From positions 6,543-70,542 of the forward strand of contig CAZVGL010000003.1 of NCBI GenBank assembly GCA_964626705.1: DNA of 64,000 nucleotides, written 5' to 3'. The notes beneath the pieces were generated by a model. It worked only from the letters and a program-made list of their open reading frames with translations, did no database searches and had not been told where the DNA came from. Below, piece by piece: positions 1 through 64,000 of the stretch; positions within the stretch are counted from its first letter, which is position 1, and each line of letters starts with the position of its first letter. Origin of the DNA: an uncultured Candidatus Saccharibacteria bacterium (GTDB taxonomy: Bacteria > Patescibacteriota > Minisyncoccia > Phycocordibacterales > UBA2163). The translations under genes and the position numbers were made by a program.

Positions 1-296
1 TCATTTCGTCGTTCGTCGTGAGCGCCAAGTCTGTGAGGTACGAACAGATGAGCAAAACAAAAAATTTCTTTTCCTTTTTGAAAACATTAAAAACGGGGGC
101 AGAAAACGACGAGACGAGTGAAGAAATTTTTTTGTTTTGGTTAACGAGTGGTAGCGAGGTGGCGCGGAGAGTTACCACGGACGCGGGGCGGAGAGAGTTC
201 GTTGAAGTTACCACGCGCTCGGCGCGTGAGTTAATTATCAGTCTTATGTTCAAACAGAGTTCGTCCAAAGGCTATTAAAAGGTCACAAATTAAAAT

Positions 297-1592
297 TTAC
301 CGATTTTTCCACTCTTCTTCTTGCCTTACTAAAAGCCTATACTTTCTGTCTGGTTGCGCCATTACTTTCTCCACCACCTTTTCTGTTCTTATAGACTGTG
401 AGCCTTTTATTAAAGTGATGTCATTTTCTGTGATAATTTTTGTAAGTTTGTCTCCTGCTTGTGTTGGGTCACTAAATTGGAAAATATCTTTTTTCTTCAT
501 TTTTGCTTCGTTTGCACCTTGTGCAATATACTTAGAACGGACACCTATAGTGATAAGTATATCAGCAGTTTGTGCTACGAGTTTTCCTATCTTCATATGT
601 TCATCGTGTGAATAGTTCCCAAGTTCCATCATATCTCCAAGCACTACTATTTTTTTGCCGGATGTATTAATATCTTTAACTACTTTCAATGCCTCTGTAA
701 CAGCTGCAGGAGACGCATTATAACTATCATCTATTATTGTCGAGCTATTAATCCCTTCGATCAAACGCATTCTTCCTGGCGCCGACTCGTGTTCCGTAAG
801 TGCTTGTTTCATAGAAACTACATTAAGTCCTTGAGAGATACCAACTGCAAATGCTGAAAGTATAGGATAAATATGCTGTTTACCTAATACTCCCTTAAGT
901 TCTACTGGAATACTATTTCCTCTGTGGTCAACTCTGAAAGTTATTCCAGCTGGTTTGTTGTTTTCATATATAGTGTTTTCATTTGACGCAACGATACTTT
1001 CTCCATCCGTAAAACCATACGTGAACATATTTTTTTCTTTTGCAAACTCTTTCATTCCAGTTACTATTTTGTCGTCACCATTCATCACAAATACACCATC
1101 TTTTTTTAAGGCTTTAACCAAATAGCTTTTTTCTTTTACTACTTCCTCTGGAGAACTAAAGAATTCAACATGTACTGGAACATCAGGTATATGCGTCATC
1201 ACTACTACGTCAGGTTTAAGCCATTCAGATATACTTTCTATATCTTTTGGTTTATCAGCAGCGACCTCAAGTACGAGCAATTTAGGATAATGGTTTTTAA
1301 GTATTATTAGCTTTAGTCCATCAATAATATTTTTAAACCATGAGATAGGATCGTTTAATGCATTAGGAAGTCCTAGGATAGTAAGAGGTATGCCAGTTTC
1401 CGTATTAAAGCTTTTCTCACTTTTACGTACAAAAGATACAGAGCTCAATATTGTATAAATAGCATCTTTAGAAGATGTCTTACCTATGTTGCCAGTTACA
1501 GCAACGATCTTCGGTCTATACTTTTTTAGAACTAACCTTGCTTCTAATGTAAGTAGATAGACTATTATGTTTTTTAAAATTTGTTTTAACAT
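297..1592 (-). CDS. murF: Mur ligase, most likely UDP-MurNAc-pentapeptide synthetase MurF. It lacks the usual N-terminal domain.
   Basis: P-loop VAVTGNIGKTSS near the N-terminus. A C-terminal DDSYNASP motif is typical of MurF. The position after ftsI in a dcw-like cluster supports the call. Confidence 0.7.
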   Translation of the reverse strand: MLKQILKNIIVYLLTLEARLVLKKYRPKIVAVTGNIGKTSSKDAIYTILSSVSFVRKSEKSFNTETGIPLTILGLPNALNDPISWFKNIIDGLKLIILKNHYPKLLVLEVAADKPKDIESISEWLKPDVVVMTHIPDVPVHVEFFSSPEEVVKEKSYLVKALKKDGVFVMNGDDKIVTGMKEFAKEKNMFTYGFTDGESIVASNENTIYENNKPAGITFRVDHRGNSIPVELKGVLGKQHIYPILSAFAVGISQGLNVVSMKQALTEHESAPGRMRLIEGINSSTIIDDSYNASPAAVTEALKVVKDINTSGKKIVVLGDMMELGNYSHDEHMKIGKLVAQTADILITIGVRSKYIAQGANEAKMKKKDIFQFSDPTQAGDKLTKIITENDITLIKGSQSIRTEKVVEKVMAQPDRKYRLLVRQEEEWKNR

Positions 1593-1593
1593 T

Positions 1594-3300
1594 TTATCTA
1601 TCAGGTGGTACTTCGTAATAATTTATTAGAAACTTTACGGTGTCTATAAACGGATGCGTAAGTGTTTGTGAAGCGTATCTCACTTCTTTAGGTTCTACTG
1701 TATATAGAAATATAAGATACTCTGCATCATATGCTGGAAAGTATCCGAAGAATGAATGTAAGAATTTATCTTCATAATAACCACCATCCTGAGAGTCAGC
1801 TATTTGCGCTGTACCTGTCTTTGCAGCAACAGAATAATTATCAAGTTTTACTGTACCATCTAAAAGTGCATCATCTACTACATTTACTAACATCCGTGTG
1901 ACTTCTTCTACGCTACTTTCTTTCAAAACTCGCTCATCTTCGAAAGATACTTTTTTAGAAAGTCCAGATGTATACTTTATCTTCTTTGCCAAATGTGGAG
2001 TTATAAGTTTGCCACCGTTAGCGAGTACGCTGAGAGCTCGAACCGTGCTTATAGGTGTCATGGCTATTCCCTGCCCAAACGATGCAGTAGCATATTCCAA
2101 ATCCCTAGGAGAAGTAAAACTATCCACAAGTCCGGCACTCTCATTTGGAAGGTCGATACCTGTTTCATCACCAATACCAAAGCTAAGCATATAGTCAGCA
2201 AATCTTTTATTACCCATCTCACCTACAACAAATGCAACACCTGTATTAAGAGATTGACTAAGTACTTCTTGCATAGGTACTCTACCGCGACCTTTGCCAT
2301 CATAGTTGGATATTGTATAACCGCTAAGTTCAAGACTGCCTGAATCATAATATGTAGTAGTTGCGGTTACAGCACCTGCATCTACTCCAGCTACCATTGT
2401 AAGTGGTTTTATAATAGAACCCATTTCGTATACACTTTCGACTATTGGATTTGAGAATACCGCAGCACCTTTTTCCATCTGAAATTCATTTACATTGAAG
2501 TTTGGGTATACACCCATTGCGTATATTTCGCCATTGTTAGGGTTAATAATAACGCCGGCTGTAAGTTTTGAATTCCATTCATCATTTATCTCTTTTAATT
2601 TGTTTTCAAGAAACAATTCCACCGACGGTTCTATAGATACGACAACATCGCCAGAGCGATTACCTTTTTTAAATACAGCACTATTTATATTTGCAAAAAT
2701 CTCTGCAAAAAAGTTTACATACATACCATCACTATTGCGTTCTAATACATCATTATAATATCTTTCAAGCCCATATCTTCCAGAGAACTCATCACCTATA
2801 AAACCTACAAAACCAAGTGTCTGTGAAGCTAGTGTTTCCCCAGGGTAGAAACGCCACCTATCTTTATAAATATTCACACCATCTATATCCAAATCTTCTA
2901 TGGCATGTGCCGTTTCTGTATCAACTCGTTTAGCCACCTCCTCATATGGATCATCTTTTTTACCAGCCCTTAAGAAAAAAGTATCCGAATCTATCTCTAT
3001 AAGTTGAGAAAGTTTTTCATAAGTGTCTTCTGCATTTTTTAGATTCTTTGGACTTATTGCAACAGTAAAGCCAGAACGCAATGTAGCACCAGAGACTAGT
3101 CGCCCACCTTTATCATTAAGAAAAATAGATCCTCTGTTGTATAAGTCTTGTCCTGATTTAGTGTATTGTCTGTCAGCATCATTGCTAAAGTCTTCCCCGT
3201 GTATTATTTGCACAAAATAAAGCCGACCAAGTAAAACTATGGCGACTAAAAATACAATGCTTGATATTATACGAATCCTTATTAACAATCCTTGTTCCAT
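1594..3300 (-). CDS. ftsI: Penicillin-binding protein / peptidoglycan D,D-transpeptidase (FtsI-type, class B PBP)
   Basis: N-terminal TM segment. SIIKP (SxxK) and KTGTAQ (KTG) transpeptidase motifs. Sits between ftsL-like and murF in dcw order. Confidence 0.8.
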   Translation of the reverse strand: MEQGLLIRIRIISSIVFLVAIVLLGRLYFVQIIHGEDFSNDADRQYTKSGQDLYNRGSIFLNDKGGRLVSGATLRSGFTVAISPKNLKNAEDTYEKLSQLIEIDSDTFFLRAGKKDDPYEEVAKRVDTETAHAIEDLDIDGVNIYKDRWRFYPGETLASQTLGFVGFIGDEFSGRYGLERYYNDVLERNSDGMYVNFFAEIFANINSAVFKKGNRSGDVVVSIEPSVELFLENKLKEINDEWNSKLTAGVIINPNNGEIYAMGVYPNFNVNEFQMEKGAAVFSNPIVESVYEMGSIIKPLTMVAGVDAGAVTATTTYYDSGSLELSGYTISNYDGKGRGRVPMQEVLSQSLNTGVAFVVGEMGNKRFADYMLSFGIGDETGIDLPNESAGLVDSFTSPRDLEYATASFGQGIAMTPISTVRALSVLANGGKLITPHLAKKIKYTSGLSKKVSFEDERVLKESSVEEVTRMLVNVVDDALLDGTVKLDNYSVAAKTGTAQIADSQDGGYYEDKFLHSFFGYFPAYDAEYLIFLYTVEPKEVRYASQTLTHPFIDTVKFLINYYEVPPDR

Positions 3301-3330
3301 TGGCCTATAATAACATACTTAAAAGTGCCT

Positions 3331-3654
3331 CTAATTTTCAAGACTTAATCTAGCAAATGTCTTTCTTGCAACAAATTTCTTTTCTGCTAAGTCTTTAAAA
3401 CCTGCTGCTTTTGCGTATTCTTTATTTATAATATTTTTATGTGCTATATATTCAAACTCAAGCTCACTTATAGCAGAACTTACTACAACAACGTCATTAT
3501 TGATCTCTTCTCTTACTATCACGTTTACTATAGATTTGCTTATGAAATAACCATAAAAGCCCAATAATATGAAAATTATTGCTATTAGGGCAGTAAATGC
3601 TCTTTTTTCAAAAATATTTATTTGTAGTGTTTTAGTTTTCATTATTTTTTTCAA
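3331..3654 (-). CDS. FtsL-like small bitopic cell-division protein
   Basis: 107 aa with a single TM helix. Position between rsmH and ftsI matches ftsL in the dcw cluster; the sequence alone is not diagnostic. Confidence 0.45.
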   Translation of the reverse strand: MKKIMKTKTLQINIFEKRAFTALIAIIFILLGFYGYFISKSIVNVIVREEINNDVVVVSSAISELEFEYIAHKNIINKEYAKAAGFKDLAEKKFVARKTFARLSLEN

Positions 3655-4531
3655 ATACTCTTAGTTTTGCACTTCTTGAACGTGGGTTTTCTTTAACCTC
3701 GTCTCTACTTGGTGCAATAGGTTTTTTGGTAATAATTGTACCTACTTCATTGTCTTTTTGTTCTTTAAAAAACTGTTTTACTATTCTGTCTTCAAGACTG
3801 TGGAATGAGATTACGGCTAGTCTTCCGTCTTCTGCTAAAGCTTCTATTGCTTTTGGTAATACTTCTTTTAATGCGCCTATTTCGTCGTTTACTGTAATCC
3901 TCAATGCTTGGAAAGTTTTTGTAGCGAAATGAGTTTTCTTGTGTTTGTACCAGCTTGGAAGTGCTTCACCTATTACGTCTACAAAGTCTTGTGTAGTCTT
4001 TATGGGTTTCTTTTTTCTTAATTCGACAATCTTCTGTGCAATCTGTCTTGAGAATGTCTCCTCTCCGTATCCATAGATGATGTCTGCAATATTTTCTTTA
4101 TCCCATTGGTTTACTATTTCTTTTGCTGTTAGATCTTTCTCGGTCGGATTATCTTTCAATGTCATTAATAGAGGTTCATCTTTTTGAAAGCTCAGTCCCC
4201 TTTTTGATTCGTCCATTTGGTCTGAGCTGAATCCAAGGTCAAGCAGTATCGCATCTACTTTTTCAATACCTGCTTTCTCTAAGACTTTATCTAGGTTTCT
4301 AAAACTTTCTTTATGCAATATGATTTTGCAGTCTTCATTTTTTAGATTATTTTCTGCTTCATCAAGCGCTTTCTGGTCAAGGTCTATTCCTATAAGTGTT
4401 CCTTCTTTTCCAATCAATTTACATATCTCTTTTGAATGACCTCCTCGATTTATTGTGCCATCGACTACCGCATCTCCTTTTTGGAGATTTAGTAAATCGA
4501 TAACTTCTTTTAAAAGAACCGGAATATGCAT
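3632..4531 (-). CDS. rsmH: 16S rRNA (cytosine1402-N4)-methyltransferase RsmH (MraW)
   Basis: N-terminal HIPVLL...DGTINRGGHS motif and length about 300 aa. Lies immediately downstream of mraZ. Confidence 0.9.
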   Translation of the reverse strand: MHIPVLLKEVIDLLNLQKGDAVVDGTINRGGHSKEICKLIGKEGTLIGIDLDQKALDEAENNLKNEDCKIILHKESFRNLDKVLEKAGIEKVDAILLDLGFSSDQMDESKRGLSFQKDEPLLMTLKDNPTEKDLTAKEIVNQWDKENIADIIYGYGEETFSRQIAQKIVELRKKKPIKTTQDFVDVIGEALPSWYKHKKTHFATKTFQALRITVNDEIGALKEVLPKAIEALAEDGRLAVISFHSLEDRIVKQFFKEQKDNEVGTIITKKPIAPSRDEVKENPRSRSAKLRVFEKNNEN

Positions 4532-4534
4532 GAC

Positions 4535-4969
4535 TTAAACTATTCCTATCTCACCAAGCTTCTCTGCCATAGAGTCAGCTTGTCTCTCCATCTTTTTCTT
4601 GTATTCATCCCATCTCTTTTCATCCCATATTTCTATCCTTGTCTGCACCCCTGCAAGTACTACTTTATCTTTAAGAGATGCAAAGTCCCGCAAGTATTCT
4701 GGGACCAAGATTCTTCCTAATGAATCTATAGCAGCTTCTACTGCACCTGAAAGAATAAATCGGTTGAAACCCCTTGTGTCAGATTGTCCCATAGGAAGTT
4801 CCGCTAGCTTTTCTGAAATTTTCTTCCATTCGTTGATCGGATAAATAAACAAACAATTATCTAGTCCACGAGTTACAACTACTTTTTTCCCAAGCTCTTT
4901 TCGAAACTTTGACGGAAGTGAAAGTCGTTTCTTTGGGTCAATTGTATGAGTATATTCGCCGATTAACAT
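4535..4969 (-). CDS. mraZ: Transcriptional regulator MraZ
   Basis: 144 aa with a duplicated MraZ-type fold signature (DPKKRLSLP / ...GRILVP) and first position in the dcw cluster. Confidence 0.85.
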   Translation of the reverse strand: MLIGEYTHTIDPKKRLSLPSKFRKELGKKVVVTRGLDNCLFIYPINEWKKISEKLAELPMGQSDTRGFNRFILSGAVEAAIDSLGRILVPEYLRDFASLKDKVVLAGVQTRIEIWDEKRWDEYKKKMERQADSMAEKLGEIGIV

Positions 4970-4994
4970 ATAGATTTTTTGTAGTGTTTATGTT

Positions 4995-5035
4995 CGCCCT
5001 CCTAAGTTTTCGTATTACCAAGACTTAGGAGGGCG
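4995..5035 (-). promoter_or_regulatory. Perfect 13-bp GC-rich stem-loop (CGCCCTCCTAAGT...ACTTAGGAGGGCG) in the mraZ 5' leader region. No U-tract follows on either strand.
   Basis: Inverted repeat read directly. Located about 25 nt upstream of the mraZ ATG on the minus strand. A TATAAT-like box lies further upstream at about 5105-5115. Confidence 0.4.
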
Positions 5036-5145
5036 TCCAAAGAATATGTAGTATGGTAAACCAGATTCTTTGAATTCCCACTTCATACCACTACCATAGT
5101 ATTATATAACACTTCATACCACCTTATCAATATAGTTATCCACAT

Positions 5146-5172
5146 AAAAAAACGAGATATTATCTCGTTTTC
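5146..5172 (-). terminator. Rho-independent terminator of lysS (hairpin AACGAGATAtTATCTCGTT flanked by A/T runs, bidirectional)
   Basis: Perfect 9-bp stem plus T/A runs, read directly. Confidence 0.6.
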
Positions 5173-5194
5173 TAGTCGACTTTCTTAGATATTC

Positions 5195-6628
5195 TTACTT
5201 TTTCTTCATTAGTGGGAATTCTATAATCTCACGTAGATTTGCAGCTCCTGTGAGTATCATTACAAGCCTATCGATACCCATACCAAGTCCTGCAGTAGGT
5301 GGCATAGCATGTTCAAGTGCTTCTATAAAGTCTTTATCGTATTCTTGTACTTCTTTGTCACCTTTTTTCTTCATCTCCATCTGTGACTCGAAACGTCCTG
5401 CTTGTTCTATAGGGTCATTAAGCTCAGAAAAGCCGTTCACAAGCTCTACGCCATCTATTACAAGTAAGAAACGAGCAGTTTTGTCTTTGTCGTCTTCGAG
5501 CTGTTTTGAGAGTGGAGAAATATCAGTTGGTATTTTCGTAAAGAACGTTGGTTCTTTTATATTTATTCGTATTAATTTTTTATATATCTCATCTGCGATC
5601 TTGCCTTTTGAAAGATATGGAGCGACATCTATATCGTTTTCTTTTGCAAACTTTGCAAAATCTTCTTGTGAGTTTTTACTGTAGTCCAGACCTGTTTTTT
5701 CTTTTATAGCTTCACTAAATTCAATCCTTTGCCACTTACCTTCAGGAAGTGGGTTATTAGTTTCTTTTGAAACTTTTTTAAGTAAATCTTCTATAAATTC
5801 CATAAGTCCTTCCCAGTCTTGATAAGTATAATAAAGCTCCATCATCGTAAACTCTGGATTATGTTCACGATCTATACCTTCATTTCTAAATATCGGACCT
5901 ATTTCATATATTTTTTCAAAACCGCCTATAAGAAGTCGTTTTAGATAAAGTTCAGGTGCTATGCGTAAGAATAGCTCCATATCAAGTGTCTCAAGATGAG
6001 TTTTGAAAGGCTTTGCCATAGTACCTCCAGCGAGTGGCTGAAGTATTGGTGTAGTCACTTCTGTAAAATCTTTTTCTTCAAGATAGTTTCTTATAGCTCT
6101 TATTATCTTTGTTTTTTGAACTAATTGTGCTTTTGCCTCAGGGTTCAATGAAATATCAAGATATCTTTTTCTAAATTTTTCTTCTTTGTCTTTTATACCA
6201 AAATGCTCTGTCGGCCATGGGGCGATGCTTTTTGAAAGAAATATTACTTCAGAAGCACTGATACTTTGTTGCCCTGCTTTTGTAAGATATGGTTTTCCTT
6301 TTATCTCTAAAATATCGCCTACACCAAGTGTCTCAGAAAAAAGATCAAAATTCTCAAGAGTATCTTTTTGGAAAAATATTTGTATCTTTCCTGACTCATC
6401 TTCTATATCTGCAAAACCTATTTTGCCGTGCCAACGAGTAGAACGAACCCTACCAGCTATAATTGCTTCTTTGCCATCATCAAAATTCGCCACAAAATCC
6501 GCAATATCGGTATCGCGATTACTTTTTGCAGGGTATGGGTTTATCCCAGCATCCTGTAGGGTCTTAAGTTTATGTAGGCTTTCTTCTCTAAGTTGGCTTA
6601 TCTTTTCCATATTTATTAATGATAGCAT
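5195..6628 (-). CDS. lysS: Lysine--tRNA ligase (class II)
   Basis: OB anticodon-binding N-domain. Class II motifs including FRNEGID and GxGxGxDR-like GMGIDRLVM. Confidence 0.9.
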   Translation of the reverse strand: MLSLINMEKISQLREESLHKLKTLQDAGINPYPAKSNRDTDIADFVANFDDGKEAIIAGRVRSTRWHGKIGFADIEDESGKIQIFFQKDTLENFDLFSETLGVGDILEIKGKPYLTKAGQQSISASEVIFLSKSIAPWPTEHFGIKDKEEKFRKRYLDISLNPEAKAQLVQKTKIIRAIRNYLEEKDFTEVTTPILQPLAGGTMAKPFKTHLETLDMELFLRIAPELYLKRLLIGGFEKIYEIGPIFRNEGIDREHNPEFTMMELYYTYQDWEGLMEFIEDLLKKVSKETNNPLPEGKWQRIEFSEAIKEKTGLDYSKNSQEDFAKFAKENDIDVAPYLSKGKIADEIYKKLIRINIKEPTFFTKIPTDISPLSKQLEDDKDKTARFLLVIDGVELVNGFSELNDPIEQAGRFESQMEMKKKGDKEVQEYDKDFIEALEHAMPPTAGLGMGIDRLVMILTGAANLREIIEFPLMKKK

Positions 6629-6719
6629 AAATAAATCAAATCTTAATAGTGCTTTGACTAAGTAGATAAATTATAGTATTCTTTTTTTAGAAACTTTTGC
6701 TAAAATTTTAGGAGAAAAA

Positions 6720-6869
6720 ATGATAGGTCGCAATTCACAAAAAGGAGTATTTACAAAATTTATTATCATTGTTGTTGCAACATTGGCGCTCATTATTACA
6801 ATTCCATTTTCTAATAGAAAGAAGAAGGACAATAAGACACGAAAACCACCTCCATTAATTAAAATTTAA
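6720..6869 (+). CDS. Small membrane protein (49 aa), hypothetical
   Basis: AGGAG RBS 7 nt upstream of the ATG. Hydrophobic core IIIVVATLALIITIPF. A hairpin-plus-T-run terminator overlaps the stop (6849-6888). Confidence 0.35.
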   Translation: MIGRNSQKGVFTKFIIIVVATLALIITIPFSNRKKKDNKTRKPPPLIKI

Positions 6870-6892
6870 TGGAGGGTTTTATTTTTTTATTG

Positions 6893-7510
6893 TTATAAAA
6901 TAAGTGGTACAAATTCAAATCTTTCAAATTTTTTTATCTCAGTATCTGTATCTGAGGTTTTTTTAACTTGCCATATATTATCATATACAGGTATTACCAT
7001 CGTTCCACCAACTTTTAATTGTTCGAGTAATTCTTTCGGTAGTTCTTTTGCTGCAGCAGAAACTAATATCTTGTCGTACAATGCCTCTTTTGGATATCCA
7101 AGTTCTTTACCTGCTTGTACTATTTCAGCATTTTTAAGATCATATTTTTCTATATTCTCTTGCCCTAGCTTTACAAGCTCTAAGACTTTTTCTACTCCTA
7201 TAACATTACCTTTCTTCCCTACGATATGAGACAAAAGTGCCGTAGTCCAGCCAGATCCAGAACCTACATCAAGGACATTGTCTCCTTCTTGTGGGTCAAG
7301 AAGCTCAAACATAAAGGCTACAGTTGTTGGTTGTGATATTGTTTGTTCGTGCCCGATAGGAAGTGCATAGTCTTCGTATACTTCTTCTATATAGTCTGTC
7401 GATACAAAATCCTTTCTATCTATAGCAACAAAAGCATTCTTATGTGTTTTGTCTTGCAGTACTTGCGTACCTTTTTCTAGATGATCTATTAATTCTTCTT
7501 TAGTAAACAT
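6893..7510 (-). CDS. pcm: Protein-L-isoaspartate O-methyltransferase
   Basis: SAM-binding motif VLDVGSGSGWTTALL and the characteristic HEQTISQP motif. Confidence 0.8.
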   Translation of the reverse strand: MFTKEELIDHLEKGTQVLQDKTHKNAFVAIDRKDFVSTDYIEEVYEDYALPIGHEQTISQPTTVAFMFELLDPQEGDNVLDVGSGSGWTTALLSHIVGKKGNVIGVEKVLELVKLGQENIEKYDLKNAEIVQAGKELGYPKEALYDKILVSAAAKELPKELLEQLKVGGTMVIPVYDNIWQVKKTSDTDTEIKKFERFEFVPLIL

Positions 7511-7521
7511 ATTTTTTAAAT

Positions 7522-8364
7522 TTAGAAAAGTTTTCCTGATTTTTTTTCTTCAGCTTTTGCTTCCAAATGTCTTTCAAGGAGGATTTTACCTGCCGTTTCT
7601 CTATACGGACAATAATTACATTCCTCGCCTTTTGGTGGTAATTTTTCACTAACTAATGTTTCTTTTATTTCTTCAAGGGTTTTGTCGATCCATTTATCAG
7701 AACCTGTATATGGAATAACTTTAATATCAAACTCAAGTTTTCCATCAAACGCTTCTCTATCTGTAATGCCATTTGCGTATATAAAGTATCCAGTATCAGA
7801 AACTTTAAAATCATTACACCTAAAAAGCCACTGGTACACCTCCATCTGTCTTTTGTATGAATCTTGCCAATCTGCATCTAAACTCACCTCTCCATCTTTA
7901 CTTGTAGCTTTATAGTCTACGATTATAAGCTCACCCTGTGGATTAACCCATACATCATCAATACCACCTCTTATTATTAGGTTAGTCTTCTTGTGCAAAC
8001 ACGATACACCTCGTCTAAGTGCATCTCTCCATTCTTCCATTTTCTCATGTTTGAAAGGTATTGCATCTATACCATATTCTTTTGCAAGCGGGTGCACTGT
8101 TTGCTCCTCTCTGTGTATATCAAACTCTTTCTTCATCAAATAATCAACAGCATTGTTTAAGTTAAATGGAAATGAAGGCGGACGTCCGACACCTATCCTT
8201 TGGTCAAGGTAAAAACACCGTGGACACTCTTTAAATAACTCTATTTTTGACCGACTTATTCTGTGAGGCTCTTTTGATTCAGGCTTAAAAAGATACCGGC
8301 TACTTTTTTTTGGATTGTAATATTGTCCCATAATTTGCTTAGTATAACATACAAAAATACTCAC
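7522..8364 (-). CDS. PD-(D/E)XK family nuclease with paired CxxC motifs (Cas4/RecB-like, orphan)
   Basis: N-terminal CPRC and C-terminal CNYC cysteine pairs flanking an IVDYK (D..K) core typical of Cas4/AddB-type nucleases. No CRISPR array or cas genes in the window. Confidence 0.45.
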   Translation of the reverse strand: MSIFVCYTKQIMGQYYNPKKSSRYLFKPESKEPHRISRSKIELFKECPRCFYLDQRIGVGRPPSFPFNLNNAVDYLMKKEFDIHREEQTVHPLAKEYGIDAIPFKHEKMEEWRDALRRGVSCLHKKTNLIIRGGIDDVWVNPQGELIIVDYKATSKDGEVSLDADWQDSYKRQMEVYQWLFRCNDFKVSDTGYFIYANGITDREAFDGKLEFDIKVIPYTGSDKWIDKTLEEIKETLVSEKLPPKGEECNYCPYRETAGKILLERHLEAKAEEKKSGKLF

Positions 8365-8390
8365 TTTAAAATGTGAGTATTTTTGTATGT
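8347..8390. terminator. Bidirectional hairpin terminator (18-bp perfect stem ACATACAAAAATACTCAC / GTGAGTATTTTTGTATGT)
   Basis: Read directly; lies between two minus-strand genes. Confidence 0.55.
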
Positions 8391-9677
8391 TTATTCAAGG
8401 TTCTTTTCTATCTTTATCTTCCCTATTTTATCTGGGAATGATCTTTTCCAGAATGGTCGTAACGTTGCCTCTGCCTTATCAATACTTGGATATCCAGAAA
8501 GTACTGTTGTAAGTGCAGCCTTTGCTCTACCTGCTAGGTCTTCTTTTAGCTTATCCTCATCAAACGTCCATACTATATGAGCATTACCACTTACTGTAAA
8601 TTCAAATTCTTCTTCTTCCCATGGTCGAGAATCTTTTTTATCAGACACTGCAATGTTTAAAGTAGATACATCTAAGATCTCAACTGACTCTTCGTCAAAT
8701 GCCGCTACAGTGTTTTGTGCAATATGGCTTGCGAACTTTTCTTTATTAAATAATACTCCATAAAGTGTAGCTTTTTCTTTTATTTCTACTTTATCTCCAT
8801 TTTCTACACTTGGTTCTGATTCAAATTCTACAAATATTGTATCTTCAAAAAGATAGAATTCATCTGGTTTTTGAGAAGATGCTTCATTCATTAGCTGTGC
8901 TCTAAGGTCTGCATGTATTACTTCTTTTGCTTTAGCTAGATCTTCTTTACTTGCTGTTAGTTTTTCTCCTACAAAACCTCCTGTCATTGAGGTTTTTGAT
9001 CTTGCATAAAAACCATCAAATCGTGGAGACCCTTTGAATCCCGGAATTATAAAATCCTTAAGACCTACATTATATTTATCTCCTGCTTCATCTGCATATA
9101 CCGTTACTTCTATACTTCCAGGCACTGTCTCCCCACCTTCTTTACTCTGACCAGGTACGACTATTGATTTGTTTATACGATATGTGAGTCCTTCTGGAGT
9201 TTCAAAACGAGTATTTTTTATAAGCCTTTGACTTGATGTATTAAAGTCGTTAAATACAACAATCTTTCCGGACGCTTTTTCCTCTATCTCTTCTCGGCCT
9301 GTCGCTGGAACACTCTTCGAATCAGATTTCTCTATAGTCATAATCTCATAAGGTACATCTCCTACATCGGCTCTTATTGCTGCACTAAAATTAGCTTCGA
9401 CAAGTGTTTTGCTTTGTTTGGGTGTAATACTTACTTTTGCACCAGAAAAAAGAAGTGAAAATGCAAGTATAAGTATGATAACCACGATAATGGCTACAAA
9501 CCATAATGCAAAACGTGATGAACCTCTTTTCCTTGTAGTATTATCATATACAGGTTCATAATCCTCTTCTACTTCCCTAGCTCTAGTAGGTTCAGGTCTT
9601 TTTGTATGTGAATTTTTTATATTTCGTATTGACCTTTTTTCAGGTGGTACAATATCTTCAATTGTTTTTTTAGGCAT
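8391..9677 (-). CDS. Hypothetical bitopic membrane protein, with a cytoplasmic basic N-terminus, one TM helix and a large extracytoplasmic domain
   Basis: Hydrophobic stretch FALWFVAIIVVIILILAFSLLF after a roughly 55-aa charged N-terminus. No recognisable catalytic motifs. Confidence 0.45.
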   Translation of the reverse strand: MPKKTIEDIVPPEKRSIRNIKNSHTKRPEPTRAREVEEDYEPVYDNTTRKRGSSRFALWFVAIIVVIILILAFSLLFSGAKVSITPKQSKTLVEANFSAAIRADVGDVPYEIMTIEKSDSKSVPATGREEIEEKASGKIVVFNDFNTSSQRLIKNTRFETPEGLTYRINKSIVVPGQSKEGGETVPGSIEVTVYADEAGDKYNVGLKDFIIPGFKGSPRFDGFYARSKTSMTGGFVGEKLTASKEDLAKAKEVIHADLRAQLMNEASSQKPDEFYLFEDTIFVEFESEPSVENGDKVEIKEKATLYGVLFNKEKFASHIAQNTVAAFDEESVEILDVSTLNIAVSDKKDSRPWEEEEFEFTVSGNAHIVWTFDEDKLKEDLAGRAKAALTTVLSGYPSIDKAEATLRPFWKRSFPDKIGKIKIEKNLE

Positions 9678-9720
9678 ATTAGTTTTATTATTTATTCGTG
9701 ATTATATAATACCACTTAGA

Positions 9721-10905
9721 TTAATCATTGGCTATTTTGTGAGCAAATAAGGCTTCTAAAACTAAGAATGGGTCACATCCTTTTTTACTATCTTTAGGCA
9801 TTACGCAGTGTTCATTTAATATTCTACTACTCAACTCTATTACAGTAAATGGTTCTTCTGCAAGCGTAAGTGAGCTAAATTCATCATTTTTTATTATATC
9901 TATAAACCATTTACTCATGTCTGTATCAGCACTTAGTAGTAGTGTTTTTGGTAAAGAAAATCCTTCAGAAAAATCTGATAAGATCTTTCTAAAATGAGAC
10001 AACCATTCTTCCTTCGCTTCTTTTAATGTAGTTTCTATTTTTATAGATTCTGTATCTTTACTTTTTCCACTTATAAAAAGTCGTATCAAAGAATGCGCTT
10101 CTTCAGCGATAGTATTTAAAGAATTTTTGACTTTTCTTATAAAAAAGTTTTTACCAAGTTTAAAAGAAGCAATCTTTTTTATTGTCTCACCTCTAACTAA
10201 TGTTATATCTGTAGTTTCACCACTTATGTCAAGAAGAAGAAAATTCTTTTCAGTCTTAAATATATCTCGTACTGCTGAAAATGAAGAAAGTGCAAATGTA
10301 TTGAAAGATATATTGCTCGAGACAAATATTGTTTCTAGTAGATCCGTCACTTTTTCTTGAACCTCGTCAGACATAGTACTTAAGAATAATGTTGTGTCTA
10401 CGGTAGATGCTTCTTTGCCATATGGATTGTCTATATTATAGCCATTTAATAATATCTGGATTGCACTTTTTTCTATTAATTCATTGTTAGGTTCTATAAA
10501 TTTTTTAGATTCTTCATCTAATATATTTGAGATAATCTTTGAAGATATAGTAAACGGCTTTTTCTCTTTAATTTTCGTATTTTTTATTTCAGCTTTATAC
10601 CATGGAGATCCAAGTATGCAAAATACATCCTTTATATTTTTTGTTCCTATCTTTTCAGTGAATAATTTACTCATCCCTTTTGCTTCAATGTTTTTAGCAG
10701 CTTTTTTTAGAGCTGCCAAAGTAGCAGCAATAAGATGCTTATCTTCGATCTGGTCTTGGAAGGCAATAAATACACGTGTATCGTATAATACATTAAGTTT
10801 ATTGGCATCTTCGTCAAACACAACGAGAGCTGCTCCAACACTAGCACTACCAATATCAAAAACAATAAATGGTGACTGCGTATTCCCTTTTTTTGAGGAA
10901 GACAT
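9721..10905 (-). CDS. ASKHA (actin-like) superfamily ATPase, of Ppx/GppA, PilM or FtsA type
   Basis: Phosphate-1 motif FIVFDIGSASVGAAL near the N-terminus and phosphate-2-like LLLDISGETTDITLV. The subfamily cannot be resolved by eye. Confidence 0.45.
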   Translation of the reverse strand: MSSSKKGNTQSPFIVFDIGSASVGAALVVFDEDANKLNVLYDTRVFIAFQDQIEDKHLIAATLAALKKAAKNIEAKGMSKLFTEKIGTKNIKDVFCILGSPWYKAEIKNTKIKEKKPFTISSKIISNILDEESKKFIEPNNELIEKSAIQILLNGYNIDNPYGKEASTVDTTLFLSTMSDEVQEKVTDLLETIFVSSNISFNTFALSSFSAVRDIFKTEKNFLLLDISGETTDITLVRGETIKKIASFKLGKNFFIRKVKNSLNTIAEEAHSLIRLFISGKSKDTESIKIETTLKEAKEEWLSHFRKILSDFSEGFSLPKTLLLSADTDMSKWFIDIIKNDEFSSLTLAEEPFTVIELSSRILNEHCVMPKDSKKGCDPFLVLEALFAHKIAND

Positions 10906-10968
10906 AAGTTAATTATATACAAAGTTACACATGTATCCAAGCATCATCTTTGGATAGATAGTAGAATC

Positions 10969-12696
10969 TTATTCTAAAATAGCTTTTATTCTACGAACTC
11001 CGGCAGATACAGACTCTTCTTTTTTGATTTTAAAGTGCCCTATCTCTAGTGTGTTTTTAACATGAGGACCACCGCAAAGTTCCGCACTATACAGCTCTTC
11101 TTTATTGCCTATTTTATATACTGTGACGATCTCTCCATATTTATCTCCAAATTCACCTATAACACCTTGCTCGCGAGCTTCTTCTATAGATACCTCCTCG
11201 TTAGTCACTCCAAGTCCTTCTTGTATTTTATCATTTACTATTTTCTCAACCTCTTGTTTTTGCTCGTCTGTCATCTTTTCTCCATAAGAAAAGTCAAAGC
11301 GCATTCTCTCTGAAGTAATATTACTACCCTTTTGTGCTACACCTTCCCCCAATACATCTTTAAGTGCACGGAGTAATAAGTGTGTCGCTGTATGGTATTT
11401 TGTAGATTGTACACCTGTGTCTGCAAGTCCTCCTTTAAACTTCTGTTCCGCACCTGCACGTGAGAGTTCTTGATGAGCTTTCATCTTTTTAGTAAATTCC
11501 TCCTCATCAACAGTAATATTTTCTTCTAGAGCTAGCTCTAGAGTTAATTCTAGAGGAAAGCCGTACGTTGTAAAAAGTATAAAAGCATTTTCGCCTGAAA
11601 TACTTCCCTTTCCGCTTAATTTTTCAAACTCTTTAAGTCCTTTTTCAAGAGTTTTTTTAAATTTTTCTTCTTCTTTTATTATTTCTTCGTTTTTGTCTGC
11701 AATGTCACTTAATTTAATATCAAGATTATTTGCAAACCGTATAGCTCTACGCAAAAGTCTACGTAAAACGTACCCTTGCTCTGTATTTGAAGGTATTACA
11801 CCATCTATGATTAGAACTTCTGCAGCTCTAACATGGTCAGCTATTATTCTAAATGCTTTTTTATTTTCTTCATATGATTTACCGCTTATTTCTCCTATTT
11901 TTTTAATTACAGAGGCAATAGTATCAATATTAAAAATATCACTATCGTCGTTCGTTGCGGAGGTCAAGCGCTCAAGCCCGCCACCAAAGTCTACATTCTT
12001 AGCTGGTAGATGTGCAAAACTTCCATCTTCTTGTTTAATGTATTCCATAAATACAGAGTTCCCTATTTCCATAAACCTTCCGCAATCGCAGTTTGTATGA
12101 CATTCCTCCCCAAAGCTTTTGTCGTGTTCAGTTCCAAAATCATAGAACACTTCACTGTCAGGTCCACCTGGTTCTCCAGCTGGCATTTGTTCTGGTGTGC
12201 CAGACCGGCTCCACCAGTTTTTTTCTACACCATAGTACGATATTCTTTCGTCGCTACCAAGTAGTTTTTCCCAAATATTTGCACTCTCTGTATCTTTTGG
12301 TATTCCAGTTTTTTCATCTCCAGCAAAGATAGTTATATGAAGTTTATTTGCATCGAGCTTTATCTCTTTTGTTAAAAACTCAAATAACCAAGGGATTTGT
12401 TCTTGTTTAAAATAATCTCCAAAAGACCAATTACCAAGCATCTCAAAGTATGTAGTGTGTCTGTTGTCCCCCACCTCTTCTATGTCTTCTGCACGGAAAC
12501 ATTTTTGTGAATTTGTAACTCTTTTTCCTTTTGAATGTTCTTTGCCGAGAAAGTACGGTAAAAGTGGTTGCATACCAGAGTTTATAAAAAGTGTTGTTGG
12601 ATCGTCTTTTGGCACGATAGGCACAGGCGAAATAACAGCATGTCCACGCTTTTCAAAAAACTCTAAATATTTTTTTCTTACTTCATCTACACGCAT
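10969..12696 (-). CDS. alaS: Alanine--tRNA ligase, compact form of 575 aa
   Basis: N-terminal AlaRS signature RKKYLEFFEKRGHAVISPVPIVPKDDPTTLFINSGM. Editing-domain HxxxH motif HTATHLLLRAL. C-terminal GGPHVKNTLEIGHFKI. Confidence 0.85.
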   Translation of the reverse strand: MRVDEVRKKYLEFFEKRGHAVISPVPIVPKDDPTTLFINSGMQPLLPYFLGKEHSKGKRVTNSQKCFRAEDIEEVGDNRHTTYFEMLGNWSFGDYFKQEQIPWLFEFLTKEIKLDANKLHITIFAGDEKTGIPKDTESANIWEKLLGSDERISYYGVEKNWWSRSGTPEQMPAGEPGGPDSEVFYDFGTEHDKSFGEECHTNCDCGRFMEIGNSVFMEYIKQEDGSFAHLPAKNVDFGGGLERLTSATNDDSDIFNIDTIASVIKKIGEISGKSYEENKKAFRIIADHVRAAEVLIIDGVIPSNTEQGYVLRRLLRRAIRFANNLDIKLSDIADKNEEIIKEEEKFKKTLEKGLKEFEKLSGKGSISGENAFILFTTYGFPLELTLELALEENITVDEEEFTKKMKAHQELSRAGAEQKFKGGLADTGVQSTKYHTATHLLLRALKDVLGEGVAQKGSNITSERMRFDFSYGEKMTDEQKQEVEKIVNDKIQEGLGVTNEEVSIEEAREQGVIGEFGDKYGEIVTVYKIGNKEELYSAELCGGPHVKNTLEIGHFKIKKEESVSAGVRRIKAILE

Positions 12697-12718
12697 ATTG
12701 CTAACATTATAACACGAG

Positions 12719-14488
12719 TTATATCTTAACGCTTTTGACTAATTGTTCAAGTTTTATTATATCTTTTTCAATACTCAATACCGCATTTTTGAAAAAATCA
12801 GACTTTGTGGTATCTATACCAATGTCTTTAAATATATTGTCTGGGCTTTTACTTCCACCTGCTGAAAGGAATTTCTTTATTTGTTTTCCAAAATTTTTGT
12901 CTTTTTTTAATTCATCATTAAGTGCACGACTTATGATTTGTCCGTAAGAATATGAATACACGTAGAAAAATCTCCTAAAATGCGACCACGTTACAAAGTT
13001 AAGTCCATCTATTTTTTGCATCTTAACCGCAGGTCCTAAGTATGCACTCATGTGTTTGTTATGAAGCTCTCCGATGTCATCTGCTGAAAGTAAACCTTTG
13101 GCACGAATACTATTGTGAAGTTCTGTTTCAAAGTTAAATGCTGCAATTTGTCGAAATATTGTTTCTATATCTCCTTGTATCTTGTCATGTAATGCTACTA
13201 CTTTTTCTTTTTCATTTAATTTTTCAAACATTACATCAAATGCCATTTGTTCGAAGAATGTACTGGCAGTTTCTGCAACAGGTGTTACATATCCTTCATA
13301 TATAACAGGTTGGCTTTTGCTTAGTTCGCTGTGTATTGCATGCCCCATCTCATGGGCAAATGTCATAAGCGACTTGAAATCATCCGTTTGGTTTAGAAGT
13401 ACAACTGTTGGTACATTTGTAGATGCTGACATATACGCCCCACCCGTTTTCCCAAGTTTTGGATATACGTCTATCTGGCCGTTTGAAAGCATGCTGTCTA
13501 ATATCTTTGCATATTCTGGATCGGCATCTTTAAATATTGGATGTAATATCTCATATGCATCTTTGAAAGAAATTTTCTTTTTTGTGCTTCCGACTTTAGC
13601 ACTTCTGTCACAGTACTCCATAGTGTTAAGCTTTAGCATCTTTTTCTTTAACTTATAAAAACGATTACTTATACCAAAACTTCCTGTAACAGTATCTACA
13701 AGGTTTATGATACTTTTCTCGCCATTTTCATACCCTAATACAGTTGCGCTGTATGGATTTTTGAAACCACGGAGTTCGTCACTAATTTTCTTATTAAGTA
13801 CAACTGCATTCATTTCACTTTCTGCAAAATCAGCAATTAACTCTAGTTTTTCTGCAATAGCTTTACGAAGATCTTTTCTATCTTTAGTGTTAAGGTTTGG
13901 GATCTGATATTGAGCTTCACCAATAGACATAACCTTACCTTTGAACTTCACAGTCTTTTTACTTATAGATTTTTCTACCCCGTTTACCCATAATCCGTGG
14001 CTCGGTAAGCTTTTTAGGTTCATTATTTTTTCTTCTGGTTCTGTAAGGTCGTGCTTACTTGCTTCAAAGGTTTTTTCAAGTAAATAATGATATTTAGAAA
14101 GTTTCTTACTTTTTAAAAATTTGTCTTGTAACTTTTTTTCAATTTTTCCAAGCTCTAATCCAAAAAATAAAGTTTTATTCTCATACTCTGTTAATTCATT
14201 TATTATTTTATTTAGATTAGCTTCGGCTTCTTCATCCTTACCATTTATATCTTTTCTATAGTGAAAATACAGAACAGATTTACTTCCGTCTGTAAGTAAG
14301 AGTTTCTCATAGTCTTGAAGTGCTTTAAGAAGTCCATCTTCACTTTTTAAATAATCGCTATTTCCTGCATACTTTTTTTCAAATAGAAGAGTCGTTTTTT
14401 TAGATTTTTCTATATCTTTACGTATCTGCGGATCGGTACTAGATTTATAGAATAAATTTAGATCCCATTTAGTTTTTATTTTTATCAT
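12719..14488 (-). CDS. pepF: Oligoendopeptidase F (M3B family metallopeptidase)
   Basis: HEMGHAIHSE zinc-binding HExxH motif in a roughly 590 aa protein with M3 architecture. Confidence 0.75.
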   Translation of the reverse strand: MIKIKTKWDLNLFYKSSTDPQIRKDIEKSKKTTLLFEKKYAGNSDYLKSEDGLLKALQDYEKLLLTDGSKSVLYFHYRKDINGKDEEAEANLNKIINELTEYENKTLFFGLELGKIEKKLQDKFLKSKKLSKYHYLLEKTFEASKHDLTEPEEKIMNLKSLPSHGLWVNGVEKSISKKTVKFKGKVMSIGEAQYQIPNLNTKDRKDLRKAIAEKLELIADFAESEMNAVVLNKKISDELRGFKNPYSATVLGYENGEKSIINLVDTVTGSFGISNRFYKLKKKMLKLNTMEYCDRSAKVGSTKKKISFKDAYEILHPIFKDADPEYAKILDSMLSNGQIDVYPKLGKTGGAYMSASTNVPTVVLLNQTDDFKSLMTFAHEMGHAIHSELSKSQPVIYEGYVTPVAETASTFFEQMAFDVMFEKLNEKEKVVALHDKIQGDIETIFRQIAAFNFETELHNSIRAKGLLSADDIGELHNKHMSAYLGPAVKMQKIDGLNFVTWSHFRRFFYVYSYSYGQIISRALNDELKKDKNFGKQIKKFLSAGGSKSPDNIFKDIGIDTTKSDFFKNAVLSIEKDIIKLEQLVKSVKI

Positions 14489-14499
14489 ATTTTTAAAAA

Positions 14500-14530
14500 C
14501 AATATCGCCAGATAATGTCTGGCGATATTG
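14500..14530. terminator. Bidirectional terminator hairpin (CAATATCGCCAGAcattaTCTGGCGATATTG) between greA and pepF
   Basis: 13-bp stem with A-run upstream and T-run downstream, read directly. Confidence 0.6.
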
Positions 14531-14544
14531 TTTATTTTTATAAT

Positions 14545-15012
14545 TTATTTTATCCCTACAACTTTATAATTCATCTTTCCGTTAGGAGTTGTAAATGAGA
14601 ATGTCTCACCTTTTTTCTTTTCCATCATGGCTCCACCAAGTGGCGAAAGGTGCGATATTTTTCTTTCTTGCATGTCTGCCTCTTCTGATCCTACTATTAA
14701 ATAAGTTCTAGTTTCTTTTTCACCATCTTTTTGTATGTCTACCTCAGAACCAAGGGATACAGTGTCGGTGCTTTTTTGTGCGACGATTTTAGCTGTTTTT
14801 AATATAGATTCAAGTTTGTTTATTCTATCTTCTGTTGCAGCTTGTAAGTCACGCGCTTCGTGGTATTCTGCATTTTCTGAAATGTCACCAAGTGAACGTG
14901 CGTACTCAAGATTCTCTGCAATCTCTTTTCTACGTGTTGTTTTAAGAAAATCAAGCTCCTTCTGAAGCTCGTCAAATTTCTCTTTAGTCAAGAATTCATT
15001 TTCTGTTGTCAT
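14545..15012 (-). CDS. greA: Transcription elongation factor GreA
   Basis: 155 aa. N-terminal coiled-coil with acidic tip (RSLGDISENAEYH) and C-terminal FKBP-like domain. Confidence 0.85.
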   Translation of the reverse strand: MTTENEFLTKEKFDELQKELDFLKTTRRKEIAENLEYARSLGDISENAEYHEARDLQAATEDRINKLESILKTAKIVAQKSTDTVSLGSEVDIQKDGEKETRTYLIVGSEEADMQERKISHLSPLGGAMMEKKKGETFSFTTPNGKMNYKVVGIK

Positions 15013-15060
15013 ATTAGTGTATATTTTATCTTATCTAAAATAAGAGTCAAGTTTTAAATT

Positions 15061-16776
15061 TTATCTTAAATACTCTGGTGTGTTTTCTGTCATCCATTCT
15101 AGAAGTTGGCGCATTATATACAAGGCGCCGATAGTATTACTCTCTCTTCCTTTTTCCATTATAACAGTAAAAGCGTACTTGGGATTATCATATGGAAAGA
15201 AGCCTACGACAAGAGAGTTTACATATGTTTTAGTTGTACCGAGTTGTGCAGTACCAGTTTTAGCAGCTACTTTCACTTGTGGTATTTTGAGCCCTTTTGC
15301 AGTGCCATCTGTCACTGACTGTCGCATCCCTTCCCTTACTATTGAATAATATTTTTTACGTACAGATGCTCTGTCTGACTCCCCGCCACCACCTAAAAGT
15401 AAGGTTGGTTTGTAGAGTTTACCTTCGTTTGCTATTGCTGATACAGCACGTGCAAGTTGTAGGGCTGTTACTTGGAAACCATATTGACCAATAGCGGTAT
15501 GATATGTATCACCAATCCTCCATTCATCACCAGGAAAGTTTTCTTCTTTCCATTGAGGGTTTGGTATTACTCCGTCTTTCTCATCTAATACTTCGTCTTG
15601 ATAAATGTTTGTTTTTTCTCCAAAGCCAAACATCCTCATATACTCTTCGATTCTTTTAATCCCTAACCCTTCTTGACCTTTAAAACCACCACCTACTTCA
15701 TAAAAATATACATTAGATGATACAGCGATAGCGTCTCTCATATCTACAAGCCCATGCGCTTTCCAGTCTACAAAAACAGATTCTTTGTCCTTAAAATATG
15801 GATTTGGTATAGATATAGATCCGGTACTTAAGATCTGCTTATTGGGATCGATCAGTTTTTCATTAAGTGCACCGAGTGAAACAAAAAGCTTTACAGTCGA
15901 ACCTGGAGTATATAAACCGGAAGTTGTTCTGTTGAGGTATGGATTATTTTTATCTTGCGCGTATTGAGTTATTTTTTCTTTAGGTTCACCATCTGAAAGT
16001 ACTTGTGAATTATATTCAGGAAAGCTCGTCATAGACAAGATCTCTCCACTGTTTACATCCATAATCACTCCAGCTCCACCATCGAAACCCACTTCGTTCA
16101 CTAGATTTTCTATAAATTCGTACATTTTATTTTGTACTCGTGCATCTATAGAAAGAGTTACGTTACCGCCCTCCTTTGGAGGTAAGGTGACACTTTCTGA
16201 CTCTACTTCCATGCGTGCATTTGTTTCTACTATCTTAAGTCCAGGACTTCCGCTTAATATTTTATTGTATAGTTTTTCTACTCCAGCTTTTGGTATAAAT
16301 TCATTTTGATAATATACACCAGACTTATCTTTAAGTGGATAGCTCACATACCCAAGTATGTGTGAAAGACCAGATAGTTCTGAGTATTTTCTTCTTGAGA
16401 AATCTTCTTCGTCAGTTGCTGAATTTTCTTTTGCATTCCATACAAGTTCTGTGTTGTTTCTGTCGTAGATCACACCACGATCCGCAAATACTATGGAATT
16501 ATCTAATCTATTATTTTCACTAATAGATGCAAAGGTTTTACCTTGACCAATTTGTAGATCCCAAACTTTCCATCCAAATATTATGATAATAATAAAAAAG
16601 ACTACTCCAATAGCAACAACCGAACTTCTTGAGATCGGTCGTTCTATTCTCCCTTCAAACTGGTCTGTATTAAACTCCGGTAAGTTCGTAGAGTCAATAA
16701 AGATCTCATCGGGTTCTATTTCCCTATTTCGAATAGAATTCCTTCTAGATATTTTTCTTAAGTGTTTAAATACCAT
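15061..16776 (-). CDS. mrdA: Penicillin-binding protein 2 (elongasome transpeptidase)
   Basis: STVKLF (SxxK), SSN and KTGTAQ motifs, plus an N-terminal TM segment. Lies immediately downstream of mreBCD. Confidence 0.8.
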   Translation of the reverse strand: MVFKHLRKISRRNSIRNREIEPDEIFIDSTNLPEFNTDQFEGRIERPISRSSVVAIGVVFFIIIIIFGWKVWDLQIGQGKTFASISENNRLDNSIVFADRGVIYDRNNTELVWNAKENSATDEEDFSRRKYSELSGLSHILGYVSYPLKDKSGVYYQNEFIPKAGVEKLYNKILSGSPGLKIVETNARMEVESESVTLPPKEGGNVTLSIDARVQNKMYEFIENLVNEVGFDGGAGVIMDVNSGEILSMTSFPEYNSQVLSDGEPKEKITQYAQDKNNPYLNRTTSGLYTPGSTVKLFVSLGALNEKLIDPNKQILSTGSISIPNPYFKDKESVFVDWKAHGLVDMRDAIAVSSNVYFYEVGGGFKGQEGLGIKRIEEYMRMFGFGEKTNIYQDEVLDEKDGVIPNPQWKEENFPGDEWRIGDTYHTAIGQYGFQVTALQLARAVSAIANEGKLYKPTLLLGGGGESDRASVRKKYYSIVREGMRQSVTDGTAKGLKIPQVKVAAKTGTAQLGTTKTYVNSLVVGFFPYDNPKYAFTVIMEKGRESNTIGALYIMRQLLEWMTENTPEYLR

Positions 16777-17029
16777 AGAACATTAATCTCTTTTTAATGA
16801 AGTAAGCAGTTATAAATATAGCAACAGCACTTACTGTAAATAAAAATTGTATATTAGAAAAATCAGGTACAGAAGTACTATATAAGATATCTGCAAATAT
16901 CCCCCAAAGCATTATTTCGTACGCTTTAAATTTAAACAAAAAACCTAAAACCACTATTAAAGTAATCCACCACGGTAAAAACAAAATACTCCCAAACATC
17001 AATATATTAAAAACAATCCTCAAAGCCAT
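16766..17029 (-). CDS. MreD-like small polytopic membrane protein (putative)
   Basis: 87 aa with about 3 TM helices, positioned between mreC and mrdA where mreD normally sits. Shorter than typical MreD. Confidence 0.35.
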   Translation of the reverse strand: MALRIVFNILMFGSILFLPWWITLIVVLGFLFKFKAYEIMLWGIFADILYSTSVPDFSNIQFLFTVSAVAIFITAYFIKKRLMFYGI

Positions 17030-17070
17030 AATGAGAGCATTATATCATACCCATAAACCTATCAAACCAG

Positions 17071-17883
17071 TTACTTTTTAGATTTAACAACCTGCACCCA
17101 CTTTATGTCATTCATATTAATTGGGTTTTTGAAGAGAATAGTGATAAATGGATCAGATGGATTAGCTTCTATTTCCTCAATCACTGCAAAGAGTTTTATA
17201 TCTATACTTGGCATTGTTATTATATCCCCCTTCTCTACTTCAGTACCGCGTGGTAGCTCTACTATAAAATTACCGCCACCCATTCCCTCTGCATTAGCGG
17301 ATATGTTATGCAGACCTATAGATATCGGTGTTATTTCTCCTGGAGATGAAAATAGTTTTACTGTTGATGTGTTTTTATAAACTCCATCGACTTTTCCTAT
17401 AAATATATTTCCAGATACGTAGACATCGTTTCCATATTCTATATTAGAACTTTCTCCAATATCTATAATAAAAGTATCGTAAGGAGATACATTTGGTCTT
17501 GCTAATACTGCACCAAGTACCGTGTTTTTAATATCAAAAGTTTCTCTATTTAAAAGCTCTTTAAGGGATTCATTTTCTTGCTTTAAGAATTCAAATTCCA
17601 AAAGTTTAAATTCTGTTTCTTTTATTTTATTTTTCAAATCTTCATTCTCAAAAACAAGAGAGCGTTTAGAGCGAAGAAGTTGCGATGAGTTTATTACACC
17701 TTCCACTGAAGAATTCTTAGCTTTCCAAAACGGCGATACGATTAGTTGTGTAGTGCTCGTAAATGCATTCGGAAAGAAAATACGCACAATAATTATTATT
17801 GCTATTACTATAAGGATTATTACAAAGATCTTTGTAAACAGTCCCTGTCTTTGTTCTTTATGATGTAGGAGATAATTGCTCAT
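17071..17883 (-). CDS. mreC: Rod shape-determining protein MreC
   Basis: N-terminal TM segment, coiled-coil region (EFLKQENESLKELL) and C-terminal beta-rich domain. Lies downstream of and overlapping mreB. Confidence 0.7.
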   Translation of the reverse strand: MSNYLLHHKEQRQGLFTKIFVIILIVIAIIIIVRIFFPNAFTSTTQLIVSPFWKAKNSSVEGVINSSQLLRSKRSLVFENEDLKNKIKETEFKLLEFEFLKQENESLKELLNRETFDIKNTVLGAVLARPNVSPYDTFIIDIGESSNIEYGNDVYVSGNIFIGKVDGVYKNTSTVKLFSSPGEITPISIGLHNISANAEGMGGGNFIVELPRGTEVEKGDIITMPSIDIKLFAVIEEIEANPSDPFITILFKNPINMNDIKWVQVVKSKK

Positions 17884-18934
17884 CGTCTGGTGCTAAAAGT
17901 ATTTCTTCATATGCATCTATGTCCTCTAGTATAACACCTGTACCACGCACTACAGCTGTAAGAGGGTCATCTGATATATATACTGGGAATTGTAACATCT
18001 CACCTAAAAGCTCTGGCATACCCTTTATAAGGGCACCTCCACCGACCACAAAAGCTCCTCTTTGCATCACGTCTGACAATACTTCAGGTGGAGTTGTTTC
18101 AAGTACTTCTCTTGTAGCATCTATAATATGATCAACTGAATTTGATATAGCTTCACGAATATCAGAATCTGTAATAATAACTTCTCTTGGCAGCCCTGTC
18201 ACCAAATCTCTGCCTCTCACAGTAGATTCAATAGGCTCATCCCCCTCTATTACAGAGCACACTGCAATTTTTAAATCTTCTGCTGTTTTCTCACCTATTA
18301 AAATCTTAAATTCATTTCTTATATAAAAAATTATGTCAGAATTAAATTTATCCCCCGCTATACGTACATTTTTTGAACGTACTATACCATTAAGAGAAAC
18401 CACTGCTATGTCAGATGTCCCGCCACCTATGTCTATTACCATATTACCAATAGGCTCTTTTACTGGAAGACGTATACCAATAGTTGCAGCCATTGGTTCT
18501 TCTACTATATGAACTTCTCTAGCTCCTGCATTTCGCGCTGCATCACGTACAGCACGTGTCTCAACACTTGTAATACCAGATGGAACACCTATGACAACCC
18601 TAGGTCTTAGGAATTTTTTTAGATGAGTCTGTGCTTTATTTATTAAATAGCTAAGCATTTCTTCCGTTACTTCAAAATCAGATATCACACCATCAACAAG
18701 TGGTCGTACAGCGACAATATGCCCAGGAGTTCTTCCCAACATTTCTTTTGCTTGGTGTCCAACAGCAACCACACGCCCTGTCTTTTGGTTTACGGCAACA
18801 ACTGACGGCTCGTTTATAACGATCCCTCGCCCTCTTAAGTACACAAGTGTGTTTGCAGTTCCTAAGTCAATCCCTATATCGTTTGAAAAAAGTCTATAGA
18901 ATTTATCAAAATATTTTTTTATTTTACCTCGCAT
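17858..18934 (-). CDS. mreB: Rod shape-determining protein MreB (actin homologue)
   Basis: IGIDLGTANTLVY phosphate-1 motif, DIGGGTSDIAV phosphate-2 motif, 358 aa. Confidence 0.9.
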   Translation of the reverse strand: MRGKIKKYFDKFYRLFSNDIGIDLGTANTLVYLRGRGIVINEPSVVAVNQKTGRVVAVGHQAKEMLGRTPGHIVAVRPLVDGVISDFEVTEEMLSYLINKAQTHLKKFLRPRVVIGVPSGITSVETRAVRDAARNAGAREVHIVEEPMAATIGIRLPVKEPIGNMVIDIGGGTSDIAVVSLNGIVRSKNVRIAGDKFNSDIIFYIRNEFKILIGEKTAEDLKIAVCSVIEGDEPIESTVRGRDLVTGLPREVIITDSDIREAISNSVDHIIDATREVLETTPPEVLSDVMQRGAFVVGGGALIKGMPELLGEMLQFPVYISDDPLTAVVRGTGVILEDIDAYEEILLAPDDEQLSPTS

Positions 18935-20151
18935 AATTTAATCAGCTCGTCTTCTGTCATATCTTTTGTTTCCCCGGTCGCCCTATTTGTGTATTCAAAC
19001 TTACCTGAATCTTTATTTCTATCAGATACTACTATCCTGTGAGGTATACCCATAAGATCAGCATCTGCAAACTTTTGCCCAGCCTGTGCATCCCTGTCGT
19101 CATATAGCACTTCTATATTAGCTTTTATTAGCTTATTGTAAAACTCACTACTGTCTGTGAGTCCAATTAGATGAACCTTAAACGGAGCTATAGATTCAGG
19201 CCATACTATACCCTTATCATCTGAGAGTATTTCAACTACTGTACCCATAACCCTACCAAGCCCTATACCGTAACTTCCCATGATAGGTAGATTTTTTTTA
19301 CCGTCTTCACCTTTGTAAAAAAGACCTTCAGCTTCTGCAAATTTTGTACCAAGTGAAAAAATATTCCCAACTTCAATAGATTTTTTTTCTACAAGCTTAT
19401 TTTTTTCTAAACCTACATCACTTAATACTTCGTCTGTAAAAACCTCTTTGTTTACAGCAATCTTTTTTTCTTCGTCTATATATATAATATCTTCCCCAGC
19501 TTCTGAAAGTGTTTGGAATTCATCACTAAATTTAGAAAATGACCCACCACTTGCAAATGTTCTGTATGTCTTACTTCCCAAACCAACTCTTTCAAACACC
19601 TCCATGTAAGCTCTCGCTGCTTTTTCGTAAAATTCTTTATGTTCTTGCTCTGTGCGTGAGAATGAATACATGTCTTTCATTAGAAACTCACGTCCACGCA
19701 TAATACCACTTTTAGCACGCAATTCGTTTCTAAATTTTGTTTGTATTTGGTATGGATACAAAGGCAAGTCTTTATATGAATTAATATGATTAGTTAAAAG
19801 TTTCGTAAGCGGCTCCTCATGAGTATTTGCAATACCTAGTTCATTATTGTTTTTAAGTTTTGTCTTAAACCAGTTATCTACTACTTCATCATCCCATCTA
19901 CCACTTTTTTTCCATATTTCAGGGTCTTGGAGTGTTGTTAAAAGCATTTCCTGCCCACCAACTTTATTCATCTCTTCTCTTATGATATTCTCTATTTTTC
20001 TGAGTACTCGAAGTCCAAGTGGTAGATATGTATAGACTCCAGCCATTTCTTTATGGACAAAACCTCCTCGGATAAGAAGCTGTGCATTTAAAGACACTTC
20101 ATCAGAAGGGGCTTCTTTTCTTGTTTTAGTAAAAAGTCTACTCTGTAACAT
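18919..20151 (-). CDS. proS: Proline--tRNA ligase, short form without an editing insertion
   Basis: Class II motif 2 FRNELRAKSGIMRGREFLMKDMYSF. C-terminal class IIa anticodon-binding domain. Confidence 0.85.
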   Translation of the reverse strand: MLQSRLFTKTRKEAPSDEVSLNAQLLIRGGFVHKEMAGVYTYLPLGLRVLRKIENIIREEMNKVGGQEMLLTTLQDPEIWKKSGRWDDEVVDNWFKTKLKNNNELGIANTHEEPLTKLLTNHINSYKDLPLYPYQIQTKFRNELRAKSGIMRGREFLMKDMYSFSRTEQEHKEFYEKAARAYMEVFERVGLGSKTYRTFASGGSFSKFSDEFQTLSEAGEDIIYIDEEKKIAVNKEVFTDEVLSDVGLEKNKLVEKKSIEVGNIFSLGTKFAEAEGLFYKGEDGKKNLPIMGSYGIGLGRVMGTVVEILSDDKGIVWPESIAPFKVHLIGLTDSSEFYNKLIKANIEVLYDDRDAQAGQKFADADLMGIPHRIVVSDRNKDSGKFEYTNRATGETKDMTEDELIKLCEVK

Positions 20152-20198
20152 CTCCTAATAGTACCGTAAAATAAGAAATGGGTCAAAAACAACAAAAA

Positions 20199-20238
20199 AT
20201 TAACGGCTCAACCTTACATCTGTAAGGTTGAGCCGTTA
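20199..20238 (-). terminator. Rho-independent terminator (TTAACGGCTCAACCTTACA/TGTAAGGTTGAGCCGTTAA) ending the sensory/surface gene block
   Basis: 19-bp perfect stem. The A-run on the plus side gives a U-run on the minus transcript. Confidence 0.65.
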
Positions 20239-20262
20239 ATTTTTCACTAGTATAAATAGTTT

Positions 20263-20637
20263 TTATTCTGCTAATCTCTCTTTAACTATTCTTACGAGAT
20301 CGTCTACTTTTGTTTTATCTTTTACTAAATAAGTATATACTCCACCTTCCATAGCATCAGCTATCTTATTAATATCACTTACTATTGATAATACGATAAT
20401 ATTTAAATCTTTATACTTATCGTTTTCTCGAATTTTTTTGAGTATCTCTATTCCATTTATTTTTGGAAGCAATATATCAAGAAGTATTAGATCAATATTT
20501 TCTGATTCTATTAGGCTCAGACCTTCTTCTCCATCAGATGCATGTAGAACATTAAAACCAGCTTCAGAAAGTGACTCTATAAGCATTTTTGATAATATCT
20601 CTTCGTCTTCTATAACTGCTATTGTCTTTTTCTCCAT
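20263..20637 (-). CDS. Stand-alone response-regulator receiver (CheY-like) protein
   Basis: Receiver-domain signatures (acidic pocket DEE, phospho-acceptor in ILLDILLPK, conserved K). No output domain. Confidence 0.8.
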   Translation of the reverse strand: MEKKTIAVIEDEEILSKMLIESLSEAGFNVLHASDGEEGLSLIESENIDLILLDILLPKINGIEILKKIRENDKYKDLNIIVLSIVSDINKIADAMEGGVYTYLVKDKTKVDDLVRIVKERLAE

Positions 20638-20646
20638 AATCCTAAA

Positions 20647-22354
20647 TTAATTAATATCTTTTAATTCTTCACTGATATTTTTCTTTATTCTAATCGTAGT
20701 ACTCTTGATCTTTTTGACCAGATGTTCGATCTCTTGTTTCGGACTATCTTTAAGTTTGGTATCTTTAAGCCACTCTTCAAGACCGGTTACATCATTTGAC
20801 AACATTGTCGTAAATTTATCTATATCCCTTGCTACCACGATTTGATACGCATTACGTTTTTTTTGATTTTCAACGTATCTAAGCAAAACAACACTGATAC
20901 CAGACACCACAAGAAGTATAACAAACAAGAGTATTTCAAACCACCCTATGTCTAAAAAGCCAACAGAAAGGATTATTTTACCTTTTATTTTAAAAGTCTG
21001 AGCTTCTGTCGGAAAACTGACAGCTCCACGCTCATCCCTAGCATTAACCTGTAGAGAATACTTACCAAAAGAAAGAGGTTCTTCTACTATTATTTCCCAG
21101 TTACCAAGCTCATCGCTCAAAGTAGACCCTGTGAACAGTTCTTGATTATTTTTGTTTTTTATTGAAATATCTAGAAATATGCTCGGCATTGTCTTACCTG
21201 AAGCAAAAATGAATTCTCCTTGTGATACAGACCTTGTAATGAAATCAACAATAGGTGTCGGAAGTGGAATAATTTCAAACTCCGCATTGTCTTCTACACT
21301 ATTGCCAGCCATGTCTTTTACTCGCACAAGAAGTTGGTGTATCCCAGGTTTTTGTATAGGTAATGCAATAGTAGAGCTTGCAGATATTATTGGCCCAATT
21401 CCATCAATAAATATTTCTGTTTCAGATAATCCAGACAGAGCATCTTGCGTTTCAAATGTTATATTAGGTGTGGGATTATCACTTGCTTCATTGTCTATTT
21501 CGATTTCAAATGGAAGTGGAGCTGTCTTATCAATGGATATTTTATAATAAGCTAGTTCACCCCAACCAAGACTGTTTTTAAATTGCGCCCTTATGTACCA
21601 AATGCCTTCCTCCAAGCTTCCAAAGTTTTTTCCATTATATAATTCATCACTCTTGTCTCCTGATTTCTGGTCACGACTTTGACTTAATCTTGTTGCAACT
21701 TGAATAATATCAGGAGAGAGTTCCCAAAGCGCTATAACCTCTTCTGTGTGTGAATACCATTTTGATTGATCTGGATAAAGCTGTACTGTTATTTCTGGTT
21801 TTTCTGGCAAATCACTAGCAACGACAGCTTGTCTTACTACTTTCTGTGGTTGAACGATCGCTTCAACTACTTCTATAACAGGTGCTTGTGTAGGAGTGAT
21901 TGATTTAGTGCCAATATTTATATTTAAACCTTTTGTAGTAGATAACACATTAGTACCTTTTCCATCACTTGCTGTTATTACTGCATTTGATACAGAAATA
22001 TCTGCAGAACCTACACCTATAGCCTTAAACTTAAGTTTTAAAATCTGAAGCGAATCACCAGAAATACCCTTTGCTGTACCCCCTACGAATTGAATAGTGC
22101 CATTTTCGTTTGAGATAGTTGGCTCTTCAACCCAGAAATTAAATGCTGAATCAATTTTATTAGCATCGACAAGTTCTAATATGTTAGACGGAAATCCTAT
22201 AGTTGCTTGTGATGCATTTATACTATCACCTTCTGAGTCTATCTTTAGGTTTACCTCAAATTCTTGATTAATACCAAAATTAGAACCGCTTGTAGAAAGA
22301 TCGATAGTTGCCGCTTCTGTTAAACCAAAGTTTATAAAAAATATTACAAAAATG
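20647..22354 (-). CDS. Membrane-anchored surface protein with an N-terminal cohesin-like domain and a C-terminal TM anchor. The start codon is uncertain.
   Basis: Open frame runs from the stop at 22390-22392 to 20647 with no ATG/GTG/TTG upstream of 21948. N-terminal hydrophobic stretch LISLIFVIFFINFGL. Cohesin-like beta-sandwich pattern (FEVNLKIDSEGDSINASQATIGFPSNILELVD...ISGDSLQILKLKFKAIGVGSADISV). C-terminal TM ILLFVILLVVSGISVVLL. Confidence 0.5.
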
Positions 22355-22372
22355 AGTGATATTAAATATGTA

Positions 22373-24079
22373 TTAAATACTAAATGCTCTTAAAAAGATA
22401 CTAAAATCTGATATATTAATAATTCCGTCACCGTCTAAGTCAATCTTTGACTTAAGATCTGACTTTTCAGACCCCCATCTAAACAAAAATATACTCCAAT
22501 CAGTAATACCTATCTTACTATCACTATTAAAATCAGCTGACGGAATACTTAATTCGTTTAGTTTAAATGTTCGTGATATTGAAAAATTACTAATCTTTGA
22601 TTCTGTTGCAGAGCTTGCTATTTGTCGTGCACGAACTGCATGACTTCCTACATTTAAATCATCTGTATCAATACTAAATTCATAGAAACCTTCTGTATTT
22701 GATGTAGTTTCTTTTTTTGTATCACTTATCTCTAATTCTACAATATTATTTGGTGCTGCGTAACCTAAGATATGCACATTTGCTCCTTTTTTTATAATAC
22801 TGTTTTCAAACCCAACTGTAGGGGGCATAAAGATATCCTCTACCACTAAATCTTCTGTGGCAAGATTAACATTAAAAGACATTATTCCAGTCTTCCTTCC
22901 ATCTTTGTCCTCAACCCTTAATGCTATTAGGTAGTCGGCTCCAAGTAATCCAAGGTGAAGTATTGAAAAAGTACCATCATCACTTACTACCGACTCTTCT
23001 ATAGGAATATTTTTATAAAGATCATCGAGTGAACCTTTTCTCAAAACCTCTATTTTACTTTTTGGATATGCTTGTCCTGACAGATGGATCTTACTTGCAG
23101 AGACTCCACCACCACCTGTTGGTATAGATATAGTTGGCTCTTCTGCTTCAGCTGAAGTCGATAAACTTGGTACATTAGATATAGCAGATTCGTTTGGCAC
23201 CTCATCGGAAGTTTTGATAGCAAAATAATATGTTGTGTCAGAACTTAGTCCAGTCACCGTCATTGACTCACTTGATCCAGCTACAGATGGTGTAGGTTCA
23301 CCTGTTGCTTCTGTAGCAGATGCCCAATTACCATCGTTAATAGTAGCTGTTGAATATCGTATGTCATAACTTGTAGCAGTACCAGATCCCGCATCATCAC
23401 CTGGAGCAGTCCAATCCAGATCAATTGTAGTTTCTGTGGCGCCAGATGTTGCTAGATCTGAAACTGCTGATGGCGCTGTGGTGTCAGATGCTGGAGTATA
23501 TGTTATTACAGCAGATATTTGACTAACTCTTGAAATTTTAGATGAGTTATTAGTCACACCGATCTCTATATCGGTACTACCACTCTTTACAATACTTAAA
23601 CCTGTATGAGATTGTGTTGTTTCCGCATATGAAGTGCCTGGAGAGATATCAACTCCAGAGTTTGTACATGATGCATCTACACATTTTCTTGTTTGTATTT
23701 TTGCACCACCTTGTTGCCTGTCAGCACAAATAGTTATATCGATTTGTGTAATTGTCGCATCGTCTGGGACGCTAGATTCATCTATATCAAATGTCTGATT
23801 CGCACCATTTGTACCCGTAGTTATATACGAAGTATCTCCATCGCTATTACTACAACTTCCACCAGAGGATTCATCAACTTCCGTATAACAAGTGGTAGAA
23901 TTACACGCAGTTCCGCCTGTATTTGTCCAATTTGCACTATCATTACCGCCGTCAGTAGTTGGACGTAATGTGCTTGTGGTATCCGCAAACACAACACTAA
24001 ATACAGAGATAGAAAAAACAACAAGAAAAATTAACAAAACTTCCCTATTAGTTTTTTTAGAGATAAAACTCTTAAGCAT
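22373..24079 (-). CDS. Secreted multidomain protein with FN3 and Ig-like domains and a C-terminal dockerin-like repeat pair
   Basis: Signal/TM region at the N-terminus. FN3 signature (DLDWTAPGDDAGSGTATSYDIRYS...TYYFAIKTSDE). C-terminal Ca-binding repeats ADFNSDSKIGITDWSIFL and DLDGDGIINISDFSIFLRAF matching the dockerin DxDxDGxIN..D consensus. Confidence 0.6.
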   Translation of the reverse strand: MLKSFISKKTNREVLLIFLVVFSISVFSVVFADTTSTLRPTTDGGNDSANWTNTGGTACNSTTCYTEVDESSGGSCSNSDGDTSYITTGTNGANQTFDIDESSVPDDATITQIDITICADRQQGGAKIQTRKCVDASCTNSGVDISPGTSYAETTQSHTGLSIVKSGSTDIEIGVTNNSSKISRVSQISAVITYTPASDTTAPSAVSDLATSGATETTIDLDWTAPGDDAGSGTATSYDIRYSTATINDGNWASATEATGEPTPSVAGSSESMTVTGLSSDTTYYFAIKTSDEVPNESAISNVPSLSTSAEAEEPTISIPTGGGGVSASKIHLSGQAYPKSKIEVLRKGSLDDLYKNIPIEESVVSDDGTFSILHLGLLGADYLIALRVEDKDGRKTGIMSFNVNLATEDLVVEDIFMPPTVGFENSIIKKGANVHILGYAAPNNIVELEISDTKKETTSNTEGFYEFSIDTDDLNVGSHAVRARQIASSATESKISNFSISRTFKLNELSIPSADFNSDSKIGITDWSIFLFRWGSEKSDLKSKIDLDGDGIINISDFSIFLRAFSI

Positions 24080-24100
24080 TGATTAAATTATATCAAAAAA

Positions 24101-24132
24101 GCAATAATCATGTACATGATTATTGCTTTTTT
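24101..24132 (-). terminator. Terminator hairpin (GCAATAATCATGtaCATGATTATTGC + T-run) after the receiver gene, followed by a GATATAAT box 8 nt before the dockerin-protein ATG
   Basis: Perfect 12-bp stem read directly. The -10-like box is at about 24090-24097 on the minus strand. Confidence 0.6.
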
Positions 24133-24162
24133 ATCCACAGTTAGATTATAAAAATAATTTTA

Positions 24163-24618
24163 CTATTTTTCTTTTTTTATCTCCTTTACTTCATCTGCAA
24201 GAGATATTGGTTTTTCTTCTGCTTGTTCAGCTTCAGGATGAGATTCTTTTTCAAAGAATACTTTTACTTTATCAATAATCTCAGATACTGCATGCTGAGA
24301 CTTTACAATATAATCATTTGCACCAAGCTTTAGTCCTTTTTTTATATCTTCGTCACTTCCAAGCATTGTAAGCATTATTACAGGAATATCTTTTGTAACA
24401 GGAGATTTTTTTAATCCTTCTAATACCTCAAATCCTCCTTTTTTAGGCATTAGTACATCAGAAAGTATAAGATCTGGTTTTTTGGACTGAGCTAATTCAA
24501 GTCCTTTTTCACCATCATTTGCTTCTGATACCTCAAAACCAGCTTCTTTAAGCTCTTCATGTATAACTTTTGACAATATTTTGTCGTCTTCAATAAGTAA
24601 AATTTTAATTTTAGTCAT
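24163..24618 (-). CDS. Stand-alone receiver-domain protein with a short acidic C-terminal tail
   Basis: Receiver fold (LLIEDD...DLILSDVLMPKKGG...K). 151 aa, no DNA-binding domain. Confidence 0.8.
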   Translation of the reverse strand: MTKIKILLIEDDKILSKVIHEELKEAGFEVSEANDGEKGLELAQSKKPDLILSDVLMPKKGGFEVLEGLKKSPVTKDIPVIMLTMLGSDEDIKKGLKLGANDYIVKSQHAVSEIIDKVKVFFEKESHPEAEQAEEKPISLADEVKEIKKEK

Positions 24619-24631
24619 AATTTATAATATC

Positions 24632-25012
24632 TTAATTATCTTTAAGTATACCACAAACTCTATCTATAATACCCTTCATCGTGTGATGTGATTTAAGCAA
24701 TGCGTCTGCAGCGCCCATTTTCATAGTTTCTTCAAGTTTTTCTTCATTTGCACTTACTGTAAGGATAACCACGGGAATATTTTTTGTAGAATCGTCAGCT
24801 TTTAATTCTTTTAATACTTCAAAGCCATCTTTTTTAGGCATAAGTAAATCAAGAAGCACTATATCTGGTTTTTGGGATCTAATTAGCTCTAACCCTTTCT
24901 CTCCATCAAATGCTTGGTATACCTCGCACCCTTCTTCTCGAAGTTCATCAGACAACATTCCTGATAATAATCCGTTATCTTCGACTAAAACAATTCTTTT
25001 CTTATCGTCCAT
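24632..25012 (-). CDS. Stand-alone receiver-domain protein (CheY-like)
   Basis: Receiver fold (VLVEDN...DIVLLDLLMPKKDG...K). 126 aa. Confidence 0.8.
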   Translation of the reverse strand: MDDKKRIVLVEDNGLLSGMLSDELREEGCEVYQAFDGEKGLELIRSQKPDIVLLDLLMPKKDGFEVLKELKADDSTKNIPVVILTVSANEEKLEETMKMGAADALLKSHHTMKGIIDRVCGILKDN

Positions 25013-25054
25013 AGTTATAATTTAATTATATATAATACAATTGATAATAACACA

Positions 25055-27547
25055 CTATAGCAAATCTTTCCCGCCCTCACTCTTTTTTATTTCAATAGGT
25101 AGTTCAATGTAAAATGTAGTACCTTTACCTTCATGCGAGATAAAGTCTATTTTGCCACCAAGTGCTTCTGTTGCACTTTTTGCTATATATAGACCAAGTC
25201 CCGTACCGTCTGTTTTTACAACTTTTGCATTGTCTGCTCTGTGGAACTTTTCAAACATTCTTGACTGCTCTTTTTCCGGTATCCCGATTCCAGTATCTTT
25301 TACTTTTATCATGACGTCACTATTTTTTTCAACACATACCTCTATAGATCCAGATTCTGGAGTATATTCTATTGCATTGGACACTATAGACTGTATTACA
25401 TTGCGCAAAACTTTTGGATCACTTTTTATTTCAAAATTATCTGGATGATCTTCAAATTTTAATGTTATATTCTTTTTTACCAAAAGTGGTGTTAATTCTC
25501 CTAAATAATCTTCAATGAATTTTATTAGGTCTAATTTTTCTGGTGTTACAGCAACACCTCCTCCGCTTTCAATCCTAGAAACGTTAAGTAAAGAGTCTAC
25601 AAGTTCTGACAACCTCACAGATGAAGTGTGTAGATCTTTAAGGTATTCTTTCCCTTGATCACTTAGACCAATTTCTTTTTTCAAAAACCTTTCGATCACC
25701 CATTGTATACCAGTCATAGGTGTACGAAGTTGATGCGATGCTACAGATATAAATTCACTTTTCGCACGGTCTATCTCTCTTTCTTTTGTTATATCTCTAA
25801 ACACTACAATACAACCAGTAACATTTCCGTTCTTATCTTTAAGTGGGGCCGCACTATCCGCTACTGGTATTTTCCTCCCATCTCTTTGTATCAACATTGT
25901 ATTAGATGGCATCTTTTGGTTTGTACCAGTACTCATTACATCCTCGATGAACTCAGTATTTATTTTTGTAGGATCTTTTTCATCTATAAATTTAAGTATT
26001 TTATTGTACGGCTTGCCTATAACTTCACCTCGTTTAAACCCTGAAATCTTCTCTGCTTGGGAGTTAAATACGATAATATTACGATTTCTATCTACTACAA
26101 ACACACCGTCGCCAATGTTGTGTAGAATAGAACTAACTTTTTCTTCTTCAAGGTCTGCTTTATCTTTCTCATCTTTTATATCTTCAAGAATATTAAGTAT
26201 GGCCATCTGCTGTGTCTCAAGTTTTCCCTTTTGATCCGTAATATTGTCAGTTTGATCATTAACCTTTTTTTCAATATTTCCACGCGAATCTTTTATAGAT
26301 GCTGCCATATTATTGAACGAATCACCCAACTTCCCTATTTCATCTACAGAATCAATGTTAACCCTATAGTCCAAATCTCCTTTTTCTAAAATTTTAGTAC
26401 CTTCATAAAGTTTTTCAATTGGCCCTGATATTTTCCTAGAAATAAAATATGCAAATATTATTATCAGAAACAAAGATCCAAAACTAATAAGGATCAGAGT
26501 ATTCCTTAAGTTTGTAACAGGCGCCAATATTACTTCCCTAGGTATTATTTCAAATATCACAAAGAAAGACTCATCACTAAAACTGCTTGGAAACACTTGT
26601 TTATAAGCAATAGCGTGATTATGTTTTGGCATATCAACAGAGTCAGCACCACCAGATAGAATGATGTCTGCCATTCCAGATTGTAGATTATTACTAATAT
26701 TATGCCCCGTATTTAAATCCCCTTCATTTCCCCACTCCTTATCCTTTTGTGGATGTGCAATATAAAAACCTCTTTCATCTACAATAAATTTACCTACATT
26801 ATCATAATCAATATCATTCTCTTTATAAGAATGCTTAAATTCATTTAGAAAACTATCAGCATTTATATTTGTTATTACAACCCCCTTTCTATTACCACTA
26901 TTGTCAAATATTGGTGTAGCATACCTTATTGTTGGCTTAAAAGGCGATTCTATCTCTGCCAAAATACCCTCTCTATTAAGATCTAACGGAGATACAAAAA
27001 TATTACCTCGGTCTAGTTTCATAGTATCTTTAAAATAATATCTATTAGCTTTGTTTTGTAGATTTTCTATTGAAATGATTTCGGCAGCACCATCTCTAGA
27101 ATCTACACGCACAAGCTCATTTCCATTTTCATCCAAATACCTTATTTGCATATATGCCTTATTGGATGAGGCTATTTCCATAAATATAGTTCCAAGTCTT
27201 GATGTCCATTGTTCATAAGTTGACACACCTTCAGTATCAATACCATTATTTTTATTTGCACGTATTATTCCTTGAATTGGTGGCACACCACCTAAAAACA
27301 AGACCTCTCTTTCTAGACCACTTAACACCTGATTTATCTTGTTCACATGTTGATCTACATCAACTTCAAGTTCACTCAATGTCTTGTCGAGCAGTATATT
27401 ACTTGATGAATAGAAACTAAAAAACCCAGACGTAATAAGTGGTATTATTGCAACTACTAAAAACGTAAAAAGTAATTTTCTATTTATGGAACTAAAGAAA
27501 AAATTCCTTAAGGCTAAACGTAGTTTTTTGTAGACTTTTTTTGGCAC
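25055..27547 (-). CDS. Sensor histidine kinase with a double-Cache-like periplasmic domain, HAMP, PAS, HisKA and HATPase domains
   Basis: Two TM segments flank a roughly 300-aa extracytoplasmic domain. HAMP motif (GDLDYRV...DEIGKLGDSFNNM). PAS region. H-box SHQLRTPMTGI. G-boxes DTGIGIP / GTGLGL. Confidence 0.85.
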   Translation of the reverse strand: MPKKVYKKLRLALRNFFFSSINRKLLFTFLVVAIIPLITSGFFSFYSSSNILLDKTLSELEVDVDQHVNKINQVLSGLEREVLFLGGVPPIQGIIRANKNNGIDTEGVSTYEQWTSRLGTIFMEIASSNKAYMQIRYLDENGNELVRVDSRDGAAEIISIENLQNKANRYYFKDTMKLDRGNIFVSPLDLNREGILAEIESPFKPTIRYATPIFDNSGNRKGVVITNINADSFLNEFKHSYKENDIDYDNVGKFIVDERGFYIAHPQKDKEWGNEGDLNTGHNISNNLQSGMADIILSGGADSVDMPKHNHAIAYKQVFPSSFSDESFFVIFEIIPREVILAPVTNLRNTLILISFGSLFLIIIFAYFISRKISGPIEKLYEGTKILEKGDLDYRVNIDSVDEIGKLGDSFNNMAASIKDSRGNIEKKVNDQTDNITDQKGKLETQQMAILNILEDIKDEKDKADLEEEKVSSILHNIGDGVFVVDRNRNIIVFNSQAEKISGFKRGEVIGKPYNKILKFIDEKDPTKINTEFIEDVMSTGTNQKMPSNTMLIQRDGRKIPVADSAAPLKDKNGNVTGCIVVFRDITKEREIDRAKSEFISVASHQLRTPMTGIQWVIERFLKKEIGLSDQGKEYLKDLHTSSVRLSELVDSLLNVSRIESGGGVAVTPEKLDLIKFIEDYLGELTPLLVKKNITLKFEDHPDNFEIKSDPKVLRNVIQSIVSNAIEYTPESGSIEVCVEKNSDVMIKVKDTGIGIPEKEQSRMFEKFHRADNAKVVKTDGTGLGLYIAKSATEALGGKIDFISHEGKGTTFYIELPIEIKKSEGGKDLL

Positions 27548-27567
27548 TTTAATTTTTAAAATTTAAT

Positions 27568-27864
27568 TTAGAAAACACCCCAATAACTATATACGCCAGC
27601 TTCTTCGGACTCAATCCTGATTTGAAAAGATGATTTTATATGAATAAATTCATCATAGAAATCCAAGATATGCTCCCTTATGGCTCCTTCATCTTTGTAT
27701 TTATCCATAAAACCGATTACGATATTTTCTATATCACGCATCTCAGAAATAAACTTTTCTGTATTAGATGTATCAGTACCTCTTTCTTTCATATCTTTTA
27801 CAAGCTCAATATAAAACACCTCATCTTCTAATTTTACATGTGACGTAAAATTACTTGAAAACAT
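27568..27864 (-). CDS. Hypothetical protein (98 aa); the preceding 35-codon ORF at 27900-28008 carries a hemerythrin-like GQHNTL motif
   Basis: Coding-like composition. Only a weak resemblance to hemerythrin; the fragment may be decayed. Confidence 0.25.
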   Translation of the reverse strand: MFSSNFTSHVKLEDEVFYIELVKDMKERGTDTSNTEKFISEMRDIENIVIGFMDKYKDEGAIREHILDFYDEFIHIKSSFQIRIESEEAGVYSYWGVF

Positions 27865-28012
27865 ATTAAGACTTATAAGAATATTCGAGGCATTCTCAAT
27901 CTTTTTTTTCTTTGGAAAAGTCTAAAATCGTATCAACATTTTTCCTTAAAGTATTATGTTGACCCATCAACTTCTCAATAAGATCTTTTTTTTCTTTTAT
28001 AATCATAGTTAT

Positions 28013-29338
28013 TTATAATTTATTATCTTCGATTTTAGTCTCTAGGTCAACTATCTTCTTTTTTAATTCTATCATCTTGATCTCTCTTCCTGCCATAGCG
28101 CTAGAGACTTCTTGTGCTTGCTTCACCGCAACCTCTGCTTGCTCCTGTCTTTTTGTAATCTCTTTTGTTTGTTCCTTTATTTTACGATCAACATCTTTTC
28201 TTGACTCTTTTATTGCAATAATCATCTTATCAAAAGATCGAGCAAGTCCACCTATCTCATCCTTAGAGTCACTATTTATTTTATAACTTAAATCTCCACC
28301 CTCAACCTTTTTTACAGCATCTTGAAGATCTCTTAGCGGTTTCATAAATAAAGATATTAAATAAGTCAGAGACATTATTGCAAAAAGTGCAGCGATCAGC
28401 ACAAACCCACTTAAAATATATGCAAGATTATACGAAGAAGAGACAGCTTCTTCAACATTTCTACTGATGATTAGAAAAAATGGATATTCTTCAACCTTAA
28501 CCATGCTAGCAATCTCACTCTTTTTATCCATATCATCATAAATTTCGAATGTTTGCGTGTCATTTATGGTGTATATATTTTGTTGTAATAAGTCATAACC
28601 AAGTGGCTTTATGTCTATTCCTGAAAATCTCCTACCCTCCTCTAGAATCTTTTGCTCCTTAACACCTAACTGTCCGAGACTACTAAATAGTCTATTCTCT
28701 TTATTAGAAAAGATTACTACACCATAATTATCCGTCATCATTACCTGAAGATCTTCCTCGCTTCTACGCGTAGAGACAGAGTTAGAAATCACCTCTGGTT
28801 TTAATTTAGTAACAGCTACCCCAACAATTTGACCATCCTTATTCTTCACAGGATGAGCAAAATAATATCCAAGCTTGCTACTTGTAACACCTAAGACAAC
28901 ATCTGTTGTAAATTTCCCAGTTAGAGCATTTTTGAAGTAATTTCTAAATCCATAATTTTTTCCTACAAAACTTTCATCCGTAGATGCAACAGTGGTACCA
29001 TCTGGAAGCATTAAGTATATTGCAGAATATATATCTCCAATATTATGCTCCTGTAGCTCTTGAAGTATATAGAGCTCTTGATGTTCTTCTGCTCCAGAAT
29101 CCATATATTCTACAACCTCTTCACGTTGAGATATATTTTTCACAGTAAGACTAATCTGATTGAGTATTTGCGTTGTATTGTGAGCAATACCTGAAGATAA
29201 AATATTTAAATCTTGCTCTGACCTTTCCCTAATCTCATTTCTTGAATAGAAAAATACGGAAACAACAGCCAACCCACCGAAAACAAAGATAATAAGTGTT
29301 ATAGATAGAATTATTTTATTTTTTAATGAAATCTGCAT
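28013..29338 (-). CDS. Membrane sensor-like protein with a Cache-like extracytoplasmic domain, TM, HAMP and a C-terminal coiled-coil but no output domain
   Basis: HAMP motif GDLSYKINSDSKDEIGGLARSFDKM, paralogous to the HAMP of the kinase at 25055-27547. The C-terminal motif AGREIKMIELKKKIVDLE is shared with 30206-31501. Confidence 0.6.
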   Translation of the reverse strand: MQISLKNKIILSITLIIFVFGGLAVVSVFFYSRNEIRERSEQDLNILSSGIAHNTTQILNQISLTVKNISQREEVVEYMDSGAEEHQELYILQELQEHNIGDIYSAIYLMLPDGTTVASTDESFVGKNYGFRNYFKNALTGKFTTDVVLGVTSSKLGYYFAHPVKNKDGQIVGVAVTKLKPEVISNSVSTRRSEEDLQVMMTDNYGVVIFSNKENRLFSSLGQLGVKEQKILEEGRRFSGIDIKPLGYDLLQQNIYTINDTQTFEIYDDMDKKSEIASMVKVEEYPFFLIISRNVEEAVSSSYNLAYILSGFVLIAALFAIMSLTYLISLFMKPLRDLQDAVKKVEGGDLSYKINSDSKDEIGGLARSFDKMIIAIKESRKDVDRKIKEQTKEITKRQEQAEVAVKQAQEVSSAMAGREIKMIELKKKIVDLETKIEDNKL

Positions 29339-29349
29339 TGTAACTTTTT

Positions 29350-29766
29350 TTAAGACAAACCATTGTCAGTGAATGTTTCTATATACCCCATATCTTCATT
29401 TAAGATGTGGCCAATCCACCAATCTTCTAAGAAATCTAACACTTCAAAGAGAAAGCTCGTCATTGCCCCATCTCCCAGAGTATTAATTTTTTCTTGAAAT
29501 TCTCCTATTTTTGTCCTGTAACTATTGTGACTTTCCTTATGCTTATCAGAGTCAGCATAATTAAATTGATCAAAATACTTTTCTTCAGTCTTAAAATGAT
29601 AATTAGCATAATCATTAAGACCTCCAATCAGCTTGAGCGCTTCTTCTCTAGGTCCATTGTTTTTAATAAGCTCGTCCATAGCATTTAAGAATCCAAACAA
29701 CTTCTGATGCTGTTCATTGATCTCTTTAACCTTTACACTATATTCTTCTTTCCATTCTAATTTCAT
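29350..29766 (-). CDS. Bacteriohemerythrin (single-domain hemerythrin-like protein)
   Basis: MKLEWKEEY...INEQHQKLF N-terminus. HF(K)TEE...H...H and FLEDWWIGHILNEDMGY match the H/HxxxE/HxxxH/HxxxxD diiron ligands. Confidence 0.75.
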   Translation of the reverse strand: MKLEWKEEYSVKVKEINEQHQKLFGFLNAMDELIKNNGPREEALKLIGGLNDYANYHFKTEEKYFDQFNYADSDKHKESHNSYRTKIGEFQEKINTLGDGAMTSFLFEVLDFLEDWWIGHILNEDMGYIETFTDNGLS

Positions 29767-29774
29767 ATTATCTA

Positions 29775-30191
29775 TTACACTAATCCGTTATCATTAAATG
29801 TTTTTGTATACTCTTTATCTTTATGTAAGATATGTCCCACCCACCAGTCCTCAAGAAAATCTAACATTTCAAATGCTAGCTTGATCGCATCACCACCGTT
29901 TAACTCAGCTACTTTTTTCTCAAAATCTATTACCTTATCCATATAGTCATGGTGACGTTTTTTATGATCTTCTTTGTCCTCATAATCAAACTGGTCAAAG
30001 TACTTTTCTTCTGTTGCAAAATGAAACTTTGCATAGTCATTTAAGTTGTCTATCGTAGCAGTTAATCCTTCTTTTGCATTATCTGAATGAGTTGAATTAT
30101 CAAGTTCATTAATAAAACCTATAATTTTTTTATGTTGATTGTTTATTTCTTCAACACCAACACCATATTCTTCTTTCCATTCTAATTTCAT
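29775..30191 (-). CDS. Bacteriohemerythrin (tandem paralogue)
   Basis: MKLEWKEEYGVGVEEINNQHKKII...HFATEEKYF...HHDY...DWWVGHILHKDKEY, the same ligand pattern as the neighbouring gene. Confidence 0.75.
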   Translation of the reverse strand: MKLEWKEEYGVGVEEINNQHKKIIGFINELDNSTHSDNAKEGLTATIDNLNDYAKFHFATEEKYFDQFDYEDKEDHKKRHHDYMDKVIDFEKKVAELNGGDAIKLAFEMLDFLEDWWVGHILHKDKEYTKTFNDNGLV

Positions 30192-30205
30192 ATTATTTTA
30201 TTAAA

Positions 30206-31501
30206 TTAATTATTATTTTTGTCTTTTAAATCAGCGATCTCTTTCTTGAGTTCAATCATCTTTAACTCCCTACCTGTCATAGCATCGTTCATAGCCTCTG
30301 CGCGCTCTATTGCATTATCAGCTTCTTTTTTCTTCTCTAAGACCACTTCTGTTTGTTCTTTTACTTTTTGGTCGATCTCTCTTTGTGATTTCTTGATAGC
30401 TAATGTCATTTTATCAAATTCCCTAGACAAGTCACCTAATTCATCTTTATATGTAGTACCTACTTTATAATTTAAATCTCCTTTTCCTATGATACTTGCC
30501 CCTTCGCTTAATACCCTTATCCTTCTAGATAAAAAATTAACAAGATATATACTTAAGAATATTGTTACGAAAAGTATTCCAACCATACCAAGCACTGCAA
30601 ATTGCAGTTTTTTATTTATCTCTTTTTTCAATAAGTCAGCCCTCTTTATAATATCAACCAGTATTTTATTAGCGGTGTCTTGCATCAGATCAATTCTAGC
30701 TGTCGCAGACAGAAACCAATGTAAGGCATCTATATTAAAGTCTTCAGTTCTTGAAAATGCAATTTCTCTAATACGCTCCGCTTCATTTACAGAAGGGTCA
30801 GACATCCTTTCTTTAAAGAAATCAATCTGTTCTTGGTTCGCATACCAAGTAAATGCATCAAAATATATATCCTGTGAATGAACTAGGAATAGAAACCTGG
30901 CTTCTGCACCATCACCAAACATATCTGAAGCGAAAGTGTTTGTCATTAATGCCCTTTCTTCCCCTGCTTTTTCTTTACCTTCTATAAAGATAATATATGC
31001 ATTTATATCTTCTGTTAGCTTTACGTCAGGGCTCGTCTGCGATGACACCAGTCTGACCACATCTAACATCTTACTGTTATGCTGGGTATAGAAATCTATA
31101 CCTTCAGAATCTGAAATACTAAGCCCACTTATCTGTGCTCTTAATTCAGAAAGTTTATTGTATTCTGCAAATGCAATATTAAATATATTTACAAACTTTT
31201 CTCCAAAATCTTCAGGATTAAAAGTATTTAAGAATACATCTAGACTCCTTCTTTTTACATTAGTAAGTTGCCTTTGATCACGAAGTACATCTACAAACTC
31301 TGCTCCATCACTCCCCATAAACCCTCCCGTAGCACCACGCTCTTTTTGCATTTCATGGACATACTCGCCAACCTTTGAAGATAGTTGGGACACTTGCTCA
31401 AGAGGTCTTAACTCTTTTAAAATATTTAATTGCTCTGTAATCGTAGTTACAGAAAAATACAATATAAGAATAATTGGAACGACGACCAAAACTCCAAGCA
31501 C
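30206..31501 (-). CDS. Membrane protein with an N-terminal NIT (nitrate/nitrite-sensing-type) domain, TM, HAMP and C-terminal coiled-coil, without an output domain
   Basis: NIT-like motif YVHEMQKERGATGGFMGS...QRQLTN. HAMP motif GDLNYKV...DELGDLSREFDKM. C-terminal MTGRELKMIELKKEIADLK. Confidence 0.55.
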   Translation of the reverse strand: MLGVLVVVPIILILYFSVTTITEQLNILKELRPLEQVSQLSSKVGEYVHEMQKERGATGGFMGSDGAEFVDVLRDQRQLTNVKRRSLDVFLNTFNPEDFGEKFVNIFNIAFAEYNKLSELRAQISGLSISDSEGIDFYTQHNSKMLDVVRLVSSQTSPDVKLTEDINAYIIFIEGKEKAGEERALMTNTFASDMFGDGAEARFLFLVHSQDIYFDAFTWYANQEQIDFFKERMSDPSVNEAERIREIAFSRTEDFNIDALHWFLSATARIDLMQDTANKILVDIIKRADLLKKEINKKLQFAVLGMVGILFVTIFLSIYLVNFLSRRIRVLSEGASIIGKGDLNYKVGTTYKDELGDLSREFDKMTLAIKKSQREIDQKVKEQTEVVLEKKKEADNAIERAEAMNDAMTGRELKMIELKKEIADLKDKNNN

Positions 31502-31660
31502 TTACTTAAAAGATGGACGAAAAGTATTCCCAAAATCTTCTTTTGACTTTTTCCTAGAGTTTTTATTCATAAGCTATGACTCTAGTATATCAGACAAACT
31601 ATAATGACTATTATCTAATTGTGGATAGTCTCTTCATTTTTTGTTGGTTTTTATTATTTT

Positions 31661-32773
31661 TTAAAATAACTTTATTATGTCGCTATAAGTGACAGCAAGC
31701 ATAAGTAGGATAAGTAATATAAAACCAATACCGTTTACTGTATTTACTATTTTTGGTTTTATGGCAGAACGTTTAATTGCCTCGATTATTATAACCACAA
31801 GTCGTCCTCCATCAAGTGCTGGAAATGGAAGTAAGTTTATTATCGCCAAATGTATTGAAATGATCGCTGTAAAATTAAATAAAGCTATTATCCCAAGAGC
31901 CGCCGCATCCCCCACGAGCCCTACGATACCTACCGGCCCTGCAACCTGTGACAAATCTGCGCTAAGTGTAAAGGCGCTTGCTATAAACCCACCGAGCCCG
32001 ACAGCTATGAGGATCGTCATCTCATACGTAAGCACCGCTCCTTCTATTATTGCTTTATGTATAGGAAGTTTAAGAGTACCGACATTACCAAGAAGTGTCC
32101 CTATGACTGCGCGTTCAGGCTCATTCTTTATAACACCAGTTTTAGGCATTACCACAGCAAGTGAAACCTCTTCATTTCTTTCATAAACAAAAGCTATATC
32201 TTCTCCATCATGTTCTGATATGAATTCAGATACAGTATCAGAATCCAATATATCTACAGATTCACTTCTTGTCGCAACGCTTAGCAATATATCCCCTGCC
32301 TTAAGGCCTCCAAGATCTGCAGGAGTGTCACCCAAAACACTTATCACAGTTAATTTTGAATTTGTTATTTCATACCCTTTGTCTACAATAAGAGGATCTC
32401 CTTCAGAGACTGGCATACCTATCATAAAGCCAGCTGAAAATAAAAGTACAGCCAAAAGCATATTGAATATTACTCCAGCTGTTATCACAAGTGCTTGGAT
32501 TCTTCTTTTTTTATTTACAAAACTCCGTTTACTATCTGGGCCTGATATAGATTCATCATTTGGATCTTCACCAAATATCTTCACAAATCCACCAAACGGT
32601 ATCCAGTTTAAAGAATACGTAGTCTCTCCTATTTTCTTACCGAAAATCCTCGGAGGAAACCCTATACCAAACTCATCCACCCTTATTCCTGACTTCTTAG
32701 CACTAATAAAATGCCCGAACTCATGCACGAGGATTAGAACTACAAGTACAATTATAAATATGATTATCGACAT
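31661..32773 (-). CDS. rseP: Site-2 protease (RseP/M50 family zinc metalloprotease with PDZ domain)
   Basis: N-terminal HEFGHF (HExxH) within a TM helix, central PDZ-like region and a C-terminal LDGG motif (FPALDGGRL). Confidence 0.8.
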   Translation of the reverse strand: MSIIIFIIVLVVLILVHEFGHFISAKKSGIRVDEFGIGFPPRIFGKKIGETTYSLNWIPFGGFVKIFGEDPNDESISGPDSKRSFVNKKRRIQALVITAGVIFNMLLAVLLFSAGFMIGMPVSEGDPLIVDKGYEITNSKLTVISVLGDTPADLGGLKAGDILLSVATRSESVDILDSDTVSEFISEHDGEDIAFVYERNEEVSLAVVMPKTGVIKNEPERAVIGTLLGNVGTLKLPIHKAIIEGAVLTYEMTILIAVGLGGFIASAFTLSADLSQVAGPVGIVGLVGDAAALGIIALFNFTAIISIHLAIINLLPFPALDGGRLVVIIIEAIKRSAIKPKIVNTVNGIGFILLILLMLAVTYSDIIKLF

Positions 32774-33324
32774 TAGTTTAATATTTCACTTTCTTTCTTC
32801 GCCGCCATTGCGTCTAGTTTACCATTCTCTTCGTCAATTATCTTTTGCATGTCCTCTTTTAAGCCAAACTTCTCATCTTCACTGATTTCTTTATCTTTTT
32901 CTTTTTGTTGAATATCGTTCCATGTATTGTCACGCTCTCCACGCATAGAAACCCTAGCTGCCTCGAGCTTCTCTTTTACAAGCTTATTTAGAGTCTCTCG
33001 AACTTCTGATGTAAGCTCTGGGAAAAATATCCTCATACCTTTTTCATCTACAGATGTAGAAACACCAAGATTTGAATTTGTGATAGCCTTTTCAATATCT
33101 GTTATTTGTCCTGCATCGTATGGGGTGATGCGGAGCGTTCTTGCATCTTCCATATTGATACCTGCTACTTGGTTTATAGGTGCTTTGGTACCATATGAAT
33201 CAACCATAACGTTATCTAGAAGTGTTGTAGTAGCCCGTCCTGTTCTAATACCAGAAAACTCTTCTTTTAGGTGCTTTTGTATATCTCCTGCTTTTTGCTT
33301 TAAATGTGAAAAATCGTAAGCCAT
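32773..33324 (-). CDS. frr: Ribosome recycling factor
   Basis: 183 aa. GIRTGRATTTLLDNVMVDSYG signature. Confidence 0.9.
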   Translation of the reverse strand: MAYDFSHLKQKAGDIQKHLKEEFSGIRTGRATTTLLDNVMVDSYGTKAPINQVAGINMEDARTLRITPYDAGQITDIEKAITNSNLGVSTSVDEKGMRIFFPELTSEVRETLNKLVKEKLEAARVSMRGERDNTWNDIQQKEKDKEISEDEKFGLKEDMQKIIDEENGKLDAMAAKKESEILN

Positions 33325-33357
33325 ATATATAAGTTATTAATATCTAATTATTAGCTA

Positions 33358-34038
33358 TTATACATTTAAAGCCAAATTTTCCAAAATCATCTTTACAGAC
33401 GGTGCTCTTCCTCTTATATAGTCACGAGACTTTTGTATAGTTTCAAATATCTCTATTCCCTCTCTTGTCCAAGGACCGTCCTTGGACTTGTTATATAAAG
33501 TTGTTTCTAAGTCATTTAAAAACTTTAATGCTTCTTCTTTATCTTTATTATCTATAATATTACTCAAAAGTTTTATACGTTCATTTTTTGATACCTTTAT
33601 AAAATCATTAGCTAACATCATGTCAGCATCTAATATGCTTTTTAATTTTATTATTTGAAATCTAGACTTAAGAGTTGGTAAAAATATTTCAGATGATGAA
33701 GTTATTATAAAAAAATGCACACCTTCTGCAGGCTCTTCAAAAAGTTTAAGCAGTGCGTTTTGCGCTTCTGAGGTAATTGATGAAAAAGCAATTACAAAAA
33801 TCCGCATACTTCCTTCCACAGCTTTTCGTGAAGCTTGTGTTTGTAACTCTCGTCCACTATCTATATTAAAGCTCTCAAACTCATGGAAATAGAAATCTAA
33901 ATTTGCTTTAGTTTTTATATTTAAATCATTCTCAAAAAAATTATACAAATTAGAAATAGCTGTCTTTCTATCTCCCTCTAATGCATAAGCGTGGTGCAAA
34001 TTTCCAGTCTTTTTGTATGAATCAATAATACTTTTCAT
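33358..34038 (-). CDS. holB: DNA polymerase III delta-prime subunit, short form
   Basis: HHAYALEGD near the N-terminus (degenerate Walker A as in delta-prime). NALLKLFEEP and TLKSRFQ (sensor-2-like) motifs. Confidence 0.5.
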   Translation of the reverse strand: MKSIIDSYKKTGNLHHAYALEGDRKTAISNLYNFFENDLNIKTKANLDFYFHEFESFNIDSGRELQTQASRKAVEGSMRIFVIAFSSITSEAQNALLKLFEEPAEGVHFFIITSSSEIFLPTLKSRFQIIKLKSILDADMMLANDFIKVSKNERIKLLSNIIDNKDKEEALKFLNDLETTLYNKSKDGPWTREGIEIFETIQKSRDYIRGRAPSVKMILENLALNV

Positions 34039-34059
34039 GCCTTTATTATACCAAATTGA

Positions 34060-34081
34060 TTAACTCAACCGGTTGAGTTAA
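34060..34081. promoter_or_regulatory. Perfect palindrome TTAACTCAAC-CG-GTTGAGTTAA overlapping the holB promoter region (TATAAT box 7 nt before the ATG). Candidate operator.
   Basis: Read directly. A second hairpin (34104-34128) plus T-run lies next to it. Confidence 0.4.
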
Positions 34082-34147
34082 TCAAACGGCTTTAAATAAG
34101 GCTCCACAAAGGACAGTCCTTTGTGTGGATAACTTTTTTTTGTTTTT

Positions 34148-37100
34148 TTATTTACCTTTCCCTGGCCAACGGTTGTAAAGTAGTGGAACTAAGAGAAGTG
34201 TTATGATAGAAGCAAACGATAGCCCAAAGATTATAGCAAATGCAAGTGGGCTCCAAAGGTCAGATGCATAAGTAAGGGGGATAATTCCAATCACTGTAGT
34301 CAAACTTGTAAGTACAATAGGACGAAGTCTTGAGGCTGACCCTTCTATTACGATGTCACGCAAACTCATATTATGAGTTTTGCCACTTTCTTTTCTTAGA
34401 TTATTAATAACGTCAATCAAAATGATGGCATTGTTTACTACGATACCAGAAAGTGCGATGTAACCCATCATAGATGGGAACGACAAAGCTTTACCAGATA
34501 TAGCAAGTCCCGTAAAGATTCCTATTAAAGAAAGTGGCACTATTGCTATAATAAATATCGCATGCCTAAATGAATTAAACTGAAGCACTAGTATAGAGAT
34601 CACCAAAAGCATACCTATTATAAGTGCTACGAACATATCTCTAAAAGACTGATCTACATCTTCACTTTCTCCACCTACTTTATAAGTCACACCCTCGACA
34701 AGACCCACTTCATTAATCCTTTCTTTAAATTCTTTTACTATATCTCCAGCGACGGCACCATCTGCAACCTCACTAGATACAGATTCATACCTATTAAGCT
34801 CTTCATGACGTATAAGTGCGGGACTTTTTTCTATTGATGTAGTTGTGAGTGACCCAAGCAGAACAGGACCATTTGGTGTTTGTATCTCGATCTGTCGTAT
34901 AGTATCCATTGTAGTTTTTGAAGTATCATGTGGAGTCCTATAGTTATTATTTAGATTAAGTTTTACTTGCACATCGATATCCTCCCCATCTTTATGTATA
35001 GTAGTCGCTGTTGCACCATGAATAGCAACACGCAAAGTCTGCGCAATAGTACCAAGATCAAGACCAACTTCCGCTATCTTTGCTCTATCTACACGCATAA
35101 CAAACTCTATATTGTCTCCTAATATACTCGTCTCAACTTCTCTTGTGCCGTCAATATTTTTTAAGAGTTTTTTAGCACTCTCTGCAGCACGTTCAAGATC
35201 GTTCAGATCATCACCAAAGAATTGTATAAATACCGGTGCACCTGTAGGAGGACCTTCATCTGCTTGGAGTATTCTTATCTCAGCATTTCTTATAGCACGA
35301 AATTCTTTTCGTAATTCTTCTGAAATAACAGTACTGGTTTTATCTTTTTTACTTTTCAGAACTGCTGTAATGTTTGCAAGCCTTCCGCTTCCCTGCCCAC
35401 CATCACCTCCAAAATCACTAGACGCACCAACTGTAGTTACAAATGATTCTATGTTTGGTCGTGTATATAATATCTCTTCGACAGCTCGTACTGACAGGTC
35501 GGTTTGTGAGAGCTCTGTCCCTTGAGGCCTTTCAACTTCAACAAATATAAAATCAGAATCTTCTTGTTCGAAGAAAATAGTTTTGACCACACCAGTTATC
35601 GGAAGAGCAAGCGCTACTATAAACAAGACAATTAGAATTATAAAAAACCATCTTTCTCTTATTTTATTTCCTAATAGACTACGGAGTATTTTCTTATACC
35701 ATTCTTTTATTTTTGAGGTATAAACCTCTTGTTTTTCTTCAAACGCACTTACCCCTCTTTTTTTCAAAGCTTTAGCTGAAATAAGAGGTATTATTCCAAG
35801 TGCTACAAAAAGTGAAGCTATAAGCACAAATATAATAGTAAAAGGTATGCCAGCTATAAATTCCCCTGTAACACCTGATATGAAAAATAGTGGTGCAAAC
35901 ACGGCAATAGTCGTCATCGTACCCGAAGTCAGAGGCCAATGAAACTCTTTTATAGTTTTACGAGCGGCATCTTTTCCTACCAAACCTTCACGCATATTTG
36001 TATGAGTACCTTCTGTTACCACGATCGCTGAATCTACTAAGATACCCACTGCTAAAATAAGAGAAAAGAGACTTATAAAGTTTATAGTATTGCCTGTGAC
36101 TTGAAGCCCGACAAACCCTATGAGAAAAGAAAGTGGTATAGCAAGCCCTGCAATAAGAGCTTCTCGCCAACCTATAGCTATAAATAGAATAACCATAACA
36201 AGTATTATCGTCTGAAGACCTGTGAACGAAAGTGTCCTTAAGTCGTCTTTTACAAACTCTCCAGTATCAAGAGCTACAAGTACTGTTGTATTCATAAGCA
36301 CACTATCATTCTGCAGCTCTGCTAACTTTTCCCTTACACTTCCAGCTATCTTTGTAATATCTCCACCTCTTTTCTTAAATACTGAAAACGTCACGGCTTG
36401 TTCTGATGGAGCACCATCAATACTGATCCTTGAAAATGTAGTCGTCTTACTTACACCATCTGACACAAAAGCAACATCTCGAACATAGATCGGTTGCCCA
36501 TCTGAAGTACCTATTACCATATTCGCAATCTCTGAAGTTTCTTTTATATCTCCTTGAAACTTCACAGAGTACTCAATACCATCGAGCGTGATTCCTCCAA
36601 TAGGAAGTGAGGTGTTTGAAAGAGATAATGCTCGCACTACATCCACAAGTCGTACACCAAACTTATGTAACTGAGTTTTGTTTACTATCACTTGTACTTC
36701 ACGGTCTTGTATTCCACTTTTTATAACTTTCGATACTCCTTTTACACTTTTAAGCTCATCTACTGTATCCTCTGCAAGCTCTATAAACTTAGTAACCGGC
36801 AGATCACTTGCAATAGATACTAGCATTATCGGCTGATCGACAAAGTTAACCTCAGACACAAAGGGATCCTCTGCATCAGTTGGTAATTCTCTTTTTATTT
36901 TTTCTACTTCATCTTTTACTTCTCGTACAGAATCGTCAATATCAGCATCCGCATTAAACTCAGCGATAACAACAGACACACCTTCTCGTGATATTGAAGT
37001 TATTTTATTTAATTCATCAAGATTATTATTTAAAGCCTCTTCTATTTCATTTGTTATGAGTTCTTCTACATCTTCAGCTCCTGCACCTGGGAATATAGTA

Positions 37101-37246
37101 GTAGTGATAGCAATAGGTATTTGCACTTCAGGGGATGACTCTTTTGGTATTATTATAACTGAAAAAATACCAAAAATAACAAGCGCCACTATGAGTAGTA
37201 GACTAAAGCTTGATTTCTTTAGAAAAAAATTCCAGATATTTATCAT
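34148..37246 (-). CDS. RND-superfamily efflux transporter permease (AcrB/HAE-like, 12 TM with two large loops)
   Basis: 1032 aa. Two blocks of about 6 TM helices each preceded by large hydrophilic loops. Conserved GxxxD TM4 region. Confidence 0.8.
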   Translation of the reverse strand: MINIWNFFLKKSSFSLLLIVALVIFGIFSVIIIPKESSPEVQIPIAITTTIFPGAGAEDVEELITNEIEEALNNNLDELNKITSISREGVSVVIAEFNADADIDDSVREVKDEVEKIKRELPTDAEDPFVSEVNFVDQPIMLVSIASDLPVTKFIELAEDTVDELKSVKGVSKVIKSGIQDREVQVIVNKTQLHKFGVRLVDVVRALSLSNTSLPIGGITLDGIEYSVKFQGDIKETSEIANMVIGTSDGQPIYVRDVAFVSDGVSKTTTFSRISIDGAPSEQAVTFSVFKKRGGDITKIAGSVREKLAELQNDSVLMNTTVLVALDTGEFVKDDLRTLSFTGLQTIILVMVILFIAIGWREALIAGLAIPLSFLIGFVGLQVTGNTINFISLFSLILAVGILVDSAIVVTEGTHTNMREGLVGKDAARKTIKEFHWPLTSGTMTTIAVFAPLFFISGVTGEFIAGIPFTIIFVLIASLFVALGIIPLISAKALKKRGVSAFEEKQEVYTSKIKEWYKKILRSLLGNKIRERWFFIILIVLFIVALALPITGVVKTIFFEQEDSDFIFVEVERPQGTELSQTDLSVRAVEEILYTRPNIESFVTTVGASSDFGGDGGQGSGRLANITAVLKSKKDKTSTVISEELRKEFRAIRNAEIRILQADEGPPTGAPVFIQFFGDDLNDLERAAESAKKLLKNIDGTREVETSILGDNIEFVMRVDRAKIAEVGLDLGTIAQTLRVAIHGATATTIHKDGEDIDVQVKLNLNNNYRTPHDTSKTTMDTIRQIEIQTPNGPVLLGSLTTTSIEKSPALIRHEELNRYESVSSEVADGAVAGDIVKEFKERINEVGLVEGVTYKVGGESEDVDQSFRDMFVALIIGMLLVISILVLQFNSFRHAIFIIAIVPLSLIGIFTGLAISGKALSFPSMMGYIALSGIVVNNAIILIDVINNLRKESGKTHNMSLRDIVIEGSASRLRPIVLTSLTTVIGIIPLTYASDLWSPLAFAIIFGLSFASIITLLLVPLLYNRWPGKGK

Positions 37247-37248
37247 AT

Positions 37249-38859
37249 TTATTTTATTACAACCTCTTGTCCACTATCGAGCCCTCTAGCATCAAGAACG
37301 ATCTTCATGTCAGAAGTTATGCCTGAGAAAATAATGATCCCGTTGCCTACGATTGACCCAACAGATACAGGGTGTTCTATAAGTTTATTTTTTCCTCCAC
37401 CTAAAGGCAGTGCATCATCCACCGTAAACACAAAAATGCCATCTGTCTTTATCTTAAGAGAGGAGATCGGTACTATTATTTCTTTTGTACCATCATCAAC
37501 TACAAACGATCTTTCTACTTTTAGTTCTACAGACTCACCTTCTATAAAATCTGTCTCTGGGTCGACAATAGCCACTTTTAACTCTATCTTTTTGGTTTTT
37601 TTATCAAGCGCTGGTGCAACTTCAGATACTACTCCATCAAATCGGTCTTCTATAAGAGCTTTTGCGCCAACTATAATAGTTTTTTTATCATCTTCTGTTA
37701 TAAAAGATGTTATTTCAAGTGCATCGGAGTTTGATATAACTACAGCAGATTCAAATACTGAAACAAAATCCCCATTTTCAATATCAATATCGTTTATTGT
37801 TCCAGAAATAGGAGACCTTATAATAGTCTTTTCAAGACCTGATTGAGCTTGCCTTAATGCGCCTTGTGTTTGCTTTAATGCTGCTTGAGCTACTAATACA
37901 TCCTCTTCTCTACCACCAGCAAATCCTTCTTCTTGCTGTTTTTTTGCAATATCATATGAAGCAATCTTATTATTTAGATTATCTTTTGCAGAAGAAATGT
38001 CTGAAAGCGATGTATTGACACTTGTACGTGCTCCAAGTACCGCAGCTTTCCATGTATCGATCGTAGTCTGACTAAGATTTGTATTTGGTGTAAGTGAGTT
38101 TACAGCAGAAGCAGAATCATCAAGAAAATCTTTTATAAGAATAAGATTATTTTTTGCTTTTTCTAAAGAGATAAATAAGTCGTCATCTATAGCTATCTCA
38201 CCAAGCTCATCACTCCATAAGTCGAGCATATTCTCAATAGTAAAACGTCCAGACTCTATATCTGTTTCAAGCTGAGAATTAGTACTAACAAAAGAAAGCT
38301 GTGGATTAGTACCTGAAGGATTACTAAAGAATTGATCAACCTTATTACGCACCGCATCATCTGCAGCTCCTAATTCACTTTGCAAAGTATTAATAGTTGA
38401 TTGCTTTGCTTCCTCCAAAAGATCTTCGGCTTGATGAAGCTTTAATTCAAGGATTGATATTTGTTCTGAACGTGATCCAAGACGCGTTTTTGTAAGAGTT
38501 GCTTCTGCTGATTCTACCGCACCTTGTGCAGTAAGTACGGCTGCACGTTGTGAAGAATTTTCAATTTCTGCGATTATTCTTCCTGCATGTACAAAATCTC
38601 CAACTTCAGCATAAACACCTACAACCTTTCCAGAAACTTCTGTTTTCACTGTTACCTCATTTTCAGATGTCACCTCTCCGACAAGAGGAAGTGGAATACC
38701 TGTTTCTTGAAGACTTTTTATAGATATAAGACTAACCTCTTTCACAACATCAGTATCTAAGTCATCACCGTTTGACCCATTACGTGACAAAAGAGTAAAG
38801 CCAGCGACTGCTCCTAAAACAATTAAAATAAGTAGTGTTATAAGTATTTTTTTAAACAT
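37249..38859 (-). CDS. Efflux adaptor / membrane-fusion protein (HlyD/AcrA family) with a long coiled-coil
   Basis: N-terminal TM, lipoyl/beta-barrel-like segments flanking about 200 aa of coiled-coil. Gene abuts the RND permease. Confidence 0.7.
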   Translation of the reverse strand: MFKKILITLLILIVLGAVAGFTLLSRNGSNGDDLDTDVVKEVSLISIKSLQETGIPLPLVGEVTSENEVTVKTEVSGKVVGVYAEVGDFVHAGRIIAEIENSSQRAAVLTAQGAVESAEATLTKTRLGSRSEQISILELKLHQAEDLLEEAKQSTINTLQSELGAADDAVRNKVDQFFSNPSGTNPQLSFVSTNSQLETDIESGRFTIENMLDLWSDELGEIAIDDDLFISLEKAKNNLILIKDFLDDSASAVNSLTPNTNLSQTTIDTWKAAVLGARTSVNTSLSDISSAKDNLNNKIASYDIAKKQQEEGFAGGREEDVLVAQAALKQTQGALRQAQSGLEKTIIRSPISGTINDIDIENGDFVSVFESAVVISNSDALEITSFITEDDKKTIIVGAKALIEDRFDGVVSEVAPALDKKTKKIELKVAIVDPETDFIEGESVELKVERSFVVDDGTKEIIVPISSLKIKTDGIFVFTVDDALPLGGGKNKLIEHPVSVGSIVGNGIIIFSGITSDMKIVLDARGLDSGQEVVIK

Positions 38860-39010
38860 ATTTGTATATTTAACGCTTCTTTAAGGTATTTTAAAATAAT
38901 AAAAAGTATACCACATCCTAGACAATAAGTAAATACTTATGTCAAGCAAGACGCTCTAAAAAAGACCCCCGTGGAGGGCCGTGAAATAGTACTTTTTAAG
39001 TCAAGAAGTA

Positions 39011-39490
39011 CTATATAAAAAATACAAAAGTAATAAACAAAGCAAATACAGCTATCGCAAGAAGAGTGTTTATGAAGATACCAGAGATAGACCCTATAAG
39101 TGACCCAGTTGCAGCTTTTAAAGCCTTTGTTTTATCTCCCTTCATAACAAACTCTGAAATTAAAATGCCAAGGAAAAGACCTAGAAAACCTCCAAATGGC
39201 GGTATAAGTAAAAACCCTAATACCAAACCCAAAAATCCAAAAGATATTCCCCTCCTCGATGCACCACCATATTTTGCACCTATGACTCCGGCAAAATAAT
39301 CTACAAGAATAGATACTACAAGTATCCCAGCAAATACTAAAAGATTATTAATAGTAAATCTTTCAAACCCATCAAGAAGCCCGAAGATGCCCGCCATCAA
39401 AAACATGTATGGCAATGCTGGCATCATAGGGATAAATGTCATAAACATTCCTGGGAATAATAGTATTGTAAATATTATTGGTAAAAACAT
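39011..39490 (-). CDS. Small polytopic membrane protein (DUF456-like), hypothetical
   Basis: 159 aa with about 4 TM helices and a Gly-rich GxxxG packing motif. Confidence 0.35.
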   Translation of the reverse strand: MFLPIIFTILLFPGMFMTFIPMMPALPYMFLMAGIFGLLDGFERFTINNLLVFAGILVVSILVDYFAGVIGAKYGGASRRGISFGFLGLVLGFLLIPPFGGFLGLFLGILISEFVMKGDKTKALKAATGSLIGSISGIFINTLLAIAVFALFITFVFFI

Positions 39491-39624
39491 TTTATTCAGA
39501 ACTCATTTCTTTTTTTATGTCATTCACATCAAAAGGCCTTGGGAGAGTCTCTGCACTTTTATAAAGTACTATAGCCAAAAGCACTAAATTATTATAAATA
39601 TAACAAGTACTGTGTTTTTCATCT

Positions 39625-39783
39625 TTATACTCGGTTTTTAAACAGACCAACTATTCCAACAAATATAAGTAGCAATGTTGCAGCATTTAAAACTGTACTA
39701 AAAGTCTCATTTAGATCACCAAAAAACATAGTATGAATAAAACCTATAGCTATACCTAGTATTGCGATTTGAATACTTCTCAT
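39625..39783 (-). CDS. Small membrane peptide (52 aa), hypothetical
   Basis: ATG to stop immediately downstream of ackA. Two hydrophobic segments. Not in the track because it is shorter than 60 aa. Confidence 0.25.
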   Translation of the reverse strand: MRSIQIAILGIAIGFIHTMFFGDLNETFSTVLNAATLLLIFVGIVGLFKNRV

Positions 39784-39787
39784 AGTA

Positions 39788-40900
39788 TTATTTTAATATA
39801 TTTATTGTGCGCAGTGCAATCTCTTCAAGCTCATCCACCTTGATAACTTTTATTTTTACTTTTGAATCTGCACTCTCTATATATCCTTCTTTATCCAAAG
39901 TTTCATTGTTTTTATTTTTATCCACTTCAATTCCTATATGCGCAAGTTCAGTTAAGACCATCTCACGCATTGAGGATGATCTCTCGCTTATAGTGCCTGA
40001 AAAAACTAACAGGTCTAGACCACCAAGCGCTGCAGTGTATGATCCTATATATTTTTTTACATTGTATGCAAATATTTCTAATGCCAATTTTGCATTTTCA
40101 TCTCCATTATCTTTTAAATCAAACAGTTCTTTTACGTGTCCTGTCTTACCACTTATACCAAGTAGTCCACATTGAGTATTTAAATATTCATTAAGTTGCT
40201 CTAAGTTCATTTTCTTTTCATTCGCAAGCTGTATTAAAGCACCAGCACCAATATTACCTACACGTGTTGACATAGGAAGTCCTTCAAGTGGCGTAGTACC
40301 CATAGATGTATCAAAACTTTTCCCGTCTTTTATGGCTGTGACACTAGCACCCCCTCCTAAATGAGCGATTATTATTCTAGCTGGCACACTACCTTCGTCT
40401 TTTTGTATCTTTTGTAAAATAGATTGTATAGAGATACCATGATATCCAAATCTATATATATCTCCAGACGAAGCATCTTCTTGTGGAATATTATAAAGAT
40501 ATGAATGCTTTGGAAGATCTAAATGAAATGCACTATCTGACACCCCTACCATAGGAACTCCTGACAAAGATTCTCTAAGCTCTTTTATTTCCTCTATAAG
40601 TGAGTGTATATGTAGTGGTGCTTTTTCTTCTGTTATTTCTAAGTTTTTTAGATATTCTTCATCTATCAACTTATCTTCTCTAAAGTAGCTACCAGATGCT
40701 ACTACCCTTAAACCAATACCTTCTATTTCATCTTTATTTATAGATTCAAGAAAACCCTCGAGTGCATTATTAAAATCAACTTCATTCATTTCATCCTTTT
40801 CAAAATGAATAGAAAGCTCTTCTTTATCTTTCGAATATAGAGCATATCGTTTCGAAGCACTCCCTATGTTTACAATTAAATATTTCTTTTCCATGTCCAA
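39788..40900 (-). CDS. ackA: Acetate kinase
   Basis: N-terminal YLIVNIGSASKRYALY and ASKHA acetate-kinase architecture. Adjacent to phosphoketolase. Confidence 0.85.
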   Translation of the reverse strand: MDMEKKYLIVNIGSASKRYALYSKDKEELSIHFEKDEMNEVDFNNALEGFLESINKDEIEGIGLRVVASGSYFREDKLIDEEYLKNLEITEEKAPLHIHSLIEEIKELRESLSGVPMVGVSDSAFHLDLPKHSYLYNIPQEDASSGDIYRFGYHGISIQSILQKIQKDEGSVPARIIIAHLGGGASVTAIKDGKSFDTSMGTTPLEGLPMSTRVGNIGAGALIQLANEKKMNLEQLNEYLNTQCGLLGISGKTGHVKELFDLKDNGDENAKLALEIFAYNVKKYIGSYTAALGGLDLLVFSGTISERSSSMREMVLTELAHIGIEVDKNKNNETLDKEGYIESADSKVKIKVIKVDELEEIALRTINILK

Positions 40901-43242
40901 TTTGTTATTTCAGGAGTATCAACTCCATTCTCTTTAATATACACTATATGCTCATTTATTTTAGCTTCATACTTACTTACTAGAACTTTCTTTTTATCTT
41001 CACTTATAACACCTTGTTCTGTAGCTCTATTAAATACATCCATAGCCAAATGGTAGCGACTTGTAGTATTTCTAATCTGCATATCAAAAGGTGTCGTAGT
41101 AGAACCATTCTCTATATAACCATGCACATAGAATCTTCTTCTATGTTTTCCATAGTTAAACAAAGTCTGCTTTAATGTCTCTGGGTATCCATGAAAGTTA
41201 AATATTACAGGTTTATCTTCTGTAAAATACTTATCAAAATCATTAAATGGTACTTTACAATCTACATCTCCAAGACCTATAGCAGAAAGTGAGAGTATAT
41301 TTACAAAACGCATTTTTATCTCCGGCGCTTCTTCTTTAACTATATCAATAGCTGCCAATGCTTCAAGTGTCATATAATCCCCAGCAGATGCTATAACAAT
41401 ATCAGGATCATTATCGCTAGCAAAATCCCAAGTCATAAGTCCTTGTGCAAGACTTATTCTAGCTTGCTTCTCTGTAAGCCAATTAAATTTTGCTTTTTTA
41501 CCCGTAACTATGATATTCATCTCCTTCTTAGACCTAAGGCATTTCTCTATTACCAAAAGTGCACTGTTTGCATCTGGTGGGAAATAAACATTTACAAAAC
41601 ATCCTTGCTTCTGAAGCATGTTGTCGATAAACCCTGGGTTCTGATGAGAAAAACCATTATGCTCTTGCCTCCAACCAGAAGATGTGAGTATGTAGTTAAG
41701 TGAGGCTATATCACCACGCCAACTTGTCTCGCGAGCAATCTTTAAAAACTTTGCATACTGATCTGCCATACTTGATATGATCTGCACAAATGCTTCATAA
41801 GATGCGAACACTGAATGTCTTCCCGTAAGTACATAACCTTGCATAAGACCTTGGAGTGAGTGCTCACTTAACATCTCCATCACCCTACCATCTGCAGAAA
41901 TATCTTTATCCCACTTTTCAATTGGCCATACAAAAGCTCTATTAGTCTCTTCAAATACATCATAGAGCTTATTTGAGTAAGTCTCATCTGGGGACATAAG
42001 TCTAAAGTTTTTATTATCTTTATTAAGTACAAAAACTTCTTTCATATACATGCCGATTTTTTTCATACTACTAGGACATTCTTCTCCACAAGCGACCGCG
42101 TTATCGGCAAAATCTGACACATCTGGAAGCGCCAGCGGAGTATATGCATCATCCCCACCGAACGTATGTTTATTTAAGCCCATCTTCAAACCATCTCTTG
42201 GCACCATATTTAAGACATCTTCATCAAATCCTTTTTCTTTATTAAAAAGCTCGTCAAATTCATATGACTTAAGCCATTCATTAAGAGCATCTAGATCATC
42301 TATTTCGTCTTTAGCATGCGGTGCAGGAACTTGGTGTGAAAGTGCATTACCTTCTATCTTTTCTCCATGTAGTTCTTTTATGCCAGTCCAACCTTTTGGA
42401 GTCCTAAGTATTATCATTGGGAATTGTGGTTTTTCTACCTTTTCTCCATCACGCGCTCTTTCTTGAATATCTTGAATCTTTGCATAACACCATTCAAGTT
42501 TTTCTGCCATCTCTTCATATGGATCATCTATACCATCTGTTACATCTACAATAAACACCTCGTATCCATAGCCAGTAAAAAGTGACCTGAGCTCACTATC
42601 AGACATCCTTCCGAAGATAGTTGGTCCTGATATTTTGTAACCGTTTAAATGTAGTATCGGAAGTACTGCACCATTTGTTGCTGGGTCTATAAATTTATTC
42701 AAATGCCATGCTGCTGCAGTTGGGCCAGTCTCTGCTTCGCCATCTCCGACCAGACATGCCACTATAAGATCTGGATTATCTAGCACTGCTCCATAAGAGG
42801 TCGCAAGAGCATATCCAAGCTCTCCACCCTCAAGTATCACCCCTGGGGCTTCTGGATTACTGTGACTTGGAAATCCATAAGGCCAACTAAAGTTTTTACA
42901 AATATATCCAATACCATCTTCAGTATGTGTTGCATCTGAATAGTATTTTTCTAAAGCACCTTCTAAAAATAAATTAGCCTGAAGTGCAGGAAAGCCATGC
43001 CCAGGACCAAGTACGAACATCATGTCTGTACTGTGTTTGTTGATCAGGTGGTTCAAGTGAGCGTATACGAAGTTTATACCAGGACAAGTACCCCAATGCC
43101 CCATGAGCCGTGGTTTTATATCTTCAGGTTTTAATTTCTCTTCACCTATATAATTACCTTGCAAATAAATCTGTGCGGCAGACAGATAATTTGTCGCTCG
43201 TACATACTTTTTTATATCTTCTATTTCCCCTATTGGTTTCAT
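40876..43242 (-). CDS. xfp: Xylulose-5-phosphate/fructose-6-phosphate phosphoketolase. The likely start is at MKPIGEIED; the track ORF begins 24 codons further upstream.
   Basis: Phosphoketolase signatures RATNYLSAAQIYL, HWGTCPGINFVYAHLN, LGPGHGFPAL and GGELGYALAT (TPP-binding), about 790 aa. Confidence 0.9.
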   Translation of the reverse strand: MKPIGEIEDIKKYVRATNYLSAAQIYLQGNYIGEEKLKPEDIKPRLMGHWGTCPGINFVYAHLNHLINKHSTDMMFVLGPGHGFPALQANLFLEGALEKYYSDATHTEDGIGYICKNFSWPYGFPSHSNPEAPGVILEGGELGYALATSYGAVLDNPDLIVACLVGDGEAETGPTAAAWHLNKFIDPATNGAVLPILHLNGYKISGPTIFGRMSDSELRSLFTGYGYEVFIVDVTDGIDDPYEEMAEKLEWCYAKIQDIQERARDGEKVEKPQFPMIILRTPKGWTGIKELHGEKIEGNALSHQVPAPHAKDEIDDLDALNEWLKSYEFDELFNKEKGFDEDVLNMVPRDGLKMGLNKHTFGGDDAYTPLALPDVSDFADNAVACGEECPSSMKKIGMYMKEVFVLNKDNKNFRLMSPDETYSNKLYDVFEETNRAFVWPIEKWDKDISADGRVMEMLSEHSLQGLMQGYVLTGRHSVFASYEAFVQIISSMADQYAKFLKIARETSWRGDIASLNYILTSSGWRQEHNGFSHQNPGFIDNMLQKQGCFVNVYFPPDANSALLVIEKCLRSKKEMNIIVTGKKAKFNWLTEKQARISLAQGLMTWDFASDNDPDIVIASAGDYMTLEALAAIDIVKEEAPEIKMRFVNILSLSAIGLGDVDCKVPFNDFDKYFTEDKPVIFNFHGYPETLKQTLFNYGKHRRRFYVHGYIENGSTTTPFDMQIRNTTSRYHLAMDVFNRATEQGVISEDKKKVLVSKYEAKINEHIVYIKENGVDTPEITNWTWKRNI

Positions 43243-43352
43243 TAAGAATATTGTAACATCTTTTATAAGAAATCCTTCGCAATATGTACCACAAAAACCA
43301 AACGACTCGATCATATGATCGAGTCGTTTAATTCTATACTCTTATATACTAA

Positions 43353-43829
43353 CTATCTTCCTTTCCTAAATCCTTTATGTTTACCGTGATGACGTTTTTC
43401 AAAGCCTAGATCTTTCATTATCTCCCTTGCTCCTTCCATATCTCCTGCTTCTCGAAGACCATGAGCCTCTACAAGCTTCGCAAACACTTCTTGTGTTATG
43501 TCGTTTCCAAAGTGCGGCTTATTAGCTATGTTTTGAAAAGCTACATAATCATTGTTTGATATTGCTTCTTTTATAGCCTCTCTTGTAGCAAAATGATCTG
43601 CTTTTATCTCATCTCGTATTCCGCTCATGAGCTCTCTAGCTTCTTCATACTTACCGTCTTCCTTAAGATCACGTGCTTGCTGTATCGTCTGTTTCTGCGC
43701 GTCAGTCAAATTATCAAACTTAGCTGGATTAAATGCCATTGCATTTGTTGCTCCAACTCCCGCGATGATCAATGCCATTGTAAGTATAGAGCTTTTTGTT
43801 AAGAAATTTTTTGTTCTAGTATTTTTCAT
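43353..43829 (-). CDS. Secreted helical repeat protein with a His/Lys-rich C-terminus, hypothetical
   Basis: Signal peptide. Repeated EEARELM / EGAREIM motifs. C-terminal KRHHGKHKGFRKGR. Confidence 0.4.
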   Translation of the reverse strand: MKNTRTKNFLTKSSILTMALIIAGVGATNAMAFNPAKFDNLTDAQKQTIQQARDLKEDGKYEEARELMSGIRDEIKADHFATREAIKEAISNNDYVAFQNIANKPHFGNDITQEVFAKLVEAHGLREAGDMEGAREIMKDLGFEKRHHGKHKGFRKGR

Positions 43830-43870
43830 AATATTTATTTAATTATTTTAGTAACACTTATATGCCTACG

Positions 43871-44733
43871 TTATCGTGAAGTACTGAAAGCGCTTCGTTC
43901 ACATAAGCTATTACGCAAATCAAAAATATTTCTTTCATCTAAATTTTGTTCTCTCAACTTATTTCTTACATTGTCAAATCTTTCTTTTTTTATTCCCCTC
44001 ATCATGGCACTTTCTTGCACTCTTTTACTTTCCCCCTTAACGGTCCACGGCAATACAGCGCACGCCTCAAACACGCCTTCTTCTATCTTAATACCTATCA
44101 CTCTTACATTATCAATATTATTAAATATTACTTTATGTATCTGCGGCAACTTATCTCCTAAAACAGTCCACTCGTTACCGCCCACATCCTTCAATACAAA
44201 ACTATCATCTTCTACAGACACGATGATCCCTGCCAGCAACCCTCTTTCTGAATGGTTCCACATTTGAAGTCTTTTCGCTCCAAGATCTTGATACGCATTA
44301 AACTTCTGCCCTAGGATATTGTCGACACGATGCCCTATGCCAAATGCATATAACGAAGAACCTAGAACAAGGCTCGCGAAGACACTTATCCCTATCACTG
44401 TAAGCAAGCCATAGCGATACCCTTTCTTTGTATGCTTAAAATTATAGTCAGCAGTAAATATAAACAAACTTAGTAATGCGATCCACAGATACGGAACCAT
44501 CACTATCATATGCCTACCCAAACCTCCGCTCACATATGTACGCGCATTCCAATCACTGTTTACCAAGGTAAATATAATTATTGATATTGCGACACCTCCT
44601 ATTACTATAGATACAGCAAAAACAGTCCAGACGAAATAACCCTTAAGCTTAAAGTGCCACTTTGGTTTAGGAGAAATATGCTTCTCTTTAATTTTCTCAA
44701 ATATTTCTTTTGTAAGTTTTTGATTATTCATAA
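43871..44733 (-). CDS. Putative anti-sigma factor / membrane protein co-transcribed with the ECF sigma gene (start taken at MNNQKL)
   Basis: Overlaps the sigma gene stop. Cytoplasmic N-terminus followed by about 4 TM helices. Confidence 0.4.
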
Positions 44734-45332
44734 TATAAATCAATATTTTGTTTACTAAGTTCTGCTCTAAATTTTTTCTTCGCCCTACTGAGCAGAACAG
44801 CAACTGTCCCCATCGGTTTTTTTAATATATCAGATATCTCTCTATAATCTTTCTCTTCTAAAAACCGTAGCACTAGGACTTCTTTATACTTGGAGTCCAT
44901 CGTATCTAAAGTACTATCGATATGTTTGCGTAAATATTTGATATCACCCTCTTTTTTAATATCAAAATCATCGGCAATATTTTTAAGTACATCATCTTCT
45001 ATCTGAACAAGGTTCCCATGTGGACGAACTTTGTTTTTTCTATGTGTACTTATGACTTTATTATGAGCTATCCTATATATCCATGACGAAAACTTAAGAT
45101 TCATATCGAAACCATTCAGATTATAATATGCACTTATAAAAGTATCTTGCAGGATGTCATGAAGCTCTTCTTGGTTTATGTTTGTAATACGACTTATATA
45201 GCGTAACAACTTCTTTTCATACCTATTTATGATATACCCAAAATACTCCTCATTTTCCAAGGATAACTTCACCAGATCTTCATCTGTCTTGTTTTCAATT
45301 TCTTTCAAATTAAACATATTACCCTTACCCAT
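44724..45332 (-). CDS. RNA polymerase sigma-70 family ECF-type sigma factor (start taken at MGKGNMFNL)
   Basis: Region 2 (DILQDTFISAYYNLNGFD...FSSWIYRIAHNKVISTHRK) and region 4 (LRFLEEKDYREISDILKKPMGTVAVLLSRAKKKFR). Confidence 0.7.
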   Translation of the reverse strand: MGKGNMFNLKEIENKTDEDLVKLSLENEEYFGYIINRYEKKLLRYISRITNINQEELHDILQDTFISAYYNLNGFDMNLKFSSWIYRIAHNKVISTHRKNKVRPHGNLVQIEDDVLKNIADDFDIKKEGDIKYLRKHIDSTLDTMDSKYKEVLVLRFLEEKDYREISDILKKPMGTVAVLLSRAKKKFRAELSKQNIDLYYE

Positions 45333-45539
45333 GTATAGCTCTTTCTTATACGCATTTGTTCCACACTTTCTTTCATTATACCAAACCGGAACTTTTATAA
45401 GTAATACACATCTTGACTTGACAAATATGTATGGTTTGGTATAATAATACACAGATAAACAAGCTCGTAAGGGTTTGTTGCAGATGTGATATGGATATCG
45501 TATCTGTTTTGTATATTTTTTCTAAAGGGGAAAATAATT

Positions 45540-45947
45540 ATGAATAAGAATGAAGTTTGTAATGAAAATAGTACGCCCTACAATTGCCATTTTGCCGTAA
45601 AAGATCAGCAATTAGAATTTGCTCCAAATATAATCGAGATAAAAGAAGATGATTGTATTTGTAAAGCATTAGCAGCTGTAATGAGCACATTGAGTGATTC
45701 CAAAGTTAAAGAAGTTTATATAACTTTCGAAAAACCTGAAAAAGACATGGACGTAGTTTTTATAGATATATGGAAACAAAGTCCTGATAGTTGTATCAAA
45801 AGCTCTTTTCACAGAAAAGCAAACTCCACCGACTTAGCAATAGTTATGGGGATCCTCGGATCAAGAAGTCCTCGCAAGATGATGGACAACTTTGACAATT
45901 CAAAGTACACCGCAACCTTGAGAATAGAGTTAGTGAGTATCGTTTAA
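45540..45947 (+). CDS. Hypothetical Cys-containing protein (about 135 aa from MNKNEV)
   Basis: AAGGGG RBS upstream of the internal ATG; coding composition. Confidence 0.3.
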   Translation: MNKNEVCNENSTPYNCHFAVKDQQLEFAPNIIEIKEDDCICKALAAVMSTLSDSKVKEVYITFEKPEKDMDVVFIDIWKQSPDSCIKSSFHRKANSTDLAIVMGILGSRSPRKMMDNFDNSKYTATLRIELVSIV

Positions 45948-46140
45948 CTCTACATCATTAAACCAAACAAAAGCGAGTATCTTAAAAGACAACCTGTCTA
46001 AAAGATACCCGCTTTATTTGCACCTAATTTTTATATACAGAAAACCTAGATTGGCTGAACTTTACCTTTCTTAGGTTTTTTCTTTTCCTTTTTTTGATCT
46101 CTTCCTTTTGCCATAATATTTTTATTAATTAATTTTTAAA

Positions 46141-46605
46141 CTATTCACCTTCTGCAACCCTTTCATAATTAAGTGTATTCCCTCTTGGGAGAGAACCAAG
46201 TGAAAGTGTTGTGTCGTCTACATTAAGTACAGTATAAGTAAACACTTCTTCATTGTCACTAACTATAATGAATGTTCCGTCTATATTTTCACCATTGTTT
46301 AATTCAATACTGTTTACTATCTCCCATGTACCACCTCGCATCTCCTCTCCATCGTAAACGTCTTTCGTTGTACTGTCACTACTAAAAACTTTTACACTTT
46401 TTTCATCATCTACACTCTTCCAGCTTCCTGTCATATTGCCCAATACATCATTTATATCAAAAACCTCGATCTCAGGTAATGCTTCATCTTGAGCAATACT
46501 TTCTTCTGATCCTGGAACAGGACCATTAATAAGATCTGACTTAAAAGCGAAGAACCCAAGAGCGATTATGATTATTAGTATTAGTATATAGTGACTTGTA
46601 TTCAT
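46141..46605 (-). CDS. Hypothetical secreted/anchored acidic protein
   Basis: N-terminal TM/signal HYILILIIIIALGFFAF and an acidic body. Confidence 0.4.
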   Translation of the reverse strand: MNTSHYILILIIIIALGFFAFKSDLINGPVPGSEESIAQDEALPEIEVFDINDVLGNMTGSWKSVDDEKSVKVFSSDSTTKDVYDGEEMRGGTWEIVNSIELNNGENIDGTFIIVSDNEEVFTYTVLNVDDTTLSLGSLPRGNTLNYERVAEGE

Positions 46606-46673
46606 ATTTATTTTTTTATTAATATATAAATATTATATCGTTGTGGATTTTAAAAATCAATATAAGCATCTGC

Positions 46674-46880
46674 TTATTTGCAATTTATCGAGCAGGTTCT
46701 CCTCATTTCTTTTAGCTTAGCTTTTTGTAGATGTGAATCCTTCTTATCTACGACCTTATAGTCTACATCTCTTATGTCCTTATTTCCTTCTGTAAACCCA
46801 TCCCCCATCTCAAAATCAATACTTGTTACATAGTACAAACCAAGTCCTACAAAAAATACAATTATTATTAAAATAAACAT
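46674..46880 (-). CDS. Small membrane protein (68 aa), hypothetical
   Basis: TGCTATAAT-type box directly upstream (46881-46893). N-terminal TM helix. Confidence 0.3.
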   Translation of the reverse strand: MFILIIIVFFVGLGLYYVTSIDFEMGDGFTEGNKDIRDVDYKVVDKKDSHLQKAKLKEMRRTCSINCK

Positions 46881-46906
46881 ATCAGTATTATAGCAAATTT
46901 AAGTTT

Positions 46907-47550
46907 TTACAAACTAATACGAGATCTTATAAAAGCATCGGCATCTTCTGAGCACTCTTGCACCTTATCCTTTGATACATATAAATACCTGCGATCTTCT
47001 GATGTCTTTCTGCCTTTTATACATTCTAGATGTAGGTGTATCCCATGTGACAAACCAGTCTGCCCAGTAATACCGCATACATTACCTACACTATACTGAC
47101 CTTTACCTGGAGCTTGGTCTCGCAGATGAAAATATACAAAAGTACGATCTACCTCCGGCACATAATAGAAAAAATAATTACCAAAATACTGGTTTAAGCC
47201 TGTCTCTATAACCTCCCCATCTGCACAAAAATATAACGGCACCATATCTTCTCCTTGAGTACCGTAGTCAACACCAGGGTGATGCCCCGTCTTCTTATAT
47301 GTGTCTGGATCGTGGTTTAGGAAAGATTGTGTGATGCTAAACTTATCAGACCTAATAGGAACATGCCATTTGGGTAATACTACTACAGGTGTATCTTCTA
47401 CTTCTTCTACTACTACAGGTTCACTGCTCGTATCTGGAGTAGTATCTACTACAGTGGTAGAAACAGTAGTTTCTATCTTTGTAGTTGACTTAACAGACGT
47501 GCGACCAAATAAAGAAGCAAGTATTGCAAAAAAGGCTTTTAATATTTTCA
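46907..47550 (-). CDS. M23-family (LytM-like) peptidoglycan endopeptidase (start taken at MKILKAFF)
   Basis: HHPGVDYGTQGEDMVPLY (HxxxD), FCADGEV and HGIHLHLE (HxH) M23 motifs. Signal peptide. Confidence 0.65.
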
Positions 47551-47556
47551 TATGGT

Positions 47557-47633
47557 TATTATAGCAGATTTCAACGGCTAAGCTTCCCAAAGCTTAGCCG
47601 TTGCCTAAAATCAATATTTCTGGTATTGTGCGG
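47557..47633. promoter_or_regulatory. Divergent promoter cassette, copy 1. It holds a TGCTATAATAA box for the minus gene, a 10-bp hairpin (47576-47599) and TTGCCT-N17-TATTGT-GCGG for the plus gene.
   Basis: Read directly. The same architecture recurs at 48367-48467. Confidence 0.5.
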
Positions 47634-47673
47634 TAAATCAATTGTTTTTTAATTTATATATAGGGAGATAAAA

Positions 47674-48066
47674 GTGGAAAATCAAACACTCGGCTTTTCA
47701 GAATCTATACCGAAAGAAATACTCGATGCCATATTGACGAGTTGCCATAATCCATTAAAAAGTCCGAAAGAAATTATGGAAGAAAAATGCTATTTAGTAC
47801 AAACTGATGATTCGTTATCAGTTGACAGTATGATACGCGTCCATATTTACAATGATGAAGCGGATTGTGAAGTAACTGGTAAACTTATCAACATAGAAAA
47901 TTGTAAGATCGAAGAAGATGCACACCTCCCGCAATATCAGATAAAAGGAGAAATATCAGTGAATATTTTCAATAGGTTATTGGAACATCTTGCAAAGAGA
48001 TTCAGTGATCAAAAAATCATGTTATCAAAAGGAAATCATGAATATCGCGAACCAAGGAGTAAGTAG
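47674..48066 (+). CDS. Hypothetical protein (130 aa)
   Basis: GGGAGA RBS, cassette promoter upstream and terminator at 48101-48138. Confidence 0.35.
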   Translation: MENQTLGFSESIPKEILDAILTSCHNPLKSPKEIMEEKCYLVQTDDSLSVDSMIRVHIYNDEADCEVTGKLINIENCKIEEDAHLPQYQIKGEISVNIFNRLLEHLAKRFSDQKIMLSKGNHEYREPRSK

Positions 48067-48100
48067 CTGTAGTCACACAAAATCATCCGATACACGAAAA

Positions 48101-48138
48101 AAGGCGGCCCGCATAAAAACGGATCGCCTTCTTTTTTT
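48101..48138. terminator. Bidirectional terminator (AAGGCGgcccgcataaaaacggatCGCCTT + T-run), homologous to the one at 48724-48760
   Basis: Stem plus T8 read directly. Confidence 0.55.
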
Positions 48139-48147
48139 GCTTGCATG

Positions 48148-48360
48148 CTAATAATCAATAACCTTCCCCGTGTTTTCTGGGATCAAGAAAATCGCGATTA
48201 TGTAAAGCAAGACACCAGGTGCAAAACCTGAGACAACCGCCACCAAGGCCCATATGATACGGAGGATCGTTGGGTCGATATCAAAATACTCGCCTATACC
48301 TCCAACGATACCGAAGAATATTTTATTGTCTTTACTTTTGTATAGTTTTTTTGTTTTCAT
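48148..48360 (-). CDS. PspC-domain small membrane protein (start taken at MKTKKLYK)
   Basis: KIFFGIVGGIGEYFDIDPTILRIIWAL PspC signature followed by a TM helix. A TGCTATAATAAAC box lies 5 nt upstream of the ATG. Confidence 0.55.
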   Translation of the reverse strand: MKTKKLYKSKDNKIFFGIVGGIGEYFDIDPTILRIIWALVAVVSGFAPGVLLYIIAIFLIPENTGKVIDY

Positions 48361-48366
48361 GAGTTT

Positions 48367-48467
48367 ATTATAGCAAATCACAACACAGCCGGACATAGCC
48401 GTGGATTGGTTGAACGGCTCAAGTCGTTGAGCCATTGCCTAAAATGAGCATTTCTGATATTGTGCGG
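48367..48467. promoter_or_regulatory. Divergent promoter cassette, copy 2 (TGCTATAATAA / hairpin 48416-48433 / TTGCCT-N17-TATTGT-GCGG)
   Basis: Read directly; paralogous to 47557-47633. Confidence 0.5.
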
Positions 48468-48506
48468 GAAGTTAGTTATTTTAAAACTTAATTGGGGAGG
48501 GACATT

Positions 48507-48696
48507 AATGGAATTAAATCCTGACGATATCGTACTGATTCGTGCTAAAGTAACCAGAATACAAGACAATGGAGCAGTAGGAGTAATGGTTGACTACTCT
48601 TGTAGGCCAAAACCACATCATGCTTTTTTTACGATCCAGGATGGAGATTTAGCAGAACTTGTTGTCCCATTAAAGCAAGACAGCATAAAATCTTAA
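48507..48696 (+). CDS. Hypothetical small protein (63 aa from MELNPDD)
   Basis: GGGGAGGG RBS 6 nt upstream. Cassette promoter upstream and terminator 48724-48760 downstream. Confidence 0.3.
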
Positions 48697-48812
48697 CTTA
48701 TTTTAATCGTTAACATAAAATAAAAGGCAATCCCCTAAAAACGGATTGCCTTGTTTCATTTAAATTTCAGTGTTTTTTAAACAACCTAGCCGGTCGGGTT
48801 GTTTAATGAGGA

Positions 48813-49415
48813 TTATTTCTCCCCCACTGTCTTTACAATGTTCTCTATATCAGGAAAGAGTTTATTAAAAATATTATCAATCTCTGTTATATCAATCTTT
48901 TCAGACAAATTTTGTTCTTTCCCTTGACCTGGTAAGATTTTTGAGAAGATTAAATCAACAATCCTTTCCTTTTCCCAATGACCCACTTTGTATTGTTGAA
49001 TAAAACCTTCGATCATCAAATGTATTATTTCATGAATTATTGTTCCAACATACCCATCACTATTTATTGAACTAACATTTACGACAATCTCGTTCGGAAG
49101 ATCATAACCACCACTAACACCATATTTTGTAATAAGTACTTCATACTCTTCAAGTGGTTTTATAGATACATCTGAGAAAATTTTATCTATATTCGGTAAT
49201 TTATTCGACAAATCATCTGAGATCTTTTTATAATCCTCTTCATTATATTCTTTAGATACCAAATCTCTGATGTATTCTTTGTCAGTACTGTCAGTATTAA
49301 TATCTAAAGGGAGTATTATTTTATAACCTTTTTCTTTATACCAGCTTATTCTTTTTAATATATTAAAAACTTGGTCAACTTCAGACTCAAGAGAGTGTTC
49401 TATTTTTATTTTCAT
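48813..49415 (-). CDS. Hypothetical protein with an HExxH motif (TIIHEIIHLMIEG); possible metallopeptidase-like fold
   Basis: The motif was noticed by eye; no other family signature recognised. Confidence 0.35.
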   Translation of the reverse strand: MKIKIEHSLESEVDQVFNILKRISWYKEKGYKIILPLDINTDSTDKEYIRDLVSKEYNEEDYKKISDDLSNKLPNIDKIFSDVSIKPLEEYEVLITKYGVSGGYDLPNEIVVNVSSINSDGYVGTIIHEIIHLMIEGFIQQYKVGHWEKERIVDLIFSKILPGQGKEQNLSEKIDITEIDNIFNKLFPDIENIVKTVGEK

Positions 49416-49422
49416 AGGGGTA

Positions 49423-49944
49423 TTATATTAAATCAATAATTTTCTTTACAACATCTTCTATTACACCATCTGCATTTACGACAATAGCTTCGTGCTTCTT
49501 AACCTTATCTTCAAACCAATCTTTCCAACCTAAAACCACTTTACGACCTTCCTCCGTATTTCCCATATCACCTGTACCTTCACGACTTGAAAGTCTTTTG
49601 TGTAATATTTCTGGATTTGTTTGCAATAATATCGTTTTATCAAAAAGTGGGATTATGTCATCCATATTAGAAGCAACTCCACAATAAAAAGCTATATCTT
49701 CTTTTTGTTGCTCTAATAATTCTTTTAGTTTATTTACATCGCAAAGCCATTCTGCATTTTTTATCTTCTCTGCATCGGCATTGCTGTAGTCTTTATAAAC
49801 TTCTCCAGTATCTTTTCTAAACATATCAAACATACCGTCAATGGTCTCGATGTCGTAAGACTCATAACCAAGACGACAAAGTTCTTTATGTGCTGTTGAT
49901 TTTCCTGATCCAGCTATTCCTGTTATTAGGATTTTGGTTTTCAT
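49423..49944 (-). CDS. P-loop nucleoside/nucleotide kinase-like protein (AAA/adenylate-kinase-like fold)
   Basis: Walker A ILITGIAGSGKST at the N-terminus, 173 aa, kinase-size. Confidence 0.55.
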   Translation of the reverse strand: MKTKILITGIAGSGKSTAHKELCRLGYESYDIETIDGMFDMFRKDTGEVYKDYSNADAEKIKNAEWLCDVNKLKELLEQQKEDIAFYCGVASNMDDIIPLFDKTILLQTNPEILHKRLSSREGTGDMGNTEEGRKVVLGWKDWFEDKVKKHEAIVVNADGVIEDVVKKIIDLI

Positions 49945-49948
49945 AGTT

Positions 49949-50272
49949 TTATACTAACTTAAATTTTATTATTTTGACAATAGTATTTTCGTCAACTTTG
50001 TCGCCGTAGTATTTTTTAAATTCTTCGTACATTTTTTCTTCACTTTCAAATTTTTCTTGCCCTTCAAAATCAGCGTCTTCTAATTGCCCAAGAGGTTTTT
50101 CTCTTACTTCTGTCAGTTCAGCTTTTCCAAATACTTCTTTAGTATCCCAATTTATCAAATCCACCATATCACCAACCTGCAAATCTTTATCGTCAAAAAG
50201 CCGCCAAGTGGATGTTTTTTCACCGGATAGTATGAGGGGTATGAGGTATGGGCGGAATTTTAGGGTTTTCAT
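49949..50272 (-). CDS. ASCH-domain (PUA-like) protein
   Basis: 107 aa. N-terminal RPYLIPLILSGEKTSTWR resembles the ASCH GxKxxExR signature. Confidence 0.45.
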   Translation of the reverse strand: MKTLKFRPYLIPLILSGEKTSTWRLFDDKDLQVGDMVDLINWDTKEVFGKAELTEVREKPLGQLEDADFEGQEKFESEEKMYEEFKKYYGDKVDENTIVKIIKFKLV

Positions 50273-50299
50273 GGGGGGGGTAAGTTATATTTTATTGTA

Positions 50300-50842
50300 T
50301 TAAGACACAGCTCTTAATAAGTTCATTCTTTCCTTTAATTTTTTAAAGATTTCATTTGTCAGTCTAACACTCTTCATAATTCCTTGAATTTCATCTTTTG
50401 GCACAATTCGTATCTTTATTTTTCCCTTAACCGGGATAAAATCATATCGTATGTCCACGAAATCTTTTATTTTTATTACTCCTTTATTGGTAGATATAAA
50501 ATATTCTTTATCTTTTATAGAAATATCAAGTATGCCTATATTTTTAAGTTCATCATGCCCTATCGCTTCGCCTAATTTTACAACATTGTGACCAACTTTT
50601 TGAAGCTCTTCTTCAACCTCTTTAGATGTTTCGAAATTTGATCTTAATATAAACTGCGCCTTTAAAAGAAGTTCAAAATGAAAAGATAATAGTATATACA
50701 ATGATCTTAAATGAGCTTGTTCTGTCACCATTTTATTACGAACCGCATACTCTTCTAAAAAATCAAGACCTGACGATACTCGAGCGAATAATTTAAGACA
50801 GGTTACATATTTATCAAATAAATTTTTATCTATATCTTTCAT
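50300..50842 (-). CDS. Hypothetical protein (180 aa)
   Basis: Coding composition. First gene of an apparent four-gene minus-strand unit. Confidence 0.3.
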   Translation of the reverse strand: MKDIDKNLFDKYVTCLKLFARVSSGLDFLEEYAVRNKMVTEQAHLRSLYILLSFHFELLLKAQFILRSNFETSKEVEEELQKVGHNVVKLGEAIGHDELKNIGILDISIKDKEYFISTNKGVIKIKDFVDIRYDFIPVKGKIKIRIVPKDEIQGIMKSVRLTNEIFKKLKERMNLLRAVS

Positions 50843-50857
50843 ATATGTTTATACCTC

Positions 50858-51607
50858 TTAAACCAAAGCTTTTTTGTGTTTTGTACTCCATTCATACAAA
50901 GCAATAGCGGTAGATGCCGCAACATTCAAAGATTCACATTTTTGATTCATAGGAATAGAAAGCAAAATATCACATAATTCTTTTGTTTTTTCTCGTACCC
51001 CTTTTGCTTCATTACCGAGGATGAAGACGGTTGGTGTGTCGAACGGCTCATCGGCTATATTCTTTTCTGACTCTCCTTCCAGCCCATATATCCAGAAACC
51101 TTTCTTCTTTAAATCACGTACCGCATTATTCACATTACTAATCTGTATAAGTGGAATACGAAATGCCATACCAGCAGATACTTTTATTACAGTACCAGAT
51201 ATTTGTGCTTGATTATGCGGTGGTATCAATATTCCTGACACACCAAAAGCGACGGCTGATCTGATGATAGCTCCGACATTCTGCGGGTCTTGTATCTCAC
51301 TCAATACAACAAGGTTAGTATCTTCTGTGATCTCAAGGTCAGAGATAAACTCTTTGTAGTCCACCACTAACTTATCAGCTGAAACCTCTGCGACAACACC
51401 TTGATGCACGATCTCGTCGTCCTTTTTATTATAATCTAGCGTAAGAGGAGTGATGTTTGCGTCTTTTATAGCCTTACGCAAAGTAGCGTCGTCGTTTTCT
51501 TTTGCTAAAAGAACTTTATCTAATACATCGGGTTTATGTTGCAAAGCTTCCATGACTGCATGTTTTCCATATATTTGAATCTTGTTTTGCGTATTTTTTA
51601 TTTTCAT
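50858..51607 (-). CDS. TrmH/SpoU-family RNA 2'-O-methyltransferase (RlmB-like) (start taken at MKIKNTQ)
   Basis: N-terminal substrate-binding domain (IYGKHAVMEAL) and C-terminal SPOUT motifs (NVGAIIRSA, GLEGESEKN, ILGNEAKGV). Confidence 0.75.
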   Translation of the reverse strand: MKIKNTQNKIQIYGKHAVMEALQHKPDVLDKVLLAKENDDATLRKAIKDANITPLTLDYNKKDDEIVHQGVVAEVSADKLVVDYKEFISDLEITEDTNLVVLSEIQDPQNVGAIIRSAVAFGVSGILIPPHNQAQISGTVIKVSAGMAFRIPLIQISNVNNAVRDLKKKGFWIYGLEGESEKNIADEPFDTPTVFILGNEAKGVREKTKELCDILLSIPMNQKCESLNVAASTAIALYEWSTKHKKALV

Positions 51608-51687
51608 GGGGGTTATGGGTGTATTTTGTGTGTAAGAACCGCACTTAAATTGACTAGGACTATTGTACGAAGTTAGAACCTGTTTCA

Positions 51688-52437
51688 TTAATTAAGTAGT
51701 TTGATTGAGTCTAAGATTTCATTAAAAATATGCTCGTCTTTCTTGAAATCAGCCATATTTTTTTTATCCTCGTAACTCTGTAAAGCATCTGCGTGATTTT
51801 CAAAAGTTTTGCTCACCCCATATGTTATCTTCAATAAATCAACATAGATTGTTTCCCCCGCTTTACCGAGAGGAACTTTCTTACTTATAGGACTAAGAAA
51901 AGCGTCTATTTTCTGTAAATAACAATCGACTACGCTTAACCCTCCCTCACCGGCACATGCATTAAAAGTAGAAAAATATGCATCATGGCTTAAGAATTCA
52001 CCTTTGTTTTGTTGATAAGATGTAGGCATGTCATCTGTTGGAAAGAAAAGATTATACTTTGCTGATTTTATTATTCCGATTTTAACAGATAGCCGCCTTC
52101 CTCCTAAGTTTTTTTGAATATCTATATAATAATCATTATCTTTTGTGAGAATCCAATCCTGTGGGTATTTCACCTCAATACCAAGTTCTCTACTGCTGTA
52201 TGTTTTCCAATCGGCAGTTTCGTCAAATTCATCCTTAACGACCACTGCATTCTTTGGCTGTTCTGTTACAACTTCTTCGCCATTATCTTTCTGATTTTCT
52301 TCAACAAAAGTAGTGTCGTCTGTATCTTTAACAATTAGATTAGTATTATTAATAACATAAGCACCTCCTACACCAATAGCAATAACTGCAGCAATAACTA
52401 CAAACAGTATCCCAACTAATCCAAATCCTTTATTCAT
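51688..52437 (-). CDS. Hypothetical secreted protein
   Basis: Signal/TM N-terminus GLVGILFVVIAAVIAIGVGGAYV. A TACTATAATAAAAAT box lies directly before the ATG. Confidence 0.4.
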   Translation of the reverse strand: MNKGFGLVGILFVVIAAVIAIGVGGAYVINNTNLIVKDTDDTTFVEENQKDNGEEVVTEQPKNAVVVKDEFDETADWKTYSSRELGIEVKYPQDWILTKDNDYYIDIQKNLGGRRLSVKIGIIKSAKYNLFFPTDDMPTSYQQNKGEFLSHDAYFSTFNACAGEGGLSVVDCYLQKIDAFLSPISKKVPLGKAGETIYVDLLKITYGVSKTFENHADALQSYEDKKNMADFKKDEHIFNEILDSIKLLN

Positions 52438-52476
52438 ATTTTTATTATAGTAAAATTAATAACATTATCTGCACAG

Positions 52477-52547
52477 CTGCCGGACTAGGACTCGAACCTA
52501 GATACCTAGTACCAAAAACTAGTGTCCTACCATTAGACGATCCGGCA
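52477..52547 (-). tRNA. tRNA-Gln (anticodon UUG); CCA not encoded
   Basis: Cloverleaf read by hand. Acceptor stem UGCCGGA/UCCGGCA, D-arm GUCU-AAUGGUAG-GGAC, anticodon arm CUAGU-UUUUGGU-ACUAG, T-arm CUAGG-UUCGAGU-CCUAG and discriminator G. A TATAAT box lies upstream at about 52560. Confidence 0.75.
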
Positions 52548-52638
52548 ATATATTCAATTATACCAAAAACCCACCACTTCGACGATCCGGCAATTTATTT
52601 ATTTGCTACGTAACATGCTACGTAACAAACTCAACTAC

Positions 52639-52702
52639 GGCCGAGGACTCACCTCCGTACATTCCGCTTCGCTCCATTCCCCGAGGAAAGACCTCCGCCT
52701 CC
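52639..52702 (+). repeat. Copy A of a roughly 55-nt conserved intergenic element (AAGG/GAGG-ACTC-ACCTCC...CCGAGGAAAGACCTCC)
   Basis: Aligned by eye with copies at 55476-55534 and 59496-59551, all in the same orientation. Confidence 0.5.
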
Positions 52703-52703
52703 A

Positions 52704-53741
52704 CTATTTACTATCTTGCCCCAAGATCTTGATCAAAGCAAGTTCTAGGGGAAGTTGGGGGATATATGAGCGACCAGTGGCGTCATACGCTAGCAGTAGC
52801 TCTGTAAGTGTATTTGAGTTGATCTTACTCTTTTCTTCCCCACTGAGCTTCTTTAAAAGCTCAAAATCCTCCCCACCAAACTGCTCTTTTATAACACCCT
52901 CCATATCTTTTGCATATTTCAGAAGCATTACAGAACGCACTTTATGAAGTATCATTTTCAAAAACACTTTCATGTCTATATTCCCCTCCACAGCAGAGTT
53001 CACTGCTTGAAGACTTTTATCCAAATCCCCTTCTGCAAGACCTCCAACTATATCGTTCACTAGCTGACCCTTTGGCGCACCGGCCACTCTCTCCACCTCC
53101 TCTACACTCACCTTCTTGTCAGCAGATGAAAAGAGTATCTTCTGGAGTATGCCATGTGTATCACGGAAAGAGCCGTCGCCAAGCATCGCTATAAGCTCTG
53201 AAGCAGACGACTCAAGCTCAAAACCTTCTTTCTTTGCAGTTGCTTCAACTATTTTTTTTAAAATCTTCTGAGACGGCTTTTTAAATGTAAAAGTCTGACA
53301 CCTAGATACTATAGTGTCAGGAAGCTTCTCTATCTCTGTGGTCGCAAGCATGAATATCACATGTGTAGGTGGCTCTTCTAAAGTCTTCAGGAGTGCATTA
53401 AACGCTTCTTTTGTAAGCATGTGCACCTCGTCTATTATATATACTTTATACGGTGACTCAAACGGTAACACTGTTACAGCTTCTCTAAGCTCACGGATGT
53501 CGTCAATACCTCTGTTTGATGCCGCATCTATCTCATGCAAGTCATTAGGAGAACATTTTACTTCATTTGCCAATATCCTCGCAATACTTGTTTTGCCAGT
53601 CCCACGAGAACCAGAAAAGAGGTAAGCGTGAGCAATATTACCTTGCTTAAGAGCACCAGTAAGTGCATCTACAATATGCTCCTGACCAAGCACATCTTTA
53701 AACCCCTTCGGGCGGTATTTTCTATAGAGTACCTCTGACAT
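52704..53741 (-). CDS. dnaX: DNA polymerase III gamma/tau subunit, short form (start taken at MSEVLYRKYRPK)
   Basis: YRPK..F.DVLGQEH, Walker A SGSRGTGKTS, DEVHML (Walker B), sensor motifs and zinc-less clamp-loader architecture. Confidence 0.85.
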   Translation of the reverse strand: MSEVLYRKYRPKGFKDVLGQEHIVDALTGALKQGNIAHAYLFSGSRGTGKTSIARILANEVKCSPNDLHEIDAASNRGIDDIRELREAVTVLPFESPYKVYIIDEVHMLTKEAFNALLKTLEEPPTHVIFMLATTEIEKLPDTIVSRCQTFTFKKPSQKILKKIVEATAKKEGFELESSASELIAMLGDGSFRDTHGILQKILFSSADKKVSVEEVERVAGAPKGQLVNDIVGGLAEGDLDKSLQAVNSAVEGNIDMKVFLKMILHKVRSVMLLKYAKDMEGVIKEQFGGEDFELLKKLSGEEKSKINSNTLTELLLAYDATGRSYIPQLPLELALIKILGQDSK

Positions 53742-53880
53742 AGGCAATATTATATCACGTAATCCACATAAGCCGAACCAACCCCTTGACATTTCCCCCG
53801 TATATGCTAGTATATAGCTTGGTCACCCGTTTTTGTATCTGTGTATATTTATATTTTCTAAATTATTTAGGAGAATGAAA

Positions 53881-53988
53881 TATGTCATTTATACAGTCTT
53901 TTAAAACAGTCGTAACGGAAGTAGCAATGATAGTAGGATTGGTTCTTGCTTATTTTATAACCGCAAAGATAGGAGGTATATTGTGGTA
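53881..53988 (+). CDS. Small hydrophobic peptide (35 aa: MSFIQSFKTVVTEVAMIVGLVLAYFITAKIGGILW)
   Basis: AGGAGA RBS 8 nt upstream. A single TM helix. Shares an F(K/R)xxVTEV motif with the peptide at 54297-54422. Confidence 0.35.
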
Positions 53989-54003
53989 AGAATAGGCAAA
54001 CTA

Positions 54004-54111
54004 ATGGACAAGTCTGCGGATGTATTTTGGGATATCATTACACATAAATACTGCAAAGTACTTTATATCGCAGTAATGATCGCATGTTGCGCCATAATAG
54101 CCACAGTCTGA
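54004..54111 (+). CDS. Small hydrophobic peptide (35 aa: MDKSADVFWDIITHKYCKVLYIAVMIACCAIIATV)
   Basis: ORF with a C-terminal TM helix. Weak RBS. A hairpin terminator follows at 54127-54167. Confidence 0.25.
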   Translation: MDKSADVFWDIITHKYCKVLYIAVMIACCAIIATV

Positions 54112-54296
54112 CTGTCTACTCGACAGTACACACCCCCACCAAACATTGGTGCGGGTGTGTTTTTATTTACCTGACTACAAAACAAACACAATTAACTTAT
54201 GCACCTGTGTTTGTTTACCCTCAAATACATAAATGTTATTTTAATAATAGCAGTAGAAGAACCTTTATTTTTGTAATCTGTAAAGTGGAGGGTAAG

Positions 54297-54422
54297 ATGA
54301 CTATTAGTGTAAAGCAATCTGGAAAGTTTCGAGAAATGGTAACAGAAGTATTACCACGATATTATCCACATATTTTTGCAGTCATTGTTGTAGCCGTTGG
54401 CTTGTGTGCAATATTTGGCTAA
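54297..54422 (+). CDS. Small hydrophobic peptide (41 aa: MTISVKQSGKFREMVTEVLPRYYPHIFAVIVVAVGLCAIFG)
   Basis: GGAGGG RBS 7 nt upstream. C-terminal TM helix. A bidirectional terminator follows at 54449-54497. Confidence 0.4.
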   Translation: MTISVKQSGKFREMVTEVLPRYYPHIFAVIVVAVGLCAIFG

Positions 54423-54499
54423 CAGTCACCACCATTTTTATCAGAAAGACCCTAACGCTCAAATCAGTTTGATTTGTACGAGCGTTAGGGCTTTTTTGT

Positions 54500-55453
54500 T
54501 TATTTATTTAAATACTCATTCACAGTATTTTCTACATCACTTGCTGTTTTTGCTTCCATAAGTTTAATGCGCAACTCTTTTGCACCATCCCAACCATACA
54601 CATATGCTTTATAATGCTTCTTCATAATAGAGAAGTTTTTTTGTGAAGCTATCTCTTCAAAAAGTTTTGTATGCTCTACCATTACTTTTAATTTTTCTTC
54701 TATATCCACCTCACCTTTCTCTTCATCAAAAAGCCATGGATTACCAAATATTGCCCTACCGAGCATAACGCCGTCTGCCCCAGTCTCTTCTGCTTTTTCT
54801 CGTGCATCTTTTATATCTTTTATGTCACCATTGCCACAAATTAATGTGTCACTTTTCATCTTGTCGCGCATCTCTACTGCTCTTTTTATATAAGACCAAT
54901 CAGCAGGAACTTTAGACATTTGTTTTCTTGTGCGCGCATGGATAGTTATCACTGCAGGCTCTGCTTTAAGAAGTACTGGCAACCATTCATCTAGCTCATC
55001 TTTGTTATACCCTACTCTTGTTTTTACAGACACTGGTAGATCCCCCGCACCATCTTTTGCAGCTTTTATGAGTTCTGCTGCGAGCTTTGGATTCTTCATA
55101 AGAGCAGACCCTGCGCCTTGCTTTTCTATACTTCTATCAGGACAACCCATGTTTATGTCTATACCGTCAAAACCTAGCTCAACTGCGAGCTCGGCTGCTT
55201 TTTTCATACGCTCAGGGTCAGATGTAAAGAACTGCGCAACTATAGGCCTCTGGGCTTCTGTAAACTCCAAGTCTTTTACAAGAGCTTCTTTGCCACCGAG
55301 AAAAAGCCCGTCTGCAGAGACAAATTCTGTATAAGTGACGTCAGGTTTTCCATACTTTGCTATAACCCGCCGAAAAGGTGCATCCGTGACATCTGCCATA
55401 GGTGCAAGTACAAAAAACGGCTTATTTAGCTTTTTCCAAAATTCTTTTGACAT
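54500..55453 (-). CDS. tRNA-dihydrouridine synthase (Dus family, FMN-dependent TIM barrel)
   Basis: FVLAPMADVTDAPFRRV N-terminus and the conserved catalytic Cys in INMGCPD. Confidence 0.85.
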   Translation of the reverse strand: MSKEFWKKLNKPFFVLAPMADVTDAPFRRVIAKYGKPDVTYTEFVSADGLFLGGKEALVKDLEFTEAQRPIVAQFFTSDPERMKKAAELAVELGFDGIDINMGCPDRSIEKQGAGSALMKNPKLAAELIKAAKDGAGDLPVSVKTRVGYNKDELDEWLPVLLKAEPAVITIHARTRKQMSKVPADWSYIKRAVEMRDKMKSDTLICGNGDIKDIKDAREKAEETGADGVMLGRAIFGNPWLFDEEKGEVDIEEKLKVMVEHTKLFEEIASQKNFSIMKKHYKAYVYGWDGAKELRIKLMEAKTASDVENTVNEYLNK

Positions 55454-55475
55454 AAATCTAATATATCATTTATAC

Positions 55476-55534
55476 TCCTCAAGGTCTCACCTCTTCCGTC
55501 GCTCCACTCCTCCTCGAGGAAAGACCTTTTCCCG
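55476..55534 (+). repeat. Copy B of the conserved intergenic element (TCCTCAAGGTCTCACCTC...CCTCGAGGAAAGACCTTTTCCCG)
   Basis: See copy A. Lies between the dus start and the ftsQ-like stop. Confidence 0.5.
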
Positions 55535-55541
55535 TATAAAA

Positions 55542-56366
55542 TTATTTAAACTTAAAATACACTTTATTACCAAAACGGAAATCTGCATAGTCTAAGACCT
55601 CAAGACTTTCTTTCTCAAACTCTTCCCCACCAAATACAGATTGTATATTTTCAAAAATACTCGAAAGGTTCTGCTTCCTTCCAAAGAGTATCTTACCTCC
55701 ACTCCCTAGCACTATCTCAAAATCATCTTTATCTAAAATACTAAACACTACTGGGTTCAAACCAATCTCTGAAAGAGAAGTTAAGAAAAAGTTAATCTCT
55801 TTAAAATCTGCAACTTCCATAAACTGCTCTCCTATATCTACCTCAGATCCAAAATATCTTAAAAACACACTCCCAGAGAAGTCTGGTGCTTTTGTAAACA
55901 TAAGCCCGTCTTCATCTAAGAAATAACAGTCTGTAGTTGTAGAAACTTCACTACCACAATAAAGCGCATGGGGCTTTCTCTCTTCTACACTAATAGATAT
56001 AGACTGCAAACTTTCAAACGAGACATCCACTTCTTTTATCTCTTTAAAATCTGCAAGAAGTTTTTCTTGCAAGTCTTTTCTTGGATACAGAAGTATACTT
56101 GATTTTGGAAAGACATATGCGTAGTTGCCAGATATCTTATCTTCCACAAAACCTTTTATTGATTTTGTTGCTATAGCTGAATTACCTTTTATATTAATAT
56201 CAATAATATTTATACGCTCTGCTCTAAGTGCAAACACGACACCTACTGTTATCAAGACCAAAACAGCAAGAATACCACTGATCTTTAATATCAGTAATTT
56301 TCTTCTTCTTTCTGCAAGTTTGGAGTGCGGTTTATGTCGATGGTGTTTGCGTCTTATTGTTGTCAT
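55542..56366 (-). CDS. FtsQ/DivIB-like cell-division protein (TM + POTRA-like domain)
   Basis: Basic N-terminus, a single TM helix (ILAVLVLITVGVVFAL) and a beta-rich periplasmic domain. Family call by architecture only. Confidence 0.45.
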   Translation of the reverse strand: MTTIRRKHHRHKPHSKLAERRRKLLILKISGILAVLVLITVGVVFALRAERINIIDINIKGNSAIATKSIKGFVEDKISGNYAYVFPKSSILLYPRKDLQEKLLADFKEIKEVDVSFESLQSISISVEERKPHALYCGSEVSTTTDCYFLDEDGLMFTKAPDFSGSVFLRYFGSEVDIGEQFMEVADFKEINFFLTSLSEIGLNPVVFSILDKDDFEIVLGSGGKILFGRKQNLSSIFENIQSVFGGEEFEKESLEVLDYADFRFGNKVYFKFK

Positions 56367-57639
56367 TTTCTACACTTTTTTTAATAACACTTCTTCCTCC
56401 CATATATTTTTGAAGCACTTCTGGAATATTTATTGAGCCGTCTTCGTTTTGATTGTTTTCTATAAGAGCGATTAGTACGCGCGGAGTTGGTATAGCTGTA
56501 CCGTTTAGAGAATATACATAATGCTTTTTACCATTATCATCATACCTAGTATTGAATCTGCGAGTTTGGAAATCGTGATAATACGATGCACTAGCTATCT
56601 CAGCGTATCTTTTCTCGGCAGGAAGCCAAAGATCTGTATCGTATGATTTAACCTGACTTGATTTCAAATCACCTTTACATATAGAAAGCTGTCTGTATGG
56701 TAAATTAAGTGACTCAACAAACTCTTCAGTGTTTCTTTGTATCTCTTCATGAAATTTAACAGATTCCTCGTGGCTTGCTTCACATAAAATAAGTTGTTCA
56801 AGCTTAAAGAATTCGTGTACTCGCATAAGACCTTTAGTGTCTTTACCATGACTTCCTGCCTCGCGCCTAAAGCATGGAGAGAAAGCAAGATAACGTTTTG
56901 GCAAATCTTCTTTTTTTAACATTTCATCTGAGTGATACGCCATCATCGGTACTTCAGCAGTACCTGACAGATAGTCGTCATCTTGTGTTTTGAAGAGGTC
57001 GTCTGCATCTGTCGGCAAGTGTCCTGTACCATAAAAGAAATCTTTTTTAACAATAGATGGTGCTATGAATGGTTCAAAATTTTTCTTTAAGAAAAACTCT
57101 TGCGCATAGTTCCAGATAGCCCACGAAAGAAGAGCGCCGTCATTTTTAAGAAAATACCCACGGAAACCATGCACTTTACTTCCACGTTCAAAGTCCACCA
57201 TATTTAGGTTTTGCATTAGCTCTATATGACCTTTGGGCTCAAAGCTAAATTCTGGAATATTGCCCCATTTTTTTATTTCTTTATTATCGTCCTCACTCTC
57301 TCCATCTGGTACAGACATATCAGGGATATTCGGCACACGCACCATCAGATGTTGCCACTCTTTCATAACCTCTCTTAGTTCAGACTCTTCTCCTGTGATA
57401 ACATCTTTGAGCATTTTCATCTTCGTTATAAGATGATTGCGCTCTTCTTCATCTACTGTTTTTGCTATCTCTTCTGACACAGTGTTTTGTTCAGCCTTTT
57501 TCTCCTCAAAACTAGTTATCCTTTTCCTTCTATCGTCGTTAACCTCAACCAGCCTATCAATATCAACTTCCACATGCTTTTTCTTAGCTGCTGCTTTTAC
57601 TATGTCTTTATTTTCTATAATAAATTTGATATCTAACAT
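56332..57639 (-). CDS. serS: Serine--tRNA ligase
   Basis: N-terminal coiled-coil arm (MLDIKFIIENKD...) and class II motifs (FRRE, GSHGKDTKGLMRVHEF, NGTAIPTPRVLIALIEN). Confidence 0.9.
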   Translation of the reverse strand: MLDIKFIIENKDIVKAAAKKKHVEVDIDRLVEVNDDRRKRITSFEEKKAEQNTVSEEIAKTVDEEERNHLITKMKMLKDVITGEESELREVMKEWQHLMVRVPNIPDMSVPDGESEDDNKEIKKWGNIPEFSFEPKGHIELMQNLNMVDFERGSKVHGFRGYFLKNDGALLSWAIWNYAQEFFLKKNFEPFIAPSIVKKDFFYGTGHLPTDADDLFKTQDDDYLSGTAEVPMMAYHSDEMLKKEDLPKRYLAFSPCFRREAGSHGKDTKGLMRVHEFFKLEQLILCEASHEESVKFHEEIQRNTEEFVESLNLPYRQLSICKGDLKSSQVKSYDTDLWLPAEKRYAEIASASYYHDFQTRRFNTRYDDNGKKHYVYSLNGTAIPTPRVLIALIENNQNEDGSINIPEVLQKYMGGRSVIKKSVENDNNKTQTPST

Positions 57640-57674
57640 TCCTTATATAGTATCAAAAGTGATAGAATAAACAA

Positions 57675-58538
57675 ATGAGTAGTGACATTAGACAACTAAC
57701 ACCAGAACAATACCCAGAGCTTCTTAAGGAAATCAACGACCCACCTAAGAAGCTTTATGTGCGCGGTGAGCTTCCTCCAACAGAGATGAGATACTTATGT
57801 GTAGTAGGTTCTAGAAAATATTCCCCATATGGAAAAGAAGCGTGTAGAACCTTAATAAAAGGTTTACGTGGATATCCTATAGTTATAGTCTCAGGTCTCG
57901 CACTCGGCATAGACTCCATAGCGCACGAAGCAGCGCTTGAAGTAGGCCTTAAGACTATCGCTGTTCCAGGTTCTGGACTTAATGAAAATGTACTACATCC
58001 AAAAACAAATAAAGATCTTTCAAGGAGAATAGTGGGTTCAGGTGGTACATTACTCTCAGAGTTTGAAGAAAACTTTAAAGCCACGTACTATAGCTTCCCG
58101 CAAAGAAACAGGGTGATGGCGGGCATGTCACAAGCTACTCTTATAATAGAAGCTGAAGAAAAGTCCGGCACACTTATAACTTCCAAGTTTGCTACCGAAT
58201 ACAACAGAGACGTACTCACAGTGCCTGCTTCTATATTTTCTGGCAACTCATCCGGCCCGCATATGTTGCTCCGACTCGGTGCCACACCTATAAGAAAAAG
58301 CGAGGATATCTTAGAAGCATTGGGGTTTAATGTAGAAGAAAAACAACAAACTTTAGATCTTGAGAGTCTGTCTGAGAAAGAGCAAAAAATAGCATATATA
58401 TTAAATACGCCAATGACACGCGACGATCTTATAAGTAAGCTTAACCTCCCAATACAAGAAGTAAATGTAACCCTTTCCGCAATGGAAATAAAAGGTATTA
58501 TAAAGGAGAGTATGGGGGAAATACGAATTAATAAGTAA
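57675..58538 (+). CDS. dprA: DNA-processing protein DprA (Smf)
   Basis: LCVVGSRKYSPYG, IVSGLALGIDSIAHEAAL Rossmann-like DprA signature and a C-terminal winged-helix-like tail. Lies upstream of topA, as is common. Confidence 0.85.
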   Translation: MSSDIRQLTPEQYPELLKEINDPPKKLYVRGELPPTEMRYLCVVGSRKYSPYGKEACRTLIKGLRGYPIVIVSGLALGIDSIAHEAALEVGLKTIAVPGSGLNENVLHPKTNKDLSRRIVGSGGTLLSEFEENFKATYYSFPQRNRVMAGMSQATLIIEAEEKSGTLITSKFATEYNRDVLTVPASIFSGNSSGPHMLLRLGATPIRKSEDILEALGFNVEEKQQTLDLESLSEKEQKIAYILNTPMTRDDLISKLNLPIQEVNVTLSAMEIKGIIKESMGEIRINK

Positions 58539-58550
58539 TAACATTTTTTT

Positions 58551-59066
58551 ATGATCAAAAAAACAGTAGGACTTATAGTATTAGCAAACACACAAGAAAA
58601 AGGGTTAGTAGCTGTACTTCAAGTACGTGGTAATTTTAATACTGAAAAAAACAATAAAGAGACATACAACGGCGCTTGTCAGCTTACAGTACATGGAAGT
58701 ATGAACGACGGTGAGTCAGAAACAGATACACTTCTGCGTGAGACAAGAGAAGAACTTGGCGAAGATTTTGCAGAGATCTTGGAGTCAGAACTTAATATAC
58801 ATAAAAATTTTATCGATCTAAATAAAATAGAAAATGAGAATATGTCAGTTGCGAATTTCGGCACAATGGTAAAAGAGAGTGCTTTAAAAGAAATAGAGAT
58901 CAATCAATCAACAGGTGGGAGTATAAGACTCATATCAAAAGACGATATAGGAAACATTCGCGAACTAACGCCAGAAGACAGAGAAAATGGTATTGCAGAG
59001 GATGAAACAGTGATGTTCCCAGACGACATAGAAGCAGTGAAACTAACATTTGAGAAGTTTGCATAG
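58551..59066 (+). CDS. NUDIX-family hydrolase (putative)
   Basis: Nudix-box-like GESETDTLLRETREELGEDF (Gx5Ex7REUxEExGU pattern). Confidence 0.45.
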   Translation: MIKKTVGLIVLANTQEKGLVAVLQVRGNFNTEKNNKETYNGACQLTVHGSMNDGESETDTLLRETREELGEDFAEILESELNIHKNFIDLNKIENENMSVANFGTMVKESALKEIEINQSTGGSIRLISKDDIGNIRELTPEDRENGIAEDETVMFPDDIEAVKLTFEKFA

Positions 59067-59166
59067 AGTTTGACAAAGAATATAGCTATGTTACTTTATT
59101 GGAAGCAACGCAGTTTTTTAAGTGGTTATATATATCTTTTTTATTTATTTTGAAAGGGGTAATTGT

Positions 59167-59370
59167 ATGACATTTCGTTACAGTATAGGAAAAATAGAAA
59201 TAGAAAAGCATGCCAGAAAGACACTTAGCAAACTTATACGGGATCATAATCATTTTGTAGACAAGGGCAAGTCACATGAAACAGACAAGATACGACCAAA
59301 TATAGTAAAAATGATAGGACAATACAACCTGAAAGTAAGTGGTTGTGGATGCATTCATGCACCACAATAA
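59167..59370 (+). CDS. Small hypothetical protein (67 aa from MTFRYS); the C-terminus carries CGC
   Basis: AAAGGGG RBS. A hairpin terminator follows at 59399-59439. Confidence 0.25.
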   Translation: MTFRYSIGKIEIEKHARKTLSKLIRDHNHFVDKGKSHETDKIRPNIVKMIGQYNLKVSGCGCIHAPQ

Positions 59371-59398
59371 CGAACAGATCAATTCGTAAGAATTAATA

Positions 59399-59439
59399 GC
59401 GAGAGGGCTAAAGCTAAATAGCCCACTCGCTTGTTTTTT
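59399..59439 (+). terminator. Rho-independent terminator (GCGAGAGGGCT...AGCCCACTCGC + T7)
   Basis: 11-bp stem read directly. It is followed by a TTGACT-N17-TACTAAT promoter (59452-59481) for topA. Confidence 0.65.
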
Positions 59440-59495
59440 ATCTAGAAAAATTTGACTAAAATAATACTTTGTAGTACTAATTAAACAATCATCGC

Positions 59496-59551
59496 TCCTC
59501 AAGGACTCGCCTCCGCTACACTTTGTTCCGCCGAGGAAAGTACTTTTCCCG
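59496..59551 (+). repeat. Copy C of the conserved intergenic element, located in the topA 5' leader (TCCTCAAGGACTCGCCTCC...CCGAGGAAAGTACTTTTCCCG)
   Basis: See copy A. Lies between the predicted TSS and the topA ATG, which has no SD sequence. Confidence 0.5.
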
Positions 59552-59568
59552 CGATGCACTAAAATAAA

Positions 59569-61809
59569 ATGACTAAACTTTTAATAGTAGAGTCGCCTGC
59601 AAAGGCGAAAACTATAACTAAATATTTAAACGACCTTCCAGACAGAACGGAAGATTTTGTTGTGACTTCTAGTGTCGGGCATGTACGTGACTTACCCAAG
59701 AACAATAAAAAAGCGATAGACATCGAAGCTGGTTTTGTCCCCAATTATGAAATAAGTCGTGGTAAGGAAAAAGTAATAGCTGAGATAAAAAGCAAAGCAA
59801 AAAAAGCAAGCGAAGTTCTACTCGCTACCGACCCCGACCGTGAAGGTGAAGCTATAGCTTGGCATTTAAAAGAAGTACTTGGCCTAAAAGACCCAAAAAG
59901 AATCGTTTTTAATGAGATAACAAAAGACGCCGTACAAGAAGCTATAGGGCATCCAAGGGAGATAGACGAGAACCTGCGTAAAGCGCAAGAAGCACGTCGT
60001 GTACTTGATCGCTTGGTGGGCTATGATCTTTCGGGACTTATCTGGAAAAAGGTTCGTTATGGACTCTCAGCTGGACGTGTACAATCCCCCTCTCTTAGAA
60101 TAATAATGGAGCGCGAGCGAGAGATCCGTGCTTTTATACCTGAAGACTTTTGGGTTATAACTGCTGATGTTAAAAATAAAAGCAATTCGCAATTCACACT
60201 TACTTGCGCAGAAGAACCCAGAGAAGAAAAAGAAATGCAGAGGATAATGGATGCAGGTAAAGTAGGCAAATGGAATGTAACTGATATAAAAGAAAGTGAA
60301 ATGAAACGCTCTCCTCGCGCGCCTTTTATAACATCAACCCTTCAACAAACAGCAAGCACAAGACTCGGTTTTGCACCATCCAAGACTATGGGTATCGCAC
60401 AGAAACTTTATGAAGCAGGTCATATTACTTACATGCGTACAGACAGTACTACAATGTCAAAGCAAGCGCATGCGCAAATAGTAAAAGTAGTTACTGACAA
60501 ATATGGCAAAGAGTATTACGAATCTAGAGTATTTAAAACAAAAAGTAAATCTGCTCAAGAAGCGCACGAAGCTGTACGTCCTTCTGATATAGCAAAAGAA
60601 TCTGCAGGTACTACAGAAGAACAGAAGAGACTTTATCGTCTTATATGGCAAAGAACTGTTGCTTCACAAATGACAGATGCCAAACTTTTGAAAATGAAAA
60701 TGATAGTAAATGCAGAAGGTAATGATGAGATACCTAACTTTACTACAAATGGCTCACGGACACTTTTTGACGGATGGTTTAAAGCAGACCCAGATGCACG
60801 AGGCGAAGACGTAGAGCTTCCAAAAGTAGACGTAGGTGAGACCTTAAAGCTTATAGAGATGCTGGAAGAAGCAAAACAAACACAACCGCCGTCACGATAC
60901 ACAGAAGCAGGGCTTATAAAAGAGCTTGAAAAAAGAGGCATAGGACGCCCTTCTACTTATGCATCTATTATGAGAACTCTCAACGACAGAGGATACGTAG
61001 AAAAACAAGGTAAAACTCTTTTCCCTACTGACACTGGTGACGTGGTTAGCTCTTTCTTAGAAGAGAATTTTGATAAATATATAAGTGATTCGTTTACAGC
61101 TGAGATGGAAGACGAGCTAGATGAAATAGCTGATGGAAAACGTGAATATGCAAAAACTCTTGCTGATTTTTATACACCGTTTACAAAAGACGTAGACTCT
61201 AAAAAAGATATAGAAAAAATAACAAACATGGGTGATGCACCAGAAGAATTTAAGTGCCCAGAGTGTAATGCTGCGATGGTTATCAAGCTTTCTAAGACTG
61301 GGAAATTTATGAGCTGTTCTAAGTTTCCAGACTGTAGTGGTGCACGAACCATAGAGGGCGAAGAGCTTGAAGGGCCAAAAGAAACTGGTGAAGATTGCCC
61401 TAAGTGCGGACTTACTTCTCCGGAAGAAAAAACTAAAACTGGCAAAATAAAAAAGAAAGAAGGTGGACGGCTTGTAGAAAGGGATGGGCGTTTCGGTAGG
61501 TTTATTTCTTGCAACAGATATCCTAAATGTAAATTTATAAAAACTTCACCAGAAGAGGAGGCTCGAATGAAGACAGGAATAAAATGTAATAAATGCTCTG
61601 ATGGTGAAATGTCAGAAAGACGTGGACGCTTTGGTATATTCTACAGCTGTTCTAACTACCCTACCTGCAAACATGCTATAAAAGCAAAGCCTACTGGCAA
61701 CTTCTGCGAAATGTGTAACTCCCTCATGATGGAAGGTACAAAAACTATCCCCGAGCGCTGTAGTGACAAGGTTTGCCCCAACCACAACCCACATAAGCTT
61801 AATAAATAA
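59569..61809 (+). CDS. topA: DNA topoisomerase I with C-terminal zinc-ribbon repeats
   Basis: TOPRIM (LLIVESPAKAKTI, DPDREGE) and the active-site Tyr region (ITYMRTDS). Four C4 zinc ribbons in the C-terminal third. Confidence 0.9.
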   Translation: MTKLLIVESPAKAKTITKYLNDLPDRTEDFVVTSSVGHVRDLPKNNKKAIDIEAGFVPNYEISRGKEKVIAEIKSKAKKASEVLLATDPDREGEAIAWHLKEVLGLKDPKRIVFNEITKDAVQEAIGHPREIDENLRKAQEARRVLDRLVGYDLSGLIWKKVRYGLSAGRVQSPSLRIIMEREREIRAFIPEDFWVITADVKNKSNSQFTLTCAEEPREEKEMQRIMDAGKVGKWNVTDIKESEMKRSPRAPFITSTLQQTASTRLGFAPSKTMGIAQKLYEAGHITYMRTDSTTMSKQAHAQIVKVVTDKYGKEYYESRVFKTKSKSAQEAHEAVRPSDIAKESAGTTEEQKRLYRLIWQRTVASQMTDAKLLKMKMIVNAEGNDEIPNFTTNGSRTLFDGWFKADPDARGEDVELPKVDVGETLKLIEMLEEAKQTQPPSRYTEAGLIKELEKRGIGRPSTYASIMRTLNDRGYVEKQGKTLFPTDTGDVVSSFLEENFDKYISDSFTAEMEDELDEIADGKREYAKTLADFYTPFTKDVDSKKDIEKITNMGDAPEEFKCPECNAAMVIKLSKTGKFMSCSKFPDCSGARTIEGEELEGPKETGEDCPKCGLTSPEEKTKTGKIKKKEGGRLVERDGRFGRFISCNRYPKCKFIKTSPEEEARMKTGIKCNKCSDGEMSERRGRFGIFYSCSNYPTCKHAIKAKPTGNFCEMCNSLMMEGTKTIPERCSDKVCPNHNPHKLNK

Positions 61810-61993
61810 TACCCTAAGAAGTTTTTGTAAGGCGGAGCCATGTCGTGAATACTTGGAACGACGGCGAGCCCGGGCAGGAGCCACTTAGTGAATGAAGAGC
61901 GCAGCAATGAATGAGCTTAGTGAGCTGACGCCGAAGACGATTCCAGAGCGAAAACTTGCCCCAAACACAATCCACACAAATTGGATAAGAAAT

Positions 61994-62019
61994 AAAAACA
62001 CCTATTAATAGGTGTTTTT
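61994..62019 (+). terminator. Rho-independent terminator (AAAAACACCTAttaaTAGGTGTTTTT) closing the topA downstream region
   Basis: Perfect stem plus T-run read directly. Confidence 0.6.
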
Positions 62020-62055
62020 ATTTGCAATACAAAATTAAAGGAATATGATTAAAAT

Positions 62056-63594
62056 ATGAATGTTAAAGATATTATAAATCTAATGACTTCCCCATCTGAG
62101 GAAGATATTATGCTAGTAAGAAAAGCATACTCTTTTGCAGACAAAGCTCACAAAGATCACAAAAGAAAATCTGGTGAACCATACATTATACACCTATATG
62201 AAACTGCGAAGATACTCGCAGGACTCGGTATGGGTGCCAAAACCATATCTGCAGGACTTTTACATGACTGCATTGAAGATGTTGGTGTCACAAGCGAACA
62301 AATAATAGAAGAATTTGGTGATGAAATAAATCGTCTTGTACTTGGTGTTACAGAACTTGGATTTCTTCGATATAGGGGGCAAAAAAAACATGCTGAATCT
62401 TTACGTAAACTTTTTGTAGTTACCTCTCAAGACCCTCGCATACTTATCATCAAGCTTGCTGACAAGCTACACAACATGCGTACGATAGAACACAATACAG
62501 AAGAAAGCCAACAGAGAAATGCACACGAGACACTTGAAATATATGCACAGATAGCAGACAGGCTCGGTATGGGGCAGATGAAAGGAGAGCTTGAAGATCT
62601 AGCATTTCCATACATACACCCTAAAAAATATAAAGAAGTACTCGCTCTACGAAAAGAACGAAACAAGGAAACACTAAAGAGGCTTTCAAAAATAGATAGG
62701 TCACTCAAAAAAGAACTTGCAAGAAATAATATTATAAAATTTAGAACTGACTACAGGATGAAGAGATTGTATAGCCTATACAAAAAACTTGAGAGAAAAG
62801 ATAGAGACATAGAGAAAATAAGAGATATTTCTGCACTTCGTATCACAGTACCTACTGTAGAAGACTGCTATAAAGTACTTGGAATAGCACACAGTCTATG
62901 GCGACCGCTTCCATGCAAGATTAAAGATTATATAGCCTTTCCACGCCCCAATGGATACCAAAGTTTACATACTACAATATTCACAGGTGACGGAGGGCTT
63001 ATAGAGATACAGATACGTACAGAAGAAATGCACAAAGAAGCAGAGTACGGCATAGCTTCACATATTGCATATAAAGGGTCTTTTGAAGAAAAGAAAAAAG
63101 TATCAAATCTAGTGTGGATGAGAGATTTGTTTTCTTCAAGAATCGCCAATACGATAAAGAAATTTCGAAATGGATCAGATAAAATAAAAGAAGATACGTC
63201 TGTATATCCAACAGACAAAATACCAAAATGGATCAAACAGATCGCGGAAGGACAGGAAAGTCTACCTGAATCAGAAGAATTCCTTGATGACCTAAAAACT
63301 GACTTCTTCAATTACAGACTTTTTGTATTTACTCCAAAAGGAGATGTTATAGACTTACCAGTAGACTCTAGTGTTATTGACTTTGCATATGCCATACATT
63401 CTGATGTCGGTAACCACCTGTCGGGCGGTAAAGTAAATGGAAAATTTGTGGCTATAGATACAAAACTAAATAATGGAGATATTGTAGATATAGAAACAAG
63501 AGAATCCAGCCACCCAACTGCAAAATGGCTTAATCATACAAAGACCTCTGTGGCACAGAGGAATATACGTAACATTGTTGCTGAGAAAAACTAA
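62056..63594 (+). CDS. Small RelA/SpoT-family (p)ppGpp synthetase/hydrolase (HD + synthetase + TGS domains, no ACT domain)
   Basis: HD motif (HLYETAKILAGL...HDCIEDV), synthetase motifs (RMKRLYSLYKKL, GDGGLIEIQIRTEEMH) and TGS (FVFTPKGDVIDLP...GDIVDI). 512 aa. Confidence 0.8.
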   Translation: MNVKDIINLMTSPSEEDIMLVRKAYSFADKAHKDHKRKSGEPYIIHLYETAKILAGLGMGAKTISAGLLHDCIEDVGVTSEQIIEEFGDEINRLVLGVTELGFLRYRGQKKHAESLRKLFVVTSQDPRILIIKLADKLHNMRTIEHNTEESQQRNAHETLEIYAQIADRLGMGQMKGELEDLAFPYIHPKKYKEVLALRKERNKETLKRLSKIDRSLKKELARNNIIKFRTDYRMKRLYSLYKKLERKDRDIEKIRDISALRITVPTVEDCYKVLGIAHSLWRPLPCKIKDYIAFPRPNGYQSLHTTIFTGDGGLIEIQIRTEEMHKEAEYGIASHIAYKGSFEEKKKVSNLVWMRDLFSSRIANTIKKFRNGSDKIKEDTSVYPTDKIPKWIKQIAEGQESLPESEEFLDDLKTDFFNYRLFVFTPKGDVIDLPVDSSVIDFAYAIHSDVGNHLSGGKVNGKFVAIDTKLNNGDIVDIETRESSHPTAKWLNHTKTSVAQRNIRNIVAEKN

Positions 63595-64000
63595 TTAAAG
63601 AGAGAAATTCTTTATAGAATATAAGTCTTCATCTTCTGCCTCTTCTTCTTTTTCATTTTCTGACCTATCGTCTAAGACTACCCCTTCTTCGACTGCTGGA
63701 TCAGCTGACTCTTCACCCACTTCTTTATTTGTATTTATAAACTTCTCTACTTCTTCTTGACCTTTTGCACCTTCTTCTTTGTTTAATACATCTAAGAGAC
63801 CTCGCAGATCGTCAGCAGAGAAGAAATCAATAGTTAGCTTACCTCCGACTTGTCTTTTTTCTATCTGTACTCTTGTACCCAGTGTTTCTGTAAGCTGGTT
63901 TTCAAGCTCTACTATTTCAGGATCAAATTTTAATGATTGCTTTCTTACTTTGTCTGACGCCACCCTTCTTGATATAGCTTCTGCCTCACGTACTGTAAGC
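63595..64000 (-). CDS. ParB/Spo0J-like C-terminal fragment with an acidic tail; the gene continues beyond the window edge
   Basis: The reading frame is open to position 64000. The C-terminal dimerisation-like segment LGTRVQIEKRQVGGKLTIDFFSADDLRGLLDVL resembles the ParB C-terminal domain. Weak call. Confidence 0.35.
   Translation of the reverse strand, partial: LTVREAEAISRRVASDKVRKQSLKFDPEIVELENQLTETLGTRVQIEKRQVGGKLTIDFFSADDLRGLLDVLNKEEGAKGQEEVEKFINTNKEVGEESADPAVEEGVVLDDRSENEKEEEAEDEDLYSIKNFSL

Follow-up and report, generated by a model that had tools for sequence, protein, structure and literature searches.

Two small plus-strand genes set in similar non-coding DNA lie between positions 47572 and 48761 of the window, by which we mean the whole 64-kb stretch of DNA analysed here. 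The source bacterium is an uncultured, groundwater-type member of the Patescibacteria (CPR). Each copy presents its elements in one order: a palindromic hairpin, a sigma-70-type promoter, an AU-rich leader, a Shine-Dalgarno sequence, a small open reading frame (ORF) and an intrinsic terminator. The elements listed by a first-pass annotation of this DNA were found in place, including the promoter (TTGCCT ... TATTGT-GCGG) and ribosome-binding site on the plus strand of both copies, and the repeat was confirmed.

In the first copy, the hairpin (47572-47603; CAACGGCTAAGCTT-ccca-AAGCTTAGCCGTTG) has 14-bp arms and runs at its 3' end into the TTG of the -35 element. The putative promoter (47601-47633, plus strand), whose hexamers and spacing were read straight from the sequence, consists of -35 TTGCCT (47601-47606), a 17-nt spacer with the extended -10 TG (47621-47622), -10 TATTGT (47624-47629) and GCGG (47630-47633). 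An AU-rich leader follows (47634-47673, plus strand), in which a Shine-Dalgarno GGGAG (47663-47667) stands 6 nt 5' of the GTG start of ORF130 (47674-48066, plus strand; 130 aa). The terminator t1 (48101-48138, plus strand; AAGGCGGCCCG-cataaaaa-CGGATCGCCTT then CTTTTTTT) also faces a convergent gene for a PspC-domain protein. The second copy begins with a hairpin (48413-48436; AACGGCTCAA-gtcg-TTGAGCCATT) with 10-bp arms and one C.A mismatch. Its putative promoter (48435-48467, plus strand; -35 TTGCCT 48435-48440, TG 48455-48456, -10 TATTGT 48458-48463, GCGG 48464-48467) leads into an AU-rich leader (48468-48507, plus strand) with the Shine-Dalgarno GGGGAGGG (48494-48501), then ORF62 (48508-48696, plus strand) and the terminator t2 (48724-48761, plus strand; AAGGCAATCC-cctaaaaac-GGATTGCCTT then GTTTCATTT). 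Of the sizes first given for the two ORFs, 130 aa is correct, but the second protein has 62 aa rather than 63.

Two genes accompany these units on the minus strand: an M23-type peptidase gene (46907-47551), divergent from the first copy, and the PspC-domain gene (48148-48360), which separates the two units. The earlier naming of both genes is firm for PspC (2.2e-21). The M23 match falls just under the Pfam cut-off (27.1 versus 28.7 bits), yet the protein has 114 homologues, nearly all with precomputed PF01551. Both genes are leaderless, each ATG being preceded by a generic extended -10, TGCTATAAT plus 6 nt (47552-47566 and 48361-48375, minus strand; the latter on the 70-aa reading of PspC), that lies outside the specific repeat. 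The minus-strand box had initially been counted as part of the unit. It is instead the generic extended -10 of the genome's leaderless genes: TGCTATAATAA is matched 13 times in the window when up to one mismatch is allowed, at least 17 ORFs of 50 or more codons begin 5-8 nt downstream of a TANAAT box, and homology with relatives begins only at the hairpin. A 39-nt "first block" of similarity over the minus-strand start was rejected as not specific, being common to other leaderless promoters.

The repeat in the window and its cargo

Self-BLAST of the whole window recovered the pair, and this promoter-leader repeat is the sole non-coding direct repeat in the 64 kb. Identity is 78% over 72 nt by blastn, 78.7% over 61 nt by self-BLAST and 71% over 84 nt in an ungapped alignment, and the similarity spans the hairpin 3' arm to the start codon. 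The tandem architecture described as identical does exist in two copies, but these are homologous rather than identical. The two promoters hold the only two occurrences in the window of a 33-nt core, TTGCCTAAAAT-N4-ATTTCTG-N-TATTGTGCGG, which had no match in 100 shuffles even with three mismatches tolerated. Searches of the window with nhmmer, using two-copy and five-copy models, found no third copy, only weak matches to other leaderless promoters. All 17 metagenome contigs that carry the locus show 100% identity throughout 47400-48900 and so hold no comparative signal on strain variation.

The terminators are likewise related, as had been proposed, with 80% identity over 36 nt and a shared AAAAACGGATYGCCTT found only at 48115 and 48737. 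They are predicted to fold at -16.1 (t1) and -14.8 (t2) kcal/mol and end in T-rich tails, as intrinsic terminators do.

The cargo, on the other hand, is different in each copy, and the view that the two ORFs lack evident similarity holds at every level: there is no protein alignment at E<=100, and the gene bodies share nothing at the DNA or tblastx level. Both have native codon usage in frame only. ORF130 is an orphan that retrieved nothing but itself with two search engines; one marginal repeat match (E=1.4e-4) was disregarded. The product of ORF62 is a small, all-beta protein. Two homologues are 82-87% identical to it, and a dN/dS of 0.21-0.33 indicates purifying selection and thus a real gene. 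The protein also has sub-threshold OB-fold matches. No small ORF has a match in PHROGs or PADLOC. The first-pass annotation had offered a lack of conservation in these ORFs as grounds for abandoning its reading. That description does not apply to ORF62 and applies by half to ORF130, as an orphan.

Copies in related organisms

Three further copies of the unit were found on contigs from related organisms, where an absence of other occurrences would have spoken against the pattern. The sample therefore comprises five distinct copies from three organisms: the two in the window (c1 and c2), one carried by contigs L025 and L026, and two on contig L027 (L027a and L027b). All five align from the hairpin 3' arm to the start codon and share the invariant TTG-M-CTAA-N7-ATTTCTG-R-TATTGTGC (as a search motif, TTG-M-CTAA-N7-ATTTCTGRTATTGTGC). 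This rules out a chance likeness among generic promoter, Shine-Dalgarno and terminator signals in an AT-rich genome, a reading in whose favour one can say that the TGCTATAATAA box of the original pattern is truly generic. The empty shuffles, the uniqueness of the repeat in the window and the conservation of the unit on three other contigs leave that reading with practically no probability.

In the relatives, the unit stands ahead of ORF62 homologues. L027 adds a third and unrelated cargo gene behind it, whose product is an S1-domain protein of 128 aa. Profile comparison found ORF62 and the S1 protein unrelated, and ORF130, ORF62 and the S1 protein have no mutual similarity in protein or DNA. 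The suggestion that one regulatory shell surrounds different cargo is thus borne out, and extends beyond this genome. Related terminators occur there too: the one behind the ORF62 homologue on L027 is an orthologue of t2 and repeats its lower stem, and the S1 gene is followed by the lower stem of t1 (AGGCGGC...TCGCCTT). G.U pairs in these L027 counterparts make them functional on the plus strand only, which fixes the direction of plus-strand transcription.

The five copies also bear on the nature of the promoter. A sigma-70-type layout (TTGCCT or TTGACT, 17 nt, TGn-TATTGT) is present in all five, its spacer within the usual 16-18 nt, and agrees with the consensus in 8 of its 12 positions in the window and in 9 of 12 on L027. 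The L027 -35, TTGACT, is the nearer to consensus, which fits a promoter. A simple promoter scan did not call the window copies. Judged from sequence, both would be active on the plus strand.

Wider searches added no copies. The source organism is absent from both the GTDB representatives and the JGI metagenomes that we scanned with the pattern. The former gave two matches and the latter five (three of these being one shared sequence, and the five lacking the TTG of the -35 and the hairpin); all of them look like chance. The same scan gave no match in viral contigs, and phage records held no DNA match. Synteny with the M23 peptidase was rejected as a route to the unit, its homologues lying in unrelated, prophage-like contexts that lack it, and a 59-nt match of L025 to 52443-52499 of the window is the 3' end of tRNA-Gln with its adjacent promoter, not a copy.

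A separate family of palindromes

The hairpin had been described as part of the unit, and it is indeed present in both window copies. It is, however, a repeated palindrome with a life of its own. A third copy (20201-20238; TTAACGGCTCAACCTTACA-tc-TGTAAGGTTGAGCCGTTAA) lacks a promoter motif. Runs of A and T on either side mark it as a terminator acting in both directions, placed between proS and the gene of a response regulator. The family, with AACGGCTCAA...TTGAGCCGTT as its search motif, has three copies in the window against 0.05 expected, and further palindromes accompany L025/L026 and L027b, whereas the L027a unit is intact without one. Compensatory changes have kept the stem base paired, three of its nine base pairs being altered in both arms (8 of 500 shuffles did as well), and the upper stems differ completely while retaining complementarity. 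One copy appears to lie in frame within truB.

As a short, imperfect, repeated intergenic palindrome with maintained pairing, the hairpin resembles REP/BIME/REPIN and Correia repeats. The conserved stem base, the variable top, the recurrence (three in 64 kb, and in relatives) and the occasional role as a terminator are all alike, and Correia elements too sometimes abut a promoter. Unlike REP/BIME/REPIN, no RAYT or transposase was identified for it in the annotated parts of the window, and unlike in Correia-type elements, where terminal inverted repeats enclose the promoter, the promoter here lies outside the palindrome. The truB copy is presumably closer to Rickettsia palindromic elements. We interpret the upstream hairpin as a member of a separate REP-like palindrome or terminator family that would merely happen to abut the -35, and that probably marks the start of the copied or rearranged segment.

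The paired changes in the hairpin, together with the conserved block between it and the Shine-Dalgarno sequence, could also be read as a cis-regulatory RNA. Transcription would then start upstream, for example at a plus-strand TATTAT opposite the minus-strand -10, and hairpin and block would form a structured leader (a riboswitch, attenuator or protein-binding site). Counter to this, RNAalifold predicted no pairs across the five leaders, the hairpin is the sole shared structure, and a permissive Rfam search of 47400-48900 returned only sub-threshold noise, with no family reaching its gathering score. The region thus has neither a conserved 5' UTR structure nor an Rfam family. Moreover, L027a has no hairpin, and each genome has its own upstream context, and hence its own upstream promoter, if any. 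We consider this explanation very improbable.

A different role for the palindromes could be read from the boundaries of the unit. Homology between genomes starts at the hairpin 5' arm. In L025 and L026, the DNA ahead of the shared unit differs between the two contigs, and the change falls exactly at the hairpin. The first-pass annotation had likewise spoken of a cassette or exchange site. The 5' palindrome and the 3' terminator hairpin would then serve as recombination sites by which cargo is swapped or moved, on the model of integron cassettes or of palindrome-associated elements derived from IS200/IS605. The maintained pairing of a repeated palindrome and the kinship of c1 and L027b, alike in leader and terminator flavour with unrelated cargo, would agree with this.

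Several observations argue against exchange. Precomputed Pfam annotation of all called genes at about 8.9-30 kb and about 37.7-58 kb contains no integrase, transposase, resolvase or other recombinase; these parts of the window showed no attC-like feature either, and the proposal is in this respect without mechanistic support. The hairpins at the two ends have no sequence relationship, no target-site duplication was seen, L027a manages without the hairpin, and viral contigs and phage records gave no match. The contigs L025 and L026, at 3.2x and 1.5x coverage, could be chimeric through the palindrome of about 21 nt; their truB-palindrome junctions may otherwise stand for an intact truB with the palindrome in frame or for a genuine inversion. 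Integron gene cassettes do resemble the locus as tandem, small, single-gene units with unrelated cargo and an imperfect palindrome at the end. However, integron cassettes are promoterless and each has an attC, whereas the units here have their own promoters, are parted by an opposite-strand housekeeping-type gene, and end in plain terminators with T tails. Neither an attC organisation nor IntI with an adjacent attI appears in the annotated parts of the window. Overall, exchangeable cassettes seem to us improbable. Slightly less probable again is a bolder version, in which small lineage-specific genes of these Patescibacteria would sit in hairpin-bounded expression cassettes (palindrome, promoter, leader, ORF, terminator) that move, as cargo or whole unit, by recombination at the palindrome without a conventional integrase or transposase. 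The palindrome could then also enter conserved genes such as truB in frame and promote inversions there.

Origin of the shared shell

The explanation that we favour, and consider probable, is that the units are a propagated shell of the "putative mobile promoter" kind, serving lineage-specific small genes. Similar upstream regions ahead of non-paralogous genes are known from more than 4000 families, defined by at least 80% identity over at least 50 nt between upstream regions of one genome (PMC3575422). The L027 pair lies within these bounds, at 86% over about 80 nt and 95% in a 42-nt core; the window pair, at 78-79% over 61-72 nt, is slightly under them. Like putative mobile promoters (Matus-Garcia, Nijveen & van Passel 2012; PMC3575422), the units place similar non-coding DNA before non-paralogous genes in one genome and have no recognisable IS association. 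Unlike them, the shell here adds a leader, a Shine-Dalgarno sequence and a related terminator, its window copies are adjacent and below 80% identity, the host belongs to an uncultured lineage of Patescibacteria, and the same shell carries different cargo across related genomes.

Under this explanation, each copy would be a complete shell that serves to express a single small gene, combining a housekeeping-type, sigma-70-like promoter (near-consensus -35, 17-nt spacer, extended -10 TG, weak TATTGT -10, GC-rich discriminator) with a leader of about 35 nt that is AU-rich and unstructured, a strong Shine-Dalgarno sequence and a 3' intrinsic terminator. The shell appears to have spread by copying inside a narrow Patescibacteria lineage, and at least three unrelated kinds of small gene (ORF130, the ORF62 family and the S1-domain protein) now stand behind it. 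The make-up, recurrence and limits of the unit, its differing cargo and the selection on ORF62 are observed, whereas we infer the activity of the promoter, the direction and mechanism of the copying, and any co-regulation of the cargo. The locus may thus offer a small, clean example of how a bacterium with a reduced genome and few regulators wires new or orphan small genes into expression, by reusing a ready-made promoter-leader-terminator shell rather than evolving the signals anew. In itself this is real but fairly ordinary promoter reuse; its value is that of an annotated case and a pointer for future genome and transcriptome work, and current ideas stand.

Alternatively, the 33-nt core may have been kept by selection for a dedicated transcription factor or alternative sigma, possibly the product of the neighbouring ECF sigma gene (44724-45332), which with a putative anti-sigma lies 2.3 kb off. 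The small genes would then perhaps be a co-regulated stress set, of envelope or RNA-chaperone type, beside the PspC and M23 genes. Arguing for such a regulon, none of the five copies has lost the spacer block ATTTCTG or the discriminator (GCGG/GCAG). The cargo includes an S1-domain protein as well as ORF62 with the OB-fold matches noted above, and paralogous copies of one genome agree where orthologues differ: both L027 copies read TTGACT...GAAG, and both window copies TTGCCT. These shared states could reflect a co-evolving trans factor. Counter to this, the similarity takes in the unstructured leader and is found again in the terminators, neither of which a DNA-binding factor would need. The hexamers and spacing are those of a housekeeping sigma, not of the ECF type, whose promoters are of the AAC / CGT kind. 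There are just two sites in 64 kb, and the two longest runs without variation, of 7 and 8 nt, do not by our estimate exceed what drift since a recent common ancestor would leave behind. A paralogous regulon, also raised by the first-pass annotation, is possible although we think it unlikely, and five copies do not separate it from common descent. In E. coli, the csp paralogues share regulatory regions; these are small genes with a conserved promoter and 5' UTR, in which the coding regions are paralogous too. Like such stress genes, several small genes here have a common promoter and leader, with at least one S1/OB-type RNA-binding cargo; unlike them, the cargo is unrelated and the leader short and unstructured.

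The propagated shell also belongs in a wider context. The comparison of leadered and leaderless genes provides a first sketch of promoter grammar for this uncultured lineage, and flags a REP-like palindrome family within it. Many genes appear to be leaderless, with TGnTATAAT 6 nt before the ATG, and a minority leadered with a strong Shine-Dalgarno sequence. Among so many leaderless genes, the shell would give its cargo leadered, Shine-Dalgarno-dependent and presumably coordinated expression.

Two copies of a predicted promoter–leader unit

Direct reading of the region 46800-49400, with its ORFs listed, confirmed the layout described in the first-pass annotation, in which a duplicated regulatory cassette carries unrelated small ORFs. 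Upstream of both minus-strand starts (the M23-type peptidase gene at 47551 and the PspC-domain protein gene at 48360) is the box TGCTATAATAA, followed by a GC-containing hairpin. Both copies then display, on the plus strand, TTGCCT-N17-TATTGT-GCGG and a leader of ~40 nt, with a GGGAG-type SD ahead of a small ORF. Copy 1 (core 47601-47633) precedes ORF130 (130 aa, 47674-48066, plus) and copy 2 (core 48435-48467) precedes ORF62 (62 aa, 48508-48696, plus), with a stem-loop and T tail 3' of each ORF. Within the window the 33-nt core has exactly two occurrences, and shuffled sequence yielded no matches even at 3 mismatches; chance as the origin of the resemblance is extremely improbable. The terminator motif AAAAACGGATYGCCTT also has only two occurrences in the window, and a search there for a third copy of the unit found none.

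On pairwise comparison the copies resemble each other in three blocks: one around the minus-strand start (39 nt, 77%), one running from the hairpin 3' arm to the SD (72 nt, 78%) and one at the terminator (36 nt, 80%). When the whole window was compared with itself by BLAST, the pair was its sole non-coding direct repeat, the remaining matches being coding paralogues or palindromes. As had been proposed, the two ORF bodies lack similarity at the DNA, tblastx and protein levels.

We consider it probable that a promoter–leader(–terminator) shell, which would act as a compact, leadered, SD-dependent expression unit, has been propagated by copying upstream of small, unrelated genes that are specific to the lineage, with a REP-like palindrome at its upstream edge. 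The idea of a modular shell is supported by the finding of one unit before ORF130, before the ORF62 family and before a 128-aa S1-domain protein on a related contig, L027, all mutually unrelated. The shell corresponds to the 'putative mobile promoters' of Matus-Garcia, Nijveen and van Passel, for which the criterion is 80% over 50 nt (commentary PMC3575422); the pair on L027 satisfies this, whereas the window pair falls slightly under it. We take the pair to be a further case of that known phenomenon, here from an uncultured lineage.

The minus-strand box, originally included in the unit, proved to be generic. TGCTATAATAA has 13 matches in the window at ≤1 mismatch, and a TANAAT box, often in the form TGnTATAAT, precedes the start of at least 17 ORFs of at least 50 codons by 5-8 nt. 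Examples, all on the minus strand, are the starts at 10905, 24079, 34038, 46880, 47551, 48360, 49415 and 52437, with 46880, 49415 and 52437 near the two copies. Because of this spacing, the organism appears to make leaderless mRNAs commonly, using extended -10 promoters. Judged from sequence, TGCTATAATAA is not specific to the unit; the 39-nt block would reflect leaderless-promoter grammar in common together with Lys-rich N-termini, and the 72-nt and 36-nt blocks are the parts specific to the pair. Elsewhere, a 249-aa gene has its leaderless promoter after tRNA-Gln (52476-52547, minus). On the related contig L025 (4694-4752), only the tRNA-Gln 3' end and the promoter are kept, before an unrelated DUF6941 gene, an arrangement suggestive of rearrangement at the tRNA end or of an integration scar.

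Occurrence and conservation in related organisms

A search of related genomes, suggested in the first-pass annotation, revealed further occurrences on contigs L025, L026 and L027, and all contigs encoding ORF62 homologues carry the promoter unit. On L025 and L026 a hairpin, TTGCCT...TATTGTGCGG, leader and SD precede a 74-aa ORF62 homologue. L027 carries two tandem units. The first (L027a) lies before an ORF62 homologue and is missing its hairpin through a 22-nt deletion; the second (L027b) retains the hairpin and precedes the 128-aa protein, whose S1 RNA-binding domain scores over the Pfam cut-off (1.4e-5) and which showed no relation to ORF130 or ORF62. Six sequences represent five distinct copies, the unit being identical in sequence on L025 and L026. 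These align from the hairpin 3' arm to the start codon, with TTG-M-CTAA-N7-ATTTCTG-R-TATTGTGC invariant. The TTG-type -35 (TTGACT on L027, one step nearer consensus), a spacer of 17 nt and a TG placed two bases ahead of TATTGT match the anatomy of a predicted extended -10 promoter for the housekeeping sigma. The leaders of the copies have no common fold and no Rfam match reached threshold, so a riboswitch-like reading is unlikely, and we regard a structured RNA leader as highly improbable.

In the L027 terminators, G.U pairs form on the plus strand only, which settles the direction of transcription. Of the window terminators, that of copy 2 has its lower stem repeated 3' of the ORF62 homologue on L027, and that of copy 1 has its own (AGGCGGC...TCGCCTT) repeated 3' of the S1 gene. 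The copy 1 leader is nearest to that of L027b (78%). With the terminator recurrence, these short matches are suggestive of the copy 1 and L027b units occupying equivalent positions with unlike cargo.

Divergence of the non-coding unit between orthologous copies is below or close to that at synonymous sites (12% versus dS 0.32 for copy 2 and L027a; 21% versus dS 0.20 for copy 2 and L025), and constraint on the unit is therefore moderate. About 60% of columns are invariant; the longest invariant runs, 7 and 8 nt, are by our estimate those expected from drift since a recent ancestor, and for this reason we claim no extra constraint for the spacer. Some states are shared within a genome and absent from orthologues: TTGACT...GAAG in both L027 copies, which have a 95% identical core, and TTGCCT in both window copies. 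In this small sample, the pattern is compatible with gene conversion, independent recent copying or a co-evolving factor. That a dedicated factor controls the copies as a true regulon is possible but unlikely, as the similarity reaches into the leader and terminator and there are just two sites in 64 kb.

Cargo genes and chromosomal setting

ORF130 is an orphan, without homologues in two very large protein searches, and its AlphaFold model is unusable (pLDDT 38). ORF62 has two homologues (82-87% identity), and its dN/dS of 0.21-0.33 indicates a real gene. It is modelled, at low confidence, as a four-strand beta protein with no fold match; OB-fold matches were sub-threshold. Codon usage is native in the reading frame of both ORFs and in no other frame, and neither ORF matched a Pfam family at cut-off, a PHROG or PADLOC.

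Precomputed annotation of identical metagenome contigs places the units in an ordinary chromosomal neighbourhood (phosphoketolase, acetate kinase, ECF-type sigma factor, SpoU methylase, serS, dprA, proS, mreBC and PBP), and all 17 of the 17 contigs with the locus are identical over 1.5 kb. The M23-type peptidase gene (46907-47551, minus) stands alone here in chromosomal context. Its nearest homologues, in other Patescibacteria, adjoin terminase, ParB-methylase, HTH and M78 peptidase, or resolvase genes; these settings are prophage-like and the promoter unit is absent near them, making synteny via this gene uninformative. Within 43871-45947, the ECF-type sigma factor gene (44724-45332, minus) overlaps a gene for a putative anti-sigma, a membrane protein of 286 aa. 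An orphan ORF of 135 aa (45540-45947, plus) diverges from the sigma factor gene and is preceded by a near-consensus TTGACA-N16-TGGTATAAT promoter and a ~90-nt leader. Two very small plus-strand ORFs (53880-54420), encoding hydrophobic peptides of ~35-40 aa, lie among minus-strand genes, each with its own SD and terminator.

Palindromes at the edge of the unit

The hairpin, also assigned to the unit initially, is a family of its own and is dispensable, given its deletion in L027a. The window has three ACGGCT-N-AGCCRT palindromes, where 0.05 would be expected. The one at 20201-20238, TTAACGGCTCAACCTTACA-tc-TGTAAGGTTGAGCCGTTAA, is perfect over its 38 nt and shares its stem base with the hairpins of both copies. 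It has no promoter motif and lies between two minus-strand genes, a response-regulator gene (20263-20637) and proS (18919-20151); the flanking A and T runs identify it as a bidirectional terminator. Such recurrence suggests that the lineage has a family of REP-like palindromes.

Across five hairpins, three of nine base-of-stem pairs are changed on both sides, as equalled by only 8 of 500 shuffles; at one such pair, C-G is replaced by T-A in L025, with copy 2 showing the C.A intermediate. The upper stems differ wholly and are still complementary. Together, these patterns indicate that pairing is selected, or is regenerated by a palindromic mechanism. Conserved half-site spacing differs by 6 bp between the copy 1 and copy 2 hairpins, which makes a rigid dimeric operator less likely.

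Homology between genomes begins at the hairpin 5' arm. Such breakpoints and the swapped cargo would fit hairpin-bounded mobile or exchangeable cassettes. Counter to this, no integrase, transposase, resolvase or other recombinase was found in the annotated ~8.9-30 kb and 37.7-58 kb of the window, the ends are dissimilar, the hairpin is dispensable and the contigs concerned have low coverage; we view such cassettes as improbable. Palindrome-mediated swapping of expression cassettes, independently of a recombinase, is quite improbable also.

In the related organism of L025 (3399-3700) and L026 (1-260), the unit is joined at the hairpin either to the 5' part of truB (plus) or to the following truB part (minus). 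Spliced across the palindrome centre, the truB halves give an in-frame TruB_N match (profile 9-131, 84.6 bits) and align continuously to solved TruB structures. Coverage is 3.2x and 1.5x, respectively. The simplest reading is that truB there holds an in-frame palindrome copy and that both contigs are chimeric through the palindrome; alternatively, a genuine palindrome-mediated inversion is possible. Self-BLAST of the window also recovered perfect or near-perfect palindromes of 30-46 nt at 24095-24132, 61990-62023, 34056-34085, 43300-43329 and 8346-8391, presumably terminators.

Follow-up and report, generated by a model that had tools for sequence, protein, structure and literature searches.

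The 64-kb stretch of DNA analysed here (hereafter the window) contains three copies of a short repeat, all on the minus strand. Copy A (52639-52699) begins 4 nt past the dnaX stop codon (52704-52706), and a tRNA-Gln lies ~90 nt downstream. Copy B (55470-55539) fills the spacer between an ftsQ-like gene and dus, beginning 2 nt past the ftsQ-like stop codon and ending 16 nt ahead of the dus ATG. Copy C (59490-59556) runs antisense to topA, in the gap that separates the -10 box of that gene from its ATG (59569). These are the three related intergenic elements, in the contexts, that the initial annotation had described, and the blocks that it had reported are common to all of them: AAGGNCTCNCCTC, then a variable stretch, then CGAGGAAAGNNCTT. 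Each copy also has an outer stem, so the true units are somewhat longer than first noted. All copies had been assigned to the plus strand; they do share one DNA strand, but it is the minus strand that gives the G.U pairs and an open reading frame, and the minus-sense folds are 7-10 kcal/mol more stable than the plus-sense folds. The plus-strand hexamers TTGACT (59452-59457) and TACTAA (59475-59480), separated by a 17-nt spacer, probably constitute the topA promoter (59452-59480), judging from a reading of the sequence and from comparison with relatives L107-L110, in which it is kept ~12 nt from the ATG. A consensus scan missed it because the -10 hexamer ends in A. Since copy C is antisense and sits between this -10 box and the ATG, its plus-strand version would be the 5' end of the topA mRNA.

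When the 64 kb were scanned with the 12-mer CGAGGAAAGWAC, only these three sites were found at one mismatch or less. A covariance model built from 26 sequences (the three window copies and 23 relatives) and run on the window with filters off matched copy B at 55466-55543(-) with 72.4 bits (E = 1e-22), copy C at 59486-59560(-) with 69.3 bits (E = 1e-21), and copy A at 52628-52710(-) with 48.4 bits (E = 2.6e-14), scores that arise partly by construction because all three copies are among the building sequences. The model found no fourth copy in the window, the next independent match reaching 12 bits (E = 0.2); a fourth copy of the same genome lies just past the window end (L001:712-795). The 12-mer core, which at two mismatches is no commoner than in shuffled sequence (10 sites against 6.9 expected in 64 kb), could suggest that GC-richer intergenic stretches of an AT-rich genome are alike by chance. 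The probability of this is nevertheless negligible, and we consider such a reading already refuted by the model E-values of 1e-14 to 1e-22 for copies that helped to build the model, by covariation, and by ~90 dispersed homologous copies with compensatory changes elsewhere. Thus the annotated elements represent a genuine repeat.

Each unit is a long hairpin of 65-80 nt, closed at its base by stem P1, which is followed by an internal loop of 5x5 purines (minus-strand reading GGGAA/GAGGA), P2 (AAGGUC.../...GACCUU), P3 (CCUC/GAGG), and a variable tip. In copy B, a long-tip variant, these correspond in plus-strand coordinates to P1 at 55470-55475 with 55534-55539, loop strands at 55476-55480 and 55529-55533, P2 at 55481-55488 with 55521-55528, P3 at 55490-55493 with 55516-55519, and the tip at 55494-55515. 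Copy B has a fold energy of -24 kcal/mol (z = -3.75) and is unchanged across six contigs of the same population. Copy C, with P1 at 59490-59495 and 59551-59556, has an apex of the short-tip type with a 2-nt insertion. Copy A is a divergent (type II) member with a longer tip and without the 5x5 purine loop; its hairpin base is GGC.GAGG / CCUC.GCC and its minus-strand fold energy is -27.5 kcal/mol. The initial annotation had mentioned neither the hairpin, nor its covariation, nor a mobile-repeat nature.

The check for covariation that it had recommended has been run, and all helices covary. Paired cells make up 90% in the 26 sequences, versus 42-54% when the 3' partners are slid, and the covariation score of 0.321 compares with 0.138 +/- 0.013 in shuffles, none of 500 reaching it. 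Covariation is seen in all seven pairs of P1 in the 26 sequences and, in the wider sample, also in P2 (GGUCUUU/GAGACC, GGUCGUU/GCGACC, GGUCGGU/UCCGACC) and P3 (CCUC/GAGG versus CCUU/AAGG). Conservation is strong for the purine loop and for a U.G wobble. Because the search patterns used to collect the samples prescribe parts of P2, P3, and the loop, these parts look more conserved than they are. The resemblance to RNase P P4 that had been remarked upon is unsupported: in Rfam 15 no family, RNase P RNA included, overlaps copies A, B, and C even at E <= 10; only the tRNA-Gln reaches the Rfam gathering score in the window. Two familiar roles were also rejected. No U-run follows P1 on the minus strand as an intrinsic terminator would have, the TTTT of copies B and C on the plus strand lies within the structure, and the consensus scan picked up nothing but a small site of 6 bp bordering copy A. 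Likewise, a Shine-Dalgarno role of the GAGGAG, which would call for 5-10 nt to the start codon, does not agree with the distances found (7, 15, 16, 21, 22, 23, 24, 24, 27, 27, 40 ... up to 198 nt), which are mostly 15-60 nt with only one at 7 nt; in copy B the conserved GAGGAG is 21 nt from the dus ATG.

Pattern scans found ~90 further copies in related genomes (Parcubacteria/Paceibacteria) and metagenomes, including 34 copies in 142 kb of 22 Parcubacteria loci, 60 copies in 419 kb of metagenome loci, and at least 11 exact pattern matches in the MAG JADHUX01. The density is ~1 copy per 4-20 kb over the fetched loci and the window. Copies of one genome all differ from each other, by compensatory changes, which indicates no recent burst, and copies may be nested, one lying inside the tip of another copy and one at the centre of a palindrome. 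A literature search found no description of such repeats in Patescibacteria, and this hairpin repeat family is previously undescribed.

Among 86 copies in distinct contexts, 33 (~38%) are inside long ORFs, 22 in sense and 11 in antisense orientation. Only one sense frame of the unit is open, and it encodes a hydrophilic loop of 19-20 residues (AGKGLSSRNEVERGETLRS or GKRSFLEEERSDGKGETLRS). In ten hosts Pfam domains are found on both sides of the element (PolA, UvrB, LeuRS, UvrC, TruB, RT, KsgA, RecJ, TGT, and RNase HII), and one more copy is in an ORF that reads as IleRS by sequence motifs alone; the genes hosting in-frame copies have nothing in common. The residues that the element contributes to a LeuRS model (122-140) have a pLDDT of ~47-55, and the flanking helices at least 84. 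Co-directional spacers hold 18 sense and 6 antisense copies. Thus, the strict orientation seen initially is an accident of three copies: both orientations relative to genes occur, with a family-wide sense bias of merely 2-3:1.

These contexts bear on the earlier suggestion that the copies are independently transcribed small RNA genes, one per copy. The hairpin is stable, copy C lacks a co-oriented upstream gene, and a bidirectional terminator lies ~60-110 nt downstream of copy C on the minus strand, all of which speak for such genes. However, no promoter accompanies the copies, A and B begin 2-4 nt past co-oriented stop codons, no Rfam family is matched, and a third of the family is inside coding sequences; with both orientations and unconserved positions as well, the suggestion does not fit and is very improbable.

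Another reading is a host-functional structured RNA, in which an RNA-binding protein or RNase would dock on the hairpin with its purine loop, and many mRNAs would thereby be marked for stabilisation, processing, or localisation, perhaps after the unit had spread by transposition and was then selected. It would accommodate the covarying helices and the conserved loop, the excess of G.U over A.C pairs in the family (114 versus 28), the sense bias, the more stable minus-sense folds, and the absence of a recent burst among within-genome copies. It would also accommodate the stop codon located within -4..+2 nt of the P1 start in 11 of 28 copies behind a same-strand gene. The all-different copies with compensatory changes and the conserved loop and wobble fit a functional RNA under purifying selection, and the sense bias and G.U excess both point to selection on one strand; these observations speak against a mobile repeat. 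On the other hand, the same DNA-strand motif is kept in copies antisense to the mRNA (11 of 33 within ORFs and 6 of 24 in co-directional spacers), copy C would be in antisense form if transcribed with topA, the GAGGAG is off Shine-Dalgarno distance, host genes share no common feature, and positions vary between relatives with shared gene order. On balance, we consider a host RNA of this kind rather unlikely.

Four relatives keep the order topA-nudix-dprA/serS-ftsQ-dus-dnaX, with Dus 79-89% identical, and carry no copies at sites B and C. The spacer at site B is 23 nt without a copy in L107 and L110, and site C is without a copy in L107-L110. Copies of the relatives are at other sites (L107:12516-12588, L108:2695-2772, and L108:9548-9620). 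L011 and L107 carry a copy where the window has none at about 45.3-45.4 kb, as does L034 for window positions 15002-15068. At the dnaX/tRNA-Gln site of copy A, L011 has a canonical copy (7704-7776). No clean case of a filled and empty site pair at near-identity was obtained, and insertion and deletion are therefore inseparable at any single site.

This turnover also weighs on a host signal acting at the DNA level. The repeat would then be recognised in duplex or single-stranded DNA by a nucleoid protein or by topoisomerase or gyrase, the role put forward for REP/BIME, or would serve recombination or DNA uptake in these competence-dependent bacteria. Such a signal would agree with a motif kept on one DNA strand whatever the gene direction, with the dispersal described above, with the weak asymmetry of G.U over A.C in P1 alone (31 versus 19), and with window copies near dprA, topA, and dnaX, which is probably coincidence. 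Yet covarying stems and a freely variable tip are needless for a duplex protein site, copy positions turn over between close relatives, and many 13-kb loci of relatives have no copy at all. DNA-uptake signals are ~10-12 nt and unstructured. Thus, of the DNA-level function proposed initially, a DNA-level nature is plausible, but a host protein-binding site is unsupported given both orientations, ~38% of copies in-frame in genes, and unconserved positions; a host DNA signal seems quite improbable.

P1 is a ~7-bp terminal inverted repeat with the consensus AAATCGC/GCGATTT and a median contiguous stem of 6-7 bp. The same P1 is found in unrelated flanks (AAATCTC/GAGATTT, AAATCAC/GTGATTT, TATTTGC/GCAAATA), and identity between copies does not extend past P1. 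Over a length that includes P1, copy C shares 91% identity with L025:2727-2801, which lies in a locus of unrelated context in which none of the window's neighbouring proteins has a match. A target-site duplication is absent: the 2-mers on either side agree in 8 of 68 copies, where 7.9 would be expected, and no match of 3 nt or longer occurs. The fetched loci yielded no parent insertion sequence sharing these ends, as no half-element pair 0.2-4 kb apart encloses a gene, and tblastn with IS200 and IS608 TnpA queries found no RAYT/Y1 transposase in 894 kb of fetched sequence, which is a weak test. The lack of a mobilising enzyme, an autonomous parent, and a target-site duplication among these data counts against mobility.

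Considering the covarying structure together with dispersal, in-gene copies, turnover of positions, shared termini, and the absence of target-site duplication, we favour the reading that copies A, B, and C belong to a palindromic repeat that is mobile but non-autonomous and behaves most like Rickettsia palindromic elements (RPE) and REPINs, with a probability of roughly 0.7. The Paceibacteria/Parcubacteria family would be mobile or recently mobile. The unit would spread to new sites without target duplication, presumably moved by an enzyme that acts in trans and recognises the single strand in its folded form, and it is proposed that every stem keeps pairing while its sequence shifts because of this recognition. 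Copies would persist where harm is small, in tiny intergenic spacers and in in-frame surface linkers of proteins. Locally, copy B may place a hairpin of -24 kcal/mol between ftsQ and dus, copy C a 5'-terminal hairpin on a formerly near-leaderless topA mRNA, and copy A a hairpin between dnaX and tRNA-Gln.

A more speculative version, which we hold to be unlikely, is that the element is not inert selfish DNA but a structured-RNA module that moves, with the purine loop docking a CPR-specific protein. A regulator that binds RNA, an RNase, or a reverse transcriptase could fill this role, the last by copying the folded RNA into DNA in a SINE-like manner. If so, each insertion would rewire the stability or translation of a host mRNA, as with the topA 5' hairpin or the ftsQ-dus hairpin, and regulator-poor genomes would thereby gain post-transcriptional control by a transposable element.

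Palindromic repeats of small size that enter essential genes in-frame are known chiefly from Rickettsia. A comparable repeat of well-defined structure in Paceibacteria would mean that such intragenomic parasitism also affects reduced, host-dependent bacteria of an unrelated lineage, and would account for some of the so far unexplained insertions in housekeeping proteins of the CPR (LeuRS, IleRS, PolA, and UvrBC, for instance). With the covariance model, annotators can screen out a "conserved RNA" or "conserved peptide" that recurs as a false call, and copies are usable as strain-level insertion markers. Furthermore, the strictly conserved purine loop and the fully covarying stems provide a handle for finding a mobilising or binding protein.

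Several known systems resemble this family. ORF-carrying bacterial MITEs (ERIC, BOX, Correia, QMITE1; PMC10969869) are likewise small and non-autonomous with terminal inverted repeats, and share RNA folding, altered neighbouring transcripts, and occasional in-frame gene fusion; the Paceibacteria element differs in being without target-site duplication and much shorter than most MITEs. REP and REPIN elements, which are mobilised by RAYT transposases (PMC3116915, PMC3337134, PMC3733652), are also short hairpin-forming repeats in many copies without target-site duplication, whose pairing is kept by compensatory changes and which are often directly behind stop codons, and both are plausibly recognised as a folded single strand. 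In contrast to the REP palindrome, which has a conserved GTAG or CGTC tetranucleotide at one end (PMC3733652), the Paceibacteria end consensus is AAATCGC followed by GGGAA with no such tag. Unlike extragenic REPs, 38% of Paceibacteria copies are inside ORFs, and within-genome copies are far more diverged than in typical REPIN populations.

The likeness to Rickettsia palindromic elements (RPE; Ogata et al.) is one of behaviour, and we do not claim membership. In both cases a dispersed palindromic repeat occupies the reduced genome of a host-dependent bacterium, a large share of copies is in-frame in unrelated housekeeping genes and adds a conserved peptide while the rest is intergenic, insertions in linkers are tolerated by the protein fold, and no transposase is known. 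The hosts here, however, belong to a phylum unrelated to Rickettsia, and the unit is half the size (65-80 nt versus about 100-150 bp), has a 7-bp terminal inverted repeat, a 5x5 purine loop, and a variable tip, occurs in both orientations inside genes, and shows very strong compensatory variation in all stems. With many dispersed palindromic copies and frequent in-frame gene insertion read as a conserved peptide, the Paceibacteria element works like RPE.

The three similar stretches that the initial annotation had described do exist in the window, and the conserved blocks it listed are seen in their alignment (mean identity 70%). They are copies A (52639-52699), B (55470-55539) and C (59490-59556), all on the minus strand, of a 65-80-nt hairpin repeat of Paceibacteria/Parcubacteria, and the 12-mer core with up to one mismatch occurs in the window at these three sites only. 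The window is AT-rich (~35% GC), and the elements form islands of higher GC in short spacers. Downstream of dnaX (52704-53792, minus), copy A begins 4 nt past the stop codon and lies upstream of tRNA-Gln (52476-52547, minus); copy B occupies a spacer of 88 nt flanked by dus (54500-55453, minus) and an FtsQ-like gene (55542-56366, minus); and copy C is found immediately upstream of topA (59569-61809, plus). A fourth, weaker copy of the same genome (30.7 bits, minus strand) lies just past window position 64000, between ahpC and parB, at 712-795 of L001, a locus from the same population. Repeated segments of 34-90 nt at 46866-48513 and 29357-30196, spaced by 390-830 nt, are unrelated to the hairpin element and resemble upstream regions that recur and segments of paralogous genes.

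Folding of copies A-C indicates that either strand forms the same long hairpin. The outer stem, P1, varies in sequence between copies with pairing kept in each (UUAUAC/GUAUAA in B, CAUCGC/GCGAUG in C), and encloses a symmetric internal loop (5x5), two further stems (P2 with 7-8 pairs and P3 with 4) and then a variable tip. In the minus-strand reading, the two sides of the loop are GGGAA and GAGGA, and U.G pairs occur in the helices. Because these turn into C.A mismatches on the other strand, plus-strand folds are weaker by 7-10 kcal/mol, and the elements are therefore described in the minus-strand sense.

The element belongs to a larger family. A first scan, run with an exact pattern on a set of one genome for each species, yielded 40 stretches. 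MAGs of Parcubacteria, Paceibacteria or Nomurabacteria accounted for 23 of them, as many as 11 coming from a single assembly; the other 17 were isolated occurrences in unrelated, mostly GC-richer genomes (0.44-0.61 where examined), with flanks lacking similarity. The 23 Parcubacteria-type matches and the three window copies align across the entire hairpin, and on this alignment a covariance model (R1) was built. With filters off, R1 matched only the three copies in the window, at scores partly due to construction as the copies are in the training alignment, and the next independent match had E = 0.2. R1 detected 34 copies in 142 kb from 22 Parcubacteria loci, and 60 copies, 46 of them distinct, in 60 metagenome loci from a second, less biased scan anchored solely on the loop and the P2 base.

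In the 26-sequence alignment, 90% of cells are paired, against 42-54% with the 3' partners displaced by 1-3 columns. Changes on both sides are seen at each of the seven P1 pairs, and one tip pair occurs as C-G (n = 12), G-C (n = 8) and U-A (n = 4); none of 500 shuffles reached the observed covariation score. Distal P2 and the whole of P3 covary as well in the metagenome sample, where the tip ranges from 17 nt to >60 nt, at times enclosing another hairpin, and where the purine loop and AAGG/CCUU are constant, a conservation overstated by a search pattern that partly fixed both. Over all helices there are 1448 Watson-Crick, 114 G.U and 28 A.C pairs; the asymmetry between G.U and A.C is weak in P1 (31 vs 19) and is mainly due to a single inherited U.G position. 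A K-turn reading of the 5x5 loop was rejected by inspection, since it would shift the P1 register that covariation fixes, and an intrinsic terminator was rejected because no U-run follows the structure. Rfam gave no match on the elements at gathering scores or at E <= 10, so that the proposed likeness to RNase P P4 was not borne out, and riboswitch, ribozyme and small-RNA families were rejected on the same result. A search of IMG/VR for a phage origin returned no match, and no reports of such repeats in Patescibacteria were found in a literature search.

Long open frames enclose 33 of the 86 copies that have distinct contexts. Of these, 22 run in the sense and 11 in the antisense direction, the latter including some leader copies overrun by the ORF, as in the SMC gene of locus L038. 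Pfam domains were found on both sides of the element in DNA polymerase I, UvrB, LeuRS, UvrC, TruB, a reverse transcriptase, KsgA, RecJ, TGT and RNase HII, and the in-frame copies reside in real genes; one more copy lies in an ORF that its sequence motifs suggest to be IleRS. Three copies were seen within a single TruB gene (nested/clustered set L082:2481-2561, L078:965-1036, L086:8698-9780). Each length variant has one open sense frame and no more, the short-tip element encoding the peptide AGKGLSSRNEVERGETLRS and the long-tip element, such as copy B, the peptide GKRSFLEEERSDGKGETLRS. In an AlphaFold model of an element-containing LeuRS fragment, residues 122-140, the 19 that the element encodes, are modelled at pLDDT ~47-55 between confident helices. 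The short form occurs in this hypervariable LeuRS linker in only two of 121 sequences compared (the L045 query itself and homologue P0001), and a GQTL...QGLTL variant, seen in PolA too, in a few others of the 121. In other Patescibacteria (homologues P0059, P0099, P0030, P0065 and P0010) this linker, bounded by RVWRL and LHKTIKKV, contains different hairpin-like peptides that recur, e.g. IPAKAGIQRLDPHLHGDD and NFSRFTLLGVPSGSYATQNSS; they probably derive from additional, distinct families of palindromic repeats inserted at this one tolerant position. A concatenated query of element peptides gave no significant match, in a search against 5.8 billion sequences where short local matches cannot be significant.

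Copy positions turn over between relatives. The gene order topA-nudix-dprA/serS-ftsQ-dus-dnaX is kept in four relatives with Dus 79-89% identical, and all four are empty at the position of copy B, where the ftsQ-dus spacer is merely 23 nt in two of them, and at that of copy C, where the nudix-topA spacer is ~40 nt; they have copies at other sites. The MAG JADHUX01, ~80% DNA-identical to the window, carries a canonical element between dnaX and tRNA-Gln, the position of the divergent copy A in the window. In both JADHUX01 and the related locus L107, a conserved TTGACTTGACA promoter is preceded by a copy, and the window has none there (about 45.3-45.4 kb); likewise, two genes that flank a copy in locus L034 have orthologues in the window that lie 66 nt apart with no copy between them. 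Small free-standing GIY-YIG ORFs (76-84 aa), which are missing from the window, occur in two relatives at differing positions of this otherwise syntenic region (L107:3520-3750 and L109:8401-8655) and are probably another mobile gene.

The unit ends at P1. Identical P1 stems (AAATCTC/GAGATTT, AAATCAC/GTGATTT and TATTTGC/GCAAATA) recur on different contigs in unrelated flanks, with similarity ending at the P1 ends, and copy C, together with its P1, shares 91% identity with L025:2727-2801, in a locus where none of the window's neighbour proteins found a match. The P1 consensus, AAATCGC...GCGATTT, marks the stem as a terminal inverted repeat with compensatory variation at its middle pair. One arm of P1 has a short stretch in common with the element-free alleles, GTATAC at the copy B site and CGGAA at the 45.3-kb site, a pattern compatible with insertion and with a deletion footprint alike. 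P1 as native target sequence was rejected, since common P1 types in unrelated contexts indicate that P1 moves with the element. Target-site duplications were sought at the copies and none was found; one copy is nested in another copy's tip, and one lies at the centre of a 12-bp palindrome. The stop codon of the upstream gene falls within -4 to +2 nt of the P1 start in 11 of 28 cases, perhaps because TAA or A-rich targets are preferred, or just because spacers are tiny.

The location in genes, the turnover and the unit boundaries lead us to conclude, with a probability of roughly two in three, that the element is a non-autonomous mobile palindromic repeat tolerated inside genes. The initial annotation, correct in its observation, had proposed a protein-binding site or small RNAs, and these mechanisms are only partly supported: small-RNA genes fit poorly with the share of copies in long ORFs and with positions that turn over in relatives. 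A gene-specific regulator was rejected in view of the copies inside unrelated genes, the turnover and the P1 stems shared in unrelated flanks. An RNA useful to the host, though unlikely, is retained as a reading because the conserved purine loop, the compensatory differences among copies within one genome and the sense bias (the 22:11 in ORFs, and 18:6 in co-directional spacers) are expected of such an RNA too. An integron attC-like site, a DNA-uptake signal and a CRISPR repeat were rejected since in-gene copies, size and covarying stems fit none of them.

As a mobile repeat, the element may affect the genes beside it. Copy B would place a hairpin of -24 kcal/mol 2 nt past the ftsQ stop, ending 16 nt before the dus start. 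Its conserved GAGGAG is 21 nt from the dus ATG, and a Shine-Dalgarno or translational-coupling role of GAGGAG was rejected for wrong spacing. A near-consensus promoter-like site, TTGACA-18-TATACT (11/12 positions; 55447-55476, plus), lies across the dus start codon on the strand opposite to dus, points into copy B and would yield RNA antisense to the ftsQ 3' end. The putative topA promoter TTGACT-17-TAC(T/A)AA is conserved (window 59452-59480, TTGACT-17-TACTAA; L107:1960-2000), and in relatives its -10 box lies only ~12 nt from the ATG, leaving topA nearly leaderless there. Copy C appears to have been inserted between this promoter and the ATG, which would extend the leader from ~12 nt or less to 80 nt, beginning with an antisense hairpin of -20 kcal/mol. 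Between nudix and the topA promoter, a block (59086-59445) that is an insertion missing in relatives L107-L110 contains a small plus-strand ORF ending at 59370 (67 aa when read from 59167, 82 aa when started at the GTG at 59122) with no Pfam or NCBIfam match and with its own terminator (hairpin and T-run, ~59400-59440).

Copy A would separate dnaX and tRNA-Gln; it has no purine loop, in common with the copies of loci L032 and L037, and would be a decayed or variant form. A degenerate copy of the tRNA-Gln 5' half (taccaaaaacccaccacttcgacgatccggcaa, 52561-52593) lies 14 nt from the intact tRNA-Gln, is missing in relative L011 and may have been left behind by an integration or excision event at the tRNA; between this fragment and copy A is a 12-nt tandem duplication (GCTACGTAACAT / GCTACGTAACAA, 52605-52628). 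At ~57600-58000, GC skew and AT skew both switch sign at the gene-orientation flip between serS (leftward) and dprA (rightward), 35 nt apart, and parB lies just past the window end in L001; a replication origin may be located near this region.

An autonomous parent was sought as half-elements 0.2-4 kb apart, and none was found; the search turned up larger tips and a single truncated 5' half, and nothing else. RAYT-like/Y1/HUH transposases gave no tblastn match in 894 kb, a weak test as the query sequences were approximate. Among known systems, REP/REPIN elements come second in likeness; they lack target duplications and their hairpins are maintained by compensatory change (PMC3116915, PMC3337134). 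Unlike them, the element has no GTAG or CGTC tag and is not extragenic, and we do not claim membership. The closest described behaviour is that of Rickettsia palindromic elements, a likeness in behaviour, with no claim of membership: nearly half of them are inserted in frame in unrelated genes (PMC10969869).
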